From assembly GCA_947586055.1 (NCBI GenBank), contig CANPXL010000012.1:774-64773 (forward strand): DNA of 64,000 nucleotides, written 5' to 3'. Origin of the DNA: an uncultured Acetatifactor sp. (GTDB lineage Bacteria > Bacillota > Clostridia > Lachnospirales > Lachnospiraceae). Under the pieces are notes generated by a model. The model was not told where the DNA came from. It saw nothing but the letters and a program-made list of their open reading frames with translations, and did not search any database. Below are positions 1-64,000 of this stretch, piece after piece (the first letter of the stretch is position 1; the number at the start of each line of letters is the position of its first letter). A program made the position numbers and the translations under genes.

Positions 1-1168
1 CCACCCCGATGACCTTCCCTGCCACAGGCGCCATCAGCTGGGCGATGGTGCCTGTCCCGCTGTAAAGATCATAAACGACCTTGTCGGGCCGCAGATCCGC
101 GCCCCTTCCGAGATCGCCCACATACTCTCTCGCCGTCTCGTAAAGCACTTCCGCGCTGTAGGAATTGGTCTGAAAAAAAGAAAACACAGAAATTTTGAAA
201 CGAAGCCCCAAAAGTTCCTCATAAAAATAATCCCGGCCGTAAAGCGTCTCCGTCCGGTCGCTCTGCACCACATCCGCCTGAGAATCGTTGACAATATGTA
301 AAATCCCCGCGAAGCGGCCGGAAAGCTTCCCCTCCCGCTCCAGCGAAAGCAGGCAGTCCCGAAATCCCTCGAGCAGCTCTTCTTCCCCGCCCGCGGGATT
401 TTGCCGCATATCCCGCCCCGTCCGGTCGTCCGCTGCGCCGTTTCTTCCGTCCGGGTTCGCCGTTTCGCCGCGCTCTCCGGTTCCGTCCCCGCTCCCGGAG
501 ACCTCCTGCGACGTAGTTACAACCGCCGCCAGGATCTCCCCCGTCCCGGATGCCTTTCTCACAAGCAGATGCCGTAAATACCCCCGGTGGGTCAGCTTGT
601 GAAAGTAGCCCGCGCCCCGGGCGGCAAAATACGCCAGCGCCGTCTGAAGGATCTGCCGGTAATCCCCGTCCACGATCCGGCAGTCTCCCACGGTTACCAC
701 ATCGTAAAAGCTCCCCCTCTTATGCATGCCAAGGGCCAGCGGGCCGTCCTTTACCTCGTCGCCGAAAGAAAACTCCATCTTGTTCCGGTACTCATAGACT
801 GCGGGACTTCCCTTGATCCCTTCCCAGATCCACTCCTGCTCCTGCCGGGCCAGCGCGCCCTCCAGCAGCCGTCTGACCTGCCCTTCTTTTATCCTGAGCT
901 GTTCCTCGTAGGGAAGGGACAGATAGGTACATCCTCCACACACGCCAAAATGAGAACACGGCAGGCCCGTTTCCAAAGGCGATTTTTCCATCACCTCCAG
1001 CAGACGGCCTTCCGCCTTCCCTTTTCTCACCTTGCTGACATTAAACTTTATGATCTGTCCGGGCAGGCTGTTCTTCACGATGACGGTGCCTTCCCCGGTC
1101 TGCACGACCCCTTTGTTGGGAAAATCCACCCTCTCGACTCTGGCTTCAAATACCTGTCCCTTTTTCAT
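1..1168 (-). CDS. rlmD: 23S rRNA (uracil-1939-C5)-methyltransferase RlmD/RumA, 3' end beyond window
   Basis: Manual translation from ATG at 1168: MKKGQVFEARVERVDFPNKG (TRAM-like), CSHFGVCGGC Fe-S motif, YRNKMEFSF, FFQTNS, VYDLYSGTGTI SAM motif; open to position 1. Absent from the ORF track because it has no stop in the window. Confidence 0.93.
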   Translation of the reverse strand, partial: MKKGQVFEARVERVDFPNKGVVQTGEGTVIVKNSLPGQIIKFNVSKVRKGKAEGRLLEVMEKSPLETGLPCSHFGVCGGCTYLSLPYEEQLRIKEGQVRRLLEGALARQEQEWIWEGIKGSPAVYEYRNKMEFSFGDEVKDGPLALGMHKRGSFYDVVTVGDCRIVDGDYRQILQTALAYFAARGAGYFHKLTHRGYLRHLLVRKASGTGEILAAVVTTSQEVSGSGDGTGERGETANPDGRNGAADDRTGRDMRQNPAGGEEELLEGFRDCLLSLEREGKLSGRFAGILHIVNDSQADVVQSDRTETLYGRDYFYEELLGLRFKISVFSFFQTNSYSAEVLYETAREYVGDLGRGADLRPDKVVYDLYSGTGTIAQLMAPVAGKVIGV

Positions 1169-1172
1169 TTAT

Positions 1173-1436
1173 TCAGTTTTCTCCTTCGTCCACGAAGAAA
1201 TCGTCTTCTTCCGCGTCCTCATCCTCAAACTCGTCTTCAAACTCATCGTCCATATCGTCCAGATAGTCAGGATGCAGATAGCGATATACGGCGTACGCGA
1301 TTCCCGCCACCGCAGCGATGGCGCCGATCACCGCCAGCACGCACAGCGCGACGTTGCACTTTTTCTTCTCTTCTTCCTTCCTGTTCAGGAACTCGTTGGC
1401 CTTTACCAGGTCGATCAGGTTCTCAAGCTTATTCAT
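1173..1436 (-). CDS. small single-TM protein with acidic tail (DUF4366-like)
   Basis: MNKLENLIDLVK..., one hydrophobic helix, D/E-rich C-terminus; GGAGGT RBS upstream of ATG 1436; TATAAT at 1477-1482 on the minus strand. Confidence 0.75.
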   Translation of the reverse strand: MNKLENLIDLVKANEFLNRKEEEKKKCNVALCVLAVIGAIAAVAGIAYAVYRYLHPDYLDDMDDEFEDEFEDEDAEEDDFFVDEGEN

Positions 1437-1507
1437 AGGGATACCTCCATCTTTGACAGCACCGCTGTCGCTTTCTATTATAGAATACCACATCCGCCGT
1501 TAAATTA

Positions 1508-3784
1508 CTACACTCTTTTCAATTTTGCAAAAGCCGCGTACATAATCTTCTGTCCGGCCCGGTCGAAATTCACCGTCACTTTATAATCTCTGGGCTCCCG
1601 CTCCACCAGAAGCACGGTTCCCTCCCCGTATTTTACATGCGTCACGCGGTCCCCCGCGGCGTATTCCAGCGTCTGGGGCGCCTGCGTCTGCATTCCCTTT
1701 GAGATTCCGGCCATCCGGTTCAGGCTGCCGATCTCCTGTGCGATATAAGGCTTTTCCGCCTTCGGGGTAACCCGGGGACGGACAATAGCCTTCGGCCGAA
1801 AATCAAAGACCGCTTCCCTGTTCGGAAGAAATCCGTCCTGCCTGCGGCGTTCGGGCGCGTTCCCGTCCAAAAGCTGCGCCGGGATCTCTCTCACAAACCG
1901 GCTGACGGCGTTGTACTGCGTCTCGCCCCGGATCATGCGCATTTTGGCGCAGGTCAGGGTCAGATTCTTCATCGCTCTCGTCATCCCCACGTACGCAAGC
2001 CTGCGCTCTTCCTCCATATCCTCCCTGTCGTCGGATGTGATCGTCAGATAGCCGGGAAAGAGACCGTCCTCCATTCCCGCGAGATATACGTTGGGAAATT
2101 CCAGCCCCTTTGCGGAATGCAGCGTCATCAGAAGAACCCTGTCGTCGTTTTCGTCCACGCTGTCGATATCCGCCACCAGCGCAACCTCCGCCAGAAATTC
2201 CGTGAGGGTCGGTTCCTCATGGGTCTCCTGATAAACCACAGCCTTTGAGATCAGTTCGTCCACATTTTCGATCCTGTCCTCGGAATCGTTGTCGTCATAA
2301 TCCTGCAGGTAACCGCTGTATCCGATCCTGTCCACGATCTCGCGGATCAGCTCCGCGACGGTCCGTTCCCCCTTGCGCTGTCTCAGGCTCTCGATCAGCT
2401 GTACGAAAGGACGGATCTTCGCCCCGGCCTTTCCCAGCCCCATGATGTCGTCCGCTCTGGTCATGGCGTCGTAAAGACTGATATCCAGCATCTGGGCGTA
2501 GTCCTCCAGCTTTTCCATCGTCGCCGCGCCGATGCCGCGCCGGGGCACGTTGATGATCCGCCGGAGCGCCACCTCGTCCCGGCCGTTGTCCACGGTCTTT
2601 AAATACGCCAGAATATCCTTGACTTCCATTCTCGAGTAGAAGTTTGTGCCGCCCACCACATTGTAGGGAATCCCCTCGAGGATCATCCGCTCCTCCAGGA
2701 GGCGCGCCTGCGCGTTGGTGCGGTAGAGCACGGCGCTGTCGCTGTACTTTTCCCCCTCCCGTTTCACTCTTTCCCCAATGTCGTCGGCGATAAACTCCGC
2801 CTCTTCATAAGCGGTATCGAACTGGCGCAGCCGGATTTTGTTTCCCGCCCCCCTGTCGGTCCAAAGGACTTTTTCCTTTCTCCCCGTATTGTTACCGATC
2901 ACCGCGTTGGCGGCGTCCAGGATCGACTGGGTGGAACGGTAATTCTGTTCCAGCTTGATGACAGCCGTCTCCGGAAAATATTGCTCGAAATCAAGAATGT
3001 TCCGGATATTCGCCCCCCGGAAACGGTAAATGGACTGATCGTCGTCTCCCACCACGCAGAGATTCCGGTATTTGTCCGCCAGAAGGCGGATCAGCTCAAA
3101 CTGTGCCAGATTGGTGTCCTGATACTCGTCCACCATGATGTACCGGAACCGTTCCTGATAGGACGCCAGCACTTCCGGGCAGCTCTTAAACAGTTCTACC
3201 GTCTTAACGATAATATCGTCAAAATCCAGCGCGTTGCTCTTCTGAAGGATCTCCTGATACTCCCTGTATACCCCGGCGTAAACGGCCTTGCCGTAATCTC
3301 CCGCGGCGTCCAGCTCGTATTCTCTTACGCCGATCAGCTTGTCCTTGGCGGAGGATATGGCGTTTAAAAAAGAGCGCTCCCTGTAAACCTTGGTATCAAT
3401 GTTCCGGCTCTTACAGATCCCCTTGATCACGGTCTTCTGATCGTCGGTGTCATACACGGTAAAATCGTTCCCAAAACCGATCCGGTCTATGTATCTGCGC
3501 AGGATCCGCATACAGGCGGAGTGAAAGGTGGAGACCCAGACCTGATCCGCGCCGAAGCCTACCAGACTGTCCACCCGTTCCCGCATTTCGCCCGCGGCCT
3601 TATTGGTAAAAGTGATAGCCAGAATGTTCCAGGGATGTACCCCCATCTCGCCGATCAGATAAGCGATCCTGTGGGTCAGGGCCCTCGTCTTTCCGCTGCC
3701 CGCTCCCGCCAGGATCAGAAGAGGTCCTTCCGTCGTCATGACCGCCTGCTTTTGTTCTCTGTTTAAGGTATCGTATAGACTCAT
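1508..3784 (-). CDS. pcrA: ATP-dependent DNA helicase PcrA/UvrD
   Basis: AGAGSGKT Walker A, VDEYQD, LEQNYRST, EERRLAYVGMTRA, C-terminal Tudor-like domain. Confidence 0.97.
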   Translation of the reverse strand: MSLYDTLNREQKQAVMTTEGPLLILAGAGSGKTRALTHRIAYLIGEMGVHPWNILAITFTNKAAGEMRERVDSLVGFGADQVWVSTFHSACMRILRRYIDRIGFGNDFTVYDTDDQKTVIKGICKSRNIDTKVYRERSFLNAISSAKDKLIGVREYELDAAGDYGKAVYAGVYREYQEILQKSNALDFDDIIVKTVELFKSCPEVLASYQERFRYIMVDEYQDTNLAQFELIRLLADKYRNLCVVGDDDQSIYRFRGANIRNILDFEQYFPETAVIKLEQNYRSTQSILDAANAVIGNNTGRKEKVLWTDRGAGNKIRLRQFDTAYEEAEFIADDIGERVKREGEKYSDSAVLYRTNAQARLLEERMILEGIPYNVVGGTNFYSRMEVKDILAYLKTVDNGRDEVALRRIINVPRRGIGAATMEKLEDYAQMLDISLYDAMTRADDIMGLGKAGAKIRPFVQLIESLRQRKGERTVAELIREIVDRIGYSGYLQDYDDNDSEDRIENVDELISKAVVYQETHEEPTLTEFLAEVALVADIDSVDENDDRVLLMTLHSAKGLEFPNVYLAGMEDGLFPGYLTITSDDREDMEEERRLAYVGMTRAMKNLTLTCAKMRMIRGETQYNAVSRFVREIPAQLLDGNAPERRRQDGFLPNREAVFDFRPKAIVRPRVTPKAEKPYIAQEIGSLNRMAGISKGMQTQAPQTLEYAAGDRVTHVKYGEGTVLLVEREPRDYKVTVNFDRAGQKIMYAAFAKLKRV

Positions 3785-3788
3785 GGGT

Positions 3789-4541
3789 TCAATTTACCTC
3801 TGACACGTCGCTGAAGTTCCAGGTTCTGATATTAAACTCTACAAGAGGGGAATCACAGTAAGGGCAGATCTTCGCCCCCAGCTCGGGAAGGGGCGCGCCG
3901 CAGTTGGGGCAGTTTGCGGCAAGTCCGGCGTCCGCCGTATTTTCCGCAATCTCTCTGTCCTGAATGTAGATCACCTCCACATCATACCGGGTCTGATGCA
4001 GCCCGGCGCCGGTTCTTTCCGGGGTCCGGCCGCCCTGCTCCCGCGGCCGTTCGTACTGGACGGCGGACTGGAAGACAATGCTGCAGCGTCCCTTTTCCCT
4101 TCGGTATGTCCTGATCTCCGTCCTGTGGATCCTGATATTGTCGAAATGTTCCTCTTCCCCGGCGTCGCGCAGCATTTCTATCCGCATCTTAAGCTTCGTT
4201 TTCAGCTCTTCGGTGCCTTCCGCAAGCAGCGCGGGATCCGCCCTGTCCACGCTGCGCAGGAAGGAAGTCAGCACATTTTCGGCCCGCCGCTTCATCTCGT
4301 CGTAATGAAAATCCGGAAAGTCCCGCATGATGCGGGGCAGGTAGATGCTGGTGGCTCCGGAGACGGATTTCGGCGTCGTCTCGCTCTCCAGCTCCGCGCT
4401 CCGCAGTCCCTGCATGATATCTTCCGTGCCAAACGCTATATGGGAAAACTCCCTGACCTTTTTTCTGACTCTTCGGTAGGCGTAATACCCCGTCCCCATA
4501 ACGGCCAGAAGCAGCGTCAGCGCAATAATAACACCCGTCAT
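3789..4541 (-). CDS. membrane-anchored protein with possible Tim44-like domain and C-terminal zinc ribbon
   Basis: N-terminal TM helix; CPNCG...CPYC; directly downstream of the SPFH gene. Confidence 0.7.
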   Translation of the reverse strand: MTGVIIALTLLLAVMGTGYYAYRRVRKKVREFSHIAFGTEDIMQGLRSAELESETTPKSVSGATSIYLPRIMRDFPDFHYDEMKRRAENVLTSFLRSVDRADPALLAEGTEELKTKLKMRIEMLRDAGEEEHFDNIRIHRTEIRTYRREKGRCSIVFQSAVQYERPREQGGRTPERTGAGLHQTRYDVEVIYIQDREIAENTADAGLAANCPNCGAPLPELGAKICPYCDSPLVEFNIRTWNFSDVSEVN

Positions 4542-4558
4542 CTTAATTTCGTCTCTCT

Positions 4559-5914
4559 TCAGATCCTGTCGTTGTCGTCAAAAACATCACCGCACTCAGG
4601 GCAGAACTTCGGCGGATGCGCCGGATCCTCCGGCTCCCAGCCGCACTTGTCGCACCGGTACATCGGAGCGCCCTCCGGCCTCTTCCTTCCGCACTCCTGA
4701 CAGAATTTCCCCTGATTCACATGGCCGCAGGAGCAGGTCCAGCCGTCCAGAGCCGGCTTGGGCAGTCCGCACTCTTCGCAGAATTTCCCCCTGTTGTCGC
4801 TTTTCCCGCAGGCGCAGGTCCAGCCCAGGACGGCGCCCTCCGCCACGGTGCCGGCGGGTTTCATGGCCGGTGCCGGCTGCGCCTGGCCCGGGGTGCCGAA
4901 CATGCCGCCCATGCCGTTGTTCATCATATTCTGCATCATGGCCATTCCCATCATGCCCATTGCGCCGTTCATGGCGGAAGCGTTTTCCCCGTCGCCGCCG
5001 TTTCCCATGTTTTCCAGCGCCCTGGTGTAGGCTTCCGTCTGTCTCGCAGCCGCCATATTGGCGTTGGTGAGAACCGCCGTGTCGTTCCACTTGTTGATCC
5101 TGTCCAGATCCTCCTTGGGAACGATAGGCGCGGCCATGGTCATGGACACCACTTCGATGCCTCTGGTCTGGGTCCACTGCTCGCTCAGCTCTTCCTTGAG
5201 GTATCCGGTTATCTCTTCTATATGCACGGGCACCTGATAGGGAAGCACACCCTGGGCTGCGATCTGGGAGAGCGCTATCGGCAGCTTGGTCAAAAGTTCC
5301 GCTTTCATCGTGCCGGAAAGGGTATCGTTCTTGTCGTAGGACCCCTCCACATTCCCCGCCACATTGCTATAGAACAGAATGGGATCCACGATCTTGTAGG
5401 TATACTGTCCGTTGCACTTCACCGTGGTCTCCAGCTCAAAGCCGGTGTTGGCCGCGACGAAATGGAAGGAGATGGGAGTTGGTGTGCCGTAGAGATTGTT
5501 CATGATCTCCTTGGTATTGATGTAGTACACCCTCTGATCCCTGGCCGTGTTTCCGGCGAAGGAGATTCTCCTGCCCAGAAGGGAGAATGATTTTTTCAGG
5601 TTTTCGCCCAGACTTCCGTACAGAAGAGATGCTTCCGAGGAAGCGTCATAGCGGAACTCGCCCGGCTCCGCACAGAATTCCGTGATTTTCCCCTGATCCA
5701 CAATGACCATGCACTGGCCCACGTTTACAGAGACGATGGAGCCGTTGGAGATGATGTTGTCGTTTCCGTTATTGCTGTTGCGCCCCTTCGTTATCTTTTT
5801 CTCGCCCTTTGCCATCAGCGTGTTGCTGTCAAGCGAGGTGCAGTAGAAATACTCGAGATACTGGTCGGCCATCAGGCCGCCGATGGCATCCTTTGCCGCT
5901 TTGATCAAGCCCAT
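4559..5914 (-). CDS. SPFH (band 7)-domain protein with three C-terminal zinc-ribbon-like motifs
   Basis: YdjI-like SPFH N-terminus (VNVGQCMVIVDQGKI, QRVYYINTKE); Met/Gly-rich linker; WTCACG...FCEECG, WTCSCG...FCQECG, CDKCG...FCPECG. Confidence 0.85.
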   Translation of the reverse strand: MGLIKAAKDAIGGLMADQYLEYFYCTSLDSNTLMAKGEKKITKGRNSNNGNDNIISNGSIVSVNVGQCMVIVDQGKITEFCAEPGEFRYDASSEASLLYGSLGENLKKSFSLLGRRISFAGNTARDQRVYYINTKEIMNNLYGTPTPISFHFVAANTGFELETTVKCNGQYTYKIVDPILFYSNVAGNVEGSYDKNDTLSGTMKAELLTKLPIALSQIAAQGVLPYQVPVHIEEITGYLKEELSEQWTQTRGIEVVSMTMAAPIVPKEDLDRINKWNDTAVLTNANMAAARQTEAYTRALENMGNGGDGENASAMNGAMGMMGMAMMQNMMNNGMGGMFGTPGQAQPAPAMKPAGTVAEGAVLGWTCACGKSDNRGKFCEECGLPKPALDGWTCSCGHVNQGKFCQECGRKRPEGAPMYRCDKCGWEPEDPAHPPKFCPECGDVFDDNDRI

Positions 5915-5968
5915 TTTTCTTCCTCCGTTTTCGGTTACTGTCGTTTTCAGAGTCGTTACATTGTTTTT

Positions 5969-5997
5969 ATTGTACCAAATCCTGCGGATTTTCTCAA
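5969..5997 (-). promoter_or_regulatory. sigma-A promoter of the SPFH operon
   Basis: TTGAGA-17 bp-TACAAT with TG extension. Confidence 0.7.
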
Positions 5998-6042
5998 TAC
6001 TTTTATCCGGCCGATTCCGTCGCCGGCTGGACGGAGGCGCGC

Positions 6043-6083
6043 AAAAAACCGCCCGCGGGCTGCGTTCCCACAGCCGCGGACGG
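6043..6083 (-). terminator. intrinsic terminator after NMT1-like gene
   Basis: GC-rich imperfect stem 6049-6083 followed by a T6 tract on the minus strand. Confidence 0.55.
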
Positions 6084-6106
6084 CGCCGTACTCTCCCAGG
6101 TGATCC

Positions 6107-7120
6107 TTATTTTGCCGCTTTCCCGGCAAATTCCGTGTTCACAAGTTTTTCGTAGGGCACTTTTTTCTCCAGCACCCCGGCGTCCAGAAGAATATTCTGC
6201 AGAAGGTCAAACGAGCTCTCTTCAAAAATCAGGTCTTTCTTCCAGGTATCCTGCTCATAGTAGCGCGTCACAATGGCGCTCAGCGTTTCCAGATCCGTCT
6301 CTTCAAACTGCGGCGCGATCACCTTCGCGATCTCCTCCGGCGTGTGGGACTGCACATAGTCCATTCCCTTCTGAAGCGCGTTGGTAAAGGCCTGCACGGT
6401 TTCCGGATTGTCCTCCAGATAACTTTTTCTGGCGGAAAAAGCGGTGTATGGCACATAGCCGGAATCCTCGCCGAGGGATGCCACCACATAGCCTTTCCCC
6501 TGCTGTTCCAGGGATGTGGCGTGGGGCTCAAACTCCACCGTAAACTCCCCCTGACCGCCCGCAAAAGCGGCGGCGGTGGAGCCGAAATCAATGCTCTGGT
6601 CAATATTGACGTCGCCGGGGTCGATCCCGTTCATCTCCAGAATATATTCAAACACCATCTCGGGCATACCGCCCGCTCTGCCGCCCAGCACATCTCTGCC
6701 GACCAGCATTTTCCAGGAAAAGTTTTCCATGGGTTCTCTGGCTACAAGAAAGTTTCCGGCGCGCTGGGTCAGCTGCGCAAAGTTCACCACATAGTCCTCG
6801 GTTCCGCCCGCGTAAGTATAAACCGTGCTCTCGCTTCCCATGAAGCCGATATCCGCTTCTCCCGTGAGCACCGCGGTCATCGTCTTATCCGCGCCGAAGC
6901 CCGTCACAAGGCTGAGCTCGATTCCCTCATCCTCAAAGTACCCCTCTTCTATCGCTACATACATCGGCGCATAGAAAACGGAATGCGCCACCTCGTTCAA
7001 CACGACCTTTTTATTGCCCGACTGCGTCTTTCCTTTCCCGCCGCAGCCCGTCGCCGCGCCAAGCAGCAGAAGTGCCCCAAGGCAGAACGCTCCGGCTTTC
7101 TTCAGATTCCGTCTTTTCAT
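6107..7120 (-). CDS. ABC transporter substrate-binding lipoprotein, NMT1/THI5-like
   Basis: Lipobox-like LLGAATGC; AHSVFYAPMYVAIEEGYF; GGRAGGMP. Confidence 0.85.
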   Translation of the reverse strand: MKRRNLKKAGAFCLGALLLLGAATGCGGKGKTQSGNKKVVLNEVAHSVFYAPMYVAIEEGYFEDEGIELSLVTGFGADKTMTAVLTGEADIGFMGSESTVYTYAGGTEDYVVNFAQLTQRAGNFLVAREPMENFSWKMLVGRDVLGGRAGGMPEMVFEYILEMNGIDPGDVNIDQSIDFGSTAAAFAGGQGEFTVEFEPHATSLEQQGKGYVVASLGEDSGYVPYTAFSARKSYLEDNPETVQAFTNALQKGMDYVQSHTPEEIAKVIAPQFEETDLETLSAIVTRYYEQDTWKKDLIFEESSFDLLQNILLDAGVLEKKVPYEKLVNTEFAGKAAK

Positions 7121-7193
7121 ATAAGACCTCCCATATCCATGATGCTCTATTATATGAGGGTCCGTTCGGAAAAGTTCCGGAGCGCTTCCTGTT

Positions 7194-7841
7194 TTACGTT
7201 TCTTCCTGTTTTTCCTGTTTTTCCTGCTTCTTCTGCTTTTCCCCTTCGGAAGGCTCCTCCAGCTCGTCCACCATTTTCTCTATCAGCAGCTTTTTGACAT
7301 ATACGTCAAAGCTCAGGGTGCAGATAAAGGCAAATTTCCGCAGAAAATCCCTGCTCTCCCCGGGCGCATCCTCAAACGTCCCCGCTGCTGCGGCGAATTT
7401 CTGCGTGACGTCGGCCTTCAGCGCCTCGATCTGCGCCTTCTCCAGACTGAACGCTTCCCTGTATACGCTCTCCAGATTAAAATTTCCGTCGCTCTGGAAA
7501 AACCGCTCCGTGATCGGGCGCAGCAGCTTCTGGATATCCCCGATGGACAGAATGCCCTTGTAATAATAGATAAAGATCAGAAGCAGCACATGCTCCTTGG
7601 AATATTTCTTTTTCACCGGCGGCGGAAGCAGATCGTTCTTCGCATAATTGTTGATCATGGTCTTTGTCAGCACCTTGTCTTCCCCCGGGCGCCGGACGGA
7701 AGCGCGCAGCCCGTTGTCCATAAAGGTCGTCACCTGATCCATATAGAGATCGATCCCCGGGATATCCTCCGGCTTGATATGCTGAATCCTGTCCAGGCTG
7801 GCAAGAATACTGTTCAGAAGATCGTTGCTGTCAATCGTCAT
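7194..7841 (-). CDS. DUF1836 family protein (probable DNA-binding)
   Basis: IPGIDLYMDQVTTF...LTKTMINNYAKNDLLPPPVKKKYS signature. Confidence 0.85.
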   Translation of the reverse strand: MTIDSNDLLNSILASLDRIQHIKPEDIPGIDLYMDQVTTFMDNGLRASVRRPGEDKVLTKTMINNYAKNDLLPPPVKKKYSKEHVLLLIFIYYYKGILSIGDIQKLLRPITERFFQSDGNFNLESVYREAFSLEKAQIEALKADVTQKFAAAAGTFEDAPGESRDFLRKFAFICTLSFDVYVKKLLIEKMVDELEEPSEGEKQKKQEKQEKQEET

Positions 7842-7876
7842 ACGTTCATCCGCCTTTCGCGTGTCTTAACAAGTTC

Positions 7877-7905
7877 ATTATATAGTATTCAAAACTACAT
7901 GACAA
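7877..7905 (-). promoter_or_regulatory. sigma-A promoter of DUF1836 gene
   Basis: TTGTCA-17 bp-TATAAT. Confidence 0.7.
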
Positions 7906-7934
7906 CAAATATTTCAGATTTTCCGGTTTTTCGG

Positions 7935-7963
7935 TTTACTTTCAGATTTCAGTATGTTAAAAT
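7935..7963 (+). promoter_or_regulatory. sigma-A promoter of yerC-like gene (divergent)
   Basis: TTTACT-17 bp-TAAAAT with TG extension. Confidence 0.65.
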
Positions 7964-7976
7964 TCCTCTAGTAAAG

Positions 7977-7999
7977 CTGTAAAATTTTACAGTGTAAAA
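7977..7999. promoter_or_regulatory. candidate operator: overlapping palindromes
   Basis: Perfect 16-bp palindrome CTGTAAAATTTTACAG (7977-7992) overlapping TTTTAC-AGT-GTAAAA (7985-7999), just downstream of the -10. Confidence 0.5.
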
Positions 8000-8022
8000 G
8001 TGTTTGGGGAGGTATCTGCAAG

Positions 8023-8316
8023 ATGAACAGAAAAATCAAGACCGAGGCGGTAGACGCCCTTTTTGATGCCATTCTGTGTCTGAAATCAAGAGAAGAGTGC
8101 TATCGTTTTTTTGAAGATCTGTGTACCGTCAACGAACTGCTGTCTCTGTCCCAGCGCTTTGAAGTCGCGGCCATGCTGAAACAAAAGAAAACCTATCTGG
8201 AAATTGCCGAAAAGACCGGCGCCTCCACCGCTACCATCAGCCGCGTAAACCGCTCCCTCAACTACGGTAACGATGGATATGAAATGGTTCTCGAGCGCCT
8301 GTCCCGGCTTTCCTAA
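8023..8316 (+). CDS. YerC/YecD family TrpR-like transcriptional regulator
   Basis: FFEDLCTVNEL...QRFEVAAML...TYLEIAEKTGASTATISRVNRSLNYG; GGAGG RBS. Confidence 0.9.
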   Translation: MNRKIKTEAVDALFDAILCLKSREECYRFFEDLCTVNELLSLSQRFEVAAMLKQKKTYLEIAEKTGASTATISRVNRSLNYGNDGYEMVLERLSRLS

Positions 8317-8828
8317 TTCTGATCCGGCTCCTTGCTGTCCTCGGAGAGCTCATCGGCCCGGTTTGCGGCTTCCACTTCCTTCAGGGCTTCTTCGATCGCT
8401 TCCTTCGCCGATTTCTTTCCGGCCCTTATCGCCCTTGAGACGGGTCTGGACCGTTTCCCGGACACATCCTGGTTCATGTTGCAGTTCCCGTGAAAGACGG
8501 CGTTCTCGTCGATGACGATAACCGCGGTGGAAATGTTTCCGATCAGTCTGGCGGTAGCGGTCAGCTCCGTTTTCTCCGTCACGGTCACATCGCCCGTGAT
8601 CTCGCCCCCTATCACGACGGACTGCGCCTCCACGTTGCCCCGGACGGATCCGGCGGCGCCGACGATCAGGGTTCCCGTCACCCTTACGTCTCCGTTGACC
8701 TCCCCGTCGATCCTGACGGAGCCCTCCGCGCTGAAATCGCCCTCGCACACCGCGCCCCTGCCGATAATCGTCGTAATTACAATTTCGTTCTTCATACTTT
8801 TCCTCACCTTCCGCCGCCGAGCGGCCAA
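8313..8828 (-). CDS. bactofilin (polymer-forming cytoskeletal protein, CcmA-like)
   Basis: TTIIGRGAVCEGDF...VRIDGEVNGDV...VVIGGEITGDV...LIGNI...VIDENAVFHGNCNM beta-helix pattern; start is TTG 8828 or ATG 8795. Confidence 0.9.
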   Translation of the reverse strand: MAARRRKVRKSMKNEIVITTIIGRGAVCEGDFSAEGSVRIDGEVNGDVRVTGTLIVGAAGSVRGNVEAQSVVIGGEITGDVTVTEKTELTATARLIGNISTAVIVIDENAVFHGNCNMNQDVSGKRSRPVSRAIRAGKKSAKEAIEEALKEVEAANRADELSEDSKEPDQN

Positions 8829-8849
8829 ACATACACCTGAAATCCGCGG

Positions 8850-9569
8850 CTAACCGCTGATGGCCAGCATATCCATGGGATCGATATACACTCCGTCCTT
8901 CATCATCTGATAGCCGAGCCTGTTATTCTCATCGTCGATCAGAAAGAGGGTGCTGCCCTGTCTGACCGTTTCTCCCTGTTTTACCTTGACTTCCCCCTGA
9001 TTCCTGTATATGGTGACATAGCCGTTTCCGTGGTCCACCCAGACATTGTGTCCGTATTCGCTGTCGTCGTTGACCGCGGAGACCGTGCCGCTGGCCGTCG
9101 CCACTACCATGGCTCCGGACGTTGCCAGAAAGATGCACATGGGATCTCCTTCCGGCGCGTTCTCAAACGTGGCGGCTCCCGTCAGAGGAAATTCCGTTGG
9201 TATTGCCTGCTGCTCCAGCTGCTGCGCAAGACTGCTCTCGCTCTCCGTCTTCTGGGTCACCGTATCGCTCAGGATCTGAACCGTATTGTTCAGTTCATCC
9301 ACCTTCGCCTGCAGAGCCGCGTTTTCCTCTTCCAGCGCCTGGATCGTCTCCTGCTGCTGCGCGTTCCGGATCTCGGCCGTTCCGTCCGCCTGCGCGCCGC
9401 GCAGAAAGATGATATATCCCGCCGCCGCGCCCAGAACCACGCTCAGAAGAATCACAAACGCTTCCACCTTCCACGGTCTGATCCGGAACTGTCTTGTACC
9501 GGCATCCGCCGCATCGGACGTAACAATAACTACATGACTGTTTTTGCGCTTATGCTTTCGTCGTGCCAT
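8850..9569 (-). CDS. TM + coiled-coil + M23-fold protein, zinc ligands apparently lost
   Basis: M23-like scaffold (VVATASGTV, YGHNVWVDHGNGYVTIY, VKQGETVRQG, IDPMD) without HxxxD or HxH. Confidence 0.8.
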   Translation of the reverse strand: MARRKHKRKNSHVVIVTSDAADAGTRQFRIRPWKVEAFVILLSVVLGAAAGYIIFLRGAQADGTAEIRNAQQQETIQALEEENAALQAKVDELNNTVQILSDTVTQKTESESSLAQQLEQQAIPTEFPLTGAATFENAPEGDPMCIFLATSGAMVVATASGTVSAVNDDSEYGHNVWVDHGNGYVTIYRNQGEVKVKQGETVRQGSTLFLIDDENNRLGYQMMKDGVYIDPMDMLAISG

Positions 9570-9596
9570 AAAAAGTCACCTCCGGTAAACTTCATC

Positions 9597-9625
9597 ATTT
9601 TACCATAGGTGACTCCCGACAGCAA
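9597..9625 (-). promoter_or_regulatory. sigma-A promoter of M23-bactofilin operon
   Basis: TTGCTG-17 bp-TAAAAT with TG extension. Confidence 0.6.
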
Positions 9626-9717
9626 TGCAAATTTAATATTTTTGTAACATTTACCGAAGAAACTTCCTGCCGCATGTACAATATGTAAAAATATAACGCA
9701 TGTTATTTGTGCAAAAT

Positions 9718-10518
9718 CTACAATTCCAGGTCTGTGTTCTCCCCGGATCTGCAGACGGCGAGCACCTTCTCCCATTCCAGCGGGCCGCCAAACAGGTCCA
9801 GCGCGCTGCCCGCGGTGACGTTCAGCCGGCCGCCTCCGAGCTCCTTCAGAAGAAGCAGATCCTCATAGCTGTGGACGCCCCCCGCGTAAGTTACGGGCAG
9901 ACCGTCCCACTGGCCCAGCAGACGGGCCAGTTCCGTCTCGATGCCCCGGGATTGTCCCTCCACGTCCACCGCGTGTACCAGAAATTCGTCGCAGTACTGC
10001 GACAGTTGGTCCAGCAGCCCGGCCGTTACCTGTTCGCCGGTGATATGCTGCCACCGGTCCGTCACCACCATATAGCCTCGCTTTGTTTTTCTGCAGCTTA
10101 AATCAAGAACCAGCCGTTTTCTGCCGACCGCCCTGCTCATCCGTTCCAGCCGGTCGTACCGGATCTTTCCCTCCCGGAACACATAAGAGGTGACGATCAC
10201 ATGGCTCGCGCCCGACTCCAGAAACAGCGACGCGTTTTCCGGCGTGATTCCGCCTCCGATCTGAAGGCCCCCGGGGTATTCTCCAAGCGCTCCCAGCGCC
10301 TGCTCCCTGGAAGCTTCGTAAAATTCGCTTCCGGGGGGATTGAGCAGAATAACATGCCCTCCCTTCAGGCCCTCTCTGCGGTACAGCGCCGCAAAAAAAG
10401 CGGCGTCCTGACCGGAGACAAAATTTTCTCTGGCCGCGTTTCCCCCATCCCGCAGACTGCCGCCCACGATCTGTTTTACTTTTCCGTTGTGTATATCGAT
10501 GCAGGGTCTGAACTCCAT
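9718..10518 (-). CDS. hisA: ProFAR isomerase, eukaryote-type (HIS6-like) HisA
   Basis: FRPCIDIHNGKVKQIVGGSL, LQIGGGI, SHVIVTSYVF, EFLVHAVDVEG, VTYAGGV, GSALDLFGG. Confidence 0.88.
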   Translation of the reverse strand: MEFRPCIDIHNGKVKQIVGGSLRDGGNAARENFVSGQDAAFFAALYRREGLKGGHVILLNPPGSEFYEASREQALGALGEYPGGLQIGGGITPENASLFLESGASHVIVTSYVFREGKIRYDRLERMSRAVGRKRLVLDLSCRKTKRGYMVVTDRWQHITGEQVTAGLLDQLSQYCDEFLVHAVDVEGQSRGIETELARLLGQWDGLPVTYAGGVHSYEDLLLLKELGGGRLNVTAGSALDLFGGPLEWEKVLAVCRSGENTDLEL

Positions 10519-10563
10519 ACCTTCCCCTTTTCCTTTCGGCAGACCGCGCTTCCGGCTCCCGCC

Positions 10564-11142
10564 CTACACGCGCGGGCCTTCGTCCGGTCCGTCCGGCGTC
10601 TTTTCATCCGCGGGACGCGCCTTGCCGCGCCTGCCGAAAAACAGCCAAAAGAGCAGAAAACCCACGACGGTGCCCAGAAGATTCGTCAGGATATCGTCTA
10701 TCTGGAAATACCCTCTTCCCGTTATCTTCTGCAGCCACTCCACCGCGACGCTGGTCGCCGCCCCGAACAGGGCGCACCCAAAGAATCCGCCGGCCCAGGG
10801 AAGCGCCCACGCGCTCAGAAAGCCGTACGGTATGAATAACAGCACATTTTCCACCACAAACGCATTATTTCTGTCGTTGATCCCCCAGGTGGAAAACAGT
10901 TCCAGATCCGCCGCGCCCACTCTGCTCCCGCTCTCTCTCGAAAAAAAGGTGATTACAAGCAGTATGGCAAGATACAGCGTATAAAGCGCCGCCGGTATGC
11001 CGGACGCCGGTCCTTTTTTCTTTCCCGGGCCGCCTCTGCCGAGGATCCATAGGAGCAGCAGAGCGGCAGGCACTCCCAGGGCAAGGCTGTAGGGAAGGTA
11101 CTCCATCGTGGAGACCATGTCCCTGTATAGATATTTCACCAT
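10564..11142 (-). CDS. VanZ family membrane protein
   Basis: VENVLLFIPYG...VEWLQ...GYFQIDDILTNLLG; start moved to ATG 11142. Confidence 0.85.
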   Translation of the reverse strand: MVKYLYRDMVSTMEYLPYSLALGVPAALLLLWILGRGGPGKKKGPASGIPAALYTLYLAILLVITFFSRESGSRVGAADLELFSTWGINDRNNAFVVENVLLFIPYGFLSAWALPWAGGFFGCALFGAATSVAVEWLQKITGRGYFQIDDILTNLLGTVVGFLLFWLFFGRRGKARPADEKTPDGPDEGPRV

Positions 11143-11191
11143 ATTCCATCTCTCCGGTAACAATCCGTTCCGGACAGGCAAAAGAAAACGT

Positions 11192-11494
11192 TTACCGGTA
11201 ACTGTCCCAGCGGCTTCCGGCTTTCTCCCATCTGTCCTTCTCTTCAAACAATCTGTCGTTCATCCACGCGACGGCATCCGCCACGCCGTCCTCGTCAAAG
11301 GAAAATTCCGCGTGCTCCTTCTCTTCGGGGGGCGTGGTGACAAAGTTGAACGGCTCCGGCCATACCGTAACCCTGAGTTTTTTCCCCTCGTCTGCGGGAA
11401 CGCCCTCAAGACGGTATCTCATCCCCTGATGGCTGCCGGTAAACTCCGTCTTTTTCAGATATTCCATGGATAGGATGTCTTGTCGCTGAATCAT
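11192..11494 (-). CDS. conserved hypothetical protein
   Basis: Typical composition (FTGSHQGMRYRL, VWPEPFNF); in line with neighbouring minus-strand genes. Confidence 0.7.
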   Translation of the reverse strand: MIQRQDILSMEYLKKTEFTGSHQGMRYRLEGVPADEGKKLRVTVWPEPFNFVTTPPEEKEHAEFSFDEDGVADAVAWMNDRLFEEKDRWEKAGSRWDSYR

Positions 11495-11611
11495 TTATGT
11501 ATACTCCGCAATACTGTCGTTCGTTTTTCATCCAGAGCCGCTTTGTCCGCGCCGCTGCCCGCATGGTTCTGAGGCGCTCCCGCCGCAAGCCGCACGCGTC
11601 GCTCATACAGA

Positions 11612-11641
11612 CACAGGGCGTTTGTCGAGAAACGCCCTGTG
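11612..11641. terminator. hairpin downstream of sigE
   Basis: 12-bp perfect stem CACAGGGCGTTT / AAACGCCCTGTG with 6-nt loop; weak U tract. Confidence 0.5.
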
Positions 11642-11676
11642 ATAAGTATACCTCATATCTGCCCTCTTTGCCAAGC

Positions 11677-12414
11677 CTAAATATAGCTGCTCATCTCTTT
11701 TTTCAGCTGACGCATGATCTTTTTCTCCAGTCTGGATATGTAAGATTGGGAAATCCCCATCAGGGACGCCACTTCCTTCTGGGTCATCTCCTGTCCGTCC
11801 GGCGTGCCCAGCCCGAATCTCAGCCTGATGATCGTCTTTTCCCTGTCGGACAGCTTGCTTATCGCCCTCATCAGAAGTTTTCTTTCCGCTTCGTTTTCAA
11901 TATTTCTGTAGATCACATCCTCGTCCGTCCCCAGAATGTCCGACAGAAGCAGTTCGTTTCCGTCCCAGTCCACATTCAGCGGCTCGTCGATGGAAACCTC
12001 CAGCCTCGTCTTATTGTTCCGCCGAAGATACATCAGGATCTCGTTTTCTATGCACCGGGACGCGTACGTGGCAAGCTTGATGTTTTTTTCCGGATTAAAC
12101 GTGTTGATCGATTTGATCAGCCCGATCGTCCCGATGGAGATCAGATCCTCCACGCCCACGCCGGTATTGTCAAACTTCTTTGCGATATAGACCACAAGTC
12201 TCAGATTATGCTCGATGAGAATCGCTTTTGCCTCCGCGTCGATCTCCGTCCCGAGATCGCTTATGACCTGACTCTCCTTTTCAACCTCCAAAGGCGGCGG
12301 GAGCACCTCCGCCCCTCCTATGTAATGAATCTCTCCCCTTTTATGCAGCAGAAGGTTTTCCCTGCGTATCATCTTAAACTGCATTCTTCCCGGTAGTGCC
12401 ACTTTCAGTATCAT
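11677..12414 (-). CDS. sigE: sporulation sigma factor pro-sigma-E
   Basis: [65 protein letters not shown]; start at ATG 12414. Confidence 0.96.
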
Positions 12415-13264
12415 AGGTCCTCTCATTCTGCCGTTTATCCGGCCTTTCCTTTTTCCGCTCTTCAAAGAGCGCAGGATTGATTATCATTTTTACGGATTCC
12501 GCCTCCGCGTCTTCAGATTCGCTGATTCCCTGGGGGCTGGCCGCGATCCAGACCCGGGAAAAGCTTCTGACAATGCCGTCTGTCTCCACAAGGAGTTCGG
12601 GAAGCAGATAGCCTTCCAGAATCCCCCGGCTCTTTCCGATGCTGTGATAGGGAACGATCCGGCAGCCTTCCGGAAGCTTTCCCTTCAGACTGTCCAGCAC
12701 GCTCTCCGACACAATACAGACCGGCCGGCCGCTGACAGGTTCCGTCAGCGTATTTCCGGAATCGATCAGTCCCGTCACCTCGAGACGCATTTCCCGGCAC
12801 AACAGCACCGCTCTGCACAGACTCTCCTTCTGGATGTTCCCCGAGCCGCGCCTTCGCAGAAAGAGAAAACAGATCCCGCCCACGCCCAGGATTCCGAATA
12901 CGCCCGTCAGGGCTCTTCTCAGTCCCGGCACGGCGCGGATCAGGAAAAGCAGCGCTCCGCCCATACAGAAAGAATAAAGGATAAGTTTTTCTAACAGCTT
13001 CCAAAACATTCTGAAGCTCTTCACGGGAAACGCCGTCAGAAGCATTCCAACGGTTCCCACCGCGATCCCCGCTCCCATTTTCAGGAAAACGGCCCCCGGC
13101 AGCAGATACGGCAGCAGCCCGCCAATTCCCCCAAGCGCGGCTCCCAGAAGCAGCCTTCCCGGCGTGGCAGTGCGGAAAGAGCTGCGGTTTACCAACAGCA
13201 AAAGGTAAAGGTCCATCACAAAATTGACCAGAAACAGACTGTCTGCATAAAGTTCATACTGCAT
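12374..13264 (-). CDS. spoIIGA: sigma-E processing peptidase SpoIIGA
   Basis: [14 protein letters not shown]-terminus, multiple TMs, aspartyl motif [14 protein letters not shown]; immediately upstream of sigE. Confidence 0.92.
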
Positions 13265-13286
13265 CGGCATCATCCTTTTCACAATC

Positions 13287-13352
13287 ATTATAAAGTTCTT
13301 CAGGGATAAAATTTGTCAAAGATGCGGGGAGAATCCGGCGATTTTTTCGACA
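13287..13352 (-). promoter_or_regulatory. Spo0A-dependent spoIIG-type promoter
   Basis: TTGACA (13319-13314)-21 bp-TATAAT (13292-13287); perfect 0A box TGTCGAA at 13346-13352; 6/7 0A box overlapping the -35. Confidence 0.7.
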
Positions 13353-13492
13353 TTTGCTTATGGTTTCCGGCTCTGTCTGCAGACGCCTTCCCAATCCGCC
13401 CATGCCCCTTTGGAACAAGGTCACGCGCGTCACAGAAGGGCGCGCTTTTCGATCCGGAATACCGGTCTGCCAACCGCCGCCACATAGAGAAA

Positions 13493-13515
13493 GCCGGGCG
13501 CTTTCCGCGCCCGGC
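13493..13515 (-). terminator. terminator after ftsZ
   Basis: GCCGGGCG / CGCCCGGC 8-bp stem followed by TTTCTC on the minus strand. Confidence 0.55.
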
Positions 13516-13546
13516 CACAGCTTTTTCTTCTTTATCCTATTTTCTT

Positions 13547-14722
13547 TTATTTTCTCTGCAGGAAATCCGGAATCTTAAGAGATTTCTCTTCCACGGAACT
13601 TCTGATATCCACAGGCTTCTGGATGCCCGGGACCGGTCTCGGCGCCGCAGATCCGCCGCCCTGCTGCCCTGTCTGGGGCTGTATGCCGAGATTCTTGAGA
13701 GAATTCGGCGTAAGATGAGGCGAAGACGGCCGGTAAGAAGAGCCGGTTCCGATTCTGGACGTCGCGGCGGGCGCCTCTTCAAGTCCGGTAGCGATCACCG
13801 TGATGGAGCAGGTGTCGGATTTGGAAGCGTCGTACATTGCGCCGAAAATAATGTTCACATCCTCGCCCGCAAGATTCTGTACATAACTTACGGCGTCGTT
13901 CGCATCCGCCAGCGTAATGTCGCCGGACACATTTATGATCACATGGCTCGCGCCCGTGATGGTCGTCTCCAGCAGCGGGCTCTCCACAGCCATCTTTACG
14001 GCGTCCATGGCCTTCTCGTCGCCCTTGCCTTCGCCGATGCCGATATGCGCAATGCCCTTCTCCGTCATCACGGTCTGTACGTCCGCAAAGTCCAGATTGA
14101 TGATGGCGGGCACATTGATCAGGTCGGTAATGCCCTGAACCGCCTGCTGAAGCACTTCATCCGCTTTCTTAAGCGCTTCCGGCATGGTGGTGCGCCTGTC
14201 CACAATCTCGAGAAGCTTGTCGTTGGGAATCACGATCAGGGTATCCACATGCTGCTTAATGCGCTCGATGCCGTTGAGCGCGTTTGTCATACGGGTTTTG
14301 GCTTCAAACCGGAAAGGCTTTGTCACAACGCCCACCGTGAGGATCCCCATCTCTTTTGCAAGTCTTGCCACAACGGGAGCCGCTCCCGTTCCGGTTCCGC
14401 CGCCCATGCCGCAGGTGACGAACACCATATCCGCTCCCTTGAGAGCCGCCGCGATCTCTTCCGCGCTTTCCTCCGCCGCCTTCTCTCCCACGTCGGGCTT
14501 TGCGCCGGCCCCAAGTCCCTTGGTCAGCTTCTCTCCGATCTGCAGCAGCCTGGGAGCCTTGCACAGCTGCAGGGCCTGCTTGTCCGTGTTTACCCCGATA
14601 AAATCCACTCCGTCGATCTGTTCATCTATCATTCTATTGACAGCATTGTTACCTGCACCGCCTACGCCGACCACGATGATCCTGGCTGCAGATTCAGCGT
14701 CATTCGTCTTAATCTCAAGCAA
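13547..14722 (-). CDS. ftsZ: cell division protein FtsZ
   Basis: [10 protein letters not shown], tubulin signature [18 protein letters not shown]-terminal peptide KIPDFL. Confidence 0.98.
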
Positions 14723-14830
14723 GAGTCCGTCCTCCTTTTAAAAGCAAAGCTTACAAAACTTCATATAGACTATCATACAATTTTTTCACAAATTAATCAA
14801 CATGTTTTTGTTTTTATTTTCTGTTCCACA

Positions 14831-15073
14831 TCAGTTCAGCCGGCAGTCGTATTCATCGAAAAATCATGCTTGCATGAATTTTTCGATGAATACGACTGCC
14901 GAGGGAGCGCCATTCCATGAGCAAAGGCAGGCGCGAAGCGCCGAATAGCGCGCCAGCGCGGCTTTGCGAATGGCGCGAGCTGAACTGATCCGTCCCATGG
15001 CAAAGGAAGGCGCGTAGCGCCGAATCGCGCGCCAGCGCGGCTTTGCGAATGGCGCGTGCTGAACTGGTCCGTT
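14831..15073. repeat. composite palindromic intergenic element (REP/BIME-like)
   Basis: 23-bp perfect inverted repeat 14841-14863/14879-14901; two tandem ~80-bp units (14915-14994, 14995-15073; 6 substitutions + 1 indel); TCAGTTCAGC (14831-14840) is inverted at 14979-14988. Confidence 0.85.
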
Positions 15074-15085
15074 CGATATAACGAT

Positions 15086-15814
15086 TTAATCCGGCTGAAA
15101 GGTATATCGTCCGCCGCTCTCCTCATAAGTTTCCATCTGAAGCGTTCCGCTCATCCCCTCCAGATTCGGCAGAAGTTCGGGGAGAAGCATAAGCTTGTCC
15201 TCCAGCGTCCCGCTGTCGTTTCCCAGCGCGACCTTCACGTTCTCGAAAAACAGCGTGACATTTCCGGAAGGCTGAAAATGAATTTTATCCACGTTCAGTT
15301 CATACTTCCTGAGAAGCTTTGTGAGATTCAGAATGCTGGAAAACACCTTCGGATCTTTCACGGGAAGGGCTTCTCCCACCGCCATGTGGTCGAAGGAGAG
15401 CCCCGTGATCTCCGGGACGCCGGCGGTTCTTACGCTGGAGCTCTCCACCACATAGCCGTCCTTGTCAAAATACAGATAGGTGCCCAGATACTTCACATAT
15501 CCCGTCAGCGCCTTCTCGTACACCGTGATCCTCACCGTGTCGGGCGCGAGAATGGTGACGTCCATCACATCCACGAACGGCACGCCCTCTATGCCCCTGT
15601 TTCGGTACTTGGCGGAGAGATAAAGCGAATTGTTTCCGAGGGGGCCGTCCATGACGATGGCTTTGATCTCATCCTCCGTATAATGTACATTCCCCTCCAC
15701 ATATACTGTATTGACGGTATATCTGGAGATTACATAGCCCCCCGCTCCCAGCGCCGCTGCCAGGATCAGACAGACAACAAGTATGATAATTTTTATCCTG
15801 CTTCCCTTACGCAC
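15086..15814 (-). CDS. cell division protein DivIB/FtsQ-like
   Basis: N-terminal TM, POTRA-like VYVEGNVHYT, position between murA and ftsZ. Confidence 0.8.
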   Translation of the reverse strand: MRKGSRIKIIILVVCLILAAALGAGGYVISRYTVNTVYVEGNVHYTEDEIKAIVMDGPLGNNSLYLSAKYRNRGIEGVPFVDVMDVTILAPDTVRITVYEKALTGYVKYLGTYLYFDKDGYVVESSSVRTAGVPEITGLSFDHMAVGEALPVKDPKVFSSILNLTKLLRKYELNVDKIHFQPSGNVTLFFENVKVALGNDSGTLEDKLMLLPELLPNLEGMSGTLQMETYEESGGRYTFQPD

Positions 15815-17060
15815 CCGTTATCCGCGCTCCTAACTCTCTGAAATCCCGGCAGATATTTTCGTATCCGCGGTAGATATACCTGCACCCGGTCACAGTGGTC
15901 TCGCCCCGGGCCATAAGACCCGCCACCACCAGCGCCGCGCCGCCGCGCAGTTCCCTTGCTTCCACGGGAACGCCCCGGATGGAATCCACGCCGTGTATCA
16001 GGACCGTATCCGGCTCCCGGACCTCTATCCGGGCCCCCATCCTGCGCAGCTCTTCCACCACCCGGAAGCGGTTTTCAAAAATCGTTTCCCGGATCATGAC
16101 GTCTCCGTCCGCCCGAACGGCGGCCGCCAGCGCCACCGACTGCAGATCCGTGGGAAAACCGGGGTAGGTCTCCGTCCGGATGCATTCCACGGCCCGGGGC
16201 CTGTCGGGAGCCTGTACATAAACGCCCTCCCGGGAGATACAGATCTTTCCTCCCATATGCTCCGCCAGCTCCAGCGCCGACTTCATCTCTTCCCACGGGG
16301 CGTCCTCCAGAAGCACGCTGCCCCCCGTGCCGATGCAGCCGAACAGATACGTCCCCGCCACAATTCTGTCCGCCGGAACCGTAAATTCCGCGCCGGAAAG
16401 CTCTCTGCCGCCCCGGATCAGAAGCCTGCCGGTTCCGATCCCCTCGATCCCGGCGCCGCAGCCTTTCAGGTATCTGCACAGCGCGGCGATCTCCGGCTCC
16501 AGCGCCGCGCCCTCCAGAACCGTGTCGCCCCGGGCCAGAACCGCGGCGAGGATCACGTTCTCCGTGGCTCCCACGCTGGGAAACGGCAGACGGATCTCTG
16601 CGCCGTTTAGTCTGTCCGCGGACGCCAGAAGCCTGCCCTCTTCCTCCCGGAATTCCACCCCCATCTGCCGCAGCGCTCCCAAATGCAGATCAATGGGCCT
16701 TTTCCCGATCACGCAGCCGCCGGGATGCTCCATGACAGCGCTGCCGCATCTGCCCACAAGAGCTCCCAGCAGACAAAGGGACGAGCGCATGCCCGTTGCC
16801 GCCTCCGTTCCGATCTCTCTGCAGTCCACACGGGAAGCGTCCACATACAGCCCTTCCCCCTGCCAGCTCACCCTGCAGCCGATGTTCTTCAGCAGACTGA
16901 TCATCGCAAACACGTCCGTAATTCTGGGACAGTTTCTGATAAAGGAACTGCCTCCGGCCAAAAGCGTTGCCGCCAGAACCGGCAGCGCGGCGTTTTTTGA
17001 GCCCTGTATCCGGACTTTCCCCTGTAACGGCACTCCGCCCTGAATCTGAATAGAATCCAT
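15807..17060 (-). CDS. murA: UDP-N-acetylglucosamine 1-carboxyvinyltransferase
   Basis: GSKNAALP, catalytic-Cys loop PGGCVIGKRPIDLH, SVGATEN, YPGFPTDLQ, YRGYE. Confidence 0.93.
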   Translation of the reverse strand: MDSIQIQGGVPLQGKVRIQGSKNAALPVLAATLLAGGSSFIRNCPRITDVFAMISLLKNIGCRVSWQGEGLYVDASRVDCREIGTEAATGMRSSLCLLGALVGRCGSAVMEHPGGCVIGKRPIDLHLGALRQMGVEFREEEGRLLASADRLNGAEIRLPFPSVGATENVILAAVLARGDTVLEGAALEPEIAALCRYLKGCGAGIEGIGTGRLLIRGGRELSGAEFTVPADRIVAGTYLFGCIGTGGSVLLEDAPWEEMKSALELAEHMGGKICISREGVYVQAPDRPRAVECIRTETYPGFPTDLQSVALAAAVRADGDVMIRETIFENRFRVVEELRRMGARIEVREPDTVLIHGVDSIRGVPVEARELRGGAALVVAGLMARGETTVTGCRYIYRGYENICRDFRELGARITGA

Positions 17061-17123
17061 ACGTCTCCAACACCATCCGGTATCAAACTGATAGACCTAT
17101 TCTATCCTATGCGGAAGGCACGC

Positions 17124-18287
17124 TTACAGTTCCTTGAGCTGAATCCGCTTCGCCACGCTTAAGACAAGCCCGATCTCCGCCAGCAGAAACATGACGGAGG
17201 AACCCCCGTAGCTGATAAAGGGAAGGGAAATCCCCGTGTTGGGAATGGAGTTCGTCACAACGGCAATGTTCAGGATGGCCTGGATGGCGATATGGCCCAT
17301 GACGCCCACGACCAGCATTGCGCCGAACAGATCCGGCGCGTTGTTTGCGATCACCATCATGCGCCACAGCAGCATAATGAACATCAGGATGATGGCAATG
17401 GCGCCGAACAGGCCCAGTTCCTCACAGATAATGGAAAAGATCATGTCGTTCTGCGCCTCGGGAAGGAAACTCAGCTTCTGCATGCTCTGTCCAAGTCCCT
17501 TGCCCCAGATGCCGCCGCTTCCGATGGCGTACAGCGCCTGCATGGTCTGGAAGCCGACGCCAAGCAGATCGCTCTCCGGATCCAGCCACGCCTGAATGCG
17601 TCCGCCGCGGAACTTCAGAAAATCGCTGCCCGACACCACCAGAAACACCGCCAGCGCGGCCAGTGCCACCACGGCGCCCCCCATGATCAGGAATTTCTTA
17701 TAGTCGGGGCTTGCCACAAACACCATGAGAACCGATATACCGAGGACAATGATGGCGGAGCTTAAGTTATCCGTGATCAGATAAATTTCCAGCGCGATGG
17801 GCAGCGGGAACGCCACCATAAGGAGAAATCCCTTCATGGTCCGCACGTTCTTTCCCATCTTGCAGACCATGGTGGCAAGAAACAGGATCATCCCCAGTTT
17901 CGCCACCTCCGCGGGCTGCAGGTTCAGACCGATGACCGGGACCTCGATCCAGCGCCTTGCCCCGTGGGATTTCACGCCCAGCGGCGTCAGCACCAGGGGG
18001 ATGATGGCCATGGAGACAAGATACCCGGCAAGGTAAAACCGCTCCCAGAAGTGATACGGAATATTCGCCACCGCGATCATGGCCACAAGCCCCAGAATCA
18101 CGGCGACCAGCTGCTTTTTCAGGTAATATGCCTGATCCTGATAGCTCTGGTACGCCTCGTAGGAACTGGCGGAATAGATCATCACCAGCCCGAAGCCCAA
18201 AAGAAACAGCACGATAAACAGCAGGCTGTAGTCAAAAAAATATTCGGATTGTTCTTTTTTTCTTCTCGCTGCGCTCCGCGATGCCAT
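17124..18287 (-). CDS. SEDS peptidoglycan polymerase FtsW/SpoVE
   Basis: GARRWI, QPAEVAK, GSGGIWGKGLGQS, LPEAQNDMIF, LPFISYGGSS. Confidence 0.92.
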   Translation of the reverse strand: MASRSAARRKKEQSEYFFDYSLLFIVLFLLGFGLVMIYSASSYEAYQSYQDQAYYLKKQLVAVILGLVAMIAVANIPYHFWERFYLAGYLVSMAIIPLVLTPLGVKSHGARRWIEVPVIGLNLQPAEVAKLGMILFLATMVCKMGKNVRTMKGFLLMVAFPLPIALEIYLITDNLSSAIIVLGISVLMVFVASPDYKKFLIMGGAVVALAALAVFLVVSGSDFLKFRGGRIQAWLDPESDLLGVGFQTMQALYAIGSGGIWGKGLGQSMQKLSFLPEAQNDMIFSIICEELGLFGAIAIILMFIMLLWRMMVIANNAPDLFGAMLVVGVMGHIAIQAILNIAVVTNSIPNTGISLPFISYGGSSVMFLLAEIGLVLSVAKRIQLKEL

Positions 18288-18333
18288 ATCTGTTCCCTCA
18301 TTTCCGGCTTAAGGCGGCGGTCCCGCCCCTTTC

Positions 18334-19698
18334 TTACGCCAGACTTCTCACATACTCCTTGAAAATGTCGCCCCGTTCTTCGTAGTTGCGGAACATTCCC
18401 CAGCTGGCGCAGGCCGGCGACAAAAGCACCGCGTCCCCCTCCTGTGCCAGCTCCGTGCAGAGCCTCAGGCATTCTTCGTAAGTGTCCGCAAACCGGATCC
18501 TGTCAAAGCCGTGTTTTCTGGCGCAGGCCGCGATCTTCTCCCGTGTCTGGCCGATGAGCACCAGCCACTTCACCCTGCCGCCAAAGCTTTCGATCCACTC
18601 GTCATACTCGCTTCCCTTGTCATAGCCCCCGCCGATGAGCACCGTCGGTCTGCTCATCGCCCGGATCCCCTGAATGGCCGCGTCCGGATTCGTGCCTTTG
18701 GAGTCGTCGTAATAATCCACCCCGCCCTTTGCGGCCACAAATTCGATCCGGTGTTCCACGGCCCGAAACTCCTTTATCACCCGCAGCGAGGTTTCCGTGG
18801 GAACACCCATTCCGTCCGCGACGGCAATGGCCGCCATCACGTTCTCCACGTTGCACATCCCCACAAGCTTCATGCCGCTTCGGATATTCAGAAGCTCCCG
18901 CTCCGTTCCCCGCATGCGGCGGACGATGGTTTCTCCCCGCAGGAAATATCCCTCGTCAAGTTCCCTTGCGGAGGAAAAATACACTGCTCTGGCCGGGCAT
19001 CTTGCGCCGAACTGGCGGGTGTATTCGTTTTCATAGTTCAGGACGCATATATCGTCCTTCGTCTGGTTCAGGGTAATGTTTTCTTTCGCCGCCACATAGG
19101 CCTCCATGGTATGATGACGGTTCAGATGGTCCGGCGTGATGTTCAGGATCGCCGACACCGCCGGATGAAAATCATGGATCGTCTCCAGCTGGAAAGAGCT
19201 GATCTCCCCCACGGTAACGGTGTCCGGCGCCGTCTTCAGACACTCGGAGGTATAGGGATTCCCGATGTTCCCCACCACAAACACCTTATCTTTTCCGAAG
19301 TGCGCCTCCATGATTCTTCCCACCAGAGTCGTTGTGGTGGTTTTCCCGTTGGTGCCGGTAATGGCGGCCACGCGCCCCTTCTCTTCCCGATAGCCCAGCT
19401 CGATTTCCCCGATGACGGATGCGCCGCGCTCCCGAAGGGCATTCACCAGCGGAATGTCCACGGGCACGCCGGGGCTTAACACCACCGTCTGCGTCCCGGA
19501 AATCATCTCCTGCGGCAGCTCCCCCGCCACACAGCGCGCCCTGCTCCCCTCGGGAAGCTTCGCTTTGATCTGCTCCGCCGTAAGATTTTCGCCGCTGTCA
19601 TACAGCGTCACGTCCGCTCCCATACGTTCCAGCAGCGCCACACTCCCCACGCCGCTGATTCCCGATCCGATCACCAGACATTTTTCACCCGATCTCAT
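18334..19698 (-). CDS. murD: UDP-MurNAc-L-Ala:D-Glu ligase
   Basis: ITGTNGKTTTT, EISSFQL, NITPDHLNRH, DDSKGTN, LLSPACASW. Confidence 0.96.
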   Translation of the reverse strand: MRSGEKCLVIGSGISGVGSVALLERMGADVTLYDSGENLTAEQIKAKLPEGSRARCVAGELPQEMISGTQTVVLSPGVPVDIPLVNALRERGASVIGEIELGYREEKGRVAAITGTNGKTTTTTLVGRIMEAHFGKDKVFVVGNIGNPYTSECLKTAPDTVTVGEISSFQLETIHDFHPAVSAILNITPDHLNRHHTMEAYVAAKENITLNQTKDDICVLNYENEYTRQFGARCPARAVYFSSARELDEGYFLRGETIVRRMRGTERELLNIRSGMKLVGMCNVENVMAAIAVADGMGVPTETSLRVIKEFRAVEHRIEFVAAKGGVDYYDDSKGTNPDAAIQGIRAMSRPTVLIGGGYDKGSEYDEWIESFGGRVKWLVLIGQTREKIAACARKHGFDRIRFADTYEECLRLCTELAQEGDAVLLSPACASWGMFRNYEERGDIFKEYVRSLA

Positions 19699-19738
19699 TT
19701 CCGCTTCCTCCGTCTGTTTTCCCGTCCCTCTCCCCGCG

Positions 19739-20695
19739 TCAGTACGCGGCCAGCGCCGCCAGACACATCAGCGCCGTGACAATGGAAAATACAGCTGTTA
19801 TTTTATTTTCAGACCAGCCGCACAGCTCAAAATGATGATGCAGCGGCGCCATCCGGAAGATGCGCCTGCCGCCGCTGATCTTATAGAATCCTACCTGAAC
19901 GATCACGGAGAGCACCTCCGCCAGATAGACGATCCCAACGATCGCCAGATAAAGGGGCATCTGCATCATATAGCCGCAGGCCGCCACAAACCCTCCCAGC
20001 GCCAGAGACCCCGTGTCTCCCATGAACACGGACGCCGGATGGGTATTGAAGAGCAGAAACCCCAGCAGCGCCCCCGTCACCGCGCAGGTGACCGGCTCGA
20101 TCCCGTAGTGGCCGCCGACGGCCGTCACGGTGAAAAACACCGATACGATAGCCGTGACGCTTCCGGCCAGCCCATCGAGACCGTCCGTGAAATTCACGCC
20201 GTTCGCCGTTCCCAGCACCACGAAGAACAGAAGGGGCAGGCTCCACGCGCCCAGATCCAGATAGGTGTCCGGAAGAAACGGGACCCTCATCGCCAGACTT
20301 ACGTCCGTGTAATGCGTCAGATAAAAGGCAAACACCGCGGTGACAAGCATCTGCGCCCCGAATTTCTGAAGGGGCGTAAGCCCCAGAGAACGCCTGCATA
20401 CCACCTTGATGTAATCGTCCAGAAAACCGATCATGCCGAACCCCAGCGTCAGGAACAATACCGGCGCCATTCTGGGATAGCCGTTCAGAAAAGGCACGCA
20501 GGCCGCCACCACGCCGAAAAGGATCAGCAGGCCGCCCATGGTGGGCGTTCCGGTCTTTTTCAGGTGCGTGGCCGGTCCGTCGTCCCGGACCGTCTGACCG
20601 CATTTTATCTTCCGCAGAAAGGGGATCACCAGCGGTCCCGCCAGCGCGCTCAGGGAAAAAGACGCGAGAACGGCCATCACACTAACTCTGCTCAT
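19739..20695 (-). CDS. mraY: phospho-MurNAc-pentapeptide transferase
   Basis: KKTGTPTMGG, GFLDDY, NFTDGLDGLA, FMGDTGS, MAPLHHHFE. Confidence 0.96.
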   Translation of the reverse strand: MSRVSVMAVLASFSLSALAGPLVIPFLRKIKCGQTVRDDGPATHLKKTGTPTMGGLLILFGVVAACVPFLNGYPRMAPVLFLTLGFGMIGFLDDYIKVVCRRSLGLTPLQKFGAQMLVTAVFAFYLTHYTDVSLAMRVPFLPDTYLDLGAWSLPLLFFVVLGTANGVNFTDGLDGLAGSVTAIVSVFFTVTAVGGHYGIEPVTCAVTGALLGFLLFNTHPASVFMGDTGSLALGGFVAACGYMMQMPLYLAIVGIVYLAEVLSVIVQVGFYKISGGRRIFRMAPLHHHFELCGWSENKITAVFSIVTALMCLAALAAY

Positions 20696-22433
20696 TGTCT
20701 AGATTATACTCCTTAATTCCCAAATACGGAAGAATATTTTCAAAAAGCTGCCGGACGATGGGCGCCGCAACCTGCCCGCCGTAATAGACGCCCTGGGGAT
20801 TGTTCACGATGGCAAGCGCCATGACCTGAGGATCGTCCGCCGGCGCAAACCCGATAAAGGATGCGATGTATCTGCCGCTTCCCCTTGGAAGGGTCTGGCT
20901 CGTGGCGGTCTTTCCGCCTACCCGGAAGCCCTCTACGGCGCCGTTCTTCCCGGAGCCCTCCGACACCACCATCTCCAGGATGCTGCGCATCTGCGCGCTG
21001 GTCTCTTCGGAGACGATTCCCTTTTCCACAGGATAGGAAAAGTCCTCCAGCGTATTTCCGTCCTCGTCCAGCGTCCGGACGCCGAAATGGGGCGTGACCC
21101 TCCTTCCGCCGTTTACGATGGAAGCTGCCGTGGTCAGGAGCTGAACGGGGGTGATCTGAAAGGACTGGCCGAAAGCTACCGTGGCGAGCTCCACATTTCC
21201 CATGTCTTCCATCCGGTGCATGATCGTGCCCGCCTCCCCCGGCAGATCGATGCCCGTCTTCTTCTTCAGCCCGAACCGCTCGAAATAGCTATAGTAACGC
21301 TCCACGCCGAGACGGAGCCCCACGGTGATAAACACCGGGTTGCAGGAATTCATGGTGGCGTGGACAAAATCCTGGGAACCGTGCCCCGCTGTCTTGTGAC
21401 AGCGGATCCGCCTGTCATCCACCACGATATATCCGGGACAGCTGAACGTGCTCTCCGGCGTGACCACGCCTTCCTCAAGCCCCGCGGCGGCGGTGATGAT
21501 CTTAAAGGTGGAGCCGGGTTCATAAGTATCGTTGATGCACCCGTTTCTCCACATAGCGTTCAGCAGATCCTGCCGTTCCTGCTCCGAAAGATCCGCCGGC
21601 GCGCCCTCCGGCAGCCGGTAGGGATCGTTCAGATCAAATTCCGGCACGTTCACCATCGCCAGCATCTCCCCGTTTTGGGGATTCATCACAAGAATGGACA
21701 CGCTGTCCGCCTGCTTTGCGGCCATGGCCTGCGCCGCCAGCTGGGTGGCGTAGGACTGAATGTTCATGTCCATGCTGATCACAAGATCGTTTCCGTTCAC
21801 GGGTTCCACCCTGCGCTCCCCCGCGGCTTCCATCTCCAGCCCCGCCGCGTCCGTGACGGTAAGGATACTTCCGGGCGTCCCCTTCAGCACTTCCTCATAT
21901 TTCACCTCAAGACCGATGATGCCCTGATTGTCGCCGCCCGTAAAGCCCAGCACCTTGCTGGCAAGTTCCTCATAAGGATAATAACGCCTGTAATCTTCGT
22001 CTACCTTGACACCCTCCAGATCATATTCCCGGATCCGGTCGCCCAGCGTCTTCTCTACGTTGCTTTTGACCCGCTCCATGGAGGAATATTTCTCCACTCT
22101 GGCGCGCACATATTCTTCGGAAAGTCCCAGCTCCCTGCTGAGCACTTCGATCACCTGCTCGGGATCCTTCACCTGATTATGTATGACGGACACGGTGCAG
22201 ACCGTCCGGTTATCCGCCAGGACTTTGCCGTTCCGGTCGAGGATACGCCCCCTTGCCGCCTTGATGCTCCTCTCTCTCTCATGGAGCTGCGTCGCCATCT
22301 GGGAATAATGCTCCGCCTGAAAGACGCAAAGATAAATCAGCCTTCCAAAGAGCGCCAGCAGAATGACCGTGCATAGCACAAACACCGTCAGGATCTTTTT
22401 CCGGTGGAAGATTCGGTTGTTGTCCGTCAGCAT
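20682..22433 (-). CDS. class B penicillin-binding protein, SpoVD-like
   Basis: RGRILDRNG, EPGSTFK (SxxK), SCN (SxN), KTA in place of KTG; between the other PBP and mraY. Confidence 0.88.
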   Translation of the reverse strand: MLTDNNRIFHRKKILTVFVLCTVILLALFGRLIYLCVFQAEHYSQMATQLHERERSIKAARGRILDRNGKVLADNRTVCTVSVIHNQVKDPEQVIEVLSRELGLSEEYVRARVEKYSSMERVKSNVEKTLGDRIREYDLEGVKVDEDYRRYYPYEELASKVLGFTGGDNQGIIGLEVKYEEVLKGTPGSILTVTDAAGLEMEAAGERRVEPVNGNDLVISMDMNIQSYATQLAAQAMAAKQADSVSILVMNPQNGEMLAMVNVPEFDLNDPYRLPEGAPADLSEQERQDLLNAMWRNGCINDTYEPGSTFKIITAAAGLEEGVVTPESTFSCPGYIVVDDRRIRCHKTAGHGSQDFVHATMNSCNPVFITVGLRLGVERYYSYFERFGLKKKTGIDLPGEAGTIMHRMEDMGNVELATVAFGQSFQITPVQLLTTAASIVNGGRRVTPHFGVRTLDEDGNTLEDFSYPVEKGIVSEETSAQMRSILEMVVSEGSGKNGAVEGFRVGGKTATSQTLPRGSGRYIASFIGFAPADDPQVMALAIVNNPQGVYYGGQVAAPIVRQLFENILPYLGIKEYNLDNEQS

Positions 22434-22487
22434 ACAAGACCTCTGAAAAAGGTGTTGATATACTCTATTCCCGATTTTATGAGGTTA

Positions 22488-24662
22488 TTACTGAATGTCG
22501 GGATTTATGGGGACATCGGTATCCACCGTATCGGATCCGTCATCGGCCCCGCCGTCTCCTTCTCCCTCCGGAGCCTGACCGTTCCCTTCTCCCCCGGGGG
22601 TCTGGCCGCTGCCCTCTCCCTCCGGGGCCTGACTGTCCCCTTCTCCCCCGGGAGTCTGGCCGTCCCCTTCCGGCGTCGTTTCGTAATAGGTGTTCTCCAG
22701 ATTCAGCTGATCCAGCTCCGCCTGTTCCTCTGCGGTGACGTCCACGGTCATGAAAATATTCAGATAGGGAAGCGCTTCCGTAAGGATGCTTCTCACAATG
22801 GCGGTGGCGTACTTTGCGTCTCCCTGATGGGATTCGTTGGGCCTGTCCACCACAACGTAGATCGCGATCTGGGGGTCCTCCGCCGGCGCGTAGCCGATAA
22901 AGGATACCACATGATCCGTCTCCGAACGCTTGTGGGTCACGGGATCGATCGTCTCCGCCGTTCCCGTCTTCCCGCCGATCTTATATCCCGCGGGCCGTGC
23001 CGTCCCGCCGGTTCCGTACTCCACCACGGCGTTGCAGTACTGCCGGATCAATGCGGACGTGGATTCGGACACGGTCTGCTTCAGCACCCGGGGCTCGATG
23101 TTTTTCACGGTGGCGCCGCTGGAGTTTGTGATGCGGTCCACCATATGGGGCTCATAATAACTCCCGCCGTTGATCAGGGAGCAGAAACCGGTGATCATCT
23201 CGATCATGGTCACGTTGAAATTCTGTCCAAAGCTGTTGGTGGCAAGGTCCGTGGGGCCCATTTTGTCCGCGGTGTAGACCAGGCTCGCCGTCCGCGCCTC
23301 TCCCGCCAGGTCAATGTTGGTGCGGAGTCCGAAGTTAAAGATCCGCTGGTACTCCACAAAATTCTCCGCCCCGATTGTCTGCGCGATCTTCATCATGCTC
23401 ACGTTGCAGGATTTTGCAACGGCCCTCTCAAGGGTCATCAGGCCGTCGTTTTTGTTGTGGCAGTGGATGGTATATCCTCCCACCTCCAAAGCGCCGTTGC
23501 ACTCGAAGGTGGAGTCCGGCGTGATCGTCCCCAGCTCCAGAGCCGCGGCAACCGTAAACGGCTTCGCCGTGGACCCCGGCTCGTAGGTGCCGGTAATGCA
23601 GTAGTTTTTCCAGAGGTTGTTCAGATTCAGATACACTTCGTCCTCGCTCATGGCGTCCAGCGTCTCCTGAGTGATGATGGTGCCGGTGTTTCTGATCTCA
23701 AAATAACCGGCGGCGTTCGTGATCTGTTCCACCTTTTTGGAGCCCAGAAGGCTCTGGGTATTGCGCACATCGTTCAGATCGTATCCGGGCGCGCTCGCCA
23801 TGGCGAGGATCCTTCCCGTGTTGACCTCCATGATAATACAGCCCACGTTGTCCGCGCCGTTTCCCGGCGTATTTTTGTCCTGGTGTTCCTCCATGAACTT
23901 CCGGAGATATTTTTCCACGATCATCTGCAGGTTCACGTCAAGCGTGGTATGGATGGTATTGCCGTCCACGGCCGCCTTTACCGTCCGCTCCAGCGCGAGG
24001 TCCTCGTTCATGTAGCCGTATTCTCTGCCGTTGATCCCGTTCAGGACGTCATTATAATATTCCTCCAGCCCGTAGCTTCCCTGATTGTCCGTGCTGGTAA
24101 AGCCGATTGCGTCCGCCGCCAGGGAGCCGTACGGGTACTGTCTCTGATACTCTTCCTCGAACCAGACGCCCCGGATGTTCGTATTTTTCTCCTGCGCTTC
24201 CAGAAAGCCGCTGATCTGGTCATATTCAAGCCGTTTTAAGGGCACATACCAGGACGAAGCGGGATGGGTCGTCACATACTCTCTGATCTGGCCCATATCC
24301 AGTTCAAAATTCTGGCCCAGCGCCTGCAGGGTGGGCTCCAGGTACTCTTCCTTCCCCAGCATTACCTTTGCGTCGATCACAAGGTTGTACACCTTCTGGC
24401 TGGTGGCAAGCCTCGTCCCGTGGCTGTCAACGATATCGCCCCGCCTGTAGGGAATGACAACGGAATCATACCGCTGCTGCGCCAGGACCTGTTTCTGGTA
24501 CTGGGTGCCGTTTTCCCGCACCAGATAAAAAAGTCTCGCGCTTAACCCGGCAAAAGCCAGCAGTACCAACAGAAACAGTACCACCAGCTTCTTCTGCATC
24601 TTTGCCGAAAATATTTTTTTCTTTTTCCCCCGTCTGCCCGCTTCCTGGCTGCCGTTTCTCAC
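22488..24662 (-). CDS. class B penicillin-binding protein, FtsI/Pbp2B-like
   Basis: RRGDIVD, EPGSTAK, SCN, KTG; acidic Gly/Pro repeat tail. Confidence 0.9.
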   Translation of the reverse strand: MRNGSQEAGRRGKKKKIFSAKMQKKLVVLFLLVLLAFAGLSARLFYLVRENGTQYQKQVLAQQRYDSVVIPYRRGDIVDSHGTRLATSQKVYNLVIDAKVMLGKEEYLEPTLQALGQNFELDMGQIREYVTTHPASSWYVPLKRLEYDQISGFLEAQEKNTNIRGVWFEEEYQRQYPYGSLAADAIGFTSTDNQGSYGLEEYYNDVLNGINGREYGYMNEDLALERTVKAAVDGNTIHTTLDVNLQMIVEKYLRKFMEEHQDKNTPGNGADNVGCIIMEVNTGRILAMASAPGYDLNDVRNTQSLLGSKKVEQITNAAGYFEIRNTGTIITQETLDAMSEDEVYLNLNNLWKNYCITGTYEPGSTAKPFTVAAALELGTITPDSTFECNGALEVGGYTIHCHNKNDGLMTLERAVAKSCNVSMMKIAQTIGAENFVEYQRIFNFGLRTNIDLAGEARTASLVYTADKMGPTDLATNSFGQNFNVTMIEMITGFCSLINGGSYYEPHMVDRITNSSGATVKNIEPRVLKQTVSESTSALIRQYCNAVVEYGTGGTARPAGYKIGGKTGTAETIDPVTHKRSETDHVVSFIGYAPAEDPQIAIYVVVDRPNESHQGDAKYATAIVRSILTEALPYLNIFMTVDVTAEEQAELDQLNLENTYYETTPEGDGQTPGGEGDSQAPEGEGSGQTPGGEGNGQAPEGEGDGGADDGSDTVDTDVPINPDIQ
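22548..22670 (-). repeat. 27-bp coding tandem repeat in PBP C-terminus
   Basis: EGDGQTPGG-EGDSQAPEG-EGSGQTPGG-EGNGQAPEG-EGDGG; alternating units give a 54-bp higher-order period. Confidence 0.85.
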
Positions 24663-24676
24663 GCTGCACCTCGTTT

Positions 24677-25180
24677 CTAACGGCTTTCATCCGTCACTTT
24701 GCGCATGTAGTCGTTCTTGACGCCGGAATAGGAAATGATCTGGCCCTCCTGCGCGTACGTCATCCCCAGCTCTCCTATGGCGATGCGTTTTACCTCTTCC
24801 AGATTGATGCTGTTTACGATCCTGTTGTACTCCTCGTCGTTTGCGATCCGCGCGCTGTTCAGTTCACTCTCCATCGACGCGACGCTCCTGGTCAGATTGG
24901 TCAGCTGCGCCTGCATCTGGATATAGTTTACAAGGATGAGCCCCGCCGCCAGAAGCGCCAGTCCCAGAAAGCACACATATCCGGCGCTCATGTGATGCGC
25001 CTTCTCACGGTTCTTTCTGACCTGGGGCCTGGGCTGTCTCCTGGGCTCCTCCAGTTCTCTTACGATCTCCTCCTGGCGCACGACGTTCCCGTAAACGTAT
25101 GCGCTGTGGTTTCCTTTTGTCCGGCGCGTCTCAGGGCGCGCTGTATGGGAAGTTCTGTTGTTTCCCCTGCTGTAGTTCAT
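24677..25180 (-). CDS. cell division protein FtsL-like
   Basis: Single TM then coiled coil, VKRIAIGELGM, position between rsmH and PBP. Confidence 0.75.
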   Translation of the reverse strand: MNYSRGNNRTSHTARPETRRTKGNHSAYVYGNVVRQEEIVRELEEPRRQPRPQVRKNREKAHHMSAGYVCFLGLALLAAGLILVNYIQMQAQLTNLTRSVASMESELNSARIANDEEYNRIVNSINLEEVKRIAIGELGMTYAQEGQIISYSGVKNDYMRKVTDESR

Positions 25181-25201
25181 GTTTCCGTTCCTGCTTTCCG
25201 G

Positions 25202-26149
25202 TTATTCTTCCATTCCTTTTTCAAACACTCTCAGTTTTGCGCTTCGGGACCGGCTGTTCTGCGCAAGTTCTTCCGCGCCCGGGAGAATGGGCTTTCTCGT
25301 CACGACTCTCCCTCTGCTCTTACGTCCGCACACACATACCGGAAAGTCCGGCGGACATGTGCATGGATTTTCGTTCCTTCTAAACGCCGTCTTTACGATC
25401 CGGTCCTCCAGCGAATGGAAGGTGATGACACAGATCCTTCCTCCCGGAGCCAGCAGACCGATCAGCCCGTCCAGCGAATCCTTCAGCGCCTCCAGCTCCC
25501 GGTTGCACTCGATCCGCACGGCCTGAAAGGTCTGTTTCGACGGATGTCCGTCCCGGCGCATCTTTGCGGGAATGGCCGCTTTGATGATATCGTTCAGTTC
25601 AAATGTAGTCTCGATGGGTTTCTTTTCCCGCGCCCGTACAATGTGCTTCGCGATGCCGGCCGCAAACCGTTCCTCCCCGTAATCCCGCAGGATCCGGTAC
25701 AGCTCTCCCTCGGAGTAGCCGTTTACGATGTCCCGGGCGGTAAGCGTCTGCCTGCGGTCCATCCGCATATCAAGCGGCGCGTCAAAGCGGTAGGAAAATC
25801 CCCGCTCCTGCGTATCGAGCTGGCAGGAAGAGACGCCGAGATCCAGCACGATGCCGTCAACCCGGTCCACGCCCATTCCCTTCAGCAGGCTTTCCCCGTT
25901 TCCGTAATTGTCTCTCAGAACGGTGACCTTGTCCCCAAAAGGGGCGAGCCGTTCAGCCGCGGCCCCGACAGCCGCATCGTCCCGGTCTATCCCGTACAGA
26001 TGTCCGCTCTGCAGCCGTCTGCACACCTCATAAGCATGGCCGCCTCCGCCCAGCGTGCCGTCCACATAGATACCGTCAGGCTTTACCTGAAGCTGCTCTA
26101 TCGTCTCCCGAAGGAGTACGGAGTAATGGTGAAATTCCATATCCGGCAT
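25202..26149 (-). CDS. rsmH: 16S rRNA C1402 N4-methyltransferase
   Basis: [48 protein letters not shown]. Confidence 0.97.
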
Positions 26150-26188
26150 CCTTTCCGTGGCTTTATCCTTGCATCAAAAGGGAGCGGA

Positions 26189-26620
26189 TCAGATCGTAAG
26201 TCCCAGATTCATCATCCCCTGTGATATCCTGTTGATATCCACCTGACTGCTGTTTGCGTTCCACCGGTCGAGACTCCATATCTCGATGCGGCCCCCCATT
26301 CCGGCCAGGACCACATCCTTCTCAAGTCCCGCAAAGTCCCGCAGATCCTGGGGCATCAGAATACGTCCCTGCTTGTCTACCGTTACGTTCATCGCGCCCG
26401 ACAGAAAAAAACGCGCGAACTGTCTTGCTTCCTCGTTGATCAGCGGCAGCGACGCCAGCTTTTCCTCAAAGACCTTCCAATCCCCTTCCGCATACACAAA
26501 CAGACAGCCGTCCATTCCCTTTGACACAACAAATTCTTCGCCCAGAATCTCGCGGTACTTTGAAGGAATGCTCAGCCTGCCTTTCGGATCGATCGTGTGA
26601 TTGTACCTGCCCATGAACAT
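26189..26620 (-). CDS. mraZ: division/cell wall cluster repressor MraZ
   Basis: MFMGRYNHTIDPKGRL, DKQGRIL, RIEIWS; GGTGGTG RBS. Confidence 0.96.
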   Translation of the reverse strand: MFMGRYNHTIDPKGRLSIPSKYREILGEEFVVSKGMDGCLFVYAEGDWKVFEEKLASLPLINEEARQFARFFLSGAMNVTVDKQGRILMPQDLRDFAGLEKDVVLAGMGGRIEIWSLDRWNANSSQVDINRISQGMMNLGLTI

Positions 26621-26669
26621 AGATAGCATCACCACCAGTCAAAGCGGGTCTGCCACAGGATCCGGCACC

Positions 26670-26770
26670 GATTTCGGACATTTTCAGGTCTTTCATCCCA
26701 CTTTATGGGTTTTCATGCCATTTCCATCCCACTTTTATAAAGATTTTAACATATATTTTAAAATTTTCAA
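26670..26770 (-). promoter_or_regulatory. mraZ promoter with candidate MraZ-binding repeats
   Basis: TTGAAA-16 bp-TAAAAT (TG-extended) at 26770-26743; AAAGTGGGAT twice, 31 bp apart, within ~10-bp periodic repeats. Confidence 0.65.
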
Positions 26771-26794
26771 GCGTTATTTTTTCGCGAAATGCCC

Positions 26795-26833
26795 AAAAAA
26801 AGGCGCTTTGAACGGATGTTCCAAGCGCTTTTT
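26795..26833. terminator. bidirectional terminator between lgt and mraZ
   Basis: A-tract, GCGCTT.GAAC / GTTC.AAGCGC stem, T-tract. Confidence 0.75.
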
Positions 26834-26860
26834 TCTTCCGAACCACAAGATATGGTATCA

Positions 26861-26907
26861 GGGGCGGCTGCGACACAGCACATTTATGGCTGTATCACAA
26901 CCGCCCC
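26861..26907 (-). other. 19-bp RNA hairpin downstream of lgt
   Basis: All 19 positions pair on the minus strand using three G-U wobbles; 9-nt loop; no U tract. Confidence 0.65.
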
Positions 26908-26942
26908 CCGTTTGAAAAAAATGAAAAAAATTTTTTAAAATC

Positions 26943-27803
26943 TTAAGATTTCCCTCTCATTCTGATCCTGACCGTCAGATCCGCCGCCACCGCAAACACC
27001 ACCATCACCAGCGAGAGAAGCTGTGACACCGGAATTGCGGTTCCGGGAATGAACAGGGTATCGGTCCGGATCCCCTCGATGAAGAAACGGCCCAGCCCAT
27101 AGCCGGCAAAGTACACAAGGCAGAGCTCCCCGTCAAATTTTTTGTGCCTGCGCCACAGAAGCAGCAGCACGAAGACGGCCAGATTCCAGAGACTTTCGTA
27201 CAGGAAAGTGGGATGGACGTTGATATAGTTTGCGCCCTCCGGGATGTGGGCCGCGATCTCTTCCGTGATATCCGCCCGATCCCTGACCGCCTCCACCGGA
27301 ATCTGCATGGAAAACAGGCCGTTGTAGTACCCGCCGAACACCTCCCGGTTCATAAAGTTTCCCCACCGGCCGATGGCCTGTCCCAAGATCAGCCCGGCGA
27401 TGGCCGTGTCTCCCATGAGCAGCGCCTTCTGTTTTTTTACTTTCGCATAGATGAACAGGGTGAGAAACGCCGCGATGACGCCCCCGTAAATGGCGAGGCC
27501 GCCCTGGCGGAGCCGGAACATCCGCAGCGGATCGTCCTTAAACTCGGACCAGGAAAAGATAATGTAGTAGATGCGGGCGCCCAGGACGGAAAAGATCACG
27601 GCGTACAGCGCGAAATCCCAGTAAAGCTCCGGATCCTGTCCGGACGTCTTCGCCAGACGGGCGGCCGTCAGGATACCCGCGAACACGCCCAGCACCACGA
27701 TCAGGCCGTAAAAATAGATGTCGAACCCAAAGACGGAAAAATGGGTGGGCACGTTTTTCAGATAAATTCCAAGATTGGGAAAAGCAATGTCTCCTGCGTT
27801 CAT
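26943..27803 (-). CDS. lgt: prolipoprotein diacylglyceryl transferase
   Basis: IYFYGL, GARIYY, GGLAIYGG, GRWGNFMNRE, HPTFLYES, RFFIEGIR; start moved to ATG 27803. Confidence 0.95.
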   Translation of the reverse strand: MNAGDIAFPNLGIYLKNVPTHFSVFGFDIYFYGLIVVLGVFAGILTAARLAKTSGQDPELYWDFALYAVIFSVLGARIYYIIFSWSEFKDDPLRMFRLRQGGLAIYGGVIAAFLTLFIYAKVKKQKALLMGDTAIAGLILGQAIGRWGNFMNREVFGGYYNGLFSMQIPVEAVRDRADITEEIAAHIPEGANYINVHPTFLYESLWNLAVFVLLLLWRRHKKFDGELCLVYFAGYGLGRFFIEGIRTDTLFIPGTAIPVSQLLSLVMVVFAVAADLTVRIRMRGKS

Positions 27804-27894
27804 TTTCCGGTCACCTTTCTGCTTCTTTCCCGCGGCTTTTTCCCGCAGTTTCTTTTCTCGGATCCTCTCCTGCAAAATCTTCCGGCAGGCCCTT

Positions 27895-28992
27895 TTATAC
27901 GTTAAAACGGAACAGGATCACATCCCCGTCCTTTACCACATAGTCCTTTCCCTCGATGCCGACAAGCCCCTTTTCCCGCGCAGCCGCAAGGGATCCCTGT
28001 TCCAGAAGATCCCTGTAATTTACCACCTCGGCCTTGATGAAGCCTCTCTCAAAATCGGAATGGATCTTGCCCGCCGCCTGCGGCGCCTTCGTGCCGATCT
28101 TAATGGTCCAGGCCCTGGTCTCATCCTCCCCGGCGGTGAGAAAGCTCATCAGTCCCAGCAGCCTGTAGCTGGCCCGGATCAGCTTTTCAAGCCCGGATTC
28201 CTTTAAGCCCAGTTCCTCCAGGAACATGGCCTTTTCGTCCTCTTCCAGCTCGGAGATCTCCTGCTCGATCTTTGCGCAGATCACAAACGCCTCGCTGCGC
28301 TCCCCCGCCGCCAGTTCTCTGACGGCCGCCACCATGGCGTTGGACGCGCCGTCGTCCGCCAGATCCTCTTCCGCCACGTTTGCCGCATAGATCACGGGCT
28401 TATCGGTGAGAAGATGTATGTCCTTCAGGATCCCCTGTTCCTCCTCGTCCTCCGTCTCCAGCGTCTTCGCAGGTTTTCCGCTCTCCAGATGGGCCTTCAG
28501 CTTCTCGAGGAACGCTTCCTCTCTTGCGTAGGCCTTGTCGGTCCGCGCCGCCTTCGAGACCTTGGACAGCCGTCTCTCCAGCACCTCCAGATCGGCGAAG
28601 ATCAGTTCCAGATTGATGGTCTCGATATCCCTCAGCGGATTTACGCTGCCGTCCACATGCACCACATTGGAATCCTCAAAACACCGCACCACATGGACGA
28701 TGGCGTCCACCTCCCGGATATTGCTCAGAAACTGATTTCCAAGTCCCTCTCCTTTGGACGCTCCCTTTACCAGTCCGGCGATGTCCACAAACTCTATGAC
28801 CGCCGGCGTCACCTTGCGGGAGTGATACAGATCCCCCAGAAGCTTCAGCCTCTCGTCGGGCACCGCCACCACCCCCACATTGGGGTCGATGGTGCAGAAC
28901 GGATAGTTTGCGGATTCCGCTCCCGCCTTTGTCAGTGAATTGAAAAGCGTACTTTTTCCCACGTTGGGAAGACCGATGATACCTAATTTCAT
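27895..28992 (-). CDS. ychF: redox-regulated ATPase YchF
   Basis: [41 protein letters not shown]. Confidence 0.97.
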
Positions 28993-29903
28993 GTTCCTTT
29001 TATCTCCTTCTGCCTTATGGCGGTTCCTCTCCGCCTGTTCTTCAGTTCCTCATAGATCAGACAGTAGTTCTCATATCGGATCCGGCTGACGGCCCCCTGT
29101 TCCACCGCGTCCCTGACGCCGCAGACAGGCTCGCGGATATGGGCGCATCCGGCGAACCGGCAGTATTTTTCATAAGCCGCGAACTCTCTGTAATACTCCG
29201 CGAGCTGTTCCTTTTCCAGATCGAAAACCTCCAGGGAGCTGAAGCCCGGCGTATCCAGAATGTAAGTCCCGTCGCCCGCCGCGATCAGCTCCGTGTGGCG
29301 GGTGGTATGCCTGCCCCGCTGGATCTTGACGCTGATCTGCCCCGTCTCCATGCGGACGTTTGTCTGGAGACAGTTGACCAGGGAAGATTTCCCCACGCCG
29401 CTGGGCCCCGCCACCGCGGTGGTCCTGCCCTTTAACAGCTCCTTCAGTTCCGCGATGCCCTCTTTCGTCTCCGCGCTTACCGCCACGGTCCGATAGCCGC
29501 AGTCCGCGTAGATCTTCCGGTACCTTTCGCCGTCTCCCCGCGTGTCCAGATCCAGCTTGTTGAAGCAGACGATACAGGGGATCCCCCGCTGTCCCATCAT
29601 GATCAGGAACCGGTCCAGCAGATTAAAGCCGGGGCTTGGGCTTGCGACGGCAAAAATGACCAGCGCCTGGTCCACGTTTGCCACCGCCGGACGGATCAGC
29701 TCGCTGCGGCGCGGCAGGATCGTCCTGATATTGCCGATCCGCTCCGTTCCGTCAAGCACGTCCAGTTCCACGTCGTCCCCTACAAGAGGTTTCCTGTTGT
29801 CCTTTCGGAAGATTCCCTTCGCCCTGCACTCATAGATCCCGGATTCCTCCCCGGTATGCACATAGTAGAAACCTCCGATCCCTCTGATGATCTTTCCCCG
29901 CAT
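28989..29903 (-). CDS. rsgA: ribosome small subunit-dependent GTPase A
   Basis: NKLD, GPSGVGKSS, RGRHTT, DTPG, CRFAGCAHIREPVC zinc finger. Confidence 0.96.
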   Translation of the reverse strand: MRGKIIRGIGGFYYVHTGEESGIYECRAKGIFRKDNRKPLVGDDVELDVLDGTERIGNIRTILPRRSELIRPAVANVDQALVIFAVASPSPGFNLLDRFLIMMGQRGIPCIVCFNKLDLDTRGDGERYRKIYADCGYRTVAVSAETKEGIAELKELLKGRTTAVAGPSGVGKSSLVNCLQTNVRMETGQISVKIQRGRHTTRHTELIAAGDGTYILDTPGFSSLEVFDLEKEQLAEYYREFAAYEKYCRFAGCAHIREPVCGVRDAVEQGAVSRIRYENYCLIYEELKNRRRGTAIRQKEIKGT

Positions 29904-29906
29904 GCT

Positions 29907-32138
29907 CTACTCTTTTACAAACGTTATTTTTCTTGTGACAGTCCTTGTTTCCTTTGTGGGAGCCGGTATGACAACCTCCCCCGTGGCCGGATCCGTGACG
30001 GGCGCGCCCGGTACCTCCACCGTGTACGTCAGCGTGATCGTCCCTCCCGAAGCGGTAAGATTGTAATACCGCAGCTGCTGCGGAAAGCCTGTGACGTTCT
30101 GGATCTCCTGCAGCGTCCTGCCGTCGTCCGTCTCCAGCTTGATCGTCACGGGCATACCCTCCGCATAGTCCGGCGCTTCCTCCGGGGTGGGTCTTTGGAT
30201 ATCCACTTCGCATTTATATGTCGCCGGCGCCGCGGTGGGTTCCGGTCCCTTGCTGATCCAGAGATCCACCTTCGTGCCGGTTTCCACCTCCACGTCCTGC
30301 GTGTAATTCTGGTTAAAGATCACGTTTTCCGCAAACTGCTCATTGTATTCGTAGGTCACCTCTCCCACGCTCAGGTTCTGCTCCGCCAGCATGATCCTGC
30401 CGTCCGCCTCGCTTTGACCGATCAGGTACGGAACCCTGACGCGGCTGCTCTCAGGCTTCGGCCCAAGGCTTACGGTGAGAGTGATGCCCGCGCCCGCGGG
30501 CGCCCTTTCAAAGGCTTCCGGCACCTGCGACACCACATACCCCGCGGACACCGCGTCGGAATAACCCTCTATCCGTATCACGGTAAAGCCCTGTCCTTTC
30601 AGCGTCTTTTCCGCATCCTCATAGGACTGGCTGACCACGGAGGGAACTTCCACGCCGTTGGAATCGGACCCGGCCCCCAGACTTGCCGTGAGCGTCACAA
30701 GCGCGCCCTCCGCAACCTCGGTATTTTTCTCCGGATCGGTGCGGATGACCACGCTCAGATCATAAGTATCCGATTCCTCATAGACCACCTGCACCCTGAG
30801 ATTTTTCCCGTACAGCGTGTTTGTGGCGTCTTCCACCGTCTTTCCCACCACATCCGGCATGGGAATGACGGCCGGGACATCCGCCCCGGGATCATCCGTG
30901 CCCTCCGGCCCGTTTCCTTCCCCGCTTTCCCCGCTGACAATGCCGCTCTCCGGCTCATTCCGGTCCTGTCCCAGATTCCGGAATACATGGATGGCAAGAA
31001 TGATCACGACGATGCATACCGCGATGCCACCCAGTACCGCCAGGATCGTGGTCACACGGTCCATGCCGGGATTATAGTCGTATTCGTCCCCGTCCTCATA
31101 CTCCCCGTTTTCGTATTCCCCGTTCTCATATTCCCCGTCCGCATAATCTCCGTCTTCATAATATGCTTCCGCTTCCGAGCGCAGGCGCATGGTGCCGCTT
31201 TCCGGTTCCTCATATTCCTGATAGGCCGTATGACGCTTGATCTGCGCCATATCCCCGTCCGCGATCATCCTGGTTCCGCCCTCCAGATCCGGGTCGTTCT
31301 GTGTCACAAAATCCTCGTCCGGATTCATCAGGGACTGTTTCAGATCCGCGATCAGCTCCCGCATGTTCTGGTATCTTCTGTCAGGCGACTTCTGACAGCA
31401 TTTCATCACAATGCTCTCCACGCTCCCGGGAATCTCCGGAACATACTCCGACGGATACGGCATTTCCTCCTGAATCTGTTTGATGGCGATGGCCACGGTG
31501 GTCTCCCCGTTAAAGGGCACCCTTCCCGTGAGCATCTCGAACATCGTGATGCCCAGAGAATAGATATCGCTCTTCTCATCGCTGTATCCGCCCCTGGCCT
31601 GTTCCGGCGAGGTGTAGTGGACGGATCCCATGACGTTGGACGTGATGGTATTGCTGGTAGCCGCCTTCGCGATGCCGAAATCGGTGACCTTTACCTTCCC
31701 GTCCCGGGAGATAATGATATTCTGGGGCTTGATGTCCCGGTGTATGATATGATTGTTGTGAGCCGCCTCGATGCCCATGCTCACCTGTATGGCAATGCTG
31801 ACCGCTTCCTTGTAGGTCAGCCTCATTTTTTTCTCGATATATTTCTTGAGGGTGATCCCCTCCACAAGCTCCATGACAATATAGTAAATCCCGTTTTCCT
31901 CTCCCACATCGTACACATTTACAATATTGGGATGCATCAGCCCGGCGGCCGCCTGCGCTTCGATCCGGAATTTGGATACAAAGTTTGTGTTCTCGCTGAA
32001 TTCCTGCTTTAAAACTTTCATGGCCACAAAACGGTTCAGCTTGTGGTCTTTTGCTTTATATACATCCGACATACCGCCGGTGCCGATTTTTTCCAGCACC
32101 TCGTATCGGTCGCCGATCATCATACCGATCTTAATCAT
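29907..32138 (-). CDS. pknB: Stk1/PrkC/PknB PASTA Ser/Thr kinase
   Basis: IGTGGMSDVY, HRDIKPQN, DFG, GSVHYTSPE, TM, three PASTA-like repeats. Confidence 0.95.
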   Translation of the reverse strand: MIKIGMMIGDRYEVLEKIGTGGMSDVYKAKDHKLNRFVAMKVLKQEFSENTNFVSKFRIEAQAAAGLMHPNIVNVYDVGEENGIYYIVMELVEGITLKKYIEKKMRLTYKEAVSIAIQVSMGIEAAHNNHIIHRDIKPQNIIISRDGKVKVTDFGIAKAATSNTITSNVMGSVHYTSPEQARGGYSDEKSDIYSLGITMFEMLTGRVPFNGETTVAIAIKQIQEEMPYPSEYVPEIPGSVESIVMKCCQKSPDRRYQNMRELIADLKQSLMNPDEDFVTQNDPDLEGGTRMIADGDMAQIKRHTAYQEYEEPESGTMRLRSEAEAYYEDGDYADGEYENGEYENGEYEDGDEYDYNPGMDRVTTILAVLGGIAVCIVVIILAIHVFRNLGQDRNEPESGIVSGESGEGNGPEGTDDPGADVPAVIPMPDVVGKTVEDATNTLYGKNLRVQVVYEESDTYDLSVVIRTDPEKNTEVAEGALVTLTASLGAGSDSNGVEVPSVVSQSYEDAEKTLKGQGFTVIRIEGYSDAVSAGYVVSQVPEAFERAPAGAGITLTVSLGPKPESSRVRVPYLIGQSEADGRIMLAEQNLSVGEVTYEYNEQFAENVIFNQNYTQDVEVETGTKVDLWISKGPEPTAAPATYKCEVDIQRPTPEEAPDYAEGMPVTIKLETDDGRTLQEIQNVTGFPQQLRYYNLTASGGTITLTYTVEVPGAPVTDPATGEVVIPAPTKETRTVTRKITFVKE
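31088..31162 (-). repeat. five 15-bp coding repeats in the kinase juxtamembrane linker
   Basis: YEDGD/YADGE/YENGE/YENGE/YEDGD-type units. Confidence 0.75.
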
Positions 32139-32174
32139 ACCTGCTCTCCATTTTCTTGTTCCGGGGACTGTCCG

Positions 32175-32906
32175 TTACGCCTGCGGATCGACAAGGATCA
32201 CACTGATATTGTCCCTGCCGCCGCGCTCGTTGGCCGCGGCAACCAGTTCCTCCGCCTTCTCCACAATGTCCCGGGCGCCGTCCAGGATCATCCGGATCTC
32301 TTCGTCCTCCAGCATATTGGTCAGACCGTCCGTGCACATCAGGATCAGATCGCCCTCTTTTAACGGCACCGTAAAAAAGTCCACTCTGACGTCCTCGTCC
32401 GCTCCGACGGCTCTGGTAATGATATTTCTGTCGGGATGATTTCTGGCTTCCTCTTTTCCCATTCCGCCGCGTCTCACCATCTCCGCCACCCAGGAATGAT
32501 CCCTTGTGATCTGGCGGATCTGTCCGCTGTTCGCCACATACAGGCGGCTGTCGCCCACATTTGCCACACAGAGACTGTTTCCGTCGCAGGTAGCGGCCAC
32601 AACGGTGGTTCCCATCCCCTCCAGATCTGCCGATTCCTGCGCTCTGGCGTGGACAAGTCTGTTGGCCGAGCGGATGGCTTCCTCAAGAATACGGCTTCTC
32701 TCCGTCTCCTTTGAGTCCGCCGCTTTTTCCACGATGGTCTCAACCGTCATCTTGGAAGCGTAATCCCCGGCTTTATGGCCGCCCATGCCGTCCGCCACGA
32801 TAAAAAGATTCGGCAGGCGTCCCACGGGCTGCTCCGACGTATAAACAAAATCCTGATTCAGCTTTCTCTTTTTTCCTACGTTGGTTATGGAAAACGTTTT
32901 TAACAC
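32175..32906 (-). CDS. PP2C-family Ser/Thr phosphatase Stp1/PrpC
   Basis: NQD, VADGMGGH, GMGTT, NVGDSR, CTDGL, GGRDNIS. Confidence 0.95.
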   Translation of the reverse strand: MLKTFSITNVGKKRKLNQDFVYTSEQPVGRLPNLFIVADGMGGHKAGDYASKMTVETIVEKAADSKETERSRILEEAIRSANRLVHARAQESADLEGMGTTVVAATCDGNSLCVANVGDSRLYVANSGQIRQITRDHSWVAEMVRRGGMGKEEARNHPDRNIITRAVGADEDVRVDFFTVPLKEGDLILMCTDGLTNMLEDEEIRMILDGARDIVEKAEELVAAANERGGRDNISVILVDPQA

Positions 32907-34003
32907 GTCTTTCTCCCTCCAAAGTCCGACAGGGGTTCCTTCGCCTTCATGGCCTGCATGGTCCTTCGTCTCAGCTGGCCGCAGGCGCCGTCGATATCCC
33001 TGCCCATTTCCCTTCTTATGGTAACATTTATTTTATTTTTTTCAAGTTTATTTTGAAAAGATCGGATCCTTTCCGCCGAAGAACGCGCAAAATTCCTCTC
33101 TTCCACGGGGTTGACCGGGATCAGGTTCACATGGCATCCAAGGGGGCCCGCCAGCGCCGAAAGCTTCTCCGCGTCCCTGTCCGTGTCGTTCACGCCGCCG
33201 ATCAGACTGTATTCCAGCGTAATCCGCCTGCCGGTGCTTTCAAAATAGTCCGCGCAGGCGTCCATCAGCTCCCGGATGGAATACCTTTCCGCTATGGGCA
33301 TCAGCTTCCGGCGCTTTTCGTCCGTGGCAGCGTGAAGAGACAGCGCCAGCGTGATTCCAAGCTTCTCCCGGGCAAGCAGACGAATCTGCGGCACCAGCCC
33401 ACAGGTGGAGACGGTCACGTTGCGCTGGCTGATATGAAGGCCGTCTTCGTCCGTGAGCATCTTGAGAAAAACAAGCAGATTGTCATAATTGTCCAAAGGT
33501 TCGCCCGTTCCCATAACCACCACGTTTGAGACCCGCTCTTTCGTGTGGCGCGAAATGGCATACACCTGCTCCAGCATCTCGGAGGGAAGAAGGTTCCGCT
33601 CCAGACCGTCCAGCGTGGAAGCGCAGAAGCGGCATCCCATCCGGCATCCCACCTGAGAAGAGATGCAGACGCTGTTTCCATGGCGGTATTTCATCCACAC
33701 GCTCTCCACAAGATTTCCGTCCCCGAGGCGGAACAGATATTTGCGGGTGCCGTCCACGGCGGATTCCTGAACCCGCACGGGCTCCAGGCAGGTACAGGTA
33801 TACCGCTCTCCCAGCTTTGTGCGAAGCTGCGCGGAAAGGTTTGTCATTTCCTCAAAGCTGCCCGCCAGCTTTTTATGCATCCACTGATAAAGCTGCCCTG
33901 CGCGGTACGCTTTCTCCCCCATTCCGGTAAGCTCTTCCTCCAGCTTCGGAAGCGTCATGGACTTTATGTCTTTCTTCTGGATCTCCTGCATCTTTTCCCT
34001 CAC
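32900..34003 (-). CDS. rlmN: dual-specificity RNA methyltransferase RlmN
   Basis: CISSQVGCRMGCRFCAS radical-SAM motif, MGTGEP, DIDGACGQL. Confidence 0.96.
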   Translation of the reverse strand: MREKMQEIQKKDIKSMTLPKLEEELTGMGEKAYRAGQLYQWMHKKLAGSFEEMTNLSAQLRTKLGERYTCTCLEPVRVQESAVDGTRKYLFRLGDGNLVESVWMKYRHGNSVCISSQVGCRMGCRFCASTLDGLERNLLPSEMLEQVYAISRHTKERVSNVVVMGTGEPLDNYDNLLVFLKMLTDEDGLHISQRNVTVSTCGLVPQIRLLAREKLGITLALSLHAATDEKRRKLMPIAERYSIRELMDACADYFESTGRRITLEYSLIGGVNDTDRDAEKLSALAGPLGCHVNLIPVNPVEERNFARSSAERIRSFQNKLEKNKINVTIRREMGRDIDGACGQLRRRTMQAMKAKEPLSDFGGRKTC

Positions 34004-35414
34004 AGCGGCCTTTCTCCGCTCCGCGTCCCTTCCTCTAACGGGTTCTCTCCGGCGTCGGACGGCTTTCTTATGAACCGGGCGATAAAGAAACCGTCCCCCT
34101 GGGTATACCCGGGCAGAAGCTGCACACAGGCCCGCTTCTGCGCTTCGTTCAGCCCCTGCCGGGAAGGTTTCCCGTTCCGGTCCCGCAGTGCCTCAAAGGA
34201 CTCCCGGAACGTCCTGATCTCGCCGGGAAGCCCGTCAAGCGGCGCCGGGTCAAAGGGAAGCTGCTCCGAAATGAATCTCACCATCGCCTCGTTCTCCATG
34301 GCATCGATGGTACAGGTGCTGTAAAGCAGCGTGCCGCCGGGCTTTACATACCGCCAGCTGGCGCTTACGATCTCCTTCTGGAGCATCGTCATTTCCCTGA
34401 CGCTCTCCCGGCTGACATGGTACTTGATATCCCGCTTCTTTCCGATGACGCCAAGTCCCGAGCAGGGCACGTCCAGAAGGACCACGTCGGCCTGTCCGAG
34501 AAGGCTTTCGTCCGTGAGCCGTCCGTCGCGGACCTGCACCTCTACGTTCCGGGCGTCCATCCTGCGGGCCGCTTCCCGGATCCGTTCCGCCCTGTCCTCC
34601 GACTTGTCCCTGGCGAGGACTCTCGCCGCCTTTTCCGCCGCCAGAAGGCTTTTGCCGCCGGGAGACGCACAGACGTCAACCACGAAATCGCCTTTCCGTA
34701 TCCCTGCCGCCTCCACCGCCAGCGCCGAGCTTACGTCCTGAACGGTGAACCACCCTTCCTCAAAGCCGGGAAGTCTGTCCACGCCGTTTACTCCCTCCAG
34801 ATCGTAAACGTAGGGAAGATACCCGCTCGGAGCCGGTGTGATCCCCTGGGCCCGGAAGGCGGCGCACAGTCCCTGCGTCTGCTCCGGCGTCAGGTCCGTC
34901 CGCAGGCGCACGGACACCGGCCTGATCCGCATCAGCCCCTCCAGAATCGTCTCCGTGATCTCCACGCCGTATTCTTCCGCCCAGAGATCCACGATCCAGT
35001 CCGGCATGGAATATCGGACGGACAGATACCGCAGCGGTTCCTTCTCCCTGTCGGGAAGCGGAAGGCTGTCTTTTTGTCTGGCCAGAGTCCGGAGCACGCC
35101 GTTCACAAATCCCTTAAGGCTGCCGAAACCTCTCTTTTCCGCCAGTTTGCACGCTTCGTCGCAGACGGCGCCATCCGGGACCGTATCCATGTAAAGCATC
35201 TGATAAAGGCTCAGGCGCAACAGTTCAGGTGATAATCCAGCTCAATCCGTCTCTCCAGCGTCCCTTCCGTAAGCCGTTTGAGAAACGCTCTGTCCCTGTC
35301 GGGCAGATAATCATATTTGTCCAGCACTGCCCGGATCAGTCTGTGGGAATACTCCTTCCGGCGCTCCAGCGTCAGCAGAGCGTCCAGCGCGATCTCTCTG
35401 ATAGGATTTGCCAT
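34000..35414 (-). pseudogene. rsmB: 16S rRNA m5C967 methyltransferase RsmB/Sun, split by a frameshift at ~35220
   Basis: N-terminal ORF (35414-35211) ends ...ELDYHLNCCA*; the remainder (LLRLSLYQMLYMD...DVCASPGGK...DVPCSGLG...YSTCT) continues in another frame. Confidence 0.85.
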
Positions 35415-35505
35415 GGCCGTCCTCCCTTTCCCCATGGGCGCCTTTTAGCGCTTTCGCCCGGCGCAGGCACATGGGCTTTCCGCGCCCCTGCGGCGCGGTG
35501 CGCCG

Positions 35506-36210
35506 TCAGTCGTCTCTTCTGCGTCCGCCGCCGAAGAGCAGCACAAGACGCAGCAGCTGCAGGACGGAAGATGCTGCGGCAGCCACATAGGTCAGCGCCG
35601 CGGCTGTGAGGACCTTTCTGCTGCCGGAAGTCTCCCGGGAATCCAAAAGGCCGTACTGCCCGATCTTGTCCAGCGCCCTTGCGGAAGCGTTAAACTCCAC
35701 GGGAAGCGTTACAAGCTGAAACAGCACGGAAAGCGAAAAGGCCCAGATCCCGATCTGGATCAACGTATTGTTCCAGGCCAGCAAAACCCCAATCAGGATC
35801 AGGGGAAGGCCAAGCCTGCTGCCGATGTTCACCACGGGCACCAGCGCCGTCCGGAAATTCAGGAAGGCATACCCTCTGTCATGCTGAATGGCGTGTCCGC
35901 ATTCGTGAGCCGCCACGCTCACCGCCGTCACGGACGCGCCGTTATAGTTGCCGCTGGAAAGACGCACCGTGTTGGATCTGGGGTCGTAATGGTCTCCCCC
36001 GCTGTCTCTCAGGCATTCCACCTTCACATTGTAAAGTCCCTCGCTGTCCAGTATCCTGCGGGCCGCTTCCCCTCCGGTCATCCCTCTGCTGTTTCCGATT
36101 TTGCTGTATCGGTTCATGGTGGAATTGACAAGGGCGCTCGCCCCAAGACACAGCACCATGCCGATCAGCACAAGAGCATAAGTGGGATCCCAATAATAAT
36201 AGTATGGCAT
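35506..36210 (-). CDS. neutral zinc metallopeptidase (YugP-like)
   Basis: DHYDP, AAHECGHAIQH (HExxH), LPVEFNASARA, AAALTYVAA. Confidence 0.9.
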   Translation of the reverse strand: MPYYYYWDPTYALVLIGMVLCLGASALVNSTMNRYSKIGNSRGMTGGEAARRILDSEGLYNVKVECLRDSGGDHYDPRSNTVRLSSGNYNGASVTAVSVAAHECGHAIQHDRGYAFLNFRTALVPVVNIGSRLGLPLILIGVLLAWNNTLIQIGIWAFSLSVLFQLVTLPVEFNASARALDKIGQYGLLDSRETSGSRKVLTAAALTYVAAAASSVLQLLRLVLLFGGGRRRDD

Positions 36211-36240
36211 ATCCCGTAGCCTCCTTTTCTTCTATATCAT

Positions 36241-36405
36241 CTGATCTGTTCCGATCTGTCCTGATTTGTTCTGTTCTAATCTGATCTGTCCTGACCTGTT
36301 CTGTCCTGACCTGTTCTGTCCTGACCTGTTCTGTCCTGACCTGTTCTGTCCTGACCTGTTCTGACCTGATCTGTTCCAGTCTGACCTGTTCTGTCCTGTT
36401 CTATC
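36241..36405. repeat. pentamer microsatellite (CTGWY) with 15-bp higher-order unit
   Basis: 33 consecutive pentamers; five perfect copies of CTGTCCTGACCTGTT at 36286-36360. Confidence 0.95.
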
Positions 36406-36425
36406 CCTGCGCCGGTTTTCATTCC

Positions 36426-37376
36426 TTACCGGCTCTGTCTTCCCAGTATCTCCCCCGGCTGCATTTTTACACCCAGTAAAAAGTCATGGGCCGGCATTCT
36501 CTTCTTTCCCTCCAGCTGCAGTTCGCGGATGCGTAAGACGCCCCGCCCCGCGGCCACGGTCACACAATCCCCCGCCGCTTCCAGGATCTCTCCCGGTTTC
36601 GCGCCCTTTTCCCTGTCCGAAGCGTTGTCCGGCTCCGCTCTCCAGATCTTCAGCTGCTTTCCCCGGTAACAGGTATAAGCTCCCGGCCATGGCGTCATAC
36701 CCCGGATCCTTCGGTCGATTTCCTCCGCGGAGCCGGAAAAATCAATCTCTCCCATGGACTTGCGGATCAGGGGGGCGTAACAGCTCTCCCCGTCCTGCTG
36801 CTTCCGCGGCGTCAGCTTTCCCTGCTCCAGCAGCGAAAGAGCCTCCGCCGCCGTCTCGCCGCCCAGGATCATCAGTTTATCGTGAAGGGTCTCATAGTTG
36901 TCCTCCCTGTCGATGGCCAGCTCCCTCTGGTACAGGATATCGCCCGTGTCCAGACCGGCGTCCATCTGCATGATGGTGATGCCTGTCTTCTCTTCGCCGT
37001 CAATGATCGCGTGCTGGATGGGCGACGCTCCCCGGTATCGGGGAAGCAGGGACGCATGGATGTTGAGACAGCCGTACTTCGGAATATCCAGAATTTCCTG
37101 AGAAAGGATCTGCCCGAAGGCCGCCACGACATAAATATCGGCGAAATGCCGCCGAAGTTCCTCCACCGCCTCCGGCGTCTTGATCCGCGCGGGCTGAAAT
37201 ACCGGGATCCCGTGCTCCAGCGCCTTTTCCTTCACCGGCGGCGGGACGGGCGCTCCGCTTCTGCCCTTTGGCCTGTCCGGCTGCGTCACCGCGAGCACGA
37301 TCTCATGCCCCGCGCCGATCAGCGCCTCCAGCGCGCCTGCCGCAAAATCCGGCGTTCCCATAAAAACGATCTTCAT
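36426..37376 (-). CDS. fmt: methionyl-tRNA formyltransferase
   Basis: FMGTPDFA, VTQPDRPKGR, NIHASLLPRYRGASPI, LDTGDI. Confidence 0.97.
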   Translation of the reverse strand: MKIVFMGTPDFAAGALEALIGAGHEIVLAVTQPDRPKGRSGAPVPPPVKEKALEHGIPVFQPARIKTPEAVEELRRHFADIYVVAAFGQILSQEILDIPKYGCLNIHASLLPRYRGASPIQHAIIDGEEKTGITIMQMDAGLDTGDILYQRELAIDREDNYETLHDKLMILGGETAAEALSLLEQGKLTPRKQQDGESCYAPLIRKSMGEIDFSGSAEEIDRRIRGMTPWPGAYTCYRGKQLKIWRAEPDNASDREKGAKPGEILEAAGDCVTVAAGRGVLRIRELQLEGKKRMPAHDFLLGVKMQPGEILGRQSR

Positions 37377-37849
37377 TCCTCTGCGTCCTCCGTCACATCC
37401 CGGAGCGGGCCTTCCACCTTCTCCACATACAAATGACCGTCCAGATGATCCAGCTCGTGGCAGATGGCGCGGGCCAGCAGTTCCGTTCCCTCCAGTTCAA
37501 ATTCCTTCATATTGACGTCCAGCGCCACGACCTTCACATAATTCGGTCTCGTCACCTGTCCCGACTTGCCGGGCACGCTGAGACATCCCTCCTGCCCGGT
37601 CTGCTCGCCGCTGGATTCCACGATTCTGGGATTGATCAGGATATGAGGATCCTCCCCCGTGGTATCGATGACGACGATCCGCTTCAGCACGCCCACCTGC
37701 GGCGCGGCAAGGCCAACGCCGTTCGCTTCATACATTGTCTCCAGCATGTCTTCGATCAATTCCCTGATCCGGGGCGTCATCTCGGTCACTTCCCTGCATT
37801 TTCTGGTAAGCACTTCCTCACCGATCTCGCGTATGTTTCTGATTGCCAT
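37373..37849 (-). CDS. def: peptide deformylase
   Basis: GVGLAAPQVG, EGCLS, HELDH. Confidence 0.97.
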   Translation of the reverse strand: MAIRNIREIGEEVLTRKCREVTEMTPRIRELIEDMLETMYEANGVGLAAPQVGVLKRIVVIDTTGEDPHILINPRIVESSGEQTGQEGCLSVPGKSGQVTRPNYVKVVALDVNMKEFELEGTELLARAICHELDHLDGHLYVEKVEGPLRDVTEDAEE

Positions 37850-37894
37850 ATTTCCTCTTTTCCGCTGTGCTACAGCCTCAATACAGATCCCGTC

Positions 37895-40123
37895 CTACAG
37901 GATGTTCATGGGATCAAAGTCAAACTGCACTGTCTCCGGTCTCTGCCATTCCTTCAGTTTCCGTTCCGCTTCGTCCTTTATCTTTATCAGTGTATCATAT
38001 TCCGCGCATTTCACATAGAAAACAAATCTGAAAATATCATTAATTTTTTCGATGGACGCCGGCGCCGGGCCGATCAGGCTTATGTCCCGCCCCCAGCCTG
38101 CCGCCGTCTCATGAGAAAGAAGCCTGGCAAGCCGCTCGCCGCCCTCCTCCGACTTTGAGAAAACCTGAACCGCCAGCAAATGGGAGACCGGGGGATATCC
38201 CATCATCTCCCGGTAAAGGATCTCTTCTTCGTAAAACCCCTCGTAGTCCTGCGCCGCGGCGTGAACCACGGCGTAATGCTCCGGCTGATAGGTCTGGATC
38301 ACCGCCGCCCCGGGAAGCGTCCCCCTTCCCGCCCTTCCCACCGCCTGTGTCAGGAGCTGAAAGGTCCGCTCCCCCGCCCGGTAGTCCCCGGCGCTCAGGG
38401 AGAGATCCGCCGCCAGAACGCCGACCAGCGTCACGTTCGGGAAATCGTGCCCCTTTACGATCATCTGGGTGCCGATGAGCACGTCGGCTTCCTGATTGGC
38501 AAAAGCGGAAAGGATCTGACGGTAGCTGTCCTTCGTCCTGGTCGTGTCGCTGTCCATGCGCAGGCAGCGCACGCCGGGAAACCGTTCCCGCAGTCTCTCT
38601 TCGATCTGCTGGGTGCCCGCCCGAAAGCCGCTGATGTATCCGGAACCGCATTCCGGACATACGGACGGCTTCGGCTCGCTGTATCCGCAGTAATGACATA
38701 AAAGCTTTCCTCCTCTGTGTTCCGACAGGGACACGTCGCAGTGTGGGCACTTCATCACATGTCCGCAGGCGCGGCAGGACACAAACCCCGCGTACCCCCG
38801 GCGGTTCAGAAACAGGATGCTCTGCTCCCCCTTCGCAAGGCGATCCTCCAGAAGCTCCTGCAGCCGTCTGCTGAAGATGGAGCGGTTTCCCTCCTTTAAC
38901 TCCCGTCTCATATCCACGATATCCGTCTTCGGGAGTTCCCCGCCCGTCAGGCGCTCTTTCAGGGTAAAAAGTCTGTATTCTCCCTTTTTTGCCCGGTAGT
39001 ACGCTTCCAGAGACGGCGTTGCCGAGCCCAGCACCACCGCCGCTCCGTGCAGCCTCGCCACCTCCAGAGCCGTCTCCCTTGCGTGATACTTGGGGGAAGC
39101 TTCGCTTTTATAGCTGCTCTCATGTTCCTCGTCCATCACGATCACGCCGATGTTCGGAAACGGCGTAAACAGCGCCGACCTCGGGCCGATGATGACGTCG
39201 ATCCCGCCCTGCTTCGCCCGCTGGCACTGGTCGTATTTTTCCCCGGGAGACAGCATGGAATTCATCACGCTGACCCTGTCCCCGAACCGGCGGTAAAACC
39301 GCAGCAGCGTCTGATAGGTCAGCGCGATCTCCGGAATCAGCACTATCGCCTGCCTGCCGCGCCTGACCACGTTTTCTATGATCTCCAGATACACTTCCGT
39401 CTTTCCGCTCCCCGTGATGCCGTGGAGCAGATAGACGCCCGGCCGCCCCGCGTCGATGTCGGAGAGCACCGCGTCCGCCGCGGCCCTCTGGGCCGGACTC
39501 AGTTCCTTGCCGGGCTCCGGGGCCGTCTCCAGACTGACAGGGTTTCGCAGCTGCTCCCTGCTCACCGTCCGCAGGACTCCCGCCCGCTCCAGACTCTCCA
39601 CCGTCCGGGCGGAGACGCCAAGCCTGCCCGTGACCCATTCGCAGGGAATGCAGGGCTGATCCGCCAGCTCCCGGAGCAGCCGCGCCTTCGCCACCTGCTT
39701 CTTTCTCTGGCTCTCCCCGAGAAGCGAGAGGATCTCTTCTCTGCTCATCAGGCGCTCCAGCGTTTTATGCTCCAGCCCTTTCACGGAATGCTTTGCCGGC
39801 AGCACCGTCTTCAGCGCCTGTATCATGGTGGAACCGTAATTTTTCCGGATCCAGGCCGCGAGGGCGACCATCTTTTCCTCCACGCTGACGCCCTTCCCGG
39901 ACAGGTCAAGGATGCTCTTCATCCTCCCGGGGTCGAATTTGCACACCTCCCCCAGCCCGACCACATACCCCTGCAGCGGCCTGTTCCCGTTTCCGAACGG
40001 CACCGTGACGCACATTCCCATCTCAAGCTTTCCCTTAAGGCGCTCCGGCACCCGGTACTGAAAGGGCCTATCCAGTTTTTCGTGAGTGATATCCACGATC
40101 ACATCAGCATACAGTTCCCCCAC
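37895..40123 (-). CDS. priA: primosomal protein N'
   Basis: GITGSGKTEVY, DEEH, CRACG/CPHC/CHYC/CPEC zinc motifs, KGHDFP, QAVGRAGR. Confidence 0.97.
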   Translation of the reverse strand: MGELYADVIVDITHEKLDRPFQYRVPERLKGKLEMGMCVTVPFGNGNRPLQGYVVGLGEVCKFDPGRMKSILDLSGKGVSVEEKMVALAAWIRKNYGSTMIQALKTVLPAKHSVKGLEHKTLERLMSREEILSLLGESQRKKQVAKARLLRELADQPCIPCEWVTGRLGVSARTVESLERAGVLRTVSREQLRNPVSLETAPEPGKELSPAQRAAADAVLSDIDAGRPGVYLLHGITGSGKTEVYLEIIENVVRRGRQAIVLIPEIALTYQTLLRFYRRFGDRVSVMNSMLSPGEKYDQCQRAKQGGIDVIIGPRSALFTPFPNIGVIVMDEEHESSYKSEASPKYHARETALEVARLHGAAVVLGSATPSLEAYYRAKKGEYRLFTLKERLTGGELPKTDIVDMRRELKEGNRSIFSRRLQELLEDRLAKGEQSILFLNRRGYAGFVSCRACGHVMKCPHCDVSLSEHRGGKLLCHYCGYSEPKPSVCPECGSGYISGFRAGTQQIEERLRERFPGVRCLRMDSDTTRTKDSYRQILSAFANQEADVLIGTQMIVKGHDFPNVTLVGVLAADLSLSAGDYRAGERTFQLLTQAVGRAGRGTLPGAAVIQTYQPEHYAVVHAAAQDYEGFYEEEILYREMMGYPPVSHLLAVQVFSKSEEGGERLARLLSHETAAGWGRDISLIGPAPASIEKINDIFRFVFYVKCAEYDTLIKIKDEAERKLKEWQRPETVQFDFDPMNIL

Positions 40124-41588
40124 CGCATCCTTCCTCCAGAAGTTCCTTTATCAGCACGCGTTCGTCCATGGGGTGCTTTACCCCCTTAATCTCCTGATAA
40201 TCCTCATGGCCCTTGCCCGCCAGCACAATAATGTCGCCCTCCCGGCCGTGGGAGATGGCGTAGCGGATGGCCTCCTTCCGGTCGCAGATCTCAACATACT
40301 TTCCGTCCGTCTTTTCCATTCCCGTCCTGATATCGTCCATAATGGCCTGTGGTTCCTCGAATCTGGGATTGTCGGAGGTGATGATCGTCAGATCCGCCAG
40401 CCTACCGCTGACCTCTCCCATCTCAAAGCGCCGCTGCCGGGAACGGTTTCCCCCGCACCCGAACAGGCACACCAGCCGTTTCGGCTCGTACTCCCGCAGG
40501 GTGCTCAAAAGGCTTTCCAGCGCCATGGCGTTATGGGCGTAGTCGATGAGCAGCGTAAAACGGTCCGAAACCTTCACCATCTCGATCCGTCCCTTTACTT
40601 TCGCCGTCAGAAGCGCCTTCTTGATATCCTCTTCCCGGATCCGGAAATGGCGGCAGATGGCGATAGCGGCCAGCGCGTTATAGACGCTGAATCTGCCGGG
40701 CGCCTGTATCTGCGCGTCGAACTCCATCAGGCCGCAGACATGAAAGCGGGTTCCCAGCTCCCCGGGGTTATGGACCAGCGCCAGATCCCTCGCCCGAAGC
40801 ATACAGTCTTCTCCGAGCCCGAAGGTCTCAAGACTGCAGGTACAGCCTTCCGTCACCTGTCTCCAGTGGCTGTCGTCGCCGTTGACGATGCCGATCCGGC
40901 ACTGTCGAAACAGCCGCGCCTTGCAGGACAGATACTCTTCAAAGCTTGCGTGTTCGCCGGGAGCGATATGGTCAGGCTCCAGATTGGTAAACACGCCGTA
41001 GTCGAAGACGAAGCCCTGAGTCCTGTGCAGCATCAGCGCCTGGGAGGACACCTCCATGACGACGACCTCCAGCCCCTGTTCCACCATCTTCGCAAAATAT
41101 TCCTGCAGCAGCCAGGACTCCGGCGTGGTATTTTCGGCATGGAGATGCGTCTCGCCGATGATCACCCCGATGCTCCCCACAAGTCCCACCTTGTATCCTG
41201 CGTTTTCCAGAATGGATTTTACGAGGTAGGTGCTCGTCGTCTTTCCCTTTGTGCCTGTGATGCCGATGGTCTTCAGCTTTTCCGCGGGATGGCCGAACCA
41301 GGCCGCGGCGATAAACGCCATCGCGTAACGGGTATCCTCCACCCGGATCACCGTGACGCCGCAGCCCTCCGGCAGATCCACCTGCTCGGAGACCAAAAGC
41401 GCCTTCGCCCCCGCAGCCACCGCGTCCGCCGCAAAGGCATGGCCGTCGAATTTCGCTCCTTTGATACAGATAAACAGGCAGCCTTCCGTCACCTTCCGGG
41501 AATCATAGGCCACCGCGGACACCTCCGTATCCACCGTCCCGCTGACACAGGTAAATTTCAGATCCGTCAGCAATTCCTCCAGCTTCAT
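40104..41588 (-). CDS. murE: UDP-MurNAc-dipeptide:meso-DAP ligase
   Basis: ITGTKGKTTS, TTPES, MEVSSQ, DYAHN, DNPR (DAP-specificity motif), LAGKGHE; start moved to ATG 41588. Confidence 0.93.
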   Translation of the reverse strand: MKLEELLTDLKFTCVSGTVDTEVSAVAYDSRKVTEGCLFICIKGAKFDGHAFAADAVAAGAKALLVSEQVDLPEGCGVTVIRVEDTRYAMAFIAAAWFGHPAEKLKTIGITGTKGKTTSTYLVKSILENAGYKVGLVGSIGVIIGETHLHAENTTPESWLLQEYFAKMVEQGLEVVVMEVSSQALMLHRTQGFVFDYGVFTNLEPDHIAPGEHASFEEYLSCKARLFRQCRIGIVNGDDSHWRQVTEGCTCSLETFGLGEDCMLRARDLALVHNPGELGTRFHVCGLMEFDAQIQAPGRFSVYNALAAIAICRHFRIREEDIKKALLTAKVKGRIEMVKVSDRFTLLIDYAHNAMALESLLSTLREYEPKRLVCLFGCGGNRSRQRRFEMGEVSGRLADLTIITSDNPRFEEPQAIMDDIRTGMEKTDGKYVEICDRKEAIRYAISHGREGDIIVLAGKGHEDYQEIKGVKHPMDERVLIKELLEEGCGGGTVC

Positions 41589-41725
41589 ATTTTGTCCTGT
41601 CCTTTCCGTGAACCGCGCGGGCTCTTCTCTCCCCGCCGCTGCCGCGGCCACAATCAATATGTTTTATTTTACTCTATATTTGAAAATTCTACCACCCCAA
41701 AATGGAAAAACGCCATAAACAAAGC

Positions 41726-41759
41726 AACAGTTCAGCCGGCGGCCGCCGGCTGAACTGTT
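41726..41759. repeat. perfect 34-bp loopless palindrome, member of the CAGTTCAGC family
   Basis: AACAGTTCAGCCGGCGG|CCGCCGGCTGAACTGTT; shares CAGTTCAGCCGGC with 14832-14844. Confidence 0.9.
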
Positions 41760-41764
41760 TCCGA

Positions 41765-41875
41765 CAAACAGAAAGCCCCGGCTCTCGCCGGGGCTTTCCT
41801 TCTTATGAGGGGGGAGATAGTGAGTTCATCAACTATCTGTAATTCACTATAAAGGCAATTTGTGTCCAAAGTGTG
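41765..41875 (-). ncRNA. candidate small RNA
   Basis: Two TATAAT hexamers (41881-41886, 41892-41897) upstream, no sizeable ORF, C-rich UCUCCCCCCUCAU stretch, ends in the 41771-41798 terminator. Confidence 0.45.
41771..41798. terminator. intrinsic terminator
   Basis: 12-bp perfect stem GAAAGCCCCGGC / GCCGGGGCTTTC with 4-nt loop. Confidence 0.8.
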
Positions 41876-41922
41876 TTTAAATTATAACTAAATTATAAAA
41901 TAACACAAAAAAACACCTGTTT

Positions 41923-42828
41923 TTATGCCAAAAGGTCAAAATACGTTTTCATGGGAATACTGCCGTTTTCTTTTGTGGTGGCGTTCGCCGCGGACATCGC
42001 GGCAGCCCTGGCCAGCGCCGTCTCGGGATCCTCCCTCTCCAGTTCGCTCATGCAGAGCGACGCCACCACCGTGTCGCCGCAGCCCACCGTGTTCACCGTC
42101 CGGACCGAATGCGCCGCATGAAAGTACGCCCGCTCTCCTTCCACCCAGACAAGCCCCTCTTTCCCAAGAGACACCACCACCCGGCCCACGCCCGCCGCAA
42201 GCAGCCGTCCGGCCTCTTTCACGATCTCATCCCGGCTCTCCAGACTCTTTCCCGCCAGATACTCCAGCTCCCGGCGGTTCGGCTTTACGATGTCAGGGCC
42301 CGCCGCGATCCCCTTTTTCAACGCTTCCCCGGACGCGTCCAGGATCACCCTGCAGCCCGCCAAATGACAGAGCTCCACCAGCTTTCCGTAGAAATCGTCG
42401 CAGACTCCCGCGGGAAGACTCCCGGACAGCACCGTCAGCTCGCACCGTTCCAGACACCCCGTAAACTGCCTCAGAAAGTTTCCCAGCTCCTTTTGGGTCA
42501 CCGCGGGCCCCGGCTCCAGAAGCTCCGTGACTCTGCCGTCTTCCTCCAGCACGTTGGTATTCGTTCTCGTCTCGCCCGCAATCTCCGTAAAATGGCACTC
42601 CACGCCCAGCTTTTCCAGCGTCTCTTCGATCAGCGTTCCCCCGGCGCCCCCCAGGAATCCCGCTGCCGCCACGGGAATATGAAACTGCCGCAGCACCCTG
42701 GTCACATTGACCGCCTTTCCTCCCGCCACGCTCTCCGCAGCGTCCATCCTGTTGACCTCTCCCGGCGCAAGCCGTTTCAGCCGGCATGTCCTGTCCACCG
42801 CCGGATTTAAACTCACCGTCAGAATCAT
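41923..42828 (-). CDS. 1-phosphofructokinase family hexose kinase (PfkB)
   Basis: LNPAVD, GGKAVNV, LSGSLP, KPNRREL, NTVGCGD. Confidence 0.92.
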   Translation of the reverse strand: MILTVSLNPAVDRTCRLKRLAPGEVNRMDAAESVAGGKAVNVTRVLRQFHIPVAAAGFLGGAGGTLIEETLEKLGVECHFTEIAGETRTNTNVLEEDGRVTELLEPGPAVTQKELGNFLRQFTGCLERCELTVLSGSLPAGVCDDFYGKLVELCHLAGCRVILDASGEALKKGIAAGPDIVKPNRRELEYLAGKSLESRDEIVKEAGRLLAAGVGRVVVSLGKEGLVWVEGERAYFHAAHSVRTVNTVGCGDTVVASLCMSELEREDPETALARAAAMSAANATTKENGSIPMKTYFDLLA

Positions 42829-42855
42829 CTTTCTCTCCTTTTCCGCGCCCGTTTC

Positions 42856-44622
42856 TCAGCAGTAATGCTGCATGATATACTGTACTTCCGTCTTTCCGCG
42901 GTAGGTATTCTTTCCCAGCTGATACGCCACCGAAACCGGGAAATGCGCCGTTCCCCGGTATAGAGCCTCCGCGCTGCCCGGCCCGAACTTTTCGTTCAGG
43001 AAGGTATCAAACGCATCGGGCTCTCCGAAAAAGACGAGCTGTCTTGACGCCCCGGCGGGCGTCCGAACCCGATATCTGGCCCACCTGCCCTTTTCCCCCA
43101 TCCGGTACCCGGCAAGAAAGATCAGATCCTTCTGGGCAAACAGCGGCTTGGGATTTCCCGTGCCGAAGGGCTCCAGCAGCTCCATTTCATCCGCGATGTC
43201 CTCCCCGGCGCAGTCCAGCGGCATGGGCACGTCGATATGCACCCTCGGCGCCAGATCTTCCTCCGTCAGCCCGCATCCGTCGTTCAGCGCCCTGCGCAGA
43301 GGCTCGATGTCTTCCTCCTGCATGGAGAGCCCCGCCGCCATGGCGTGTCCCCCGAATTTGGTAAAAAGATGCTTTACCTGTGTCATGGCCCGGTACATGT
43401 GATACCCCTCCACAGAGCGCCCGGAGCCCTTCACGCCTTCCTCGCCCCGGGTCAGGAGGAAGACGGGCCGGTAATAGCGTTCCCGGATCCTTCCGGCGAT
43501 AATGCCCGCCAGACTCTCATGCACCTGCGGCAGAAAGATCACCATGACCTTGTCACCGGCAATATCGTGTTCCGCGATATATTGTTCCGCCAGCTCCACT
43601 CCCTGCGCGGTCAGATTTTTCCTGCTGTCGTTCAGCTCCCTGAGCTCTTCCGCCGCGCTCATGGCTTCCGCCCGGGAGCCGCTCATAAGAAGCTCCAGCG
43701 CCCGCGCCGCCGTATCCAGCCGGCCGGTGGCGTTGAGGCACGGGCCGATCACAAACCCCAGATGATAGGCGCCAAGCCGGTCCGTCTTTAAGTCGTTTAC
43801 CGCCATCAGCGCCCTCAGACCCGGATTTTTTGTATCTTTCAGTCTCCGGATGCCTTCCTTTACAAGAATCCTGTTCTCATCCTTCAGCTCCATAACGTCG
43901 CAGACCGTGGAAAGCGCCACCAGCTCGAGGAACTCGTCCAGCGCCTGATCAAGCGCCTGGCTCCCGCTTTTCTCCGCCAGCGCCAGAATCAGCTTATAGG
44001 CCACCGTCGCGCCGCAGATCCCCGGGAAGGGATAGTCGCATTCCTCCCGCTTCGGATCGATGACGGCCAGCGCGGGGGGAAGGATTTCCCGGCGTTTTCC
44101 GTCCTCGTCCGTCTCAAAGGGCACCTCGTGATGATCCGTGACCACCACCCGGATTCCAAGCTCCCCCGCCAACGCAATCTGGGGCGCCGCCGCAATCCCG
44201 TTGTCACAGGTAACGATCATTCCCACCCCGTCGTCGGCCGCCTCCCGGATCAGGTGCTCGTTCAGTCCGTAGCCGTCGTGAATCCGGTGGGGAATGGCCG
44301 TATCCGCCGACGCTCCCAAAAGCCGGAATCCCCTTGTGAGAATATAGGAGGAACAGATCCCGTCCACGTCGTAATCCCCTATGATCCGGATCTTTTCCCC
44401 CTGCCGCAGCGCCTGAAGGATCTGGTCCACCGCCCGGTCCATATCCTTCAGAAGCCAGGGTGAATAACATTCCTTCAGCGTCCCGTGAAGGAACCGCTCC
44501 ACCTGCGCCTCTTCCGTCAGATCCCTGTTGCGCAGGATTCTGGCCAGCACGGGGCTGATGTGGAACTCTTTTGCCCATCTGTCAAAATCCGCCTTTTTTG
44601 CCGCTACAAACCACTTTTCCAT
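42856..44622 (-). CDS. recJ: single-stranded DNA exonuclease RecJ
   Basis: GDYDVDG, DGYGLN, VTDHHE (DHH), NATGRL, GSGRS, GGHAMAAG; start moved to ATG 44622. Confidence 0.96.
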   Translation of the reverse strand: MEKWFVAAKKADFDRWAKEFHISPVLARILRNRDLTEEAQVERFLHGTLKECYSPWLLKDMDRAVDQILQALRQGEKIRIIGDYDVDGICSSYILTRGFRLLGASADTAIPHRIHDGYGLNEHLIREAADDGVGMIVTCDNGIAAAPQIALAGELGIRVVVTDHHEVPFETDEDGKRREILPPALAVIDPKREECDYPFPGICGATVAYKLILALAEKSGSQALDQALDEFLELVALSTVCDVMELKDENRILVKEGIRRLKDTKNPGLRALMAVNDLKTDRLGAYHLGFVIGPCLNATGRLDTAARALELLMSGSRAEAMSAAEELRELNDSRKNLTAQGVELAEQYIAEHDIAGDKVMVIFLPQVHESLAGIIAGRIRERYYRPVFLLTRGEEGVKGSGRSVEGYHMYRAMTQVKHLFTKFGGHAMAAGLSMQEEDIEPLRRALNDGCGLTEEDLAPRVHIDVPMPLDCAGEDIADEMELLEPFGTGNPKPLFAQKDLIFLAGYRMGEKGRWARYRVRTPAGASRQLVFFGEPDAFDTFLNEKFGPGSAEALYRGTAHFPVSVAYQLGKNTYRGKTEVQYIMQHYC

Positions 44623-44726
44623 CCCGTTTTCCGTCCTGCTTTTCCCTGCCTGTTCCATGGCCGAGTATGATGAAAACAGAGCGTCCCGTGCGGGACGCTC
44701 TGTCCAAACGTTTCTCACCCTTCCGA

Positions 44727-46667
44727 TCAGGGCTGTAACTGCCCCGTGAAGCTGTACTGATAAACAATGGTATTCTGATAAGACCCGTTGCTCGTGCTCA
44801 CAGGATTGCCAAACACATCGTACTCATATACCGTCTGGGAGACCTGGTTGTCGTTCTCATCGTAGACCGTCTCCCGAATCTTGTTCCCCGCGTCGTCATA
44901 TTCGTACACGGTCCTTCCCGCGGATTCGGACCAGTAACCGTACTGTTCGACGCTGCGATAGCTGTACTCCGTCAGATTGCCGCCTGCGTCATACTGTCGG
45001 CTCCAATCCGTAGTGCTGTACGCATCCGTGTCGGATCCCTGAATCTCGTTCCCGGCGGCGTCATACCAGACCTCCGACGCAGCCTCCCACAGATCGGATA
45101 ACTGGTACCTGTTCATGATCCTGTGTGTCTTGTTTCCCGCATCGTCATATTCGTACTCATACACCTCCGAAGAGATGACGTCGTTCTCGTCCCGGCCGAA
45201 ACTATATTTTGCGATCAGATCTCCCCTGTCGTTATAAAAGGCGGTCCACCACTCGTAGATCTGCCAGGGGTCTCCGCTTTTGCTACTGGTTACATGCCCC
45301 TTATCGTCATAACTCATTTCCTGAAAATAGATAATCTGCCCCCGCTCGTCGTACTCTGTATATCTTATCATATTTCCGGCGGCGTCATACTGCATCGTCT
45401 CCTGCAGAGCGGCGCTTCCTGAGTCGTAGTAAGTCCGGGAAGCGGTCTTCCTGCCGGCGGCGTCGTACTCATTCTCCACCCTGGAGTATACTTCACCGTT
45501 GTCGTAATAGCTGATACACTGAACTTCGTTGCCGTTTCCGTCGTACTGGCTCTCTGTATACAGCTGTCCGTTCATATAGATGGACGCCGTGATCAGAACC
45601 GTATTGTCGATCAGATTGTTTAATATTTCTCCCAGCTTTGCCGAGCCGGTGGCGCTGATCCCCTGAGAAAGGATCTCCGCCGCCAAAACACAGTCGGAGG
45701 TCTCCAGCGCATGGGAAGCTTCCGCCAGGTACACTTCCTCCTTCTTTGCCGACAGCGTCCCGTCACCCGTTTCTTCCGTGCCTTCGTCCAGCGCGTTCAG
45801 GGCGCTTTCATAATCTCCGGCCGCCACAAAAGAATCCGCCTCCGCCGCATAAATCTCCACGTACTTCTGACCAAACCCGGAATCCCCGCACGCCTTCTCT
45901 CCCTTTATTGCCAGCTTCTTCGCCCTGGCAAAATCACCTGCCGCGATCTCGCTGTCGATTCCCGTCAGATACGCTTCCGTCAGTTTTTCCGTCAGCGCGC
46001 TCTTCGACGCATCGTCCTGATCCGTCTTTAATCCTTTCTGCAGCAGGTCGATGGCGTCCTGATATTTGCCGTCGCCGAGAAAGATTTCCGCCGAGCGGGT
46101 ATAGGCTTCCAGAAGACTGTCGTCATAGCTCAGCGCCGTCTCATACGCTTCCAGAGCATCTTCATACTCTCCCGCTTCGTAGTCCGCATTTGCCTGTTTC
46201 AGGTTTTTGCGGCTGTTATAAAAATCGCTGGTAAAGTACAGAGCGCCGCCCGTTCCCGCTCCCGCCAGAAGCACGATCAGGATGATGGCCGCGATCAGGC
46301 CGCCTTTTTTCTTTTTCTTCTTTTGGCCTTTCGGCTCTTTGGCGGCCGGCGCGGGCTTTGCGGGCTCAACGGGCTTTACAGGCTCCGCAGCCCCTGCGGG
46401 CTCAACGGCCTTTGCAGGTTCCGCTGCCTTTGCAGGCTCCGCGGCCTTTATAGGTTCCACGGCCTTTGCAGGCTCCGCGGGCTTTACAGGTTCCACAGCC
46501 TTTGCGGGCTCAACGGCCTTTGCAGCTTCCGCTGCCTTTGCAGGCTCAACGGGCTTTACAGTTTCCACGGGCTTTGCGGGTTCCGCTGGCTTTCTGACCG
46601 GCGCGCCGCAGTTTGTACAGAACGCCGCTTCTTCCTTCAGTTCCTTGCCGCACTTCGCACAGAACAT
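44727..46667 (-). CDS. zinc ribbon - Pro/Ala repeat - TM - TPR-like - YD-repeat membrane protein
   Basis: MFCAKCG...FCTNCG; hexapeptide repeats; KKKKKK + TM; helical repeats; about nine YDxxGN-type repeats. Confidence 0.8.
   Translation of the reverse strand: MFCAKCGKELKEEAAFCTNCGAPVRKPAEPAKPVETVKPVEPAKAAEAAKAVEPAKAVEPVKPAEPAKAVEPIKAAEPAKAAEPAKAVEPAGAAEPVKPVEPAKPAPAAKEPKGQKKKKKKGGLIAAIILIVLLAGAGTGGALYFTSDFYNSRKNLKQANADYEAGEYEDALEAYETALSYDDSLLEAYTRSAEIFLGDGKYQDAIDLLQKGLKTDQDDASKSALTEKLTEAYLTGIDSEIAAGDFARAKKLAIKGEKACGDSGFGQKYVEIYAAEADSFVAAGDYESALNALDEGTEETGDGTLSAKKEEVYLAEASHALETSDCVLAAEILSQGISATGSAKLGEILNNLIDNTVLITASIYMNGQLYTESQYDGNGNEVQCISYYDNGEVYSRVENEYDAAGRKTASRTYYDSGSAALQETMQYDAAGNMIRYTEYDERGQIIYFQEMSYDDKGHVTSSKSGDPWQIYEWWTAFYNDRGDLIAKYSFGRDENDVISSEVYEYEYDDAGNKTHRIMNRYQLSDLWEAASEVWYDAAGNEIQGSDTDAYSTTDWSRQYDAGGNLTEYSYRSVEQYGYWSESAGRTVYEYDDAGNKIRETVYDENDNQVSQTVYEYDVFGNPVSTSNGSYQNTIVYQYSFTGQLQP
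46338..46589 (-). repeat. ~14 degenerate 18-bp coding repeats (xxEPAK)
   Basis: PAEPAK PVETVK PVEPAK AAEAAK AVEPAK ... PAPAAK. Confidence 0.9.
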
Positions 46668-46700
46668 TTCCCTTTATCCTCCCTGTATCTTCCTGTTCCC

Positions 46701-47138
46701 TTATCCCAGCTTACAGCCGCAGGAAGTGCAGAACGCCGCTCCCTCGGCATAGACTGCGCCGCACTTGGGGCAGACATTCTGCGCCTTGTTGTCCTCGGCG
46801 AACAAAGGCTCCAGCTTCTCACCGCACTTGTTGCAGAACGCGCTGTCCAGCACAAGAATATTTCCGCACTTCTCGCATTTCCGGAGTCCCCTGATAGCCA
46901 GCTTGCGCTTTTCCTGATACTCCGTCTCCTTATCGACGGCCGCCACAGCGGTAACCATTTCCTCATAGGGCGTTCCCTTGACGCTCTCGGGCGTATTGGC
47001 CGCAAGAAAAGTCTGACCGATCTGCGTCACAAGCGCCGCCCGGTTCTGAGCCAGCTCCGCCAGCCTTCTGTCACACTCAACCTCCGCGGGATTCACATTG
47101 GAAACCGTCTGCTGATCCTTTTTCTCAAAAAATGCCAT
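46701..47138 (-). CDS. double zinc-ribbon protein
   Basis: CEKCG...FCNKCG and CPKCG...FCTSCG. Confidence 0.85.
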   Translation of the reverse strand: MAFFEKKDQQTVSNVNPAEVECDRRLAELAQNRAALVTQIGQTFLAANTPESVKGTPYEEMVTAVAAVDKETEYQEKRKLAIRGLRKCEKCGNILVLDSAFCNKCGEKLEPLFAEDNKAQNVCPKCGAVYAEGAAFCTSCGCKLG

Positions 47139-47167
47139 TTTTCTTTCCCTCTCTTTTCTTTTATTTT

Positions 47168-48292
47168 TTATTTATGTAAAGCATTTTTCCAACCTGACAC
47201 CAATACGCACAGCCCTGTGCCCACCAGGAGATAGGCGGCCATCAGATAAACATGATAGGTACTGTGCGTCGCCTTGAGATAGTAAAAAGGCGGAAGAAGA
47301 TACTGCAGCGGCCGAAAGCGGTCCACATTGATAAATACGGGACAGACCGCCGCCATTCCCATAAGAAGGATCGGGATGCAGCAGCCCAGACGCTCCGGCG
47401 TCCCGCAGAGCAGGCGGACCAGATTACAGAAGACCAGCACACAGCCCGTAAACAGCGCTGCATGGATCACTTCCCGATACCAGACCGTAAAGACCCCGGA
47501 CAGCCTGCAGGCGATCAGAAGCGCCGCCGCCGCGTCCGCCAGAACAACCCCGTGAAACCCGAAGGCCAGCCAGAGCCTGTGCTTTATAGGCATCCAGGAA
47601 AACGTTCCTCTCCGTTCATCCTGCATATAGTACAGGGAAGCGGCAAACCCGCACAGCACCAGCCAAAGGGCAAGGATCCCTCTCAGGGGAGCCAGAAGAT
47701 AACTGCTCTTCTCCGTGGCGCTTCCGTCAAAGTACACCACCTGAAACAGGGTGCCGTCCGCCTTCAGCCGCTCGTAGGCCTTCGACAGTTCCTCGTCCTC
47801 CGCCGCCAGCCCCAGATCGTCCCTGACATAATCCTCGTAAACGGCGTAGGAAAAGAACGGATACAGGGCGCTGGTCAGGATCTCTCTGGAAAAGGCGAGG
47901 GGGATGCTGTCCTCCCGCTCCACCACGGTCACAACAGGCCTCACCCGTTTCCGGGCCGCGCTCTCCCCCAGACGGAGGGCAAGGTTTTCCGGGAAAATCC
48001 ACGCCGCGTCAGCCTGAAAGCGTTCCACAAGGTCTCTCGCTTCCTCCGGCGTCTCGCAGATCACATATCGCAATACATTTCCGTCATCCAACAGCCCATC
48101 GACGATCTCTGCCGACAGTTCGTCAGACGGATCCGTCCGGCACAGCGCGATCGTCACGATCCCGCTTTCCTGCCGCGCCGCGAGCCGCATTCCCGCAACC
48201 AGCAGGGGGACGGCGCACAGGATCATAAGGAAACTCCCTTTTTTAAACAGACGCTTATTCAGAAGAAAAAACCATATCGCAATCCGGCGCAT
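47168..48292 (-). CDS. ABC-2 type transporter permease
   Basis: One N-terminal TM, extracytoplasmic loop, five C-terminal TMs, LLPPFY motif. Confidence 0.8.
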   Translation of the reverse strand: MRRIAIWFFLLNKRLFKKGSFLMILCAVPLLVAGMRLAARQESGIVTIALCRTDPSDELSAEIVDGLLDDGNVLRYVICETPEEARDLVERFQADAAWIFPENLALRLGESAARKRVRPVVTVVEREDSIPLAFSREILTSALYPFFSYAVYEDYVRDDLGLAAEDEELSKAYERLKADGTLFQVVYFDGSATEKSSYLLAPLRGILALWLVLCGFAASLYYMQDERRGTFSWMPIKHRLWLAFGFHGVVLADAAAALLIACRLSGVFTVWYREVIHAALFTGCVLVFCNLVRLLCGTPERLGCCIPILLMGMAAVCPVFINVDRFRPLQYLLPPFYYLKATHSTYHVYLMAAYLLVGTGLCVLVSGWKNALHK

Positions 48293-48298
48293 TTTCCG

Positions 48299-49540
48299 TT
48301 ATCCCCTCCGAATCCTGCAGTTTCTCACAAAAACCGAAATCCCGAAAAACACCGCCAGATAGCCAAACAGTCCCGCCGCCGCCCACAGAGAAGCCTCTTC
48401 CTGAAGCTGCGCCCCAGTGTATGCAAGCGCCCGTCCGGACGGAAGGGCCCCGCCGATCTTCCTCAAGACATCCGGAAACATACCGGAGGGATAAAAGCAG
48501 CCGGACAGATACGCCATGAAAATTCCGCATAAAAACTGCAGAAGAACGCTGCCGACAACGCCCGTTGTCAGCTCATACAGCAGAAACTGCATGGCGGCGA
48601 ATGACGCAGCCACGGGGATCATCTGAACATAGAAAGCAAAAAGCCCGGAGAACTCCCTTTCCGCCCCAACGGCGGAACTGACGGCGCCGCTGCCCAATAC
48701 CGCCCCAAGGATCAGAAAGACTCCCAGAAGGCAGCATAAATTGAGAAACAGATACGCCAGATACTCTCCCGCCACCTGCCGGAACGCTCCCACACCTTTC
48801 GACGCCATCAGACGCATCAAGCTGCCGTTCCTTCTCGCAAACAGCGGACAGCTGAAGATCCCCATAAGAAGCAGGAAAAAGATCAGCAGCCCGGAAAAGA
48901 GATGTTCCCCCGTGGAAAGTCCGGAGGACAGTCCCAGAGTCTCCAGATCGCAGATCTGCGTCCGGTTTAACACCATATCGATCAGCCGCAGGTTCAGATC
49001 GTCCGTAGCGCCCGCAACCTTATCCTTCATGCCGCGCTCCCGCAGAATATCCTGCATAGCGTATATAGCGTTCTGAGAATAGATAACCAGCGTGGACGCC
49101 ACCCCGGCAAGTTCCTCCACAAGGATTCCCGTTATTCCCTTCTGGCCTGTGGAGCCAACAAAGGTAATGGGCGCGTCGTTCGCCCCGCTGACAATGGCGT
49201 CTACAAGATCGTCCGGCACCACGGCGTACGCCGTGATATCACCCCTGATCAGCGCCCGTCTTGCCTCGGGCTCGGTCATAACCGGAAAGTCCAGTATAAA
49301 TCTGGAATCGTCCAACTGGGAAAGCGCGGAGATTCCAAAGCCAAGATAGGTATCCGTCGTATTTCCCACCAAAGCGATACGGTATCTGCGGCTGTCCTCC
49401 GCCCTTTCATCGCTGTTTAAGTACAGCGCCGCGAAAACGCCCACACAGCCGAACATGATCACCGTCACCGCGATCAGCGCGGGCAGAAGCTTCCGGGCGC
49501 GCCGAATCTGTACCGACAGGTACTTGCAAAATCCACTCAT
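48299..49540 (-). CDS. ABC-2 type transporter permease
   Basis: Same topology; GCFYPSGMFP...ALPSG. Confidence 0.8.
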   Translation of the reverse strand: MSGFCKYLSVQIRRARKLLPALIAVTVIMFGCVGVFAALYLNSDERAEDSRRYRIALVGNTTDTYLGFGISALSQLDDSRFILDFPVMTEPEARRALIRGDITAYAVVPDDLVDAIVSGANDAPITFVGSTGQKGITGILVEELAGVASTLVIYSQNAIYAMQDILRERGMKDKVAGATDDLNLRLIDMVLNRTQICDLETLGLSSGLSTGEHLFSGLLIFFLLLMGIFSCPLFARRNGSLMRLMASKGVGAFRQVAGEYLAYLFLNLCCLLGVFLILGAVLGSGAVSSAVGAEREFSGLFAFYVQMIPVAASFAAMQFLLYELTTGVVGSVLLQFLCGIFMAYLSGCFYPSGMFPDVLRKIGGALPSGRALAYTGAQLQEEASLWAAAGLFGYLAVFFGISVFVRNCRIRRG

Positions 49541-50208
49541 GATAGTATTCCCGCCAGCCGGTGAATGTCCCCGTCATACTCATAGGGAGTCAGGCTGCCG
49601 TCTCTGAGAATGTAGCATTGATCGCAGAGCGCAAGCTCCTGCATGTCGTGCGTTGCCAAAAGCAGGATGCCTCCCCCGTTTATATAAGTTTCAAAATATT
49701 GGTAAATCTTTTCCTTGCAGACAATGTCCAACGCCGCCGACGGCTCGTCAAGCAAAAGGATTCCGGGATTCGCGGCGACGGCGCAGCCGATGGACAGCCT
49801 TTTTTTCATTCCGCCCGACATCCTGTGTACCGGCACCTTCAGAAACCCACCGATCCCAAGGATCGCCAGCACCCCATGCTCCAGCTCCCGCTTCAGGGTC
49901 TTTCTGTCATACCACATACGCAGGTTATCCCATGCGTTCAGCTCTTCGATCAGAGGATTTTCCTGAGGGACATATCCCAGCACCGAATTGCGCAGCGCCG
50001 TATTTTTGAAAAGGTCCTCCCCGTCACAGAAAAAGCTGCCGCCATCCGCCTTCTGAACGCCCGCCAGCACGGAGAGCAGCGTGGATTTTCCACAGCCGTT
50101 CCCGCCGAGAATCCCCACGCAGCTGCCCTGTTTCGCCGTCAGAGACACATTTTTCAGGACTTTATTGCGCTGATACGCCTTTTGTATTCCTGACAGTTTA
50201 ATTTCCAT
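49537..50208 (-). CDS. ABC transporter ATP-binding protein
   Basis: GGNGCGKST, MSGGMKKR, LLLDEPS, ATH. Confidence 0.93.
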   Translation of the reverse strand: MEIKLSGIQKAYQRNKVLKNVSLTAKQGSCVGILGGNGCGKSTLLSVLAGVQKADGGSFFCDGEDLFKNTALRNSVLGYVPQENPLIEELNAWDNLRMWYDRKTLKRELEHGVLAILGIGGFLKVPVHRMSGGMKKRLSIGCAVAANPGILLLDEPSAALDIVCKEKIYQYFETYINGGGILLLATHDMQELALCDQCYILRDGSLTPYEYDGDIHRLAGILS

Positions 50209-50304
50209 AAAAGCCGTTCTCTCCCACCGTCTCCTGCCGCTTCCGATATCATCCCCGCCGCAGGGGTCGTTCTGATCCGCCCTCCCTGAAAAGAACCGTC
50301 CTAT

Positions 50305-52317
50305 TTAATAATAATAGTCGTCGTCATAATAATCATCGTAATAATAATCATCGTAATAATCGTAGCCGCCCAGTTCATCCTCCAGATCGTACAGCAGGCC
50401 GCTCAGTTCATCCCAGTCTCCGTCCGCAAGGGCGTCACAGACATCCTCGATGGGATCCAGCAGATAGTCCGGCAGATCCGTCTTCTCCAGATGGGAATAA
50501 AACTTCTTCCAGTCGATGGTCTCCACCCAGTCCTCAAGATCCCGCTCATCCTCCGCAAAGATCACGTTTTTCTCCTTCGGGATCTTCACGGACGACGCCT
50601 TCTTTTGTTCCTCGGAAACCGTAACGGATACCATGTCCTCTCCGTCGTAGGTCACGCCGCAGGTAACTTCCGCGGAATTCGGAGAAGATTGTTTTCCGGT
50701 CACGACGATCTGGATATCCTCCAGAATGGATGCCAAGAGGGGGCCTCCGCCTACGGGCACTCGGCCTCCGGACACTCCGGCCAGCAGTTCAGCGCCGTCC
50801 GGCGCCAGGCCGATGGTAATCCCGCCGTCAAACATGCCCTGTTTCAACGCCTTCATATCCAGCTTTTCGGTGGTAATCTTCAGCATGTCACCGCCGTCGC
50901 CGTTCTCTTCGTAGCTTAAGACAAATTCGCCGCTGTACTTATCTCCCGATTTCTTTCCGCTTCCAAGGAAAGAGACATCCATTTCATCCCCGTATTCTTC
51001 CACGTGCATGGAGATCTCGCTTCCGAATTTTCCGCCGTTCTCCGCCGTCAGTATCGCAAAGGACGCGGCAATGTCGTCTTCCTCGCTGTTTATCTCCAGC
51101 AGTCTTCCGATCACGTCACCGGCGCCGTCCACATAAAGCGTGAGCAATATGGTTCCCTCGTCCTCGTCGTAATCGCCGAAATCTCCCAGGTTGTCGCTGA
51201 GATATTCCACTTCCCGAAGGAACTCGTCGTACGCCTCGTCCCCGTCTCCGCCAAACGCATCCACGGTCTCAACGATGATGTCCTCCAGATCGGCATCGTC
51301 CCGGGCTTCCTCCAGAACCGCCTGCAGCATATCTCCGATCAGCTGCGGCGTCACTTCGATCTCCAGCGCGGTACATTTCTGGGAAACGCCTTCCACCTTC
51401 AGAGTTGCGGACCTTTTGTCGGCGTCATCGACGCAGGAGGATAGAATCTTTACATAATTTTCCACCAGCTTTTCGATCTTACCCTGACTGGGCAGCGCCT
51501 CTATGGTCTTTGTATACTGATCCCTGAAATCCTCCCAGTAATCCAGCGCCTCGTCAACGGGAATGTCCATATCTTCCAGATCCACGCCCAGGTATGTATC
51601 CGACAGTTCGGGAATCTGAAGATAGGCGGCGCCATCTTCCAGATCCAGCGCCCCCGCAAGCGTGAGCAGACTCTTCTGATTCAGTCCCCCGGACAGGTTC
51701 AGGGCGAACTGGTTTCCGTTTATGGTAATACTGCAGTCCGCGAAAACGCTCTCCAGCCAGGACAGATCCTCGCCCAGCGCGTTCTCCGCCAGTTCAAAGA
51801 TCTCGTCGAATCCATCGCCGAACGCCAGCGTCACGGAAGCGTTGGACGTACATTCAAACAGATCCGCGCTGTCCAGCACAAGAGACTGATACAGGCTTCC
51901 CGCTGATCCGGCCAGTTCTTTCGCATTTTCCTTTTCCACATACTGATAATATTTTTCGGGAGAAGAAACCGTCTTATGGAAGAAATTGGATATCTTTGCC
52001 GGCAGTTTCAGCGCAAAGGCTCCCCCGACCAGCACAACCGCCGCGGCGGCCACCGAACCGATCGTCACAAACAGCTTTTTGTGGCTCTTCGGCGCTTTCT
52101 TCTCTTTTTGATCCTGCTGCGCAGGCTGCGTCTGCGGCAACGGCTGGTTAATCGGCGGCACCGGCTGCGCCGACTGTATCGGCTGCGTCGGCTGTTGGGC
52201 CGGCTGTATCGACTGCGCCCCCCCGTCCGAAACGGCCCTGCCTTTTACCGGCGTACCGCAGTTCGGACAGAACAGCTCGCCGTCCTGCAGCTTTGTTCCA
52301 CACTTTTCACAAAACAT
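50305..52317 (-). CDS. zinc ribbon - Gln/Pro linker - TM - large acidic domain protein
   Basis: MFCEKCG...FCPNCG; QPAQ repeats; one TM; Asp/Tyr low-complexity C-terminus; start moved to ATG 52317. Confidence 0.8.
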   Translation of the reverse strand: MFCEKCGTKLQDGELFCPNCGTPVKGRAVSDGGAQSIQPAQQPTQPIQSAQPVPPINQPLPQTQPAQQDQKEKKAPKSHKKLFVTIGSVAAAAVVLVGGAFALKLPAKISNFFHKTVSSPEKYYQYVEKENAKELAGSAGSLYQSLVLDSADLFECTSNASVTLAFGDGFDEIFELAENALGEDLSWLESVFADCSITINGNQFALNLSGGLNQKSLLTLAGALDLEDGAAYLQIPELSDTYLGVDLEDMDIPVDEALDYWEDFRDQYTKTIEALPSQGKIEKLVENYVKILSSCVDDADKRSATLKVEGVSQKCTALEIEVTPQLIGDMLQAVLEEARDDADLEDIIVETVDAFGGDGDEAYDEFLREVEYLSDNLGDFGDYDEDEGTILLTLYVDGAGDVIGRLLEINSEEDDIAASFAILTAENGGKFGSEISMHVEEYGDEMDVSFLGSGKKSGDKYSGEFVLSYEENGDGGDMLKITTEKLDMKALKQGMFDGGITIGLAPDGAELLAGVSGGRVPVGGGPLLASILEDIQIVVTGKQSSPNSAEVTCGVTYDGEDMVSVTVSEEQKKASSVKIPKEKNVIFAEDERDLEDWVETIDWKKFYSHLEKTDLPDYLLDPIEDVCDALADGDWDELSGLLYDLEDELGGYDYYDDYYYDDYYDDDYYY

Positions 52318-52482
52318 ACGAATCCTCCTCAAATATTCCGCAGGATCTCCCTCAATCTCCGCCCTGCATTTTGTTTCAAAACTCTTTCAACATTATACCG
52401 ATGTTTTCCTCTTTTTGTCAAGCCGTGTCCGAAAGGAACTGCCATCGCTGTAAAAGGAAGAAAAAGAACGCGGAAAAATGTC

Positions 52483-52544
52483 GGGGCCTGTCCAAAAAAC
52501 AAGCCGCATGGCAGCGGCCAAAGCCCTGCCTGCGACTTGTTTTT
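52483..52544. repeat. imperfect inverted repeat, possible IS-end remnant
   Basis: AAAAACAAG.CGCA.GGCAG ... CTGCC.TGCG.CTTGTTTTT (52495-52544) next to GGGGCCTGTCCAAAAAA. Confidence 0.4.
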
Positions 52545-52623
52545 GGTGTTGATTTCTTATTTTACGGCCAAAGACTCCCGGGCGAATGTTGAAACCCGCA
52601 AAGCCAGGGACATCCCCAGACTG

Positions 52624-53241
52624 TTACTCAACCAGCATATCCCATGAGTGGTATACGCCGTAGCGGCCGTTGACCTTGATGACAAGCCAACTCTCCACTA
52701 CCAGATCCCTGTCATACTCAAACTGCGTCGTGACGAGATAACCCTTAGAAACCTTCAGATCTCTGAGATCCCTGCTTTCAATGCCTCCCTTCCCCAGCAA
52801 GAACGATTCCGCCGCATCCTCCAGAAGCTTGTTAACATCCTTTCCGCTGATCTTCGTAACGTCGAGCACCTTATAGTGCTCCACATCCTCAAAATTATCA
52901 TATTCATCAATGTTGTCGTAACTTTCCTCAGCCCAGTCTTCTACCTCCCCCTCAAGATCCTTGGGGTAGAACTTTTTCCATTTTACATCGCCAGCATCCT
53001 TTTCTCCCGACATAAAGACCTGAACGTAAGTCTTTACCGCCTTCTTTGCCTTTCCCTCTGCGACGCCTCTTGCGATGGCGGGAATCAGGATCACAAGGAT
53101 CACAACCGCCACAACGGCGATGATGGCGATCATCTTGGAATCCAGTTTCAGCCCCTTCTTCTGGCCGTCCTGAGACGGAGTCCCCTGAGGCTGCGGTGCC
53201 GCTCCGCTGGTGGGAGCATAATTATTCGTGTTGATATCCAT
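52624..53241 (-). CDS. single-TM hypothetical protein
   Basis: GGAGGAG RBS before ATG 53241; Pro/Gln linker, polybasic stretch, TM, acidic domain; visibly AT-richer than the flanks. Confidence 0.75.
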   Translation of the reverse strand: MDINTNNYAPTSGAAPQPQGTPSQDGQKKGLKLDSKMIAIIAVVAVVILVILIPAIARGVAEGKAKKAVKTYVQVFMSGEKDAGDVKWKKFYPKDLEGEVEDWAEESYDNIDEYDNFEDVEHYKVLDVTKISGKDVNKLLEDAAESFLLGKGGIESRDLRDLKVSKGYLVTTQFEYDRDLVVESWLVIKVNGRYGVYHSWDMLVE

Positions 53242-53362
53242 TTCTTCTCCTCCACTTTCTGTTGACGGTTGCCACAAGGAACCGCCCTTTGCACAACTTA
53301 TGCTTATGTTAGCACAGGCATGACGAAAAAGCAAGAAAAAAATCTTTTTTCGGGTTCTCATG

Positions 53363-53395
53363 GCAACAGTTCAGCCGCGCCATTCGCAAAGCCGC
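53363..53395. repeat. partial copy of the CAGTTCAGC repeat family
   Basis: 53367-53395 is the reverse complement of 14958-14987 with one indel; lies 3 nt beyond the secDF stop. Confidence 0.85.
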
Positions 53396-53398
53396 TTC

Positions 53399-55639
53399 TT
53401 ACCGCTCCTGTTTCGGGCGGAATTTCCTGCGGAGCAGATACCATATACTCCCCGCCAGACAGACGGAGGAATAGGTGCCGCAGACAATGCCTACCATCAG
53501 CGGCAGCGCAAAGTCCTTGATGCTGGTCACGCCGAGAACATAAAGCACGGCGACCATGATAAACGTGGTCAGGGAAGTAAAAATGCTTCTGGACATGGTC
53601 TGGGTGACGCTTCGGTTTACGGTCTCCTGCAGATCCTCCCTGCCGCCCTTTGCCGCCATATTCTCCCGGATGCGGTCGAAAATCACGATGGTGGCGTTGA
53701 TGGAATAACCAACAATGGTCAGCATGCACGCCACAAAGGTATTGCTCACAGATACCCTTGCCGCCGCGTAGAACGCCAGCACAACGAGCACATCGTGAAT
53801 CAGCGCAATGATGCTGCTGACGCCGAAGCGGAGGTCCTTAAAGCGGATCCTGATGTAGATCAGCATGCAGACGATGGCCACCGCCACCGCGATAATGGTG
53901 TCGGATTTCATCTCGTCGCTGATCGTGGAGCTGATCGTCTCGGACGTGATCATCTTTTCCTCGATCCCAAAAGTATCGGTCAGCATCTTCGTCAGCGCTT
54001 CGTTCCGGTCGATGTCAAGCGTATCCATCTTAAAGATGACCTCGTTGGTCTCCTGGACGGTCTGTACCTGCACGGCGCTGCCCGTGATGTCCTCAATGAG
54101 AGGGACTACCTGCTCGTTCGCTTCCTCCAGCGTCATGGCATGGTCAAAGGTGACCGTCACCGCCGTGCCGCCCTTAAAGTCCAGACTGTAATTCAGCGCG
54201 TCGCCGGTCTTCGCGCCGTAAACGCCCATTACGATAAACCCGGCCGCGATCACGGCCAGAGAAATTCCCATAAAGATTCCCTTTTTCTGCAGAATGGCAA
54301 GAGGCCTGCGCTCTTTCGACACGCCGTAAAGCTTCGGATTCTTTGCACCCAGCTCATAAAAGGCGAGCAGCACATACCGGGTCACCACAAGGGAAGTAAA
54401 CATGGACAGCACGATGCCCAGCGCGAGGGTCTGGGCGAAGCCCTTCACGGAGCCGGGGCCCAGAAACAGCAGCACGCAGGCCGCGATCAGGGTTGTGATA
54501 TTGCCGTCCAGAATCGCGGAGAAAGCTTTGCTGAATCCGGCCTGGATGGCGCTCCGCACCGTCTTTGCCGCGGCGAGTTCCTCCCGGATGCGGGCAAATA
54601 TAATCACGTTCGCGTCCACCGCCATGCCCACGGAAAGGATAATGCCCGCGATACCGGACAGCGTCAGCGTCATGGCAAAACCGTTCAAAAGCAGGATCAC
54701 AAGGGCCACATAGGACAGCAGTCCGATCACGGAAGCAACCCCCGGTATCCGGTAGACAACGATCATAAACAACGCCACAAGCGCCAGGCCGATAGTGCCC
54801 GCGATCAGGCTGGTCCGGATGGCGTCCACGCCCAGCTGGGCGCCCACCACCTTGGAATGGAGCTGCTCCAGCTCCAGCTTCAGGCCACCGATGCGGATGG
54901 TGGAAGCGAGCTGTTCCGCCTCTTCATAAGTGCTCTGGCCGTTGATGACCGCGTTCCCGTCCGTGATCGCCGCCGAGACTCTCGGCACGCTGACCAGCTC
55001 GCCGTCGTAATAGATCGCAATGGACTCTCCGGCGGCAAGGGCTTTCGTCGTGGCGTCCGCAAAGGCTTTCGTTCCTCCCTCCGTCAGTGTCAGGCTGACG
55101 ACGTACTCCGAGTTGCCCGTGACGGAATCCCGCTGGGTTCCGGCTTTGGCGTCCGCCACATCCGTTCCCGTTATGACGACGGAGCCGTCCTCCAGCAGTT
55201 CGTCAATGGTCTTTGTCAGCGTATATGTCCCATCCATCCCATAGCTGTAGTTGCTGTTGCCGTCCGCGTCCGTCTGCGCGATGAAATACAGCGCTCCGGG
55301 CCGTCCCAGCTCCTTCAGGATCTCGTTGGCGTTGGAAACCCCGGGGATCTCGATATTGATCCTGTCGCTTCCCTCCTGATAGACGATGGCTTCCGTACTG
55401 TAGCCCTCCACCCTCTGCTGCAGCTTATAGATGGTGTCGCTCATGTCCGTGCTGTCGGGTTCCTCTTCTCCCACCACCTGATAGGTAATGCTGACGCCGC
55501 CCGCCAGATCCAGCCCCAGCTTGATGTCGGAAGCGCTTCCGTCTCCCATGGCGTTTACGCCGAAGATGTCTACATAAGCGACTCCGGCAAGCAGCACCAG
55601 AATACAAAGCAAAATTATGACCGCCCTGTTCTTTTTCAT
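53399..55639 (-). CDS. secDF: fused protein translocase subunit SecDF
   Basis: KLGLDLAGG, GMAVDANVII, ILDGNITT, SLDFKGGT, GYSINATIVIFDRIRE, GTYSS. Confidence 0.96.
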   Translation of the reverse strand: MKKNRAVIILLCILVLLAGVAYVDIFGVNAMGDGSASDIKLGLDLAGGVSITYQVVGEEEPDSTDMSDTIYKLQQRVEGYSTEAIVYQEGSDRINIEIPGVSNANEILKELGRPGALYFIAQTDADGNSNYSYGMDGTYTLTKTIDELLEDGSVVITGTDVADAKAGTQRDSVTGNSEYVVSLTLTEGGTKAFADATTKALAAGESIAIYYDGELVSVPRVSAAITDGNAVINGQSTYEEAEQLASTIRIGGLKLELEQLHSKVVGAQLGVDAIRTSLIAGTIGLALVALFMIVVYRIPGVASVIGLLSYVALVILLLNGFAMTLTLSGIAGIILSVGMAVDANVIIFARIREELAAAKTVRSAIQAGFSKAFSAILDGNITTLIAACVLLFLGPGSVKGFAQTLALGIVLSMFTSLVVTRYVLLAFYELGAKNPKLYGVSKERRPLAILQKKGIFMGISLAVIAAGFIVMGVYGAKTGDALNYSLDFKGGTAVTVTFDHAMTLEEANEQVVPLIEDITGSAVQVQTVQETNEVIFKMDTLDIDRNEALTKMLTDTFGIEEKMITSETISSTISDEMKSDTIIAVAVAIVCMLIYIRIRFKDLRFGVSSIIALIHDVLVVLAFYAAARVSVSNTFVACMLTIVGYSINATIVIFDRIRENMAAKGGREDLQETVNRSVTQTMSRSIFTSLTTFIMVAVLYVLGVTSIKDFALPLMVGIVCGTYSSVCLAGSIWYLLRRKFRPKQER

Positions 55640-55667
55640 CTCTTTTTATCCTTTCTGCTGTGTTTTT

Positions 55668-57053
55668 TTATATATCCTGCTCGGCCGCCTTCAGCATGAC
55701 GGCGCATTCCACACGTTTTCTTTCCAGTTCGCAGCCCACGTCGTAAGCGTCGTTGATACTGCCGTTGAAGTTGTACGCGTTCGCCGCGCAGCCGCCGCTG
55801 CAGTAAAATCTGGCGAAACACTTCCTGCATTTTTCCTTTGTGTAGACGTTGCAGCTGCGGAAGCGGTCCCTGATGTCCTCACGCAGGATCCCTTCCTCCA
55901 CATTTCCCATGAGGAACGCCTCGTTTCCCACAAACTGGTGGCAGGGGTACAGGTCGCCCCACGGCGTCACGGCCAGATATTCCGTGCCGGAGCCGCAGCC
56001 CGCGAGCCGCTTTGCCACACAGGGCCCGCCGCTTAAGTCTATCATAAAATGAAAGAAGTGAAAACCCCTTCCCTCTCTCTTCCTCTTTAAAATCTCTTCC
56101 GCCAGCCGGTCATATTCCGCCTTCAGCGCCGGAAGATCGGCTTCCGTGATGGCGTAGTCGTCGTCGGGTCCGGCCACCACCGGCTCCACGGAGATCTGCC
56201 GAAAGCCCAGATCCGCCAGATGGAGCACATCCCGGGAAAAATCCAGATTGTTGTGGGTAAAGGTGCCGCGCACATAATACCGCTCCTGCCCCCTGCTCTC
56301 CGCCACCTTCTGAAACTTCGGAACGATCAGATCATAGCTGCCCTGGCCGCCCCGGAAAGGACGCATCTTATCGTGGATCTCCCTGCGCCCGTCGATGCTG
56401 AGCACGACGTTTGCCATCTCCCTGTTTACAAACGCAAGGATCTCGTCGTTTAAGAGAACGCCGTTCGTGGTCAGCGTAAACCGGAACCTCTTGTTATGTG
56501 CCTTCTCCAGACTTCTGCCGTAGCGCACCAGCTCTTTCACCGTCTCCCAGTTCATCAGGGGCTCGCCGCCGAAAAAGTCCACCTCCAGATTCACCCGGTT
56601 TCCGGAGTTTGCCACGAGAAAGTCCAGAGCCTTTTTCCCGACTTCCACGCTCATCAGGGCCCGCCGTCCATGATATTCGCCTTCCCCCGCGAAACAGTAC
56701 CGGCAGGCGAGATTACAGTCGTGCGCGATATGCAGGCAGAGGGCCTTTACCACCGTCTGTCTGTCTTTGAAATCAGAGACGACCGATTCATAGAGATCCG
56801 GGGCAAACAGCTGTCCCGCCTTCTCCAGCTCCAGCACCTCGTCCACCGCCTCGCAGATTTCCTCCCGGCTGCAGGACAGAGACGCGCGCTGACAAACCGC
56901 CTCCTTCACCTTCCCGGGATCCCTGACCCCCTCGTTGATCAGGGACTCCGTCAGGGGAATGATGTCGTAGACAACGTCGTCCACCACATGTATGGACCCG
57001 CTGTTTATATCCATAACGATATTGTAACCGCCGCTTTTATATTGGTGTATCAA
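55668..57053 (-). CDS. scfB: SCIFF radical-SAM/SPASM thioether maturase
   Basis: MIHQYK (TTG start), CNLACRYC, FFGGEP, SPASM CGSG...YPCHQF...CRKC...CSGGC. Confidence 0.94.
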   Translation of the reverse strand: MIHQYKSGGYNIVMDINSGSIHVVDDVVYDIIPLTESLINEGVRDPGKVKEAVCQRASLSCSREEICEAVDEVLELEKAGQLFAPDLYESVVSDFKDRQTVVKALCLHIAHDCNLACRYCFAGEGEYHGRRALMSVEVGKKALDFLVANSGNRVNLEVDFFGGEPLMNWETVKELVRYGRSLEKAHNKRFRFTLTTNGVLLNDEILAFVNREMANVVLSIDGRREIHDKMRPFRGGQGSYDLIVPKFQKVAESRGQERYYVRGTFTHNNLDFSRDVLHLADLGFRQISVEPVVAGPDDDYAITEADLPALKAEYDRLAEEILKRKREGRGFHFFHFMIDLSGGPCVAKRLAGCGSGTEYLAVTPWGDLYPCHQFVGNEAFLMGNVEEGILREDIRDRFRSCNVYTKEKCRKCFARFYCSGGCAANAYNFNGSINDAYDVGCELERKRVECAVMLKAAEQDI

Positions 57054-57077
57054 CTCAGAATTTCCTCTCACACAAAA

Positions 57078-57106
57078 AGTAGCAGCGACCGGAATCGCTG
57101 CTTACT
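57078..57106 (-). terminator. hairpin between scfA and scfB
   Basis: AGCAGCGA / TCGCTGCT stem with extension and T5 tract on the minus strand. Confidence 0.6.
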
Positions 57107-57126
57107 CTAGTCTTTCGATAGTCAGA

Positions 57127-57270
57127 TTATTTCATCTTCTCACAGCTCTGATTTCCTACGGTGCAGGAAGTCTTGCACGCCGACTGGCAGGAGGTCTGAC
57201 ATTCGCCGCAACCGCCCTTCTTCATGGATTCCTTGAGATTCCTCGTGGTCAAAGTCTTGATGTGCTTCAT
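57127..57270 (-). CDS. scfA: SCIFF (six-cysteine) ranthipeptide precursor, 47 aa
   Basis: MKHIKTLTTRNLKESMKKGGCGECQTSCQSACKTSCTVGNQSCEKMK; AAGGAGG RBS; below the ORF-track cutoff. Confidence 0.97.
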   Translation of the reverse strand: MKHIKTLTTRNLKESMKKGGCGECQTSCQSACKTSCTVGNQSCEKMK

Positions 57271-57408
57271 TTTCACAGCCTCCTTACTCGCTTGTTTCAT
57301 GTCGAAAATCTCCCGACTTCACCAAGTATACCATAAAATAACCGTTTGTAAAAGGTTTTTTTCAAAAACAGTGCCGAAACCGTGCTTTTTCTTCATTTTC
57401 CCGTGTTT

Positions 57409-57801
57409 TTAACTGAGCATGCCCCCCAGCATTCCGCCCCCCGCGCAAAGCACCAGCGTTGTAAAGAAGGAATTCCCGAACGTAAGCCCGCCCTCTCCCA
57501 TGGCAAGGGAGGCGGCGGCCAGCACGACGAAATAGGCGATTCCCATCACAAGCCCCCAGAAGAACTTTCTGGTCTTTTGTTTTTTCCCCGCCATAAATCC
57601 GCCAAAGAAGGCGGCCGCCACATAAATGACGATAATGGCGGCGGCGACCGCCTTTTCCCCCAGCCCCAGCCTGTAGAGAAGGAAGGCCAGCAGCGCCAGC
57701 AGCGCGCCCGTAACTATGTAAGAAAACAGAAGGGTCTTGAGCAGAAAGAAAACGGGAAATTCTCCCTGGTTCGTTTTTTTCTCCATCGCGTTTCTCTCCA
57801 A
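57409..57801 (-). CDS. TIGR04086 family membrane protein
   Basis: Four TMs, GGMLGGMLS terminus, typical position upstream of scfA; alternative start ATG 57786. Confidence 0.85.
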   Translation of the reverse strand: MERNAMEKKTNQGEFPVFFLLKTLLFSYIVTGALLALLAFLLYRLGLGEKAVAAAIIVIYVAAAFFGGFMAGKKQKTRKFFWGLVMGIAYFVVLAAASLAMGEGGLTFGNSFFTTLVLCAGGGMLGGMLS

Positions 57802-57844
57802 CCATTAACTTTTTATAAAATTATATGCACAAGCCCCCGAAAAC

Positions 57845-57874
57845 TTGACAATTCCCTTTCGGCTATAGTATATT
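57845..57874 (+). promoter_or_regulatory. sigma-A promoter of hlyC/corC gene
   Basis: TTGACA-18 bp-TATATT; AGGAGTG RBS at 57891. Confidence 0.6.
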
Positions 57875-57903
57875 TACTTATCATACCAAAAGGAGTGAAC
57901 TGT

Positions 57904-59229
57904 TTGGATACCCCCGGTGTCATACAACTGATTGTTCTGATCGTACTGTTGCTTTTGTCCGCCTTTTTTTCCTCCGCCGAAACTGCCCTGAGCACGGTAA
58001 ACCGCGTCCGCATGCGCTCTCTGGAAGAAGAGGGCAGCCGGCGCGCCGCAAGAGTAAACAAGATACTGGAAAACTACAGCAAAATGCTCAGCACGATCCT
58101 GATCGGCAACAATATCGTAAATCTGTCCGCTTCCGCGCTGGCCACGACCCTTGCCATGCGCGTGGGTCTCGCCGTGGGAATCGCCACCGGCATTCTCACC
58201 GTCGCCGTCCTGCTCTTCGGCGAAATCACCCCGAAAACCTGGGCAATGATCAATTCCGATAAGATATCGCTGGCCTACAGCGGCATCATCTATCGTCTCA
58301 TGCAGCTCCTTACCCCCCTGATCTTTCTGGTGGACAAGCTGGCGGGCGGCGTTCTGCGCCTGCTGCATATCGACCCCAACAGGCGAAACGATACCATGAC
58401 GGAATCCGAACTGCGCACTTATGTGGATGTAAGCCATGAGGACGGCGTCATCGAGTCCGAAGAGCGGGAAATGATCTACAATGTGTTCGATTTTTCCGAC
58501 GCGCTGGCCAAGGATATCATGATCCCCAGGATCAACATGGTGACGGTGAGCATCGACGCTTCCTACGACATGGTGATGAGCGTCTTCCGGGAATCCATGT
58601 ACACAAGGCTTCCCGTTTACCGGGAGGAAAAGGACAATATTGTGGGATTAATCAACATCAAGGATTTTATCCTGACGGAGAACCGGGACAGCTTTCAGGT
58701 CGGCAACATTCTTCGCGACGCTCATTATACCTACGAGTTCAAAAAGGTGGCGGATCTGTTGTATGAGATGCGGGAGAACACAAAGACCATTACTTTCGTG
58801 CTGAACGAATATGGCGCCACGGTGGGAATGATCACGCTGGAGGATCTGTTGGAGGAAATCGTCGGAGAAATCCGGGACGAGTACGACGCCGACGAGGAAG
58901 AACTGATCCAGGAGGCCGGAGAGCGAACCTGGCTGGTCGAGGGCAGCATGAAGCTTGACGATATCAACGACGCGCTGGGCACGTCTCTGGACAGCGAGGA
59001 TTACGACTCCATCGGCGGAATCGTCATCGAAAGCCTGAACCGGCTGCCGGAGGACGGGGAGGAAGTGGTCCTTCAGAACGGCATCCGCCTGAAGGTTCAG
59101 GGCGTGGAACAGAACCGGGTCAAAAAAGTGCTGATGACGCTGCCGGAGCCGTCCTGCGATGCGCCGGAAGAGACGCAGACGACCCAGGACCCCCAGACTT
59201 CACAGGATGCGGAGGCCGAAACCCTCTGA
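57904..59229 (+). CDS. HlyC/CorC (CNNM-CBS-CorC) transporter family protein
   Basis: FFSSAETA, LIGNNIVN, FGEITPK, CBS pair (DIMIPR, YTRLPVY), ITLEDLLEEIVGEIRDEYD; true start TTG 57904, not 57382. Confidence 0.93.
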   Translation: MDTPGVIQLIVLIVLLLLSAFFSSAETALSTVNRVRMRSLEEEGSRRAARVNKILENYSKMLSTILIGNNIVNLSASALATTLAMRVGLAVGIATGILTVAVLLFGEITPKTWAMINSDKISLAYSGIIYRLMQLLTPLIFLVDKLAGGVLRLLHIDPNRRNDTMTESELRTYVDVSHEDGVIESEEREMIYNVFDFSDALAKDIMIPRINMVTVSIDASYDMVMSVFRESMYTRLPVYREEKDNIVGLINIKDFILTENRDSFQVGNILRDAHYTYEFKKVADLLYEMRENTKTITFVLNEYGATVGMITLEDLLEEIVGEIRDEYDADEEELIQEAGERTWLVEGSMKLDDINDALGTSLDSEDYDSIGGIVIESLNRLPEDGEEVVLQNGIRLKVQGVEQNRVKKVLMTLPEPSCDAPEETQTTQDPQTSQDAEAETL

Positions 59230-59344
59230 TCTCCGATCCTGTGCCTGCGCACCGGCCCCGGGGTACCCGGGTTATGCGCTTCCGCCGCACAGCGGGTTTG
59301 GAGCAGCGGCAAACTCTGAATTTGTTAAATCAGTTTAAACGCCT

Positions 59345-59641
59345 TTATTGCGAAATCTTAAAATGCAAAGTCATCCGTCTTGATTTCACACGGTAGCCAA
59401 CAGAAATAATAACATCCAGATTATAAAATTCTACCTGATAGGTTTTTCCGTCAGCAGCAGTTGTTGCAAATTTTGCAACAACTGAATCCCTTGTCAATTC
59501 ACTCTCTAAAAAAATATTCTTTATATGCCTTGAAATGGTAGATTTGTCCCTCTGAAACAATTCAGCCATCTGGTCAATAGATAACCAGACGGTATCACCG
59601 TCAAATGTTGTTTCTATTCGGGTTAAGCCGTCTTTCTTCAT
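59345..59641 (-). pseudogene. RhuM-family (virulence RhuM) N-terminal fragment
   Basis: VWLSIDQMAELFQRDKSTISRHIKNIF...YNLDVIISVGYRVKS, then homology stops (~59375) and a stop follows. Confidence 0.85.
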
Positions 59642-59646
59642 TTGAC

Positions 59647-59775
59647 TTAAAAGAATAGAAAGACTGCGACAAGAGATATTGCGTTTCCGAGAATGTGCGA
59701 AAGGGCGCTGATAACGCAATTGCCCGATTTATGATAAATCACCGAGAAAATCAGGCTGTCGATGAATACACAGCA
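59647..59775 (-). pseudogene. possible CPBP/Abi intramembrane protease C-terminal fragment
   Basis: FSVIYHKSGNCVISALSHILGN resembles the CPBP HxxxN motif; no upstream part present. Confidence 0.4.
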
Positions 59776-59809
59776 AAAAATAGAGCGCATAGATTTTTCT
59801 ATACGCTCT
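59775..59809 (-). terminator. intrinsic terminator
   Basis: 12-bp stem (one G-U on the minus strand), 4-nt loop, T6 tract. Confidence 0.7.
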
Positions 59810-59965
59810 GATGCTGTGTTATTATTTTGTTGTAAATTTTTCAACTATTTCTTTCATGTTTTCTACCAAATTATATACAATATACAGCGAAATTCAAACA
59901 ATCCCATTCAAAAAGGTTCTATAACCAGTTTGTATTATTCACTGCCTAAATGAAACAGCGGCACC

Positions 59966-60139
59966 TTAATTATTACGGGTCATCTTGTACATACCTGAAA
60001 CAAGTGAAAAGCAACCTAATAAGCCGATTACAAGTCTCCATTTTACACTGTGGACTTCTACTATTATTGATGGACAAAATACAGCAAGCAGAATAATAAT
60101 CAATCCTACGATTACCAATGTAAAATTAGCTATTTTCAT
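59966..60139 (-). CDS. 57-aa two-TM small membrane protein
   Basis: MKIANFTLVIVGLIIILLAVFCPSIIVEVHSVKWRLVIGLLGCFSLVSGMYKMTRNN; AAGGAGGTG RBS; TG-extended TACAAT near 60190. Confidence 0.8.
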   Translation of the reverse strand: MKIANFTLVIVGLIIILLAVFCPSIIVEVHSVKWRLVIGLLGCFSLVSGMYKMTRNN

Positions 60140-60471
60140 TATGGCACCTCCTTGTAAATACCAATTTATTTAATTGTTCAACGCTGATATTGTACCACAA
60201 CCACACACATAATTCCATTAAATTTTGCCTAATCTCCCTTTACCTTATTCTTTGCAATCATCATCTACCGAAGTGATGTTCCATCACTTTGCCTGTATCC
60301 CTCTGCTCTGTGCTGACTACCCTCGGCTTGCGGTAGCTGACGTGTGATTTCGGAAAGGAATAGGTCATAGATACCTCGTCCTGCCCTATCAATTTCATAC
60401 GGTAATTAACACATGAAAAAAGCTACAACATCCCTGTCTTAGCTTTTCATTGGTGAAGCCCCTTTTCTCCG

Positions 60472-62131
<1,660 letters not shown>

Positions 62132-62152
62132 TTTTTCTCCTTTTCCGGCCAT

Positions 62153-62460
62153 AAAAAAATGCCCGCCCTTATAAAACTATAAGGACGAGCCGTCATCTCG
62201 TGATACCACCTCATTTCGCAGACAACTCACGCTGCCTGTCTCTTCAAGTACAGCAGGATCTTCCATGTCATACACGAAAAAGACATGTATCCGCGATACT
62301 CCAGCACTCGATAACGGGGTGCATATCCGTCACAGCCTACTTTGTCTCCATTTCGGTGCGTAGCTCCAAGATGTATTCACAGCCATTCGTCATGCGCCTC
62401 TCATCACCCGGCAGCTTTCTGTTTGCATTCCTGACTGCTACTCTTTCTTTTCATAGCCTT
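62153..62460 (-). ncRNA. T-box riboswitch, Tyr specifier
   Basis: AGTA box, GGTGATGAGA loop, specifier UAC at 62373-62375, T-box AATGAGGTGGTATCACG at 62199-62215, terminator 62153-62190. Confidence 0.93.
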
Positions 62461-62482
62461 TACTAATATAATTGTTGAAATA

Positions 62483-62512
62483 TTTATAGCACATTCATAC
62501 CGGCATTGTCAA
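62483..62512 (-). promoter_or_regulatory. sigma-A promoter of T-box/tyrS
   Basis: TTGACA-18 bp-TATAAA with TG extension. Confidence 0.8.
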
Positions 62513-62548
62513 TCCTTGTTTGTAAATTGCTCCTAAAATGGGTAAAAC

Positions 62549-62581
62549 AACAGCGTCCAAATTTTACGCTCGGACGCTGTT
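62549..62581 (-). terminator. probable terminator after ABC-F gene
   Basis: AACAGCGTCC / GGACGCTGTT 10-bp stem, 13-nt loop. Confidence 0.55.
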
Positions 62582-62684
62582 ATTTATGTCCTGTCATATC
62601 CCACCCAAATGGGAAGAAATCTACCTCTGCCCAAATATTATGAGCAAAGGCCGCCGCAAAGCGACAGAAAACGCATCAGCGGCA

Positions 62685-64000
62685 CTACGATAAATCCACC
62701 ACCCTGGTAGCGATCCTTTCCCGAAACCGCACGTCATGATCCACCACCAGCATGGTGGGCTGGTACTCAAGGATCAGCTTTTCGATCTGCATTCTGGAAA
62801 AAACATCAATATAGTTAAGGGGCTCATCCCAAATATAAAGATGGGCCGGGGTAAGAAGGCTGGCGGCGATCAGCACCTTTTTCTTTTGGCCCTCGGAGTA
62901 ATCCTCCATATTCTTGGAAAACTGCGTCCGTTCCAGGTCCAGCTGCCGCAGCACCGCACAAAAAAGGCTTTCTTCCAGGCTGTTTTGCTCGCAGTATTCC
63001 CGGATGCTTCCCTGCAGAAAGGAAGTATCCTGATTGACGTAAGATACCGCCAGGTTGGGTGCCACCCACAGAGAACCCTGCTCCCGCAAGGTTTCCACGA
63101 TACGGGGGCTTTGCTCCTGAGAGTCCTCGCCCTTCTGGTGCCGCAGGATTGCCTTGATCAGGCTGCTCTTGCCGCATCCGTTGGGCCCATGCAGAAATAC
63201 CCGTTCGCCTTGCCAAAGTTCCAAGTTCAGGTGCTCCAGAACCTGCCTGCGCCACCTTTCCGTCCTTTGGCCGTGGCCTTCGCCGCAAAGGGAATCCAGC
63301 CTTCTCTCATAATACAGGCCGAAATCGGACGCCCGCACCAGCACCTCTTTGTAATGCCGCAGCGGCATGATTTTCAGATCCTTTGGCTCCTCAATATCCG
63401 CCAGCAGCCCCTCCCTGGCCTGAATCTCTTTTTCCATGCGCTGTTCATACTGCTTCACCCGGCTCTGCATCTTCTTGGTTTTGGCGCCGATATAAGCCCT
63501 GGTATCTTTACTGCGGTCGTGTTCCTTGATGGGATCAAAGCCGATCTTGGCGGCTTCATTGTGGGCCGCCCAATTCCGGCTTCGCTCCGCCGCCTTTTTC
63601 AACTGCCCGATCTCCCGCAGATGTTTTTCATTTTCCATTCTGGAGAAAGCGTCCTTCCGGTTCTTGTTTTCCCACCAGCTGCTGAAATTCCCGCTTTGCA
63701 CTTCGATGGAACAGCGGTTCAGCACCAGCACGTGATCCACACAGGCATCCAGCAGATCCCTGTCATGAGAGACCAGAATGAACCCTTTTTTCCCGGAAAG
63801 ATATCTCTTGACCAGCTCCCGGGATTCCTGATCCAGGTGATTGGTGGGCTCGTCGATGAGCAGAAAATCATTTTCTCCGGAAAACAAAACTGCCAGCATC
63901 ACCTTGGTCCGCTCCCCATGGCTCAAGGTCTCATAAGGGCGATACAGCGTCTCGGCCGAAATCTGCAGTTCCTCCAGCTCCCGCAAAACTCTCCACAGCT
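62685..64000 (-). CDS. Lsa-like ribosomal-protection ABC-F protein, 5' end beyond window
   Basis: LYRPYETLSHGERTK, LLIDEPTNHLD, LVSHDR, second NBD GPNGCGKSS, YSEGQKKKV, YIWDEPLNYID; no TM segments. Confidence 0.85.
   Translation of the reverse strand, partial: LWRVLRELEELQISAETLYRPYETLSHGERTKVMLAVLFSGENDFLLIDEPTNHLDQESRELVKRYLSGKKGFILVSHDRDLLDACVDHVLVLNRCSIEVQSGNFSSWWENKNRKDAFSRMENEKHLREIGQLKKAAERSRNWAAHNEAAKIGFDPIKEHDRSKDTRAYIGAKTKKMQSRVKQYEQRMEKEIQAREGLLADIEEPKDLKIMPLRHYKEVLVRASDFGLYYERRLDSLCGEGHGQRTERWRRQVLEHLNLELWQGERVFLHGPNGCGKSSLIKAILRHQKGEDSQEQSPRIVETLREQGSLWVAPNLAVSYVNQDTSFLQGSIREYCEQNSLEESLFCAVLRQLDLERTQFSKNMEDYSEGQKKKVLIAASLLTPAHLYIWDEPLNYIDVFSRMQIEKLILEYQPTMLVVDHDVRFRERIATRVVDLS

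Follow-up and report, generated by a model that had tools for sequence, protein, structure and literature searches.

Results

The block between ftsQ and ftsZ

The window, by which we mean the whole stretch of 64,000 nucleotides that was analysed, carries on its - strand an FtsQ/DivIB-type gene (15086-15814; POTRA_1 domain) followed by ftsZ (13547-14722; Tubulin and FtsZ_C domains). The - strand interval from the stop codon of the first gene to the start of the second holds a palindromic block, and a promoter-like site for ftsZ (TTGATT, 17 nt, TATGAT; 14772-14800, - strand) is found downstream of this insertion, outside the element described below. The inverted repeat reported in the original prediction is perfect, as was said, but its arms are 24 nt long (14841-14864 and 14878-14901) rather than 23. 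The two tandem units of about 80 bp are also present, as 79-nt units at 14921-14998 and 15000-15077 that share 91% identity, and TRF describes them with a period of 79 and a score of 274. As for the pair of sequences said to bound the block, ATCAGTTCAGC (14830-14840) does pair with GCTGAACTGAT (14979-14989), but the two enclose the first unit and the hairpin, not the entire block. The block folds strongly in both chemistries: as RNA it reaches -136.1 kcal/mol (z = -9.0 against shuffled sequence), and as DNA -90.8 kcal/mol (z = -10.0, likewise against shuffled sequence).

The enclosed part is a full-length element of about 163 nt (14828-14990, + strand), which is matched by a profile of the family at 14829-14990 (nhmmer, E = 7e-41, model positions 3-164 of 166). 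It lies antisense to ftsQ and ftsZ, its + strand being both the Rfam-sense strand and the better-folding one. Reading along that strand, the left terminal inverted repeat core ATCAGTTCAGC, which was delimited by the inverted repeat and the family alignment, is followed by a long variable hairpin (14841-14901, +) made of the 24-bp perfect arms and a conserved apex, TCATGCTTGCATGA. Next comes a conserved branched module (14907-14977, +), whose stems GCGCC/GGCGC and GCAAAG/CTTTGC are built around two small covarying hairpins and which contains the invariant GCGGCTTTGCGAATGGCGCG, and then the right terminal inverted repeat core GCTGAACTGAT on the same strand. The remainder of the block (14990-15077, +) consists of a linker, CCGTCCCATG, a further copy, in tandem, of the element's 3' half, and a linker-like tail, GTCCGTTCGAT, an architecture that we call the long form. 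The extra copy has a right end of its own, GCTGAACTG, which is the second occurrence of this sequence (15058-15066), and it is matched by the profile at 14997-15069 (nhmmer, E = 8e-16).

The long-form layout recurs at unrelated loci in other Acetatifactor MAGs (L056, L062, L053, L019, and L091), with the long form of L056 89% identical to the window block over 254 nt; at these loci, the long forms carry one to three additional right-end units. This marks the long form as belonging to a sub-family rather than as an accident of one locus. In the long forms, the window block included, the GTAA termini are absent and no duplication is definable. At its left end, the window full-length copy keeps the 11-nt end core and has ACAT in place of the outer GTAA of the canonical family end, GTAACAGTTCAGCC. 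No canonical 8-bp duplication was found at the window block, whose only flanking repeat is an imperfect direct repeat of 12 nt that brackets it entirely (TCTGTTCCACAT at 14820-14831 and TCCGTTCGATAT at 15068-15079, both + strand; 9/12 positions identical). Since the outer GTAA has been lost and there is no clean 8-bp duplication, the ftsQ-ftsZ copy is probably no longer mobile.

A related sequence that lacks the block

One contig, about 90% identical to the window, joins position 14819 to 15068 and skips the 248-nt block 14820-15067 (run X26), so that it runs from the sequence upstream of ftsZ straight into the 3' end of ftsQ. The left copy of the 12-nt direct repeat forms the edge of the stretch that is missing. 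The block-lacking site was not reproduced in eight DNA runs, and the X26 contig is a single one, of low depth, from an RNA library. We take it as supporting evidence, not as proof, for an insertion; it could also be the product of a deletion between the flanking 12-nt repeats.

A dispersed family of repeats

The 20-mer CGCGCCATTCGCAAAGCCGC from the element matches more than 116 stretches in about 45 genomes of a species-representative genome collection, among the matches listed, and these listed matches are confined to Lachnospiraceae and their relatives apart from about five chance matches in Proteobacteria. The carriers include Acetatifactor, Eisenbergiella, Mediterraneibacter, Roseburia, Lachnoclostridium, Catenibacillus scindens, and Ruminococcus turbiniformis, and single genomes hold several loci each (at least 13 in MAG S27M_St_57 and at least 10 in Lapin-002 bin88). 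With the profile built from aligned copies, nhmmer finds 157 copies or fragments in the 0.94 Mb of DNA that was fetched. The canonical element is about 165 nt long, within a range of 155-190 nt, and many copies are internally deleted or truncated. The window DNA is from a rabbit-gut organism. In rabbit-gut metagenomes, contig depth is about 10-55 on the flanks versus about 1,500-17,800 on the element, i.e., 30-320 times the flank depth, and metagenome contigs end at the element in every run examined. The proposal of a dispersed, modular, and intergenic repeat family is supported. It had also been proposed that all three copies noted are near gene or transcript 3' ends; this is true within the window, but it does not extend to the family, whose orientation relative to neighbouring co-directional genes is unbiased (23 copies each way).

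A protein-coding reading of the element was considered, in which the Shine-Dalgarno-like GAGGGAG and the following ATGAGCAAAGG would be a gene start. It was rejected because the conserved block lies at a distance of anywhere between 31 and 34 nt and because the hairpin loops contain stop codons; in fact, no consistent reading frame exists in the family, the spacing being variable in all three frames.

Other sites in the window

The 34-nt perfect palindrome AACAGTTCAGCCGGCGGCCGCCGGCTGAACTGTT announced at 41726-41759 is present there, in the interval separating the genes for a PfkB-family kinase and a Mur ligase. It has the form of an ends-only derivative, with two terminal repeats (AACAGTTCAGCCGGC) fused head to head, and a separate terminator-like hairpin adjoins it at 41773-41797. 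Comparable internal-deletion forms are found at L012, L093, L111, L035, and L089. The inverted piece after secDF was likewise confirmed, as CAGTTCAGC-CGCGCCATTCGCAAAGCCGC at 53367-53395 in the opposite orientation; it belongs to a truncated end fragment made of a terminal repeat and the conserved 20-mer (53363-53406, - strand; nhmmer E = 3e-8, model positions 2-46), which abuts the stop codon (53399-53401) of a gene identified as secDF by domain annotation. Mini-derivatives of about 41 nt like this fragment overlap gene ends in L039 and L081. A possible decayed internal fragment that begins ATGAGCAAAGG (62636-62681, +) gives only a weak profile match (nhmmer E = 3e-4, model positions 35-80); it lies just downstream of an ABC ATPase gene and is grouped in a repeat family within the window.

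Altogether the family profile has four matches in the window (14829-14990, 14997-15069, 53363-53406, and 62636-62681). The shared 13-mer occurs there 11 times at up to 2 mismatches, against 2.06 expected, and none of 100 shuffles reaches 11; for the 20-mer CGCGCCATTCGCAAAGCCGC, 0.02 exact matches are expected and 3 are found. Metagenome relatives also carry the 41726 and 53363 copies, and no polymorphism was seen among them at either site. The 41726 and 53363 sites are deletion remnants of the element, and the 62636 site is a possible one, given its weak match.

Ends and target duplications

Canonical copies have 14-bp inverted repeats, 5'-GTAACAGTTCAGCC...GGCTGAACTGTTAC-3', with an end core, CAGTTCAG, that is invariant in all 42 aligned copies (alignment A1, made up of the window full-length element and 41 other copies). 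Directly outside GTAA...TTAC, an 8-mer is repeated with at most 1 mismatch in 17 of 57 non-redundant full copies, whereas re-pairing the flanks at random in 1000 permutations gives a mean of 0.5 and a maximum of 3. Twelve of these 17 duplications are exact 8-mers, and only 2 are as long as 9 nt. A+T makes up 76% of the duplicated targets, whose sequence differs from copy to copy, as in ATATAATA, ACAAAATC, AAAAGTTT, TGAAATAC, GCTGTAAT, and CGGATCAG. A recognisable duplication is thus kept by only 30% of the full copies. The option of a family of MITEs (miniature inverted-repeat transposable elements), which carry no gene of their own and depend on an enzyme acting in trans, was one of those named in the original prediction and agrees with these 14-bp terminal inverted repeats and 8-bp duplications, together with the deletion derivatives and high copy number.

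Relation to the ISBst12 group of IS66

In the IS66 family, the terminal repeats start with GTAAGCG and insertion produces 8-bp duplications (PMC11946415). One member of its single-ORF ISBst12 group, ISDge4, carries GTAACTGCTCAGCA and GTGACTACTCAGCA at its ends and has an 8-bp duplication (PMC12898284). We read further IS ends directly, from the pHTA426 element of a Geobacillus plasmid (ends GTAACTATTCAGCCC / GTATCTATTCAGCCC, duplication GACGAGTT), from ISGst1 on pGS18, from a B. thuringiensis element, and from about ten elements in metagenomes and IMG/VR (L248-L260). All the ISBst12-group elements read in this way, more than 10 of them, have GTAAC-T-R-Y-TCAG(C) ends and exact 8-bp duplications, and the ends of the MITE match theirs at 12-13 of 14 positions; the left end of L253, GTAACTGTTCAGCC, agrees at 13 of 14. 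The ISs and the MITE, therefore, have in common the terminal motif GTAAC-N-R-Y-TCAGC(C), an exact 8-bp duplication, and varied insertion sites, and it follows from the motif and the duplications that the family carries ISBst12-group ends.

The two also differ. The ISs are about 1.6 kb long and encode a transposase with DUF6444, zf-IS66, and DDE_Tnp_IS66 domains, whereas the MITE is about 165 bp long and has no ORF. At position 6 of the end the MITE has A, and every left end sampled from the ISBst12 group has T; among the sampled ends of the group, only the right end of L248 has A there. Beyond the first 14 nt or so, the interior of the MITE shares nothing with the sampled IS subterminal regions.

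No autonomous IS with exactly the ends of the MITE was found in the 116 genome loci, 139 viral loci, PLSDB plasmids, or sampled metagenome contigs. Clustering of ORFs across the 116 loci revealed no recurrent transposase or other protein gene beside the copies, no IS-sized pairs of MITE ends were found, and tblastn with an ISBst12 transposase gave no match in the 116 loci or the window. With blastn, the element had no match in PLSDB and only three weak partial matches among phages, and a scan of viral contigs for the 14-mer end gave 118 loci, all of them chance single matches with no copy of the element. Two sets of candidate partners were discarded: metagenome contigs encoding the homologues P0067, P0117, and P0112 have ISBst12-type ends that are not those of the MITE, and L248, which has the closest right end, comes from Acidobacteria. 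Since the autonomous partner was not found, mobilisation by an ISBst12-group transposase is what we infer from the ends.

Relation to Rfam RF01699 (Clostridiales-1)

The family had not been recognised in the original prediction. With permissive filters, a scan reports Rfam RF01699 over 14831-14988 (+) of the window copy, with E = 7e-10 and a score of 48.6 bits, just above the gathering score of 48 bits; the default-filter scan of the whole window gave no match. Weinberg et al. (2010, PMC2864571) described Clostridiales-1 as a candidate sRNA of unknown function, common in the human gut, and not as a repeat or a mobile element. Genuine RF01699 members occur in the fetched loci, at L043:4106-4273 (125 bits) and L054:216-386 (74 bits), and allow a direct comparison. 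A search of RNA runs with the element alone as query returned none.

The family resembles Clostridiales-1 in its length of about 165 nt, in having an outer closing helix and, after it, a long hairpin whose apex is GCUUGC, and in its host clade. To this is added a branched domain with AUGAGCA...UGCGAAUG, seen in the genuine copies and in the seed rows of PMC2864571. On the other hand, genuine Clostridiales-1 has an outer helix that covaries freely, a conserved GGUCAAAAGG, a fourth stem of about 34 nt, and no GTAAC ends. In the window family, the outer repeat is fixed and of IS type, and the fourth stem is absent, 34 nt of the model at that point being matched by 2 nt. Canonical copies of the family score 34.9-39.1 bits with RF01699. 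Because these other members reach only 35-39 bits against a cut-off of 48, we treat the window family, on this comparison of sequences, as a sister of RF01699 with IS-type ends and not as a clean member.

A fold kept by compensatory changes

In the Rfam sense, the element reads GTAACAGTTCAGCC, long hairpin, GAGGGAGCGCC, branched module, GGCTGAACTGTTAC. The stem of the long hairpin differs between sub-families and its apex is conserved (TGCTTGCA or TGCTCGCA), while in the branched module the invariant GCGCC...ATGAGCAAAG pairs with CTTTGCGAATGGCGC around the two small hairpins. Over the 42 copies, 95.8% of pair cells hold standard pairs versus 86.9% in shuffles, and both partners have changed in 17 of 43 pairs. 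Covariation scores 0.254, whereas shuffles give 0.087 and slid partners 0.03-0.08. Little variation is seen in the outer helix and in the stems of the module, and it is the hairpins that covary; in the long hairpin, compensatory changes between copies affect 11 of the 13 consensus pairs. Pairing is kept by such changes in every variable helix of the fold, which has three domains and is related to that of Clostridiales-1.

The fold also prefers one strand. Mismatches in the long hairpin comprise 34 A.C versus 11 G.T over 25 clusters (12 clusters versus 1), and the A.C mismatches of one strand are G.U or G.T wobbles on the Rfam-sense strand. The latter is also the strand of lower energy in 35 of 41 cluster representatives, by 6.4 kcal/mol on average (p = 1.4e-6). 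These strand counts come from related copies, so that the events are not independent and the asymmetry may be partly inherited from founder sequences. A count on the whole-element MAFFT alignment (26 versus 23), with no G.U/A.C asymmetry, was set aside, as that alignment misplaced the outer long hairpin; the per-copy analysis shows the asymmetry. Transcription-coupled mutation bias cannot explain it, since the orientation of the copies relative to genes is random. This pattern of substitution suggests that one particular strand has to fold, either as RNA or as single-stranded DNA.

Discussion

Taken together, these results make it highly likely that the block between ftsQ and ftsZ is a rearranged copy of a MITE of about 165 bp with ISBst12-group (IS66-family) ends, for which we infer the mobiliser. 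The window family is, in this sense, a new MITE family of a known kind. Both a known type of IS end and an Rfam match were found, and they refine the earlier notion of a mobile repeat without overturning it.

We propose that a single DDE transposase of the ISBst12 group (about 450-530 aa), made elsewhere, would mobilise the element. It would bind the two ends and cut the target with an 8-bp stagger, and the element would be cut and pasted, or copied, inserting in either orientation and mostly between genes. The ftsQ-ftsZ copy would then be a long-form variant, consisting of a full element and one extra tandem copy of the 3' half. In a division-gene transcript that reads through the element, the RNA would fold very stably at a place upstream of the ftsZ promoter, and the fold might affect the expression of ftsQ or ftsZ. 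The division gene cluster seems to tolerate the 248-bp insertion, probably because ftsZ has retained a promoter of its own on the downstream side.

The element might instead be primarily a structured non-coding RNA gene related to Clostridiales-1, with the outer helix as an RNA stem and not a transposase site, and with its many copies explained by the usefulness of the RNA. The match to RF01699 at 48.6 bits speaks for such a gene, as do pairing and covariation above the shuffled and slid controls, the strand asymmetry of the mismatches with the lower energy of the Rfam-sense strand, and the motifs AUGAGCA...UGCGAAUG and GCUUGC at the apex, which are common to genuine Clostridiales-1 with different ends. 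However, the outer helix, which varies freely in genuine Clostridiales-1, is near-invariant here and matches IS ends, and the 8-bp duplications, the derivatives with deletions, and the partial units in tandem all belong to the transposition of DNA. Moreover, the element has no promoter or terminator of its own, so a transcript spanning both ends must start outside it, and its orientation to neighbouring genes is random. The other family members fall below the Rfam cut-off (35-39 bits), and the strand asymmetry, coming from related copies, may be partly a founder inheritance. In the RNA runs, which are unstranded, contig coverage of the element does not exceed what its DNA copy number predicts. 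We therefore regard a free-standing RNA gene as unlikely. A variant of it, in which the copies are many because an RNA gene rides inside a transposon, is compatible with the MITE reading.

It is tempting to go one step further, since plain selfish DNA explains neither the compensatory pairing nor the strand preference of the fold. The element could be a transposon-borne structured nucleic acid, active as a functional RNA or in a single-stranded DNA form, or else a host-useful small RNA spread by transposition; we hold this to be a speculative and quite improbable extension of the MITE reading. IS110 bridge RNAs and IS200/IS605 omega RNAs are encoded at the ends of their elements, and by analogy the fold might work with, or regulate, an IS66-family transposase. 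If the structured-nucleic-acid reading is true, a related function in mobile elements would be probable for the Clostridiales-1 repeats too, which are much more abundant in the gut.

That the palindromes are simply local regulatory hairpins, for instance a terminator or an attenuator in the ftsQ-ftsZ interval and terminators behind pfkB and secDF, with an incidental similarity among them, is very unlikely. All four window sites do lie just downstream of - strand genes, and a T-rich stretch follows the 41726 palindrome on the - strand. Yet the same sequence of about 165 nt recurs at more than 100 unrelated loci, among the matches listed, in many genera and both orientations, and the ftsQ-ftsZ block is absent from the contig of one relative. 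In addition, the terminator scan finds one weak site in the block, no more than shuffles predict, and a canonical terminator-like hairpin is already present after pfkB, at 41773-41797.

The original prediction had also offered a REP/BIME family dependent on a RAYT/HUH enzyme. In this reading, a Y1 transposase of the RAYT type would act on single-stranded hairpins and either move the repeat or maintain it. The element is palindromic, intergenic, modular, and multi-copy, like the dispersed intergenic palindromes of REP/BIME, which can form composite arrays, and a strand-specific fold would suit a single-strand mechanism. The 14-bp inverted ends are, however, those of a DDE-family IS (ISBst12/IS66) and are accompanied by exact 8-bp target duplications, whereas REPs make no duplications and have no IS-type ends. 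Furthermore, the unit measures about 165 nt and not the 20-40 nt of a REP, and no recurrent protein gene accompanies the copies in the 116 loci, whereas REPs are tied to RAYT genes, which are typically flanked by their own REPs. Because of the ISBst12-type ends and the 8-bp duplications, we favour a MITE and find a REP/BIME-RAYT system hardly credible. Reasoning from the sequences also speaks against an integron attC site (the ends do not resemble attC core motifs, and cassette arrays are absent), against an IS200/IS605-type element or omega RNA (which lack both target duplications and inverted ends), and against a CRISPR array (spacing and unit size misfit).

The assignment to a MITE family has some practical consequences. 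In annotation, the repeat should be masked or labelled as a MITE, and not as an sRNA gene or a regulatory hairpin. The repeat breaks metagenome assemblies of Lachnospiraceae and so lowers MAG contiguity in a major gut family. A high-copy MITE would become assignable to the little-studied, single-ORF ISBst12 branch of IS66, and the presence, between transposon ends, of a fold close to an orphan Rfam motif of 2010 provides a testable lead on Clostridiales-1-type repeats. In the literature covered, which is incomplete, we found no IS66/ISBst12-derived MITE and no report calling Clostridiales-1 mobile.

Comparison with known repeat elements

The Correia elements of Neisseria and the RUP and BOX elements of pneumococci are, like the window family, short, non-coding, high-copy, and intergenic, and they have strong folds when transcribed. 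Correia and RUP elements have terminal inverted repeats with target duplications (TA), although their parent IS families and the length of their duplication are unlike those of the window family. BOX elements are modular, with variable numbers of tandem sub-units, and in this they resemble the long form between ftsQ and ftsZ. To our knowledge, no Correia, RUP, or BOX element has been described with a strand-preferring, multi-domain fold that is kept by compensatory changes. Seen beside these systems, the mobile repeat itself is fairly ordinary, and the one feature that sets it apart from plain selfish DNA is its conserved, strand-specific fold.

Variants and arrangement of the element copies

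Copies of the MITE family, the dispersed element of about 165 bp with ISBst12-group ends, vary in both structure and arrangement. An Eisenbergiella sub-family, represented by three of the fetched Lachnospiraceae loci (L021:2312-2499, L063:6111-6298 and L072:4259-4445), carries an additional hairpin of about 21 nt (e.g., GAGAAATCGCAGTTAGCGATCTC). This hairpin sits within the branched module, the conserved 3′ part of the fold in which stems enclose small hairpins, and this is a position at which an added stem is tolerated by the fold. Tandem copies are frequent and lie 5–25 nt apart (L006, L020, L023, L041, L046 and L105). Since the short spacer between such copies is similar to the sequence 3′ of the second copy, the arrangement suggests repeated insertion into, or beside, the duplicated target of an existing copy.

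The ftsQ–ftsZ region and other features of the window

In the window copy's neighbourhood (13547-15814), ftsZ comes immediately after the FtsQ/DivIB-type gene, with no ftsA between them; a MurA-type gene of the EPSP_synthase family (15807-17060) lies just upstream of the FtsQ/DivIB-type gene. Low-depth contigs from sequencing runs X2, X15 and X25 connect 14723, in the ftsZ start region, to 15215 inside ftsQ and so leave out 491 nt. Because one side of this junction matches over 21–22 nt only and the matching parts are divergent, the join probably reflects an alignment that is spurious or very distant.

Elsewhere, a gene at 60926-62152 for a Trp/Tyr-family class I aminoacyl-tRNA synthetase is preceded by a T-box leader (62178-62463, minus strand, 100.9 bits). 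The tandem array at 46316-46621 has an 18-nt period (about 12.6 copies, consensus CGGCCTTTGCAGGCTCCA), with higher-order periods of 36, 54 and 108; on the minus strand it is likely to code for a protein repeat of six residues. At 36225-36414 a 15-nt unit, TCTGTCCTGACCTGT, is repeated in tandem about 9.6 times with 86% matches, and this array is probably a five-residue repeat within a coding region. Two further short-period tandem repeats are C/T-rich on the plus strand, one with a 27-nt period (22551-22685, 4.4 copies) and one with a period of 15 nt (31087-31160, 4.9 copies).

Relation to Clostridiales-1

Genuine copies of the Rfam Clostridiales-1 motif occur at L043:4106-4273 (minus strand, 125 bits) and L054:216-386 (plus strand, 74 bits), 1.6 kb and about 80 nt, respectively, from a MITE-family copy. 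The motif is present in multiple copies per genome. In each of the two, GGTCAAAAG is present twice, within the 5′ end and again just beyond the 3′ end, and the L054 copy has an additional downstream stretch, TTGACCCCAACATCA, in common with one published seed row. Given this recurrence past the 3′ end and the shared downstream sequence, the true repeat unit of Clostridiales-1 seems to be longer than the Rfam model.

Follow-up and report, generated by a model that had tools for sequence, protein, structure and literature searches.

The question raised by this locus is why a long run of pentameric repeats should separate two genes of a housekeeping operon, and whether the run encodes or regulates anything. 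The window, i.e. the whole 64,000-nucleotide stretch of contig CANPXL010000012.1 that was analyzed, carries on its minus strand the genes priA-def-fmt-array-yugP-rsmB-rlmN-stp-pknB, all in the same orientation, with stp (PP2C phosphatase) and pknB (PASTA kinase) at the downstream end. The initial annotation described the fmt-yugP gap as filled with 33 CTGWY pentamers including five perfect 15-mers, and considered a small repeat peptide and a contingency locus as possible functions. Our analysis points to a simpler answer: the array is probably a lineage-specific minisatellite in an operon spacer, a functionally inert, tolerated filler.

Read letter by letter on the minus (mRNA) strand, the array comprises 32 in-register pentamers with zero indels, a copy number taken from the source assembly alone, as the contigs of three other assemblies break at this place. 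The motif RWCAG (CTGWY on the plus strand) is fitted by 28 of the 32 units. The four degenerate ones are ACTGG, ATTAG, AACAA and ATCGG, and still weaker units (GATAG, ATGAT) border the array, thus the count of 33 was roughly right. The five perfect 15-mers could be recovered as well: they consist of AACAG, GTCAG and GACAG, in this order, and run from 36360 to 36286. On both sides of this core, which is the youngest section of the array, the pentamers become increasingly degenerate (eight units toward the 5' end, nine toward the 3' end). TRF assigned a score of 209 to period 15 and 109 to period 10. The composition of the sense strand is 42% A, 29% G, 19% C and 9% T.

Table 1. Coordinates of the features discussed in the text. 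Positions refer to the window unless another contig is named.
Feature	Location	Strand	Basis or remark
fmt, methionyl-tRNA formyltransferase	36426..37376	-	PF00551 5e-43, PF02911 3e-29; stop TAA 36428-36426
Predicted 6-bp hairpin GCCGGU/ACCGGC	36411..36433	-	in both MFE and centroid structures
48-aa ORF with RTGQD repeats	36276..36422	-	in frame with fmt; judged non-gene
Tandem array, 32 pentamers (28 RWCAG)	36241..36400	-	direct count and TRF
Core, five perfect 15-mers, likely slippage unit	36286..36360	-	shift identity
Shine-Dalgarno AAAGGAGG of the yugP-like gene	36220..36227	-	9 nt before ATG; -11.8 kcal/mol
Zn_peptidase_2 (YugP-like) gene, downstream of array	35506..36210	-	PF04298 3e-89
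CsrA-family genes	C36 12509-12664; C3 71726-71875; C6 101017-101166		
GC-rich repeat family	window 14915-15072; C3 56153; C9 61104; C5 22165; C17 15353; C37 18203; C24 8965; others		
Promoter-linked pure tracts in other genomes	L234 1501-1553; L235 1501-1548; L239, L134, L141, L149, L163, L169, L186, L187, L189, L196, L198, L222		

We could confirm that the array is real and that its length is far beyond chance. Given the genomic frequency of CAG (0.0218 per position), the expected number of runs with at least six CAGs in register is approximately 0.0006 per genome; the fmt-yugP locus contains 28, and it is the sole run of at least six in the 2.8-Mb assembly. A genome search for similar arrays, which the initial annotation had suggested, yielded no second run of this kind; the short-period arrays in gaps between same-strand genes numbered 41. 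An exact-protein look-up found three short contigs from other assemblies whose Fmt or YugP protein is the same. L032 and L033 enter the array with a sequence identical to that of the window and stop inside it, and the third (L031) begins immediately 3' of the array. Since the three contigs share the sequence of the array edges, the array is not an artefact of the source assembly. Two of the look-up contigs were aligned base by base and proved to be 100% identical to the window except for one indel each, therefore they represent the same strain and no independent evolution.

For comparison we used 24 congeneric species, each with one representative, plus outgroups. The fmt-yugP junction is kept in 22 of the 24 congeners, with a gap of 4-111 nt vs. 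215 nt in the window; in the other two there is no yugP beside fmt. None of the 22 junction-keeping congeners, nor any of the junction-keeping outgroups, has an array at this site. A pattern search for (CAGNN)7 in 100 congeners gave hits in five genomes, all outside the fmt-yugP locus. Similarly, no such array was present in 80 metagenome loci encoding Fmt relatives, none of which came from the same species; the best Fmt identity in the metagenome contig search was 71-73%, hence this set does not provide a comparison between strains of the species. The array is lineage-specific and absent from the orthologous site of the relatives, which indicates a recent local expansion. Several congeners have short seed-like words directly before the RBS, e.g. 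GACAGAAAGGAG and GAGACAGATAGAAAGGAG, and it is plausible that words of this type served as seeds for the expansion of the array. The same layout was seen in a different operon of a congener (G051; L236, 1501-1533), where a heterogeneous run of seven CAGNN units directly follows the flgD stop codon and lies ahead of the RBS belonging to a small flagellar gene.

The yugP-like gene has a strong RBS of its own, AAAGGAGG, located 3' of the array, and its pairing with the anti-SD sequence (-11.8 kcal/mol) is much stronger than that of sites within the array (-4.0 to -4.6 kcal/mol); these energies were computed against a generic anti-SD because the 3' end of the 16S rRNA was not found in the assembly. 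A promoter and terminator scan of the fmt-yugP gap found no site, and scanning the gap with the Rfam 15 covariance models gave zero matches with E-values up to 10. In the predicted fold of the array RNA there is nothing beyond GUC/GAC helices of 3 bp, and the estimated ensemble frequency of the MFE structure is 0.0006. The predicted folding energy was below that of shuffled sequences (z = -4.1), so some weak periodic pairing exists, which counts against an inert filler.

These observations are best accommodated by a lineage-specific long simple-sequence repeat (minisatellite) that would have grown by replication slippage, starting from a purine-rich leader in front of the RBS of the yugP-like gene. 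The run of RWCAG pentamers would be the older part, decayed at both ends, and in a later step the 15-bp triple-pentamer unit would have been amplified to five perfect copies. The array is presumably transcribed within the polycistronic mRNA, where its low U content and weak structure would make it tolerable: it brings in no terminator or promoter signal and leaves the strong RBS of the downstream gene untouched. It stretches the fmt-yugP gap to 215 nt. It would not act as a switch, while the 48-aa frame would be a by-product of the T-poor sequence. Perhaps a filter of this type operates in operons, by which only expansions free of U-tracts, strong structure and start or stop signals are tolerated. 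The array alone matters little, being an ordinary tandem repeat that recently expanded in a non-coding gap; it could be used as a strain-typing marker, and it is a warning that T-poor repeats yield spurious ORFs.

It is useful to compare the array with the long simple-sequence repeats (LSSR). LSSRs with units of 5-11 nt occur sporadically, lie mostly between genes and have no known function (Mrazek, Guo and Shah 2007, summarized in PMC4679880); LSSRs also serve as a proxy for phase variation (PMC11868660). The fmt-yugP array resembles LSSRs in its short head-to-tail unit, in a length exceeding what composition and chance would allow, in its intergenic position and lineage-specific, sporadic occurrence, and presumably in its origin by polymerase slippage (PMC4679880). 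It differs from them in being hierarchical, with three different pentamers combined in a 15-bp super-unit, and in lying inside a housekeeping operon with a sense strand rich in purines, a trait that it shares with most arrays of the genome.

The purine bias of spacer arrays was assessed in a census, which combined TRF on the whole assembly with our own rough codon-usage gene caller (81% coding), hence all its counts are approximate. Thirty-eight of the 41 short-period arrays found in gaps between same-strand genes were purine-rich on the sense strand, and the fmt-yugP array had the highest score among the short-period arrays of the genome. The mean purine fraction of the sense strand was 0.734 in the arrays, vs. 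0.614 in all same-strand gaps and 0.557 in coding sequence, and all 29 polypurine tracts that could be classified were on the sense strand; it must be noted that this bias may be confounded with the purine bias of the leading strand. Among the 415 same-strand gaps of at least 100 nt, 22 contained at least 72% purines. Examples of spacer arrays are C16 58473-58542, C31 29334-29445, C7 94365-94460, C24 12963-13095, C49 6391-6557 and C23 27000-27100. The prevalence of purine-rich arrays (38/41) fits the model of slippage seeded in purine-rich leaders. At the C7 junction (94362-94468, between genes for 290-aa and 386-aa proteins) the closest congener (G015, L275) has a 203-nt purine-rich repeat built from a different unit, and the junction is 12-38 nt long in more distant congeners. 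The different repeats in the two species imply that such arrays turn over quickly.

An array of this composition could also serve as an RNA platform, in line with the protein-binding array considered in the initial annotation. Its CAGGAC motifs or its weak SD-like AGGA/AGGU sites would then be landing points for CsrA or 30S subunits, by which the translation or decay of yugP-rsmB-rlmN-stp-pknB could be tuned or CsrA titrated. The array contains seven CAGGAC motifs at 15-nt spacing and nine GGA in total, the genome has three genes of the CsrA family, and CAGGA-type units recur in other spacer arrays, as (CAGGAYAAGR)n at C31 29307-29444 and (GACAGGAAA)n at C16 58473-58542; in addition, nearly all spacer arrays of the genome have a purine-rich sense strand. 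The CsrB RNA of E. coli contains ~18 CAGGAxG repeats, and the array shares with CsrA-titrating RNAs of the CsrB/RsmZ type the multiple CAGGA-type motifs and the presence of CsrA genes in the genome. Nevertheless, we find this role rather unlikely. The array differs from CsrB/RsmZ by being in an mRNA spacer instead of forming a separate sRNA, and it is conserved at the fmt-yugP junction in no relative. The predicted fold presents its GGA motifs in no stable hairpin loop, and any A/G-rich repeat would be expected to contain GGA anyway. Sites within the array pair weakly with the anti-SD. Moreover, in Firmicutes the known antagonist of CsrA is a protein, FliW, not an RNA, and the genome has neither TRAP nor, according to our gene search, Hfq. 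Two of the three CsrA-family genes score identically, which suggests that one of the pair is a recent duplicate or mobile copy.

A TRAP-regulated leader, to which the period-5 NAG triplets could have pointed, was rejected: no PF02081 gene was found, with Bacillus subtilis giving the positive control. TRAP sites in Bacillus trp leaders consist of 9-11 GAG/UAG triplets spaced by 2-3 nt. The array is similar in having NAG triplets with a period of ~5 nt in a predicted unstructured RNA, but its triplet, CAG, is the weakest TRAP ligand, and the genome does not encode TrpBP (PF02081).

A broader version of an RNA-level role would place the array in a class of repeat spacers, spread across the lineage and lying inside operons, that are poor in U and rich in purines in the sense orientation and are kept for their action in the RNA. 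That two species have an expanded purine-rich spacer at the C7 junction could mean that such spacers are kept, and the purine bias of the sense strand could reflect selection for a role in the RNA rather than mere tolerance. We consider the membership of the fmt-yugP array in such a class unlikely. If it were true, the spacers would be, e.g., docking platforms for CsrA or ribosomes within operons, setting the expression or stability of downstream cistrons, and their sequence would turn over fast by slippage while their composition was maintained. The wider pattern, namely that nearly all short-period spacer arrays of the genome show a purine-rich sense strand and turn over between sister species, is possibly worth attention.

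The initial annotation proposed that slippage in 5-bp steps changes the frame of the small ORF and the spacing to the downstream genes, thus the array could be a contingency (phase-variable) locus; on this reading the number of repeats would switch the frame or alter the spacing and in this way change downstream expression. Pentanucleotide contingency repeats are known, such as CTCTT in the opa genes of Neisseria and the repeats in type III mod genes of Haemophilus and Neisseria (PMC2667262, PMC1557822). The fmt-yugP array has the 5-nt periodicity and the potential for slipped-strand mispairing in common with them; however, the known repeats are pure, lie in the 5' region of coding sequences and shift the frame in 5-nt steps, whereas the array is heterogeneous and non-coding and has a 15-bp unit. 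The 75 bp of five perfect 15-mers should indeed be slippage-prone. The identity of the core with itself is 0.73 at a shift of 5 nt, 0.74 at 10 nt and 1.00 at 15 nt. Because a misalignment by one pentamer creates two mismatches per five bases, the unit of gain or loss is expected to be 15 bp. This corresponds to five codons, hence slippage should keep the frame, which removes the frame-switching logic of the contingency idea. The claim of frame-changing 5-bp steps does not agree with these values.

Nor does the position of the array favor a switch. A contingency tract would be expected to be pure, to have a unit that is not a multiple of three, and to lie in a coding 5' region or in a promoter spacer; the array has a period of 15 nt and lies in the space that separates a stop codon from an RBS, outside any promoter or genuine coding region, among housekeeping genes and upstream of a yugP RBS that is independent of it. 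It could be argued that the breaking of short-read contigs from other samples at the array is compatible with length heterogeneity, but the breaks also fit low (~2-fold) coverage and ordinary repeat collapse. The pure pentamer tracts of related Clostridia that adjoin promoters and 5' ends of genes (see below) would be in favor of the contingency reading. On balance we consider it very unlikely.

The 48-aa ORF noticed in the initial annotation does exist, with its RTGQD repeats and with its ATG located 3 nt past the fmt TAA, and the doubt expressed there about its translation appears to be well founded. A functional peptide could be made e.g. by termination-reinitiation past the fmt stop codon: the ATG is in frame with fmt, and such a tight stop-to-start spacing can allow reinitiation. 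However, none of the three sense frames is interrupted within the array (they encode RTGQD, EQVRT and NRSGQ repeats) because the array has only 9% T, therefore the openness of the 48-aa ORF carries no weight. The AAGGA that could act as SD is weak (-5.1 kcal/mol) and abuts the ATG with essentially no spacer, the stem and loop of the predicted hairpin (Table 1) take in the fmt TAA together with the ATG, and the peptide is of low complexity. The small ORF is absent from all relatives examined at the fmt-yugP junction. With neither frame-specific openness, nor a well-spaced RBS, nor homologues, the ORF is most likely not a gene, and we regard a functional peptide as highly improbable.

That the array acts on the opposite strand, with its C/U-rich, G-poor complement (~29% C, 19% G, 42% U) stopping antisense transcription into fmt like a Rho loading site, is scarcely probable. 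The genome encodes Rho, but the scan predicted no antisense promoter in the vicinity, relatives have no conserved counterpart of the array, and the proposal is wholly inferential.

Arrays of CAG-containing pentamers are not restricted to this species. Scanning one genome per species for ten CAGs of period 5 found at least 120 loci in many phyla; among the matches listed (123 arrays), 90 were pure pentanucleotide tracts and 14 had at least three kinds of unit. In Clostridia, tracts consisting purely of (CAGAG)n or (CAGCA)n lie a few bases downstream of a conserved promoter-like TTGACAG..ATG..TAnnnT or abut the 5' ends of ORFs. In many Clostridia the pure tract starts ~5-9 nt after the promoter-like AAGGRCTTGACAGnnATGC..TAnnnT, and, where the downstream sequence is available, several of the tracts are followed within ~10-110 nt by terminator-like elements consisting of a hairpin and a T-run. 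An Rfam scan of three of these loci (L234, L235 and L239) found no family at the arrays. The promoter-linked pure tracts may be a family of small RNAs or variable leaders. Their layout is as expected of switches or small RNAs and differs from that of the heterogeneous, intra-operon fmt-yugP array; a search of the source genome for the promoter context of the congeners' pure arrays found none. Two further pure pentamer tracts, at the ends of contigs (L152 3-75; L162 5-52, minus strand), run into ORFs whose N-termini, judged by eye, look like membrane acyltransferases. If the ORFs encode such enzymes, this would match the textbook arrangement of a gene for phase-variable surface modification.

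Two minor observations concern other parts of the window. The rsmB gene is split into a 74-aa ORF with the NusB domain (35211-35435) and a 406-aa ORF (34000-35220), with the breakpoint near 35226 (in 35200-35435, the 5' part of the gene). The window lacks 49 bp of rsmB that are present in L031 (a DRR855150 contig, otherwise with 0 mismatches in 2139 nt), and the loss of these 49 bp causes the frame shift. Compared with L031, the contig L032 (ERZ27249426) lacks 75 bp at this place, and this loss is in-frame. The indel is either a genuine deletion hotspot or an assembly error. Finally, many intergenic gaps of the genome contain, in tandem, a GC-rich dispersed repeat family (Table 1) with ~80-nt units that include GCGCGAAGCGCCGAA and GCGGCTTTGCGAATGGCGCG; this family resembles REP or MITE elements.

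Follow-up and report, generated by a model that had tools for sequence, protein, structure and literature searches.

A composite gene block at the secDF-recJ junction of an Acetatifactor genome: a conserved ABC module with a ribbon-anchored partner, stacked on a zinc-ribbon cassette

In an Acetatifactor genome (Lachnospiraceae), the gene block that separates secDF from recJ consists of two stacked units, unit A (g2-g3-g4-g5) and unit B (g6 and g7), plus the orphan gene g1. Unit A, composed of g2, an ABC ATPase and two ABC-2 permeases, is a conserved functional unit that is widespread in gut Clostridia. On balance, the evidence inclines slightly towards a composite block in which unit A is an ABCA/DrrABC-like exporter with g2 as its dedicated partner and unit B is a genus cassette of g6 and g7.

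Organization of the secDF-recJ junction

The window, i.e. the whole stretch of 64,000 nt that was analysed, carries seven co-oriented minus-strand ORFs between secDF (upstream flank, 53399-55639, minus strand) and recJ (downstream flank, 42856-44622, minus strand). Both flanks were assigned from the ORF list and by comparison with relatives. The recJ start (MEKWFVAAKK) was adopted from the relatives, the recJ ORF being open to position 44718. The architectures proposed for the seven genes in an earlier sequence-only reading were borne out for all ORFs, including the zinc ribbons, TM segments and ABC/ABC-2 parts. Its three CxxC..CxxC ribbon proteins were likewise recovered, with the ribbons of g2, g6 and g7 all scoring above the Pfam gathering cut-offs.

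In 15 of 24 sampled genomes of the genus, secDF directly abuts recJ, and the remaining genomes carry varied cargo at the junction. This synteny supports the insertion of the block into an ancestrally tight secDF-recJ junction, which had earlier been considered probable. The composite block would have been put together in this gene-insertion hot spot, and the junction is a clear case of a chromosomal hot spot that gathers unrelated cargo within one genus. A partial copy of a REP-like repeat (consensus GCGCGTCAGCGCGGCTTTGCGAATGGCGCGGGCTGAACTGTTAC) is located at 53363-53395 on the minus strand and begins 3 nt past the secDF stop codon. The presence of a repeat-family copy at the upstream edge, as previously described, thus holds; its role as a marker of that edge does not, as the element occurs genome-wide (~68 copies in a blastn search of the genome, many in tandem arrays) and no copy is found at the secDF-recJ junction of the relatives G015, G348 and L063.

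The first gene of the block, g1 (52624-53241, minus strand), encodes 205 aa from an ATG preceded by GGAGG. According to ORF and TM prediction, the product is a single-pass membrane protein with an acidic ectodomain of ~140 aa. It has no match in Pfam and NCBIfam, and only 23 homologues were found, every one of them at least 48% identical. The gene precedes g2 also in G015, G348 and L063 and is a clade-specific orphan membrane protein gene. The block is not a single uninterrupted operon. A terminator-like hairpin with flanking A/T tracts, including a T-tract, follows g1 (52495-52544, minus strand), with an equivalent hairpin in G015. Upstream of g2, a sigma-70-type promoter (TTGACA-18-TATAAT; 52392-52421, minus strand) matches the consensus at 12/12 positions, and TTGACA and TATAAT elements are found upstream of g2 in G015 as well. 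Transcription of unit A would be driven by this strong sigma-A-type promoter of its own.

Unit A: an ABC module with a ribbon-anchored partner

The ATPase and the two permeases (P1 and P2) are encoded with an adjacent g2-family gene in 21 of 25 Lachnospiraceae loci, a count that includes variants with a g2-type gene between ATPase and P1, whose homology is supported by hhalign (99.5%, E 1.7e-22). All 10 loci from other Clostridia families show one and the same order, g2-ATPase-P1-P2, and this linkage of g2 and ABC genes is also seen in the metagenome loci L059, L063, L064 and L072. Overall, g2 adjoins ABC genes in ~85% of the loci seen. A g2-family gene lacks an adjacent ABC in six loci (L015, L016, L018, L058, L073, L074), and three ABC loci have no g2-like neighbour (L024, L033, L036). 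The distribution of unit A is patchy, with 9/40 genomes of the genus and 45/300 genera.

The ABC ATPase g3 (49537-50208, minus strand; 223 aa) has a stop codon that overlaps the g4 start by 4 nt. It matches PF00005 with 104.5 bits (cut-off 25) and all motifs are intact, namely GGNGCGKST (Walker A), VPQEN (Q-loop), LSGGMKKR (signature), ILLLDEP (Walker B) and ATHD (H-loop). The first ABC-2 permease, g4 (P1; 48299-49540, minus strand), comprises TM1, an external loop of ~170 aa and five further TMs, and matches PF12698 (ABC2_membrane_3) with 64.2 bits (cut-off 31.6). The second, g5 (P2; 47168-48292, minus strand), is divergent, with TM1, a loop of ~165 aa and five TMs. No Pfam match was obtained for g5 itself; its assignment is supported by the g4-like topology, a weak cross-match to the P1 profile and PF12698 in the precomputed annotation of its homologues. 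It is present as a single copy in those 45 Lachnospiraceae genera.

g2 (50305-52317, minus strand) starts at an ATG (MFCEKCG), with the ORF being open to a TTG at 52332. The protein comprises, in this order, a zinc ribbon (PF13240, aa 7-29; 34.7 bits, above the gathering score), a disordered Pro/Gln-rich linker, the stretch KEKKAPKSHKK, one TM and an ectodomain of ~550-563 aa. The latter is acidic and beta-rich (net charge -92 over 563 aa) and ends in a Tyr/Asp tail. Acidity is found in 60/60 members checked, with a median net charge of -0.094 per residue. A juxtamembrane motif, SSPEKYYQxVE, is conserved, and E126, Y128 and V132, located just outside the membrane, are invariant. The AF2 model (pLDDT 80.5 overall, >90 in the ectodomain) confidently predicts ~20 long meander strands and helices for the ectodomain. 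In a Foldseek search of the PDB, g2 had no meaningful structural relative (TM-scores <0.3, a porin-like sheet only) and no detectable LolA/LppX-like match. Pfam has no model for the ectodomain in 42/42 family members, in which only the ribbon was detected, and NCBIfam returned only sub-threshold noise for g2. Judged by these searches and its predicted fold, g2 represents a new family outside curated Pfam/NCBIfam and without a fold match among solved structures. At E<=1e-30, the family comprises 1,993 clusters at 50% identity; the ribbon-linker-TM part of the profile alone matched ~80,000 such clusters. The ribbon is missing from 8 of 31 g2-type partners and is thus dispensable in g2, which speaks against the earlier idea that ribbons mediate the cytoplasmic assembly of the system.

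Given the PF00005 and PF12698 matches, an ATPase that is nearest to ABCA NBDs and the lack of a conserved binding-protein gene near unit A, unit A most likely functions as an ABCA/DrrABC-like exporter that has a dedicated partner with an ectodomain. Two copies of g3 would be expected to power a g4/g5 permease heterodimer, resulting in a putative type V exporter with an external loop domain on each permease. The single-pass g2 would be its dedicated fourth subunit, with the juxtamembrane motif and the acidic, curved beta-sheet ectodomain presumably positioned on the external side of the transporter, where g2 may accept, hold or be remodelled around the cargo that the pump would extrude. An amphiphilic envelope or membrane-active molecule is the most likely cargo, this substrate class being a guess. 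As neither g2 nor g6 (see below) has a meaningful structural relative in Foldseek, the putative roles of acceptor and ribbon binder are both drawn from architecture and gene linkage.

Unit A is common in gut Clostridia, being found in several other families besides the Lachnospiraceae, and its partner family spans ~2,000 divergent clusters. For the g2 family, the libraries searched yielded neither a domain model nor a structure or paper. Unit A and the g2 family are a sizeable annotation blind spot in human and animal gut commensals, and an accessory trait that recurs in gut Clostridia would be explained once the substrate is defined.

Comparison with known transporters

In NCBIfam, g3 scores far below the cut-off of all ATPase families and the permeases g4 and g5 have no match. 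The ABC genes therefore match no curated system, and the earlier proviso that they might map to a known, unrelated one does not apply. DrrABC of Streptomyces and Mycobacterium and the eukaryotic ABCA proteins (type V, ABC-2 fold) are among the closest parallels to the proposed exporter. DrrABC, like unit A, combines one ATPase gene with two different ABC-2 permease genes, the drrA subfamily is the best NCBIfam match of g3, and the nearest solved sequences are the NBDs of ABCA3/7/1/4. The unit A permeases also share the layout of ABCA halves, i.e. TM1, an external domain and then five TMs. Assignment to the DrrA subfamily was nevertheless rejected (TIGR01188, 131.8 bits against a cut-off of 312.45), and the permeases are outside curated families. 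Mycobacterial DrrABC works with the extracytoplasmic lipid-binding partner LppX. In contrast to DrrABC and ABCA, the partner of unit A is bitopic, ~600 aa long and operon-encoded, and belongs to a family that is absent from Pfam and has no LolA/LppX-like match.

The system I cytochrome c maturation machinery, CcmABCDE, likewise combines an ABC ATPase with two unlike ABC-2-type membrane subunits. Its target is CcmE, a bitopic, N-terminally anchored protein with a beta-rich ectodomain; the machinery shows that an ABC can serve a tethered partner instead of pumping free solute. CcmA is among the top matches of g3, but with 110.4 bits the score stays below the cut-off of 131.6 (TIGR01189), and g3 was rejected as a CcmA haem exporter. 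Homologues of CcmB, CcmC and CcmE were not found, haem-handling motifs are lacking, and the host is an anaerobic Firmicute. The LnrLMN (YfiLMN) and SagGHI-type exporters resemble unit A in having one ATPase and two ABC-2 permeases of ~375-415 aa with external loops. These systems export or resist amphiphilic natural products. Their genes lie with a two-component system or a biosynthetic cluster, neither of which is conserved next to unit A, and they lack a fourth subunit resembling g2.

Unit B and its relation to unit A

g6 (46701-47138, minus strand) encodes a soluble protein of 145 aa without a TM, consisting of a helical hairpin (aa 17-47 and 59-82) and two C4 ribbons. It matches the double zinc ribbon (DZR) family PF12773 with 40.7 bits and PF13240 with 41.9 bits, its alignment has a mean column identity of 64%, and the AF2 model reaches a pLDDT of 80.6. 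No meaningful structural relative of g6 was found by Foldseek. Despite the predicted hairpin and ribbons, a DksA/TraR-type regulator was rejected: g6 has no PF01258 match and there is no DksA/TraR among its Foldseek matches.

g7 (44727-46667, minus strand) encodes a zinc ribbon (PF13240, 33.7 bits, above the gathering score), a (PAKAVE)n linker, KKKKKK, one TM, TPR and finally ~280 aa of YD repeats (PF05593, E 8.9e-11; also TIGR01643). RHS/YD repeats are common to g7 and Rhs/YD-repeat toxins. Unlike the latter, g7 has only these ~280 aa of repeats, matches neither an Rhs core nor a C-terminal toxin family and is tethered by an N-terminal ribbon and TM, and an assignment as Rhs toxin was rejected. 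The g7 slot is variable, and relatives of g7 have the YD part replaced by DUF4352 (TPR-DUF4352 in L063) or a C-type lectin (Lectin_C in L059), again unlike Rhs/YD-repeat toxins. A stand-alone g7 paralog is located at C25:31780-33816.

g6 is nearly genus-restricted, with a homologue in just 1 of 300 other genera. In 12/12 clear contexts, g6 homologues lie beside one to five single-pass proteins with an N-terminal ribbon, whether or not an ABC is present. These contexts comprise homologues of at least 44% identity from the window and G015, L059, L061, L063, L064, L065, L066, G348, G350 and G168, and more distantly G024. In comparative terms the ribbon proteins are linked, in support of the earlier reading. 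As many as five of them, with adhesin-like ectodomains (lectin, YD, Ig-like), occur in a row, and a genome encodes ~9 ribbon-anchored single-pass proteins. A small HTH gene sometimes adjoins the g6 clusters.

Unit B would accordingly represent a genus-level cassette in which g6 accompanies at least one surface protein with a swappable binding ectodomain and, as its anchor, an N-terminal ribbon of the Pfam type also present in g6. g6 may bind the cytoplasmic ribbons of such surface proteins, that of g2 among them. As a tentative and rather doubtful proposal, g6 could define a new class of small cytoplasmic partners that attach to bitopic surface proteins of Gram-positives, g2 as the ABC partner included, by binding their N-terminal PF13240 ribbons, and that would cluster, target or regulate them. 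If true, this would be the first function for very common, unexplained membrane-protein ribbons, and a swappable set of surface-binding proteins would be tied to an ABC machine via g6. N-terminal zinc ribbons are widespread on Gram-positive membrane proteins, as the ~80,000 clusters indicate, and the strict pairing of the soluble double-ribbon protein g6 with arrays of ribbon-anchored proteins makes ribbon function concretely and cheaply testable.

The sequence-only reading had taken the seven genes for one co-inherited module. A co-occurrence check of the seven families contradicts this version, as the genes are found independently in other genomes. The four-gene core occurs alone in all 10 loci from other Clostridia families and in most Lachnospiraceae, g6 and ribbon proteins form clusters without any ABC (L061, L065, L066, G350, G168), a g7 paralog stands alone, and g1 is limited to its few close homologues. 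A functional version of the same view, with all seven genes as one envelope system whose three ribbon proteins form a cytoplasmic assembly around the ABC transporter, draws on the recurrence of unit A, g6 and a ribbon-anchored protein at other sites and in other gene orders: Zn345-g2-ABC-P1-P2-g6-Zn/Lectin_C in L059/L060, Zn1041-g6-463-Zn/TPR-g2-ABC-P1 in L064 and g6-like-g2-ABC-P1-P2-Zn353-Zn619 in G024. The complete seven-gene order recurs in G015 and L063. This version is nonetheless unlikely in view of the independent occurrences, the near restriction of g6 to the genus, the separate terminator of g1 and the g2-type partners without a ribbon. Furthermore, G348 has both units, unlinked on different contigs. 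The two units adjoin each other in six or more independent-looking arrangements, so that a full separation may understate a functional tie.

Alternative functions

For unit A, a pump conferring resistance or immunity to cationic antimicrobial peptides or bacteriocins (LanFEG, CprABC, BcrAB-like) was considered, with the acidic g2 ectodomain as a peptide-binding decoy or sensor. The layout of one ATPase and two permeases, the patchy distribution and the acidity of the ectodomain in every member would fit, and g3 resembles the bacteriocin/lantibiotic protection ABC subfamilies TIGR03608 (118.7 bits) and TIGR03740 (105.7 bits). These scores are, however, far below the cut-offs of 254.85 and 309.75, respectively, and generic ABC families score equally well, for which reason both assignments were rejected. 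Across ~45 neighbourhoods, neither a two-component system nor genes for bacteriocins or immunity are conserved, the consensus housekeeping-type promoter speaks against induced resistance, and the permeases (~375-415 aa with loop domains) differ from LanE/G of ~250 aa. A resistance pump is therefore quite improbable, and the exporter with a dedicated partner is preferred.

The only functional idea found for membrane-protein ribbons is the hypothesis of membrane-tethered transcription factors (PMC3355149), put forward for YARHG proteins of Gram-positives that combine N-terminal ribbons (PF12773, PF13240, PF13248), one TM and an extracellular domain (Coggill & Bateman 2012, PMC3355149). g2 and g7 share this anchoring plan and differ in their ectodomains; neither a soluble double-ribbon partner gene nor a link to an ABC transporter is described for YARHG proteins in that paper. 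Transferred to the block, the ribbon-anchored proteins would be tethered transcription factors or signal transducers with a nucleic acid-binding ribbon, and g6 a soluble regulator of a similar kind, for which the HTH gene beside some g6 clusters might also be cited. This is very unlikely: the 23-residue ribbon would be the sole possible DNA-binding domain, a linked site-1/site-2 protease is lacking, g2 homologues can do without the ribbon, and g6 matches neither DksA/TraR nor another regulator. The rows of ribbon proteins with adhesin-like ectodomains instead look like surface display.

An anti-phage defence system, suggested earlier and compatible with an accessory, patchy block at a variable junction, is hardly credible, since PADLOC (PADLOC-DB 2.0) matched only g3 of the seven proteins (mad3, AriA) through ordinary ABC/AAA similarity, no nuclease, protease, NTPase sensor or other effector is encoded, and the proteins, with housekeeping genes as neighbours, are built for the cell surface.

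Gene content and transcription signals of the block

The window derives from an Acetatifactor species (Lachnospiraceae), to judge by the source labels of close homologues. Seven genes (g1 to g7) are encoded on the minus strand between secDF (53399-55639, minus strand), on the upstream side of the set, and recJ (42856-44622), which bounds it at the opposite end; the sequence-only reading described their shared orientation and architectures accurately. The first gene, g1 (52624-53241), encodes 205 aa with a short cytoplasmic N-terminus, one transmembrane segment and an acidic ectodomain of ~140 aa, and matches no family. Its 23 homologues all belong to one small clade and lie on contigs that also bear the block. 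The g2 product (50305-52317) combines a PF13240 zinc ribbon, a disordered Pro/Gln-rich linker, a basic patch and one transmembrane segment with a 563-aa ectodomain of net charge -92 that ends in the tail YDYYDDYYYDDYYDDDYYY. An ABC ATPase with a complete motif set (g3, 49537-50208) and two permeases follow, namely P1 (g4, 48299-49540; PF12698, ABC2_membrane_3) and P2 (g5, 47168-48292), which has the same topology as g4 and a sequence without a Pfam match of its own. The soluble g6 protein (46701-47138) carries a double ribbon (PF12773). The g7 protein (44727-46667) consists of a ribbon, a (PAKAVE)n linker, a KKKKKK stretch, a transmembrane segment, TPR and ~280 aa of YD repeats, after which no toxin domain was detected.

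A hairpin flanked by A/T tracts is located 3' of g1 (52495-52544) and is followed by a promoter upstream of g2 (TTGACA-18-TATAAT, 52421-52392) that matches the consensus at 12/12 positions; the same arrangement is found in the related genome G015. The intergenic gaps from g2 through g7 (96, -4, 6, 29 and 33 nt) are compatible with a single transcript, as judged from spacing. The recJ reading frame is open for 32 codons 5' of the start used by relatives (MEKWFVAAKK; window 44622-44718). With that start, the true g7-recJ gap is therefore ~104 nt, not 8 nt. Rfam models gave no riboswitch or leader match across 42000-58000. The promoter and terminator in the g1-g2 gap lie between the arms of a perfect 10-bp inverted repeat (52385-52394 and 52585-52594). 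An invertible promoter was considered here and rejected for now, as the repeat is not kept in G015 and no recombinase adjoins it.

The secDF-recJ junction as an insertion site

The junction was surveyed in the 24 sampled genus genomes that have secDF and recJ on the same contig. The distance between the genes is 0-82 bp in 15 of these genomes (including locus L046), and the remaining nine contain varied cargo. The present seven-gene block occupies the junction in G015 and in the genome under study (G000), and g1-g2-g3-g4-g5 alone is found in G348. The other six (loci within L039-L045) harbor a maltodextrin operon with an Rpn-like gene (G022), AsnB with an HTH gene and a kinase (G350), a BlaR1-like protein (G349), a chemoreceptor (MCP; G355), an HD-GYP protein (G016) and a prepilin-peptidase-like ORF (G018). 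The junction is thus a hot spot that gathers unrelated cargo across species of the genus, and the proposal that the genes form an inserted block is borne out. The GC content of the block is only slightly below that of its flanks. One Rpn-like fragment is common to the junctions of G022 and G018.

The repeat reported at the upstream edge does exist (53363-53395), but it does not mark the insertion. It belongs to a REP-like dispersed family, GCGCGTCAGCGCGGCTTTGCGAATGGCGCGGGCTGAACTGTTAC, with ~68 copies in the genome, and no copy is present at the junction in G015, G348 or the metagenomic locus L063; therefore it is no marker of insertion, and a mobile-element scar is ruled out on the same grounds. 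Copies are found in the window at 14959, 15038 and 53377 and elsewhere in the genome on contigs C17 (15390-15675), C37 (18218-18591) and C3 (56155-56482), many of them in tandem arrays with periods of 68-165 bp. The family could be of the REP/BIME type or else a small mobile element.

Unit A and its conserved gene order

Of 300 Lachnospiraceae genera, 45 have a g5 homologue, as a single copy per genome; within the genus, 9 of 40 genomes have one. ATPase, P1 and P2 are contiguous in all 25 Lachnospiraceae loci inspected, and a single-pass protein of the g2 family (~510-800 aa) adjoins them in 21 of the 25, encoded upstream, divergently or between ATPase and P1. For partners in the last position, hhalign shows homology with the g2 ectodomain (99.5%, E 1.7e-22). 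When 399 Clostridia genomes were searched with a profile, full-length g2 relatives were found in several other families, and the order g2-ATPase-P1-P2 was seen in 10/10 of the other-family loci with enough contig. The linkage in four metagenome loci (L059, L063, L064, L072) agrees with this order. Exceptions are six g2-family genes without an adjoining ABC (L015, L016, L018, L058, L073, L074) and three ABC loci without a g2-like neighbor (L024, L033, L036). Unit A (g2-ATPase-P1-P2) is a conserved four-gene operon. The ribbon is missing from 8 of 31 g2-type partners and is hence optional.

Unit B and its ribbon-anchored neighbors

In the second unit (g6 and g7), it is g6 that has a narrow distribution: among 300 other genera it turned up in 1, and within the genus in 6 of 40 genomes. 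The g6 family is tightly conserved, with 64% mean column identity in the alignment, and contains a near-invariant segment, EKRKLAxQGLRKCEKCGNILVLDSAFCNKCGEKLEPLF. Both in the window and in 11 other contexts, g6 forms a co-oriented cluster with ribbon-anchored proteins, i.e. proteins with an N-terminal ribbon of the same type and one transmembrane segment, of which a simple motif census counts only ~9 per genome. The neighbor is g7 in G015, a Zn/Lectin_C protein in L059, a Zn/TPR/DUF4352 protein in L063 and g2 itself in G024. Two such proteins each are found in L065 and G350, two upstream of g6 in G168, three each in L064 and L061, four in L066 and a row of five in G348. The content of the g7 slot varies among relatives. 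A stand-alone g7 paralog of 678 aa (Zn, TM, TPR, YD) is encoded on contig C25 (31780-33816), and two adjacent Zn-ribbon membrane proteins lie ~5 kb from it (C25:38456-40073).

At least six arrangements, differing in order and location, place Units A and B side by side, and therefore a functional tie within this clade is plausible. That all seven genes form one system is rather doubtful: several g6 clusters have no ABC nearby, and the two units are on separate contigs in G348.

The AlphaFold prediction for g6 comprises a helical hairpin (17-47 and 59-82) and two ribbons. This architecture suggested a DksA-like regulator, which was discarded: PF01258 gave no match, and a Foldseek search of the predicted fold returned no structural match, DksA/TraR included. 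A serine recombinase of ~200 aa (PF00239) is encoded immediately 5' of the g6 homologue on two unrelated metagenome contigs (L065:6188-6820 and L066:6183-6788), where the operons of ribbon proteins may be expressed in a phase-variable manner.

The g2 family

The g2 family comprises 1,993 clusters (50% identity; E<=1e-30), and its ectodomain is covered by no Pfam model. The confident AlphaFold model of g2 (pLDDT 80.5 overall, >90 across the ectodomain) predicts a long stalk helix, a meander of ~20 long beta-strands against which helices pack, and a helical bundle at the C-terminus. Foldseek against the PDB found no real relative of the ectodomain; the only matches were porins (TM-score 0.1-0.3), which appear to reflect a generic long antiparallel sheet, and a fold assignment was dropped on account of these scores. 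The alignment contains no conserved stretch of 7-10 columns. The most conserved residues, E126, Y128 and V132, are located just outside the membrane, where contact with the permeases would be expected.

Other long g2 homologues are fused to DUF4854 or TPM domains, and one (L072:1157-4060), still directly 5' of ATPase-P1-P2, carries a C-terminal SBP_bac_3 domain of the solute-binding type. These fusions place the g2 ectodomain outside the cell; they give no clear clue to the substrate. All 60 family members checked have an acidic ectodomain, as would suit a decoy in a peptide-resistance pump, an unlikely function for Unit A.

Many family members end in Tyr/Asp-rich tails, exemplified in the window at 50305-50370. 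The tail in G348 is a ~70-aa version (L040:935-2983), and distant members terminate in YYYY or YYRYY. Cation binding, wall contact and Tyr modification are possible roles.

Transporter type and proposed mechanism

The nearest relatives of g3 are ABCA nucleotide-binding domains among solved structures and drrA among NCBIfam models, where every curated ATPase family scored far below cut-off. From the linkage and architectures of the block we infer that g3(2)-g4-g5 would form an ABCA/DrrABC-like type V exporter with g2 as its tethered extracytoplasmic partner. The exported substrate might be an amphiphilic envelope or membrane-active compound, and g6 could bind the ribbons that g2, g7 and similar proteins present in the cytoplasm. 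For the ribbon proteins, a role as tethered transcription factors, as hypothesized in PMC3355149, is very unlikely. Phage defence, one of the functions first suggested for the block, can practically be dismissed, as the PADLOC check was negative.

Full-text searches found no literature on this module. Both the partner family of the ABC-2 exporter and the association of soluble-ribbon with anchored-ribbon genes are so far undescribed. Gut Clostridia commonly carry the system, through which the function of N-terminal ribbons can be put to the test.

Genes upstream of secDF

Immediately upstream of secDF, a radical-SAM enzyme of 467 aa is encoded on the minus strand (55668-57071). It is preceded by a Cys-rich 57-aa peptide (57127-57300, minus strand) that contains GGCGECQTSCQSACKTSCTVGNQSC, and we take the pair to resemble a SCIFF peptide with its maturase.
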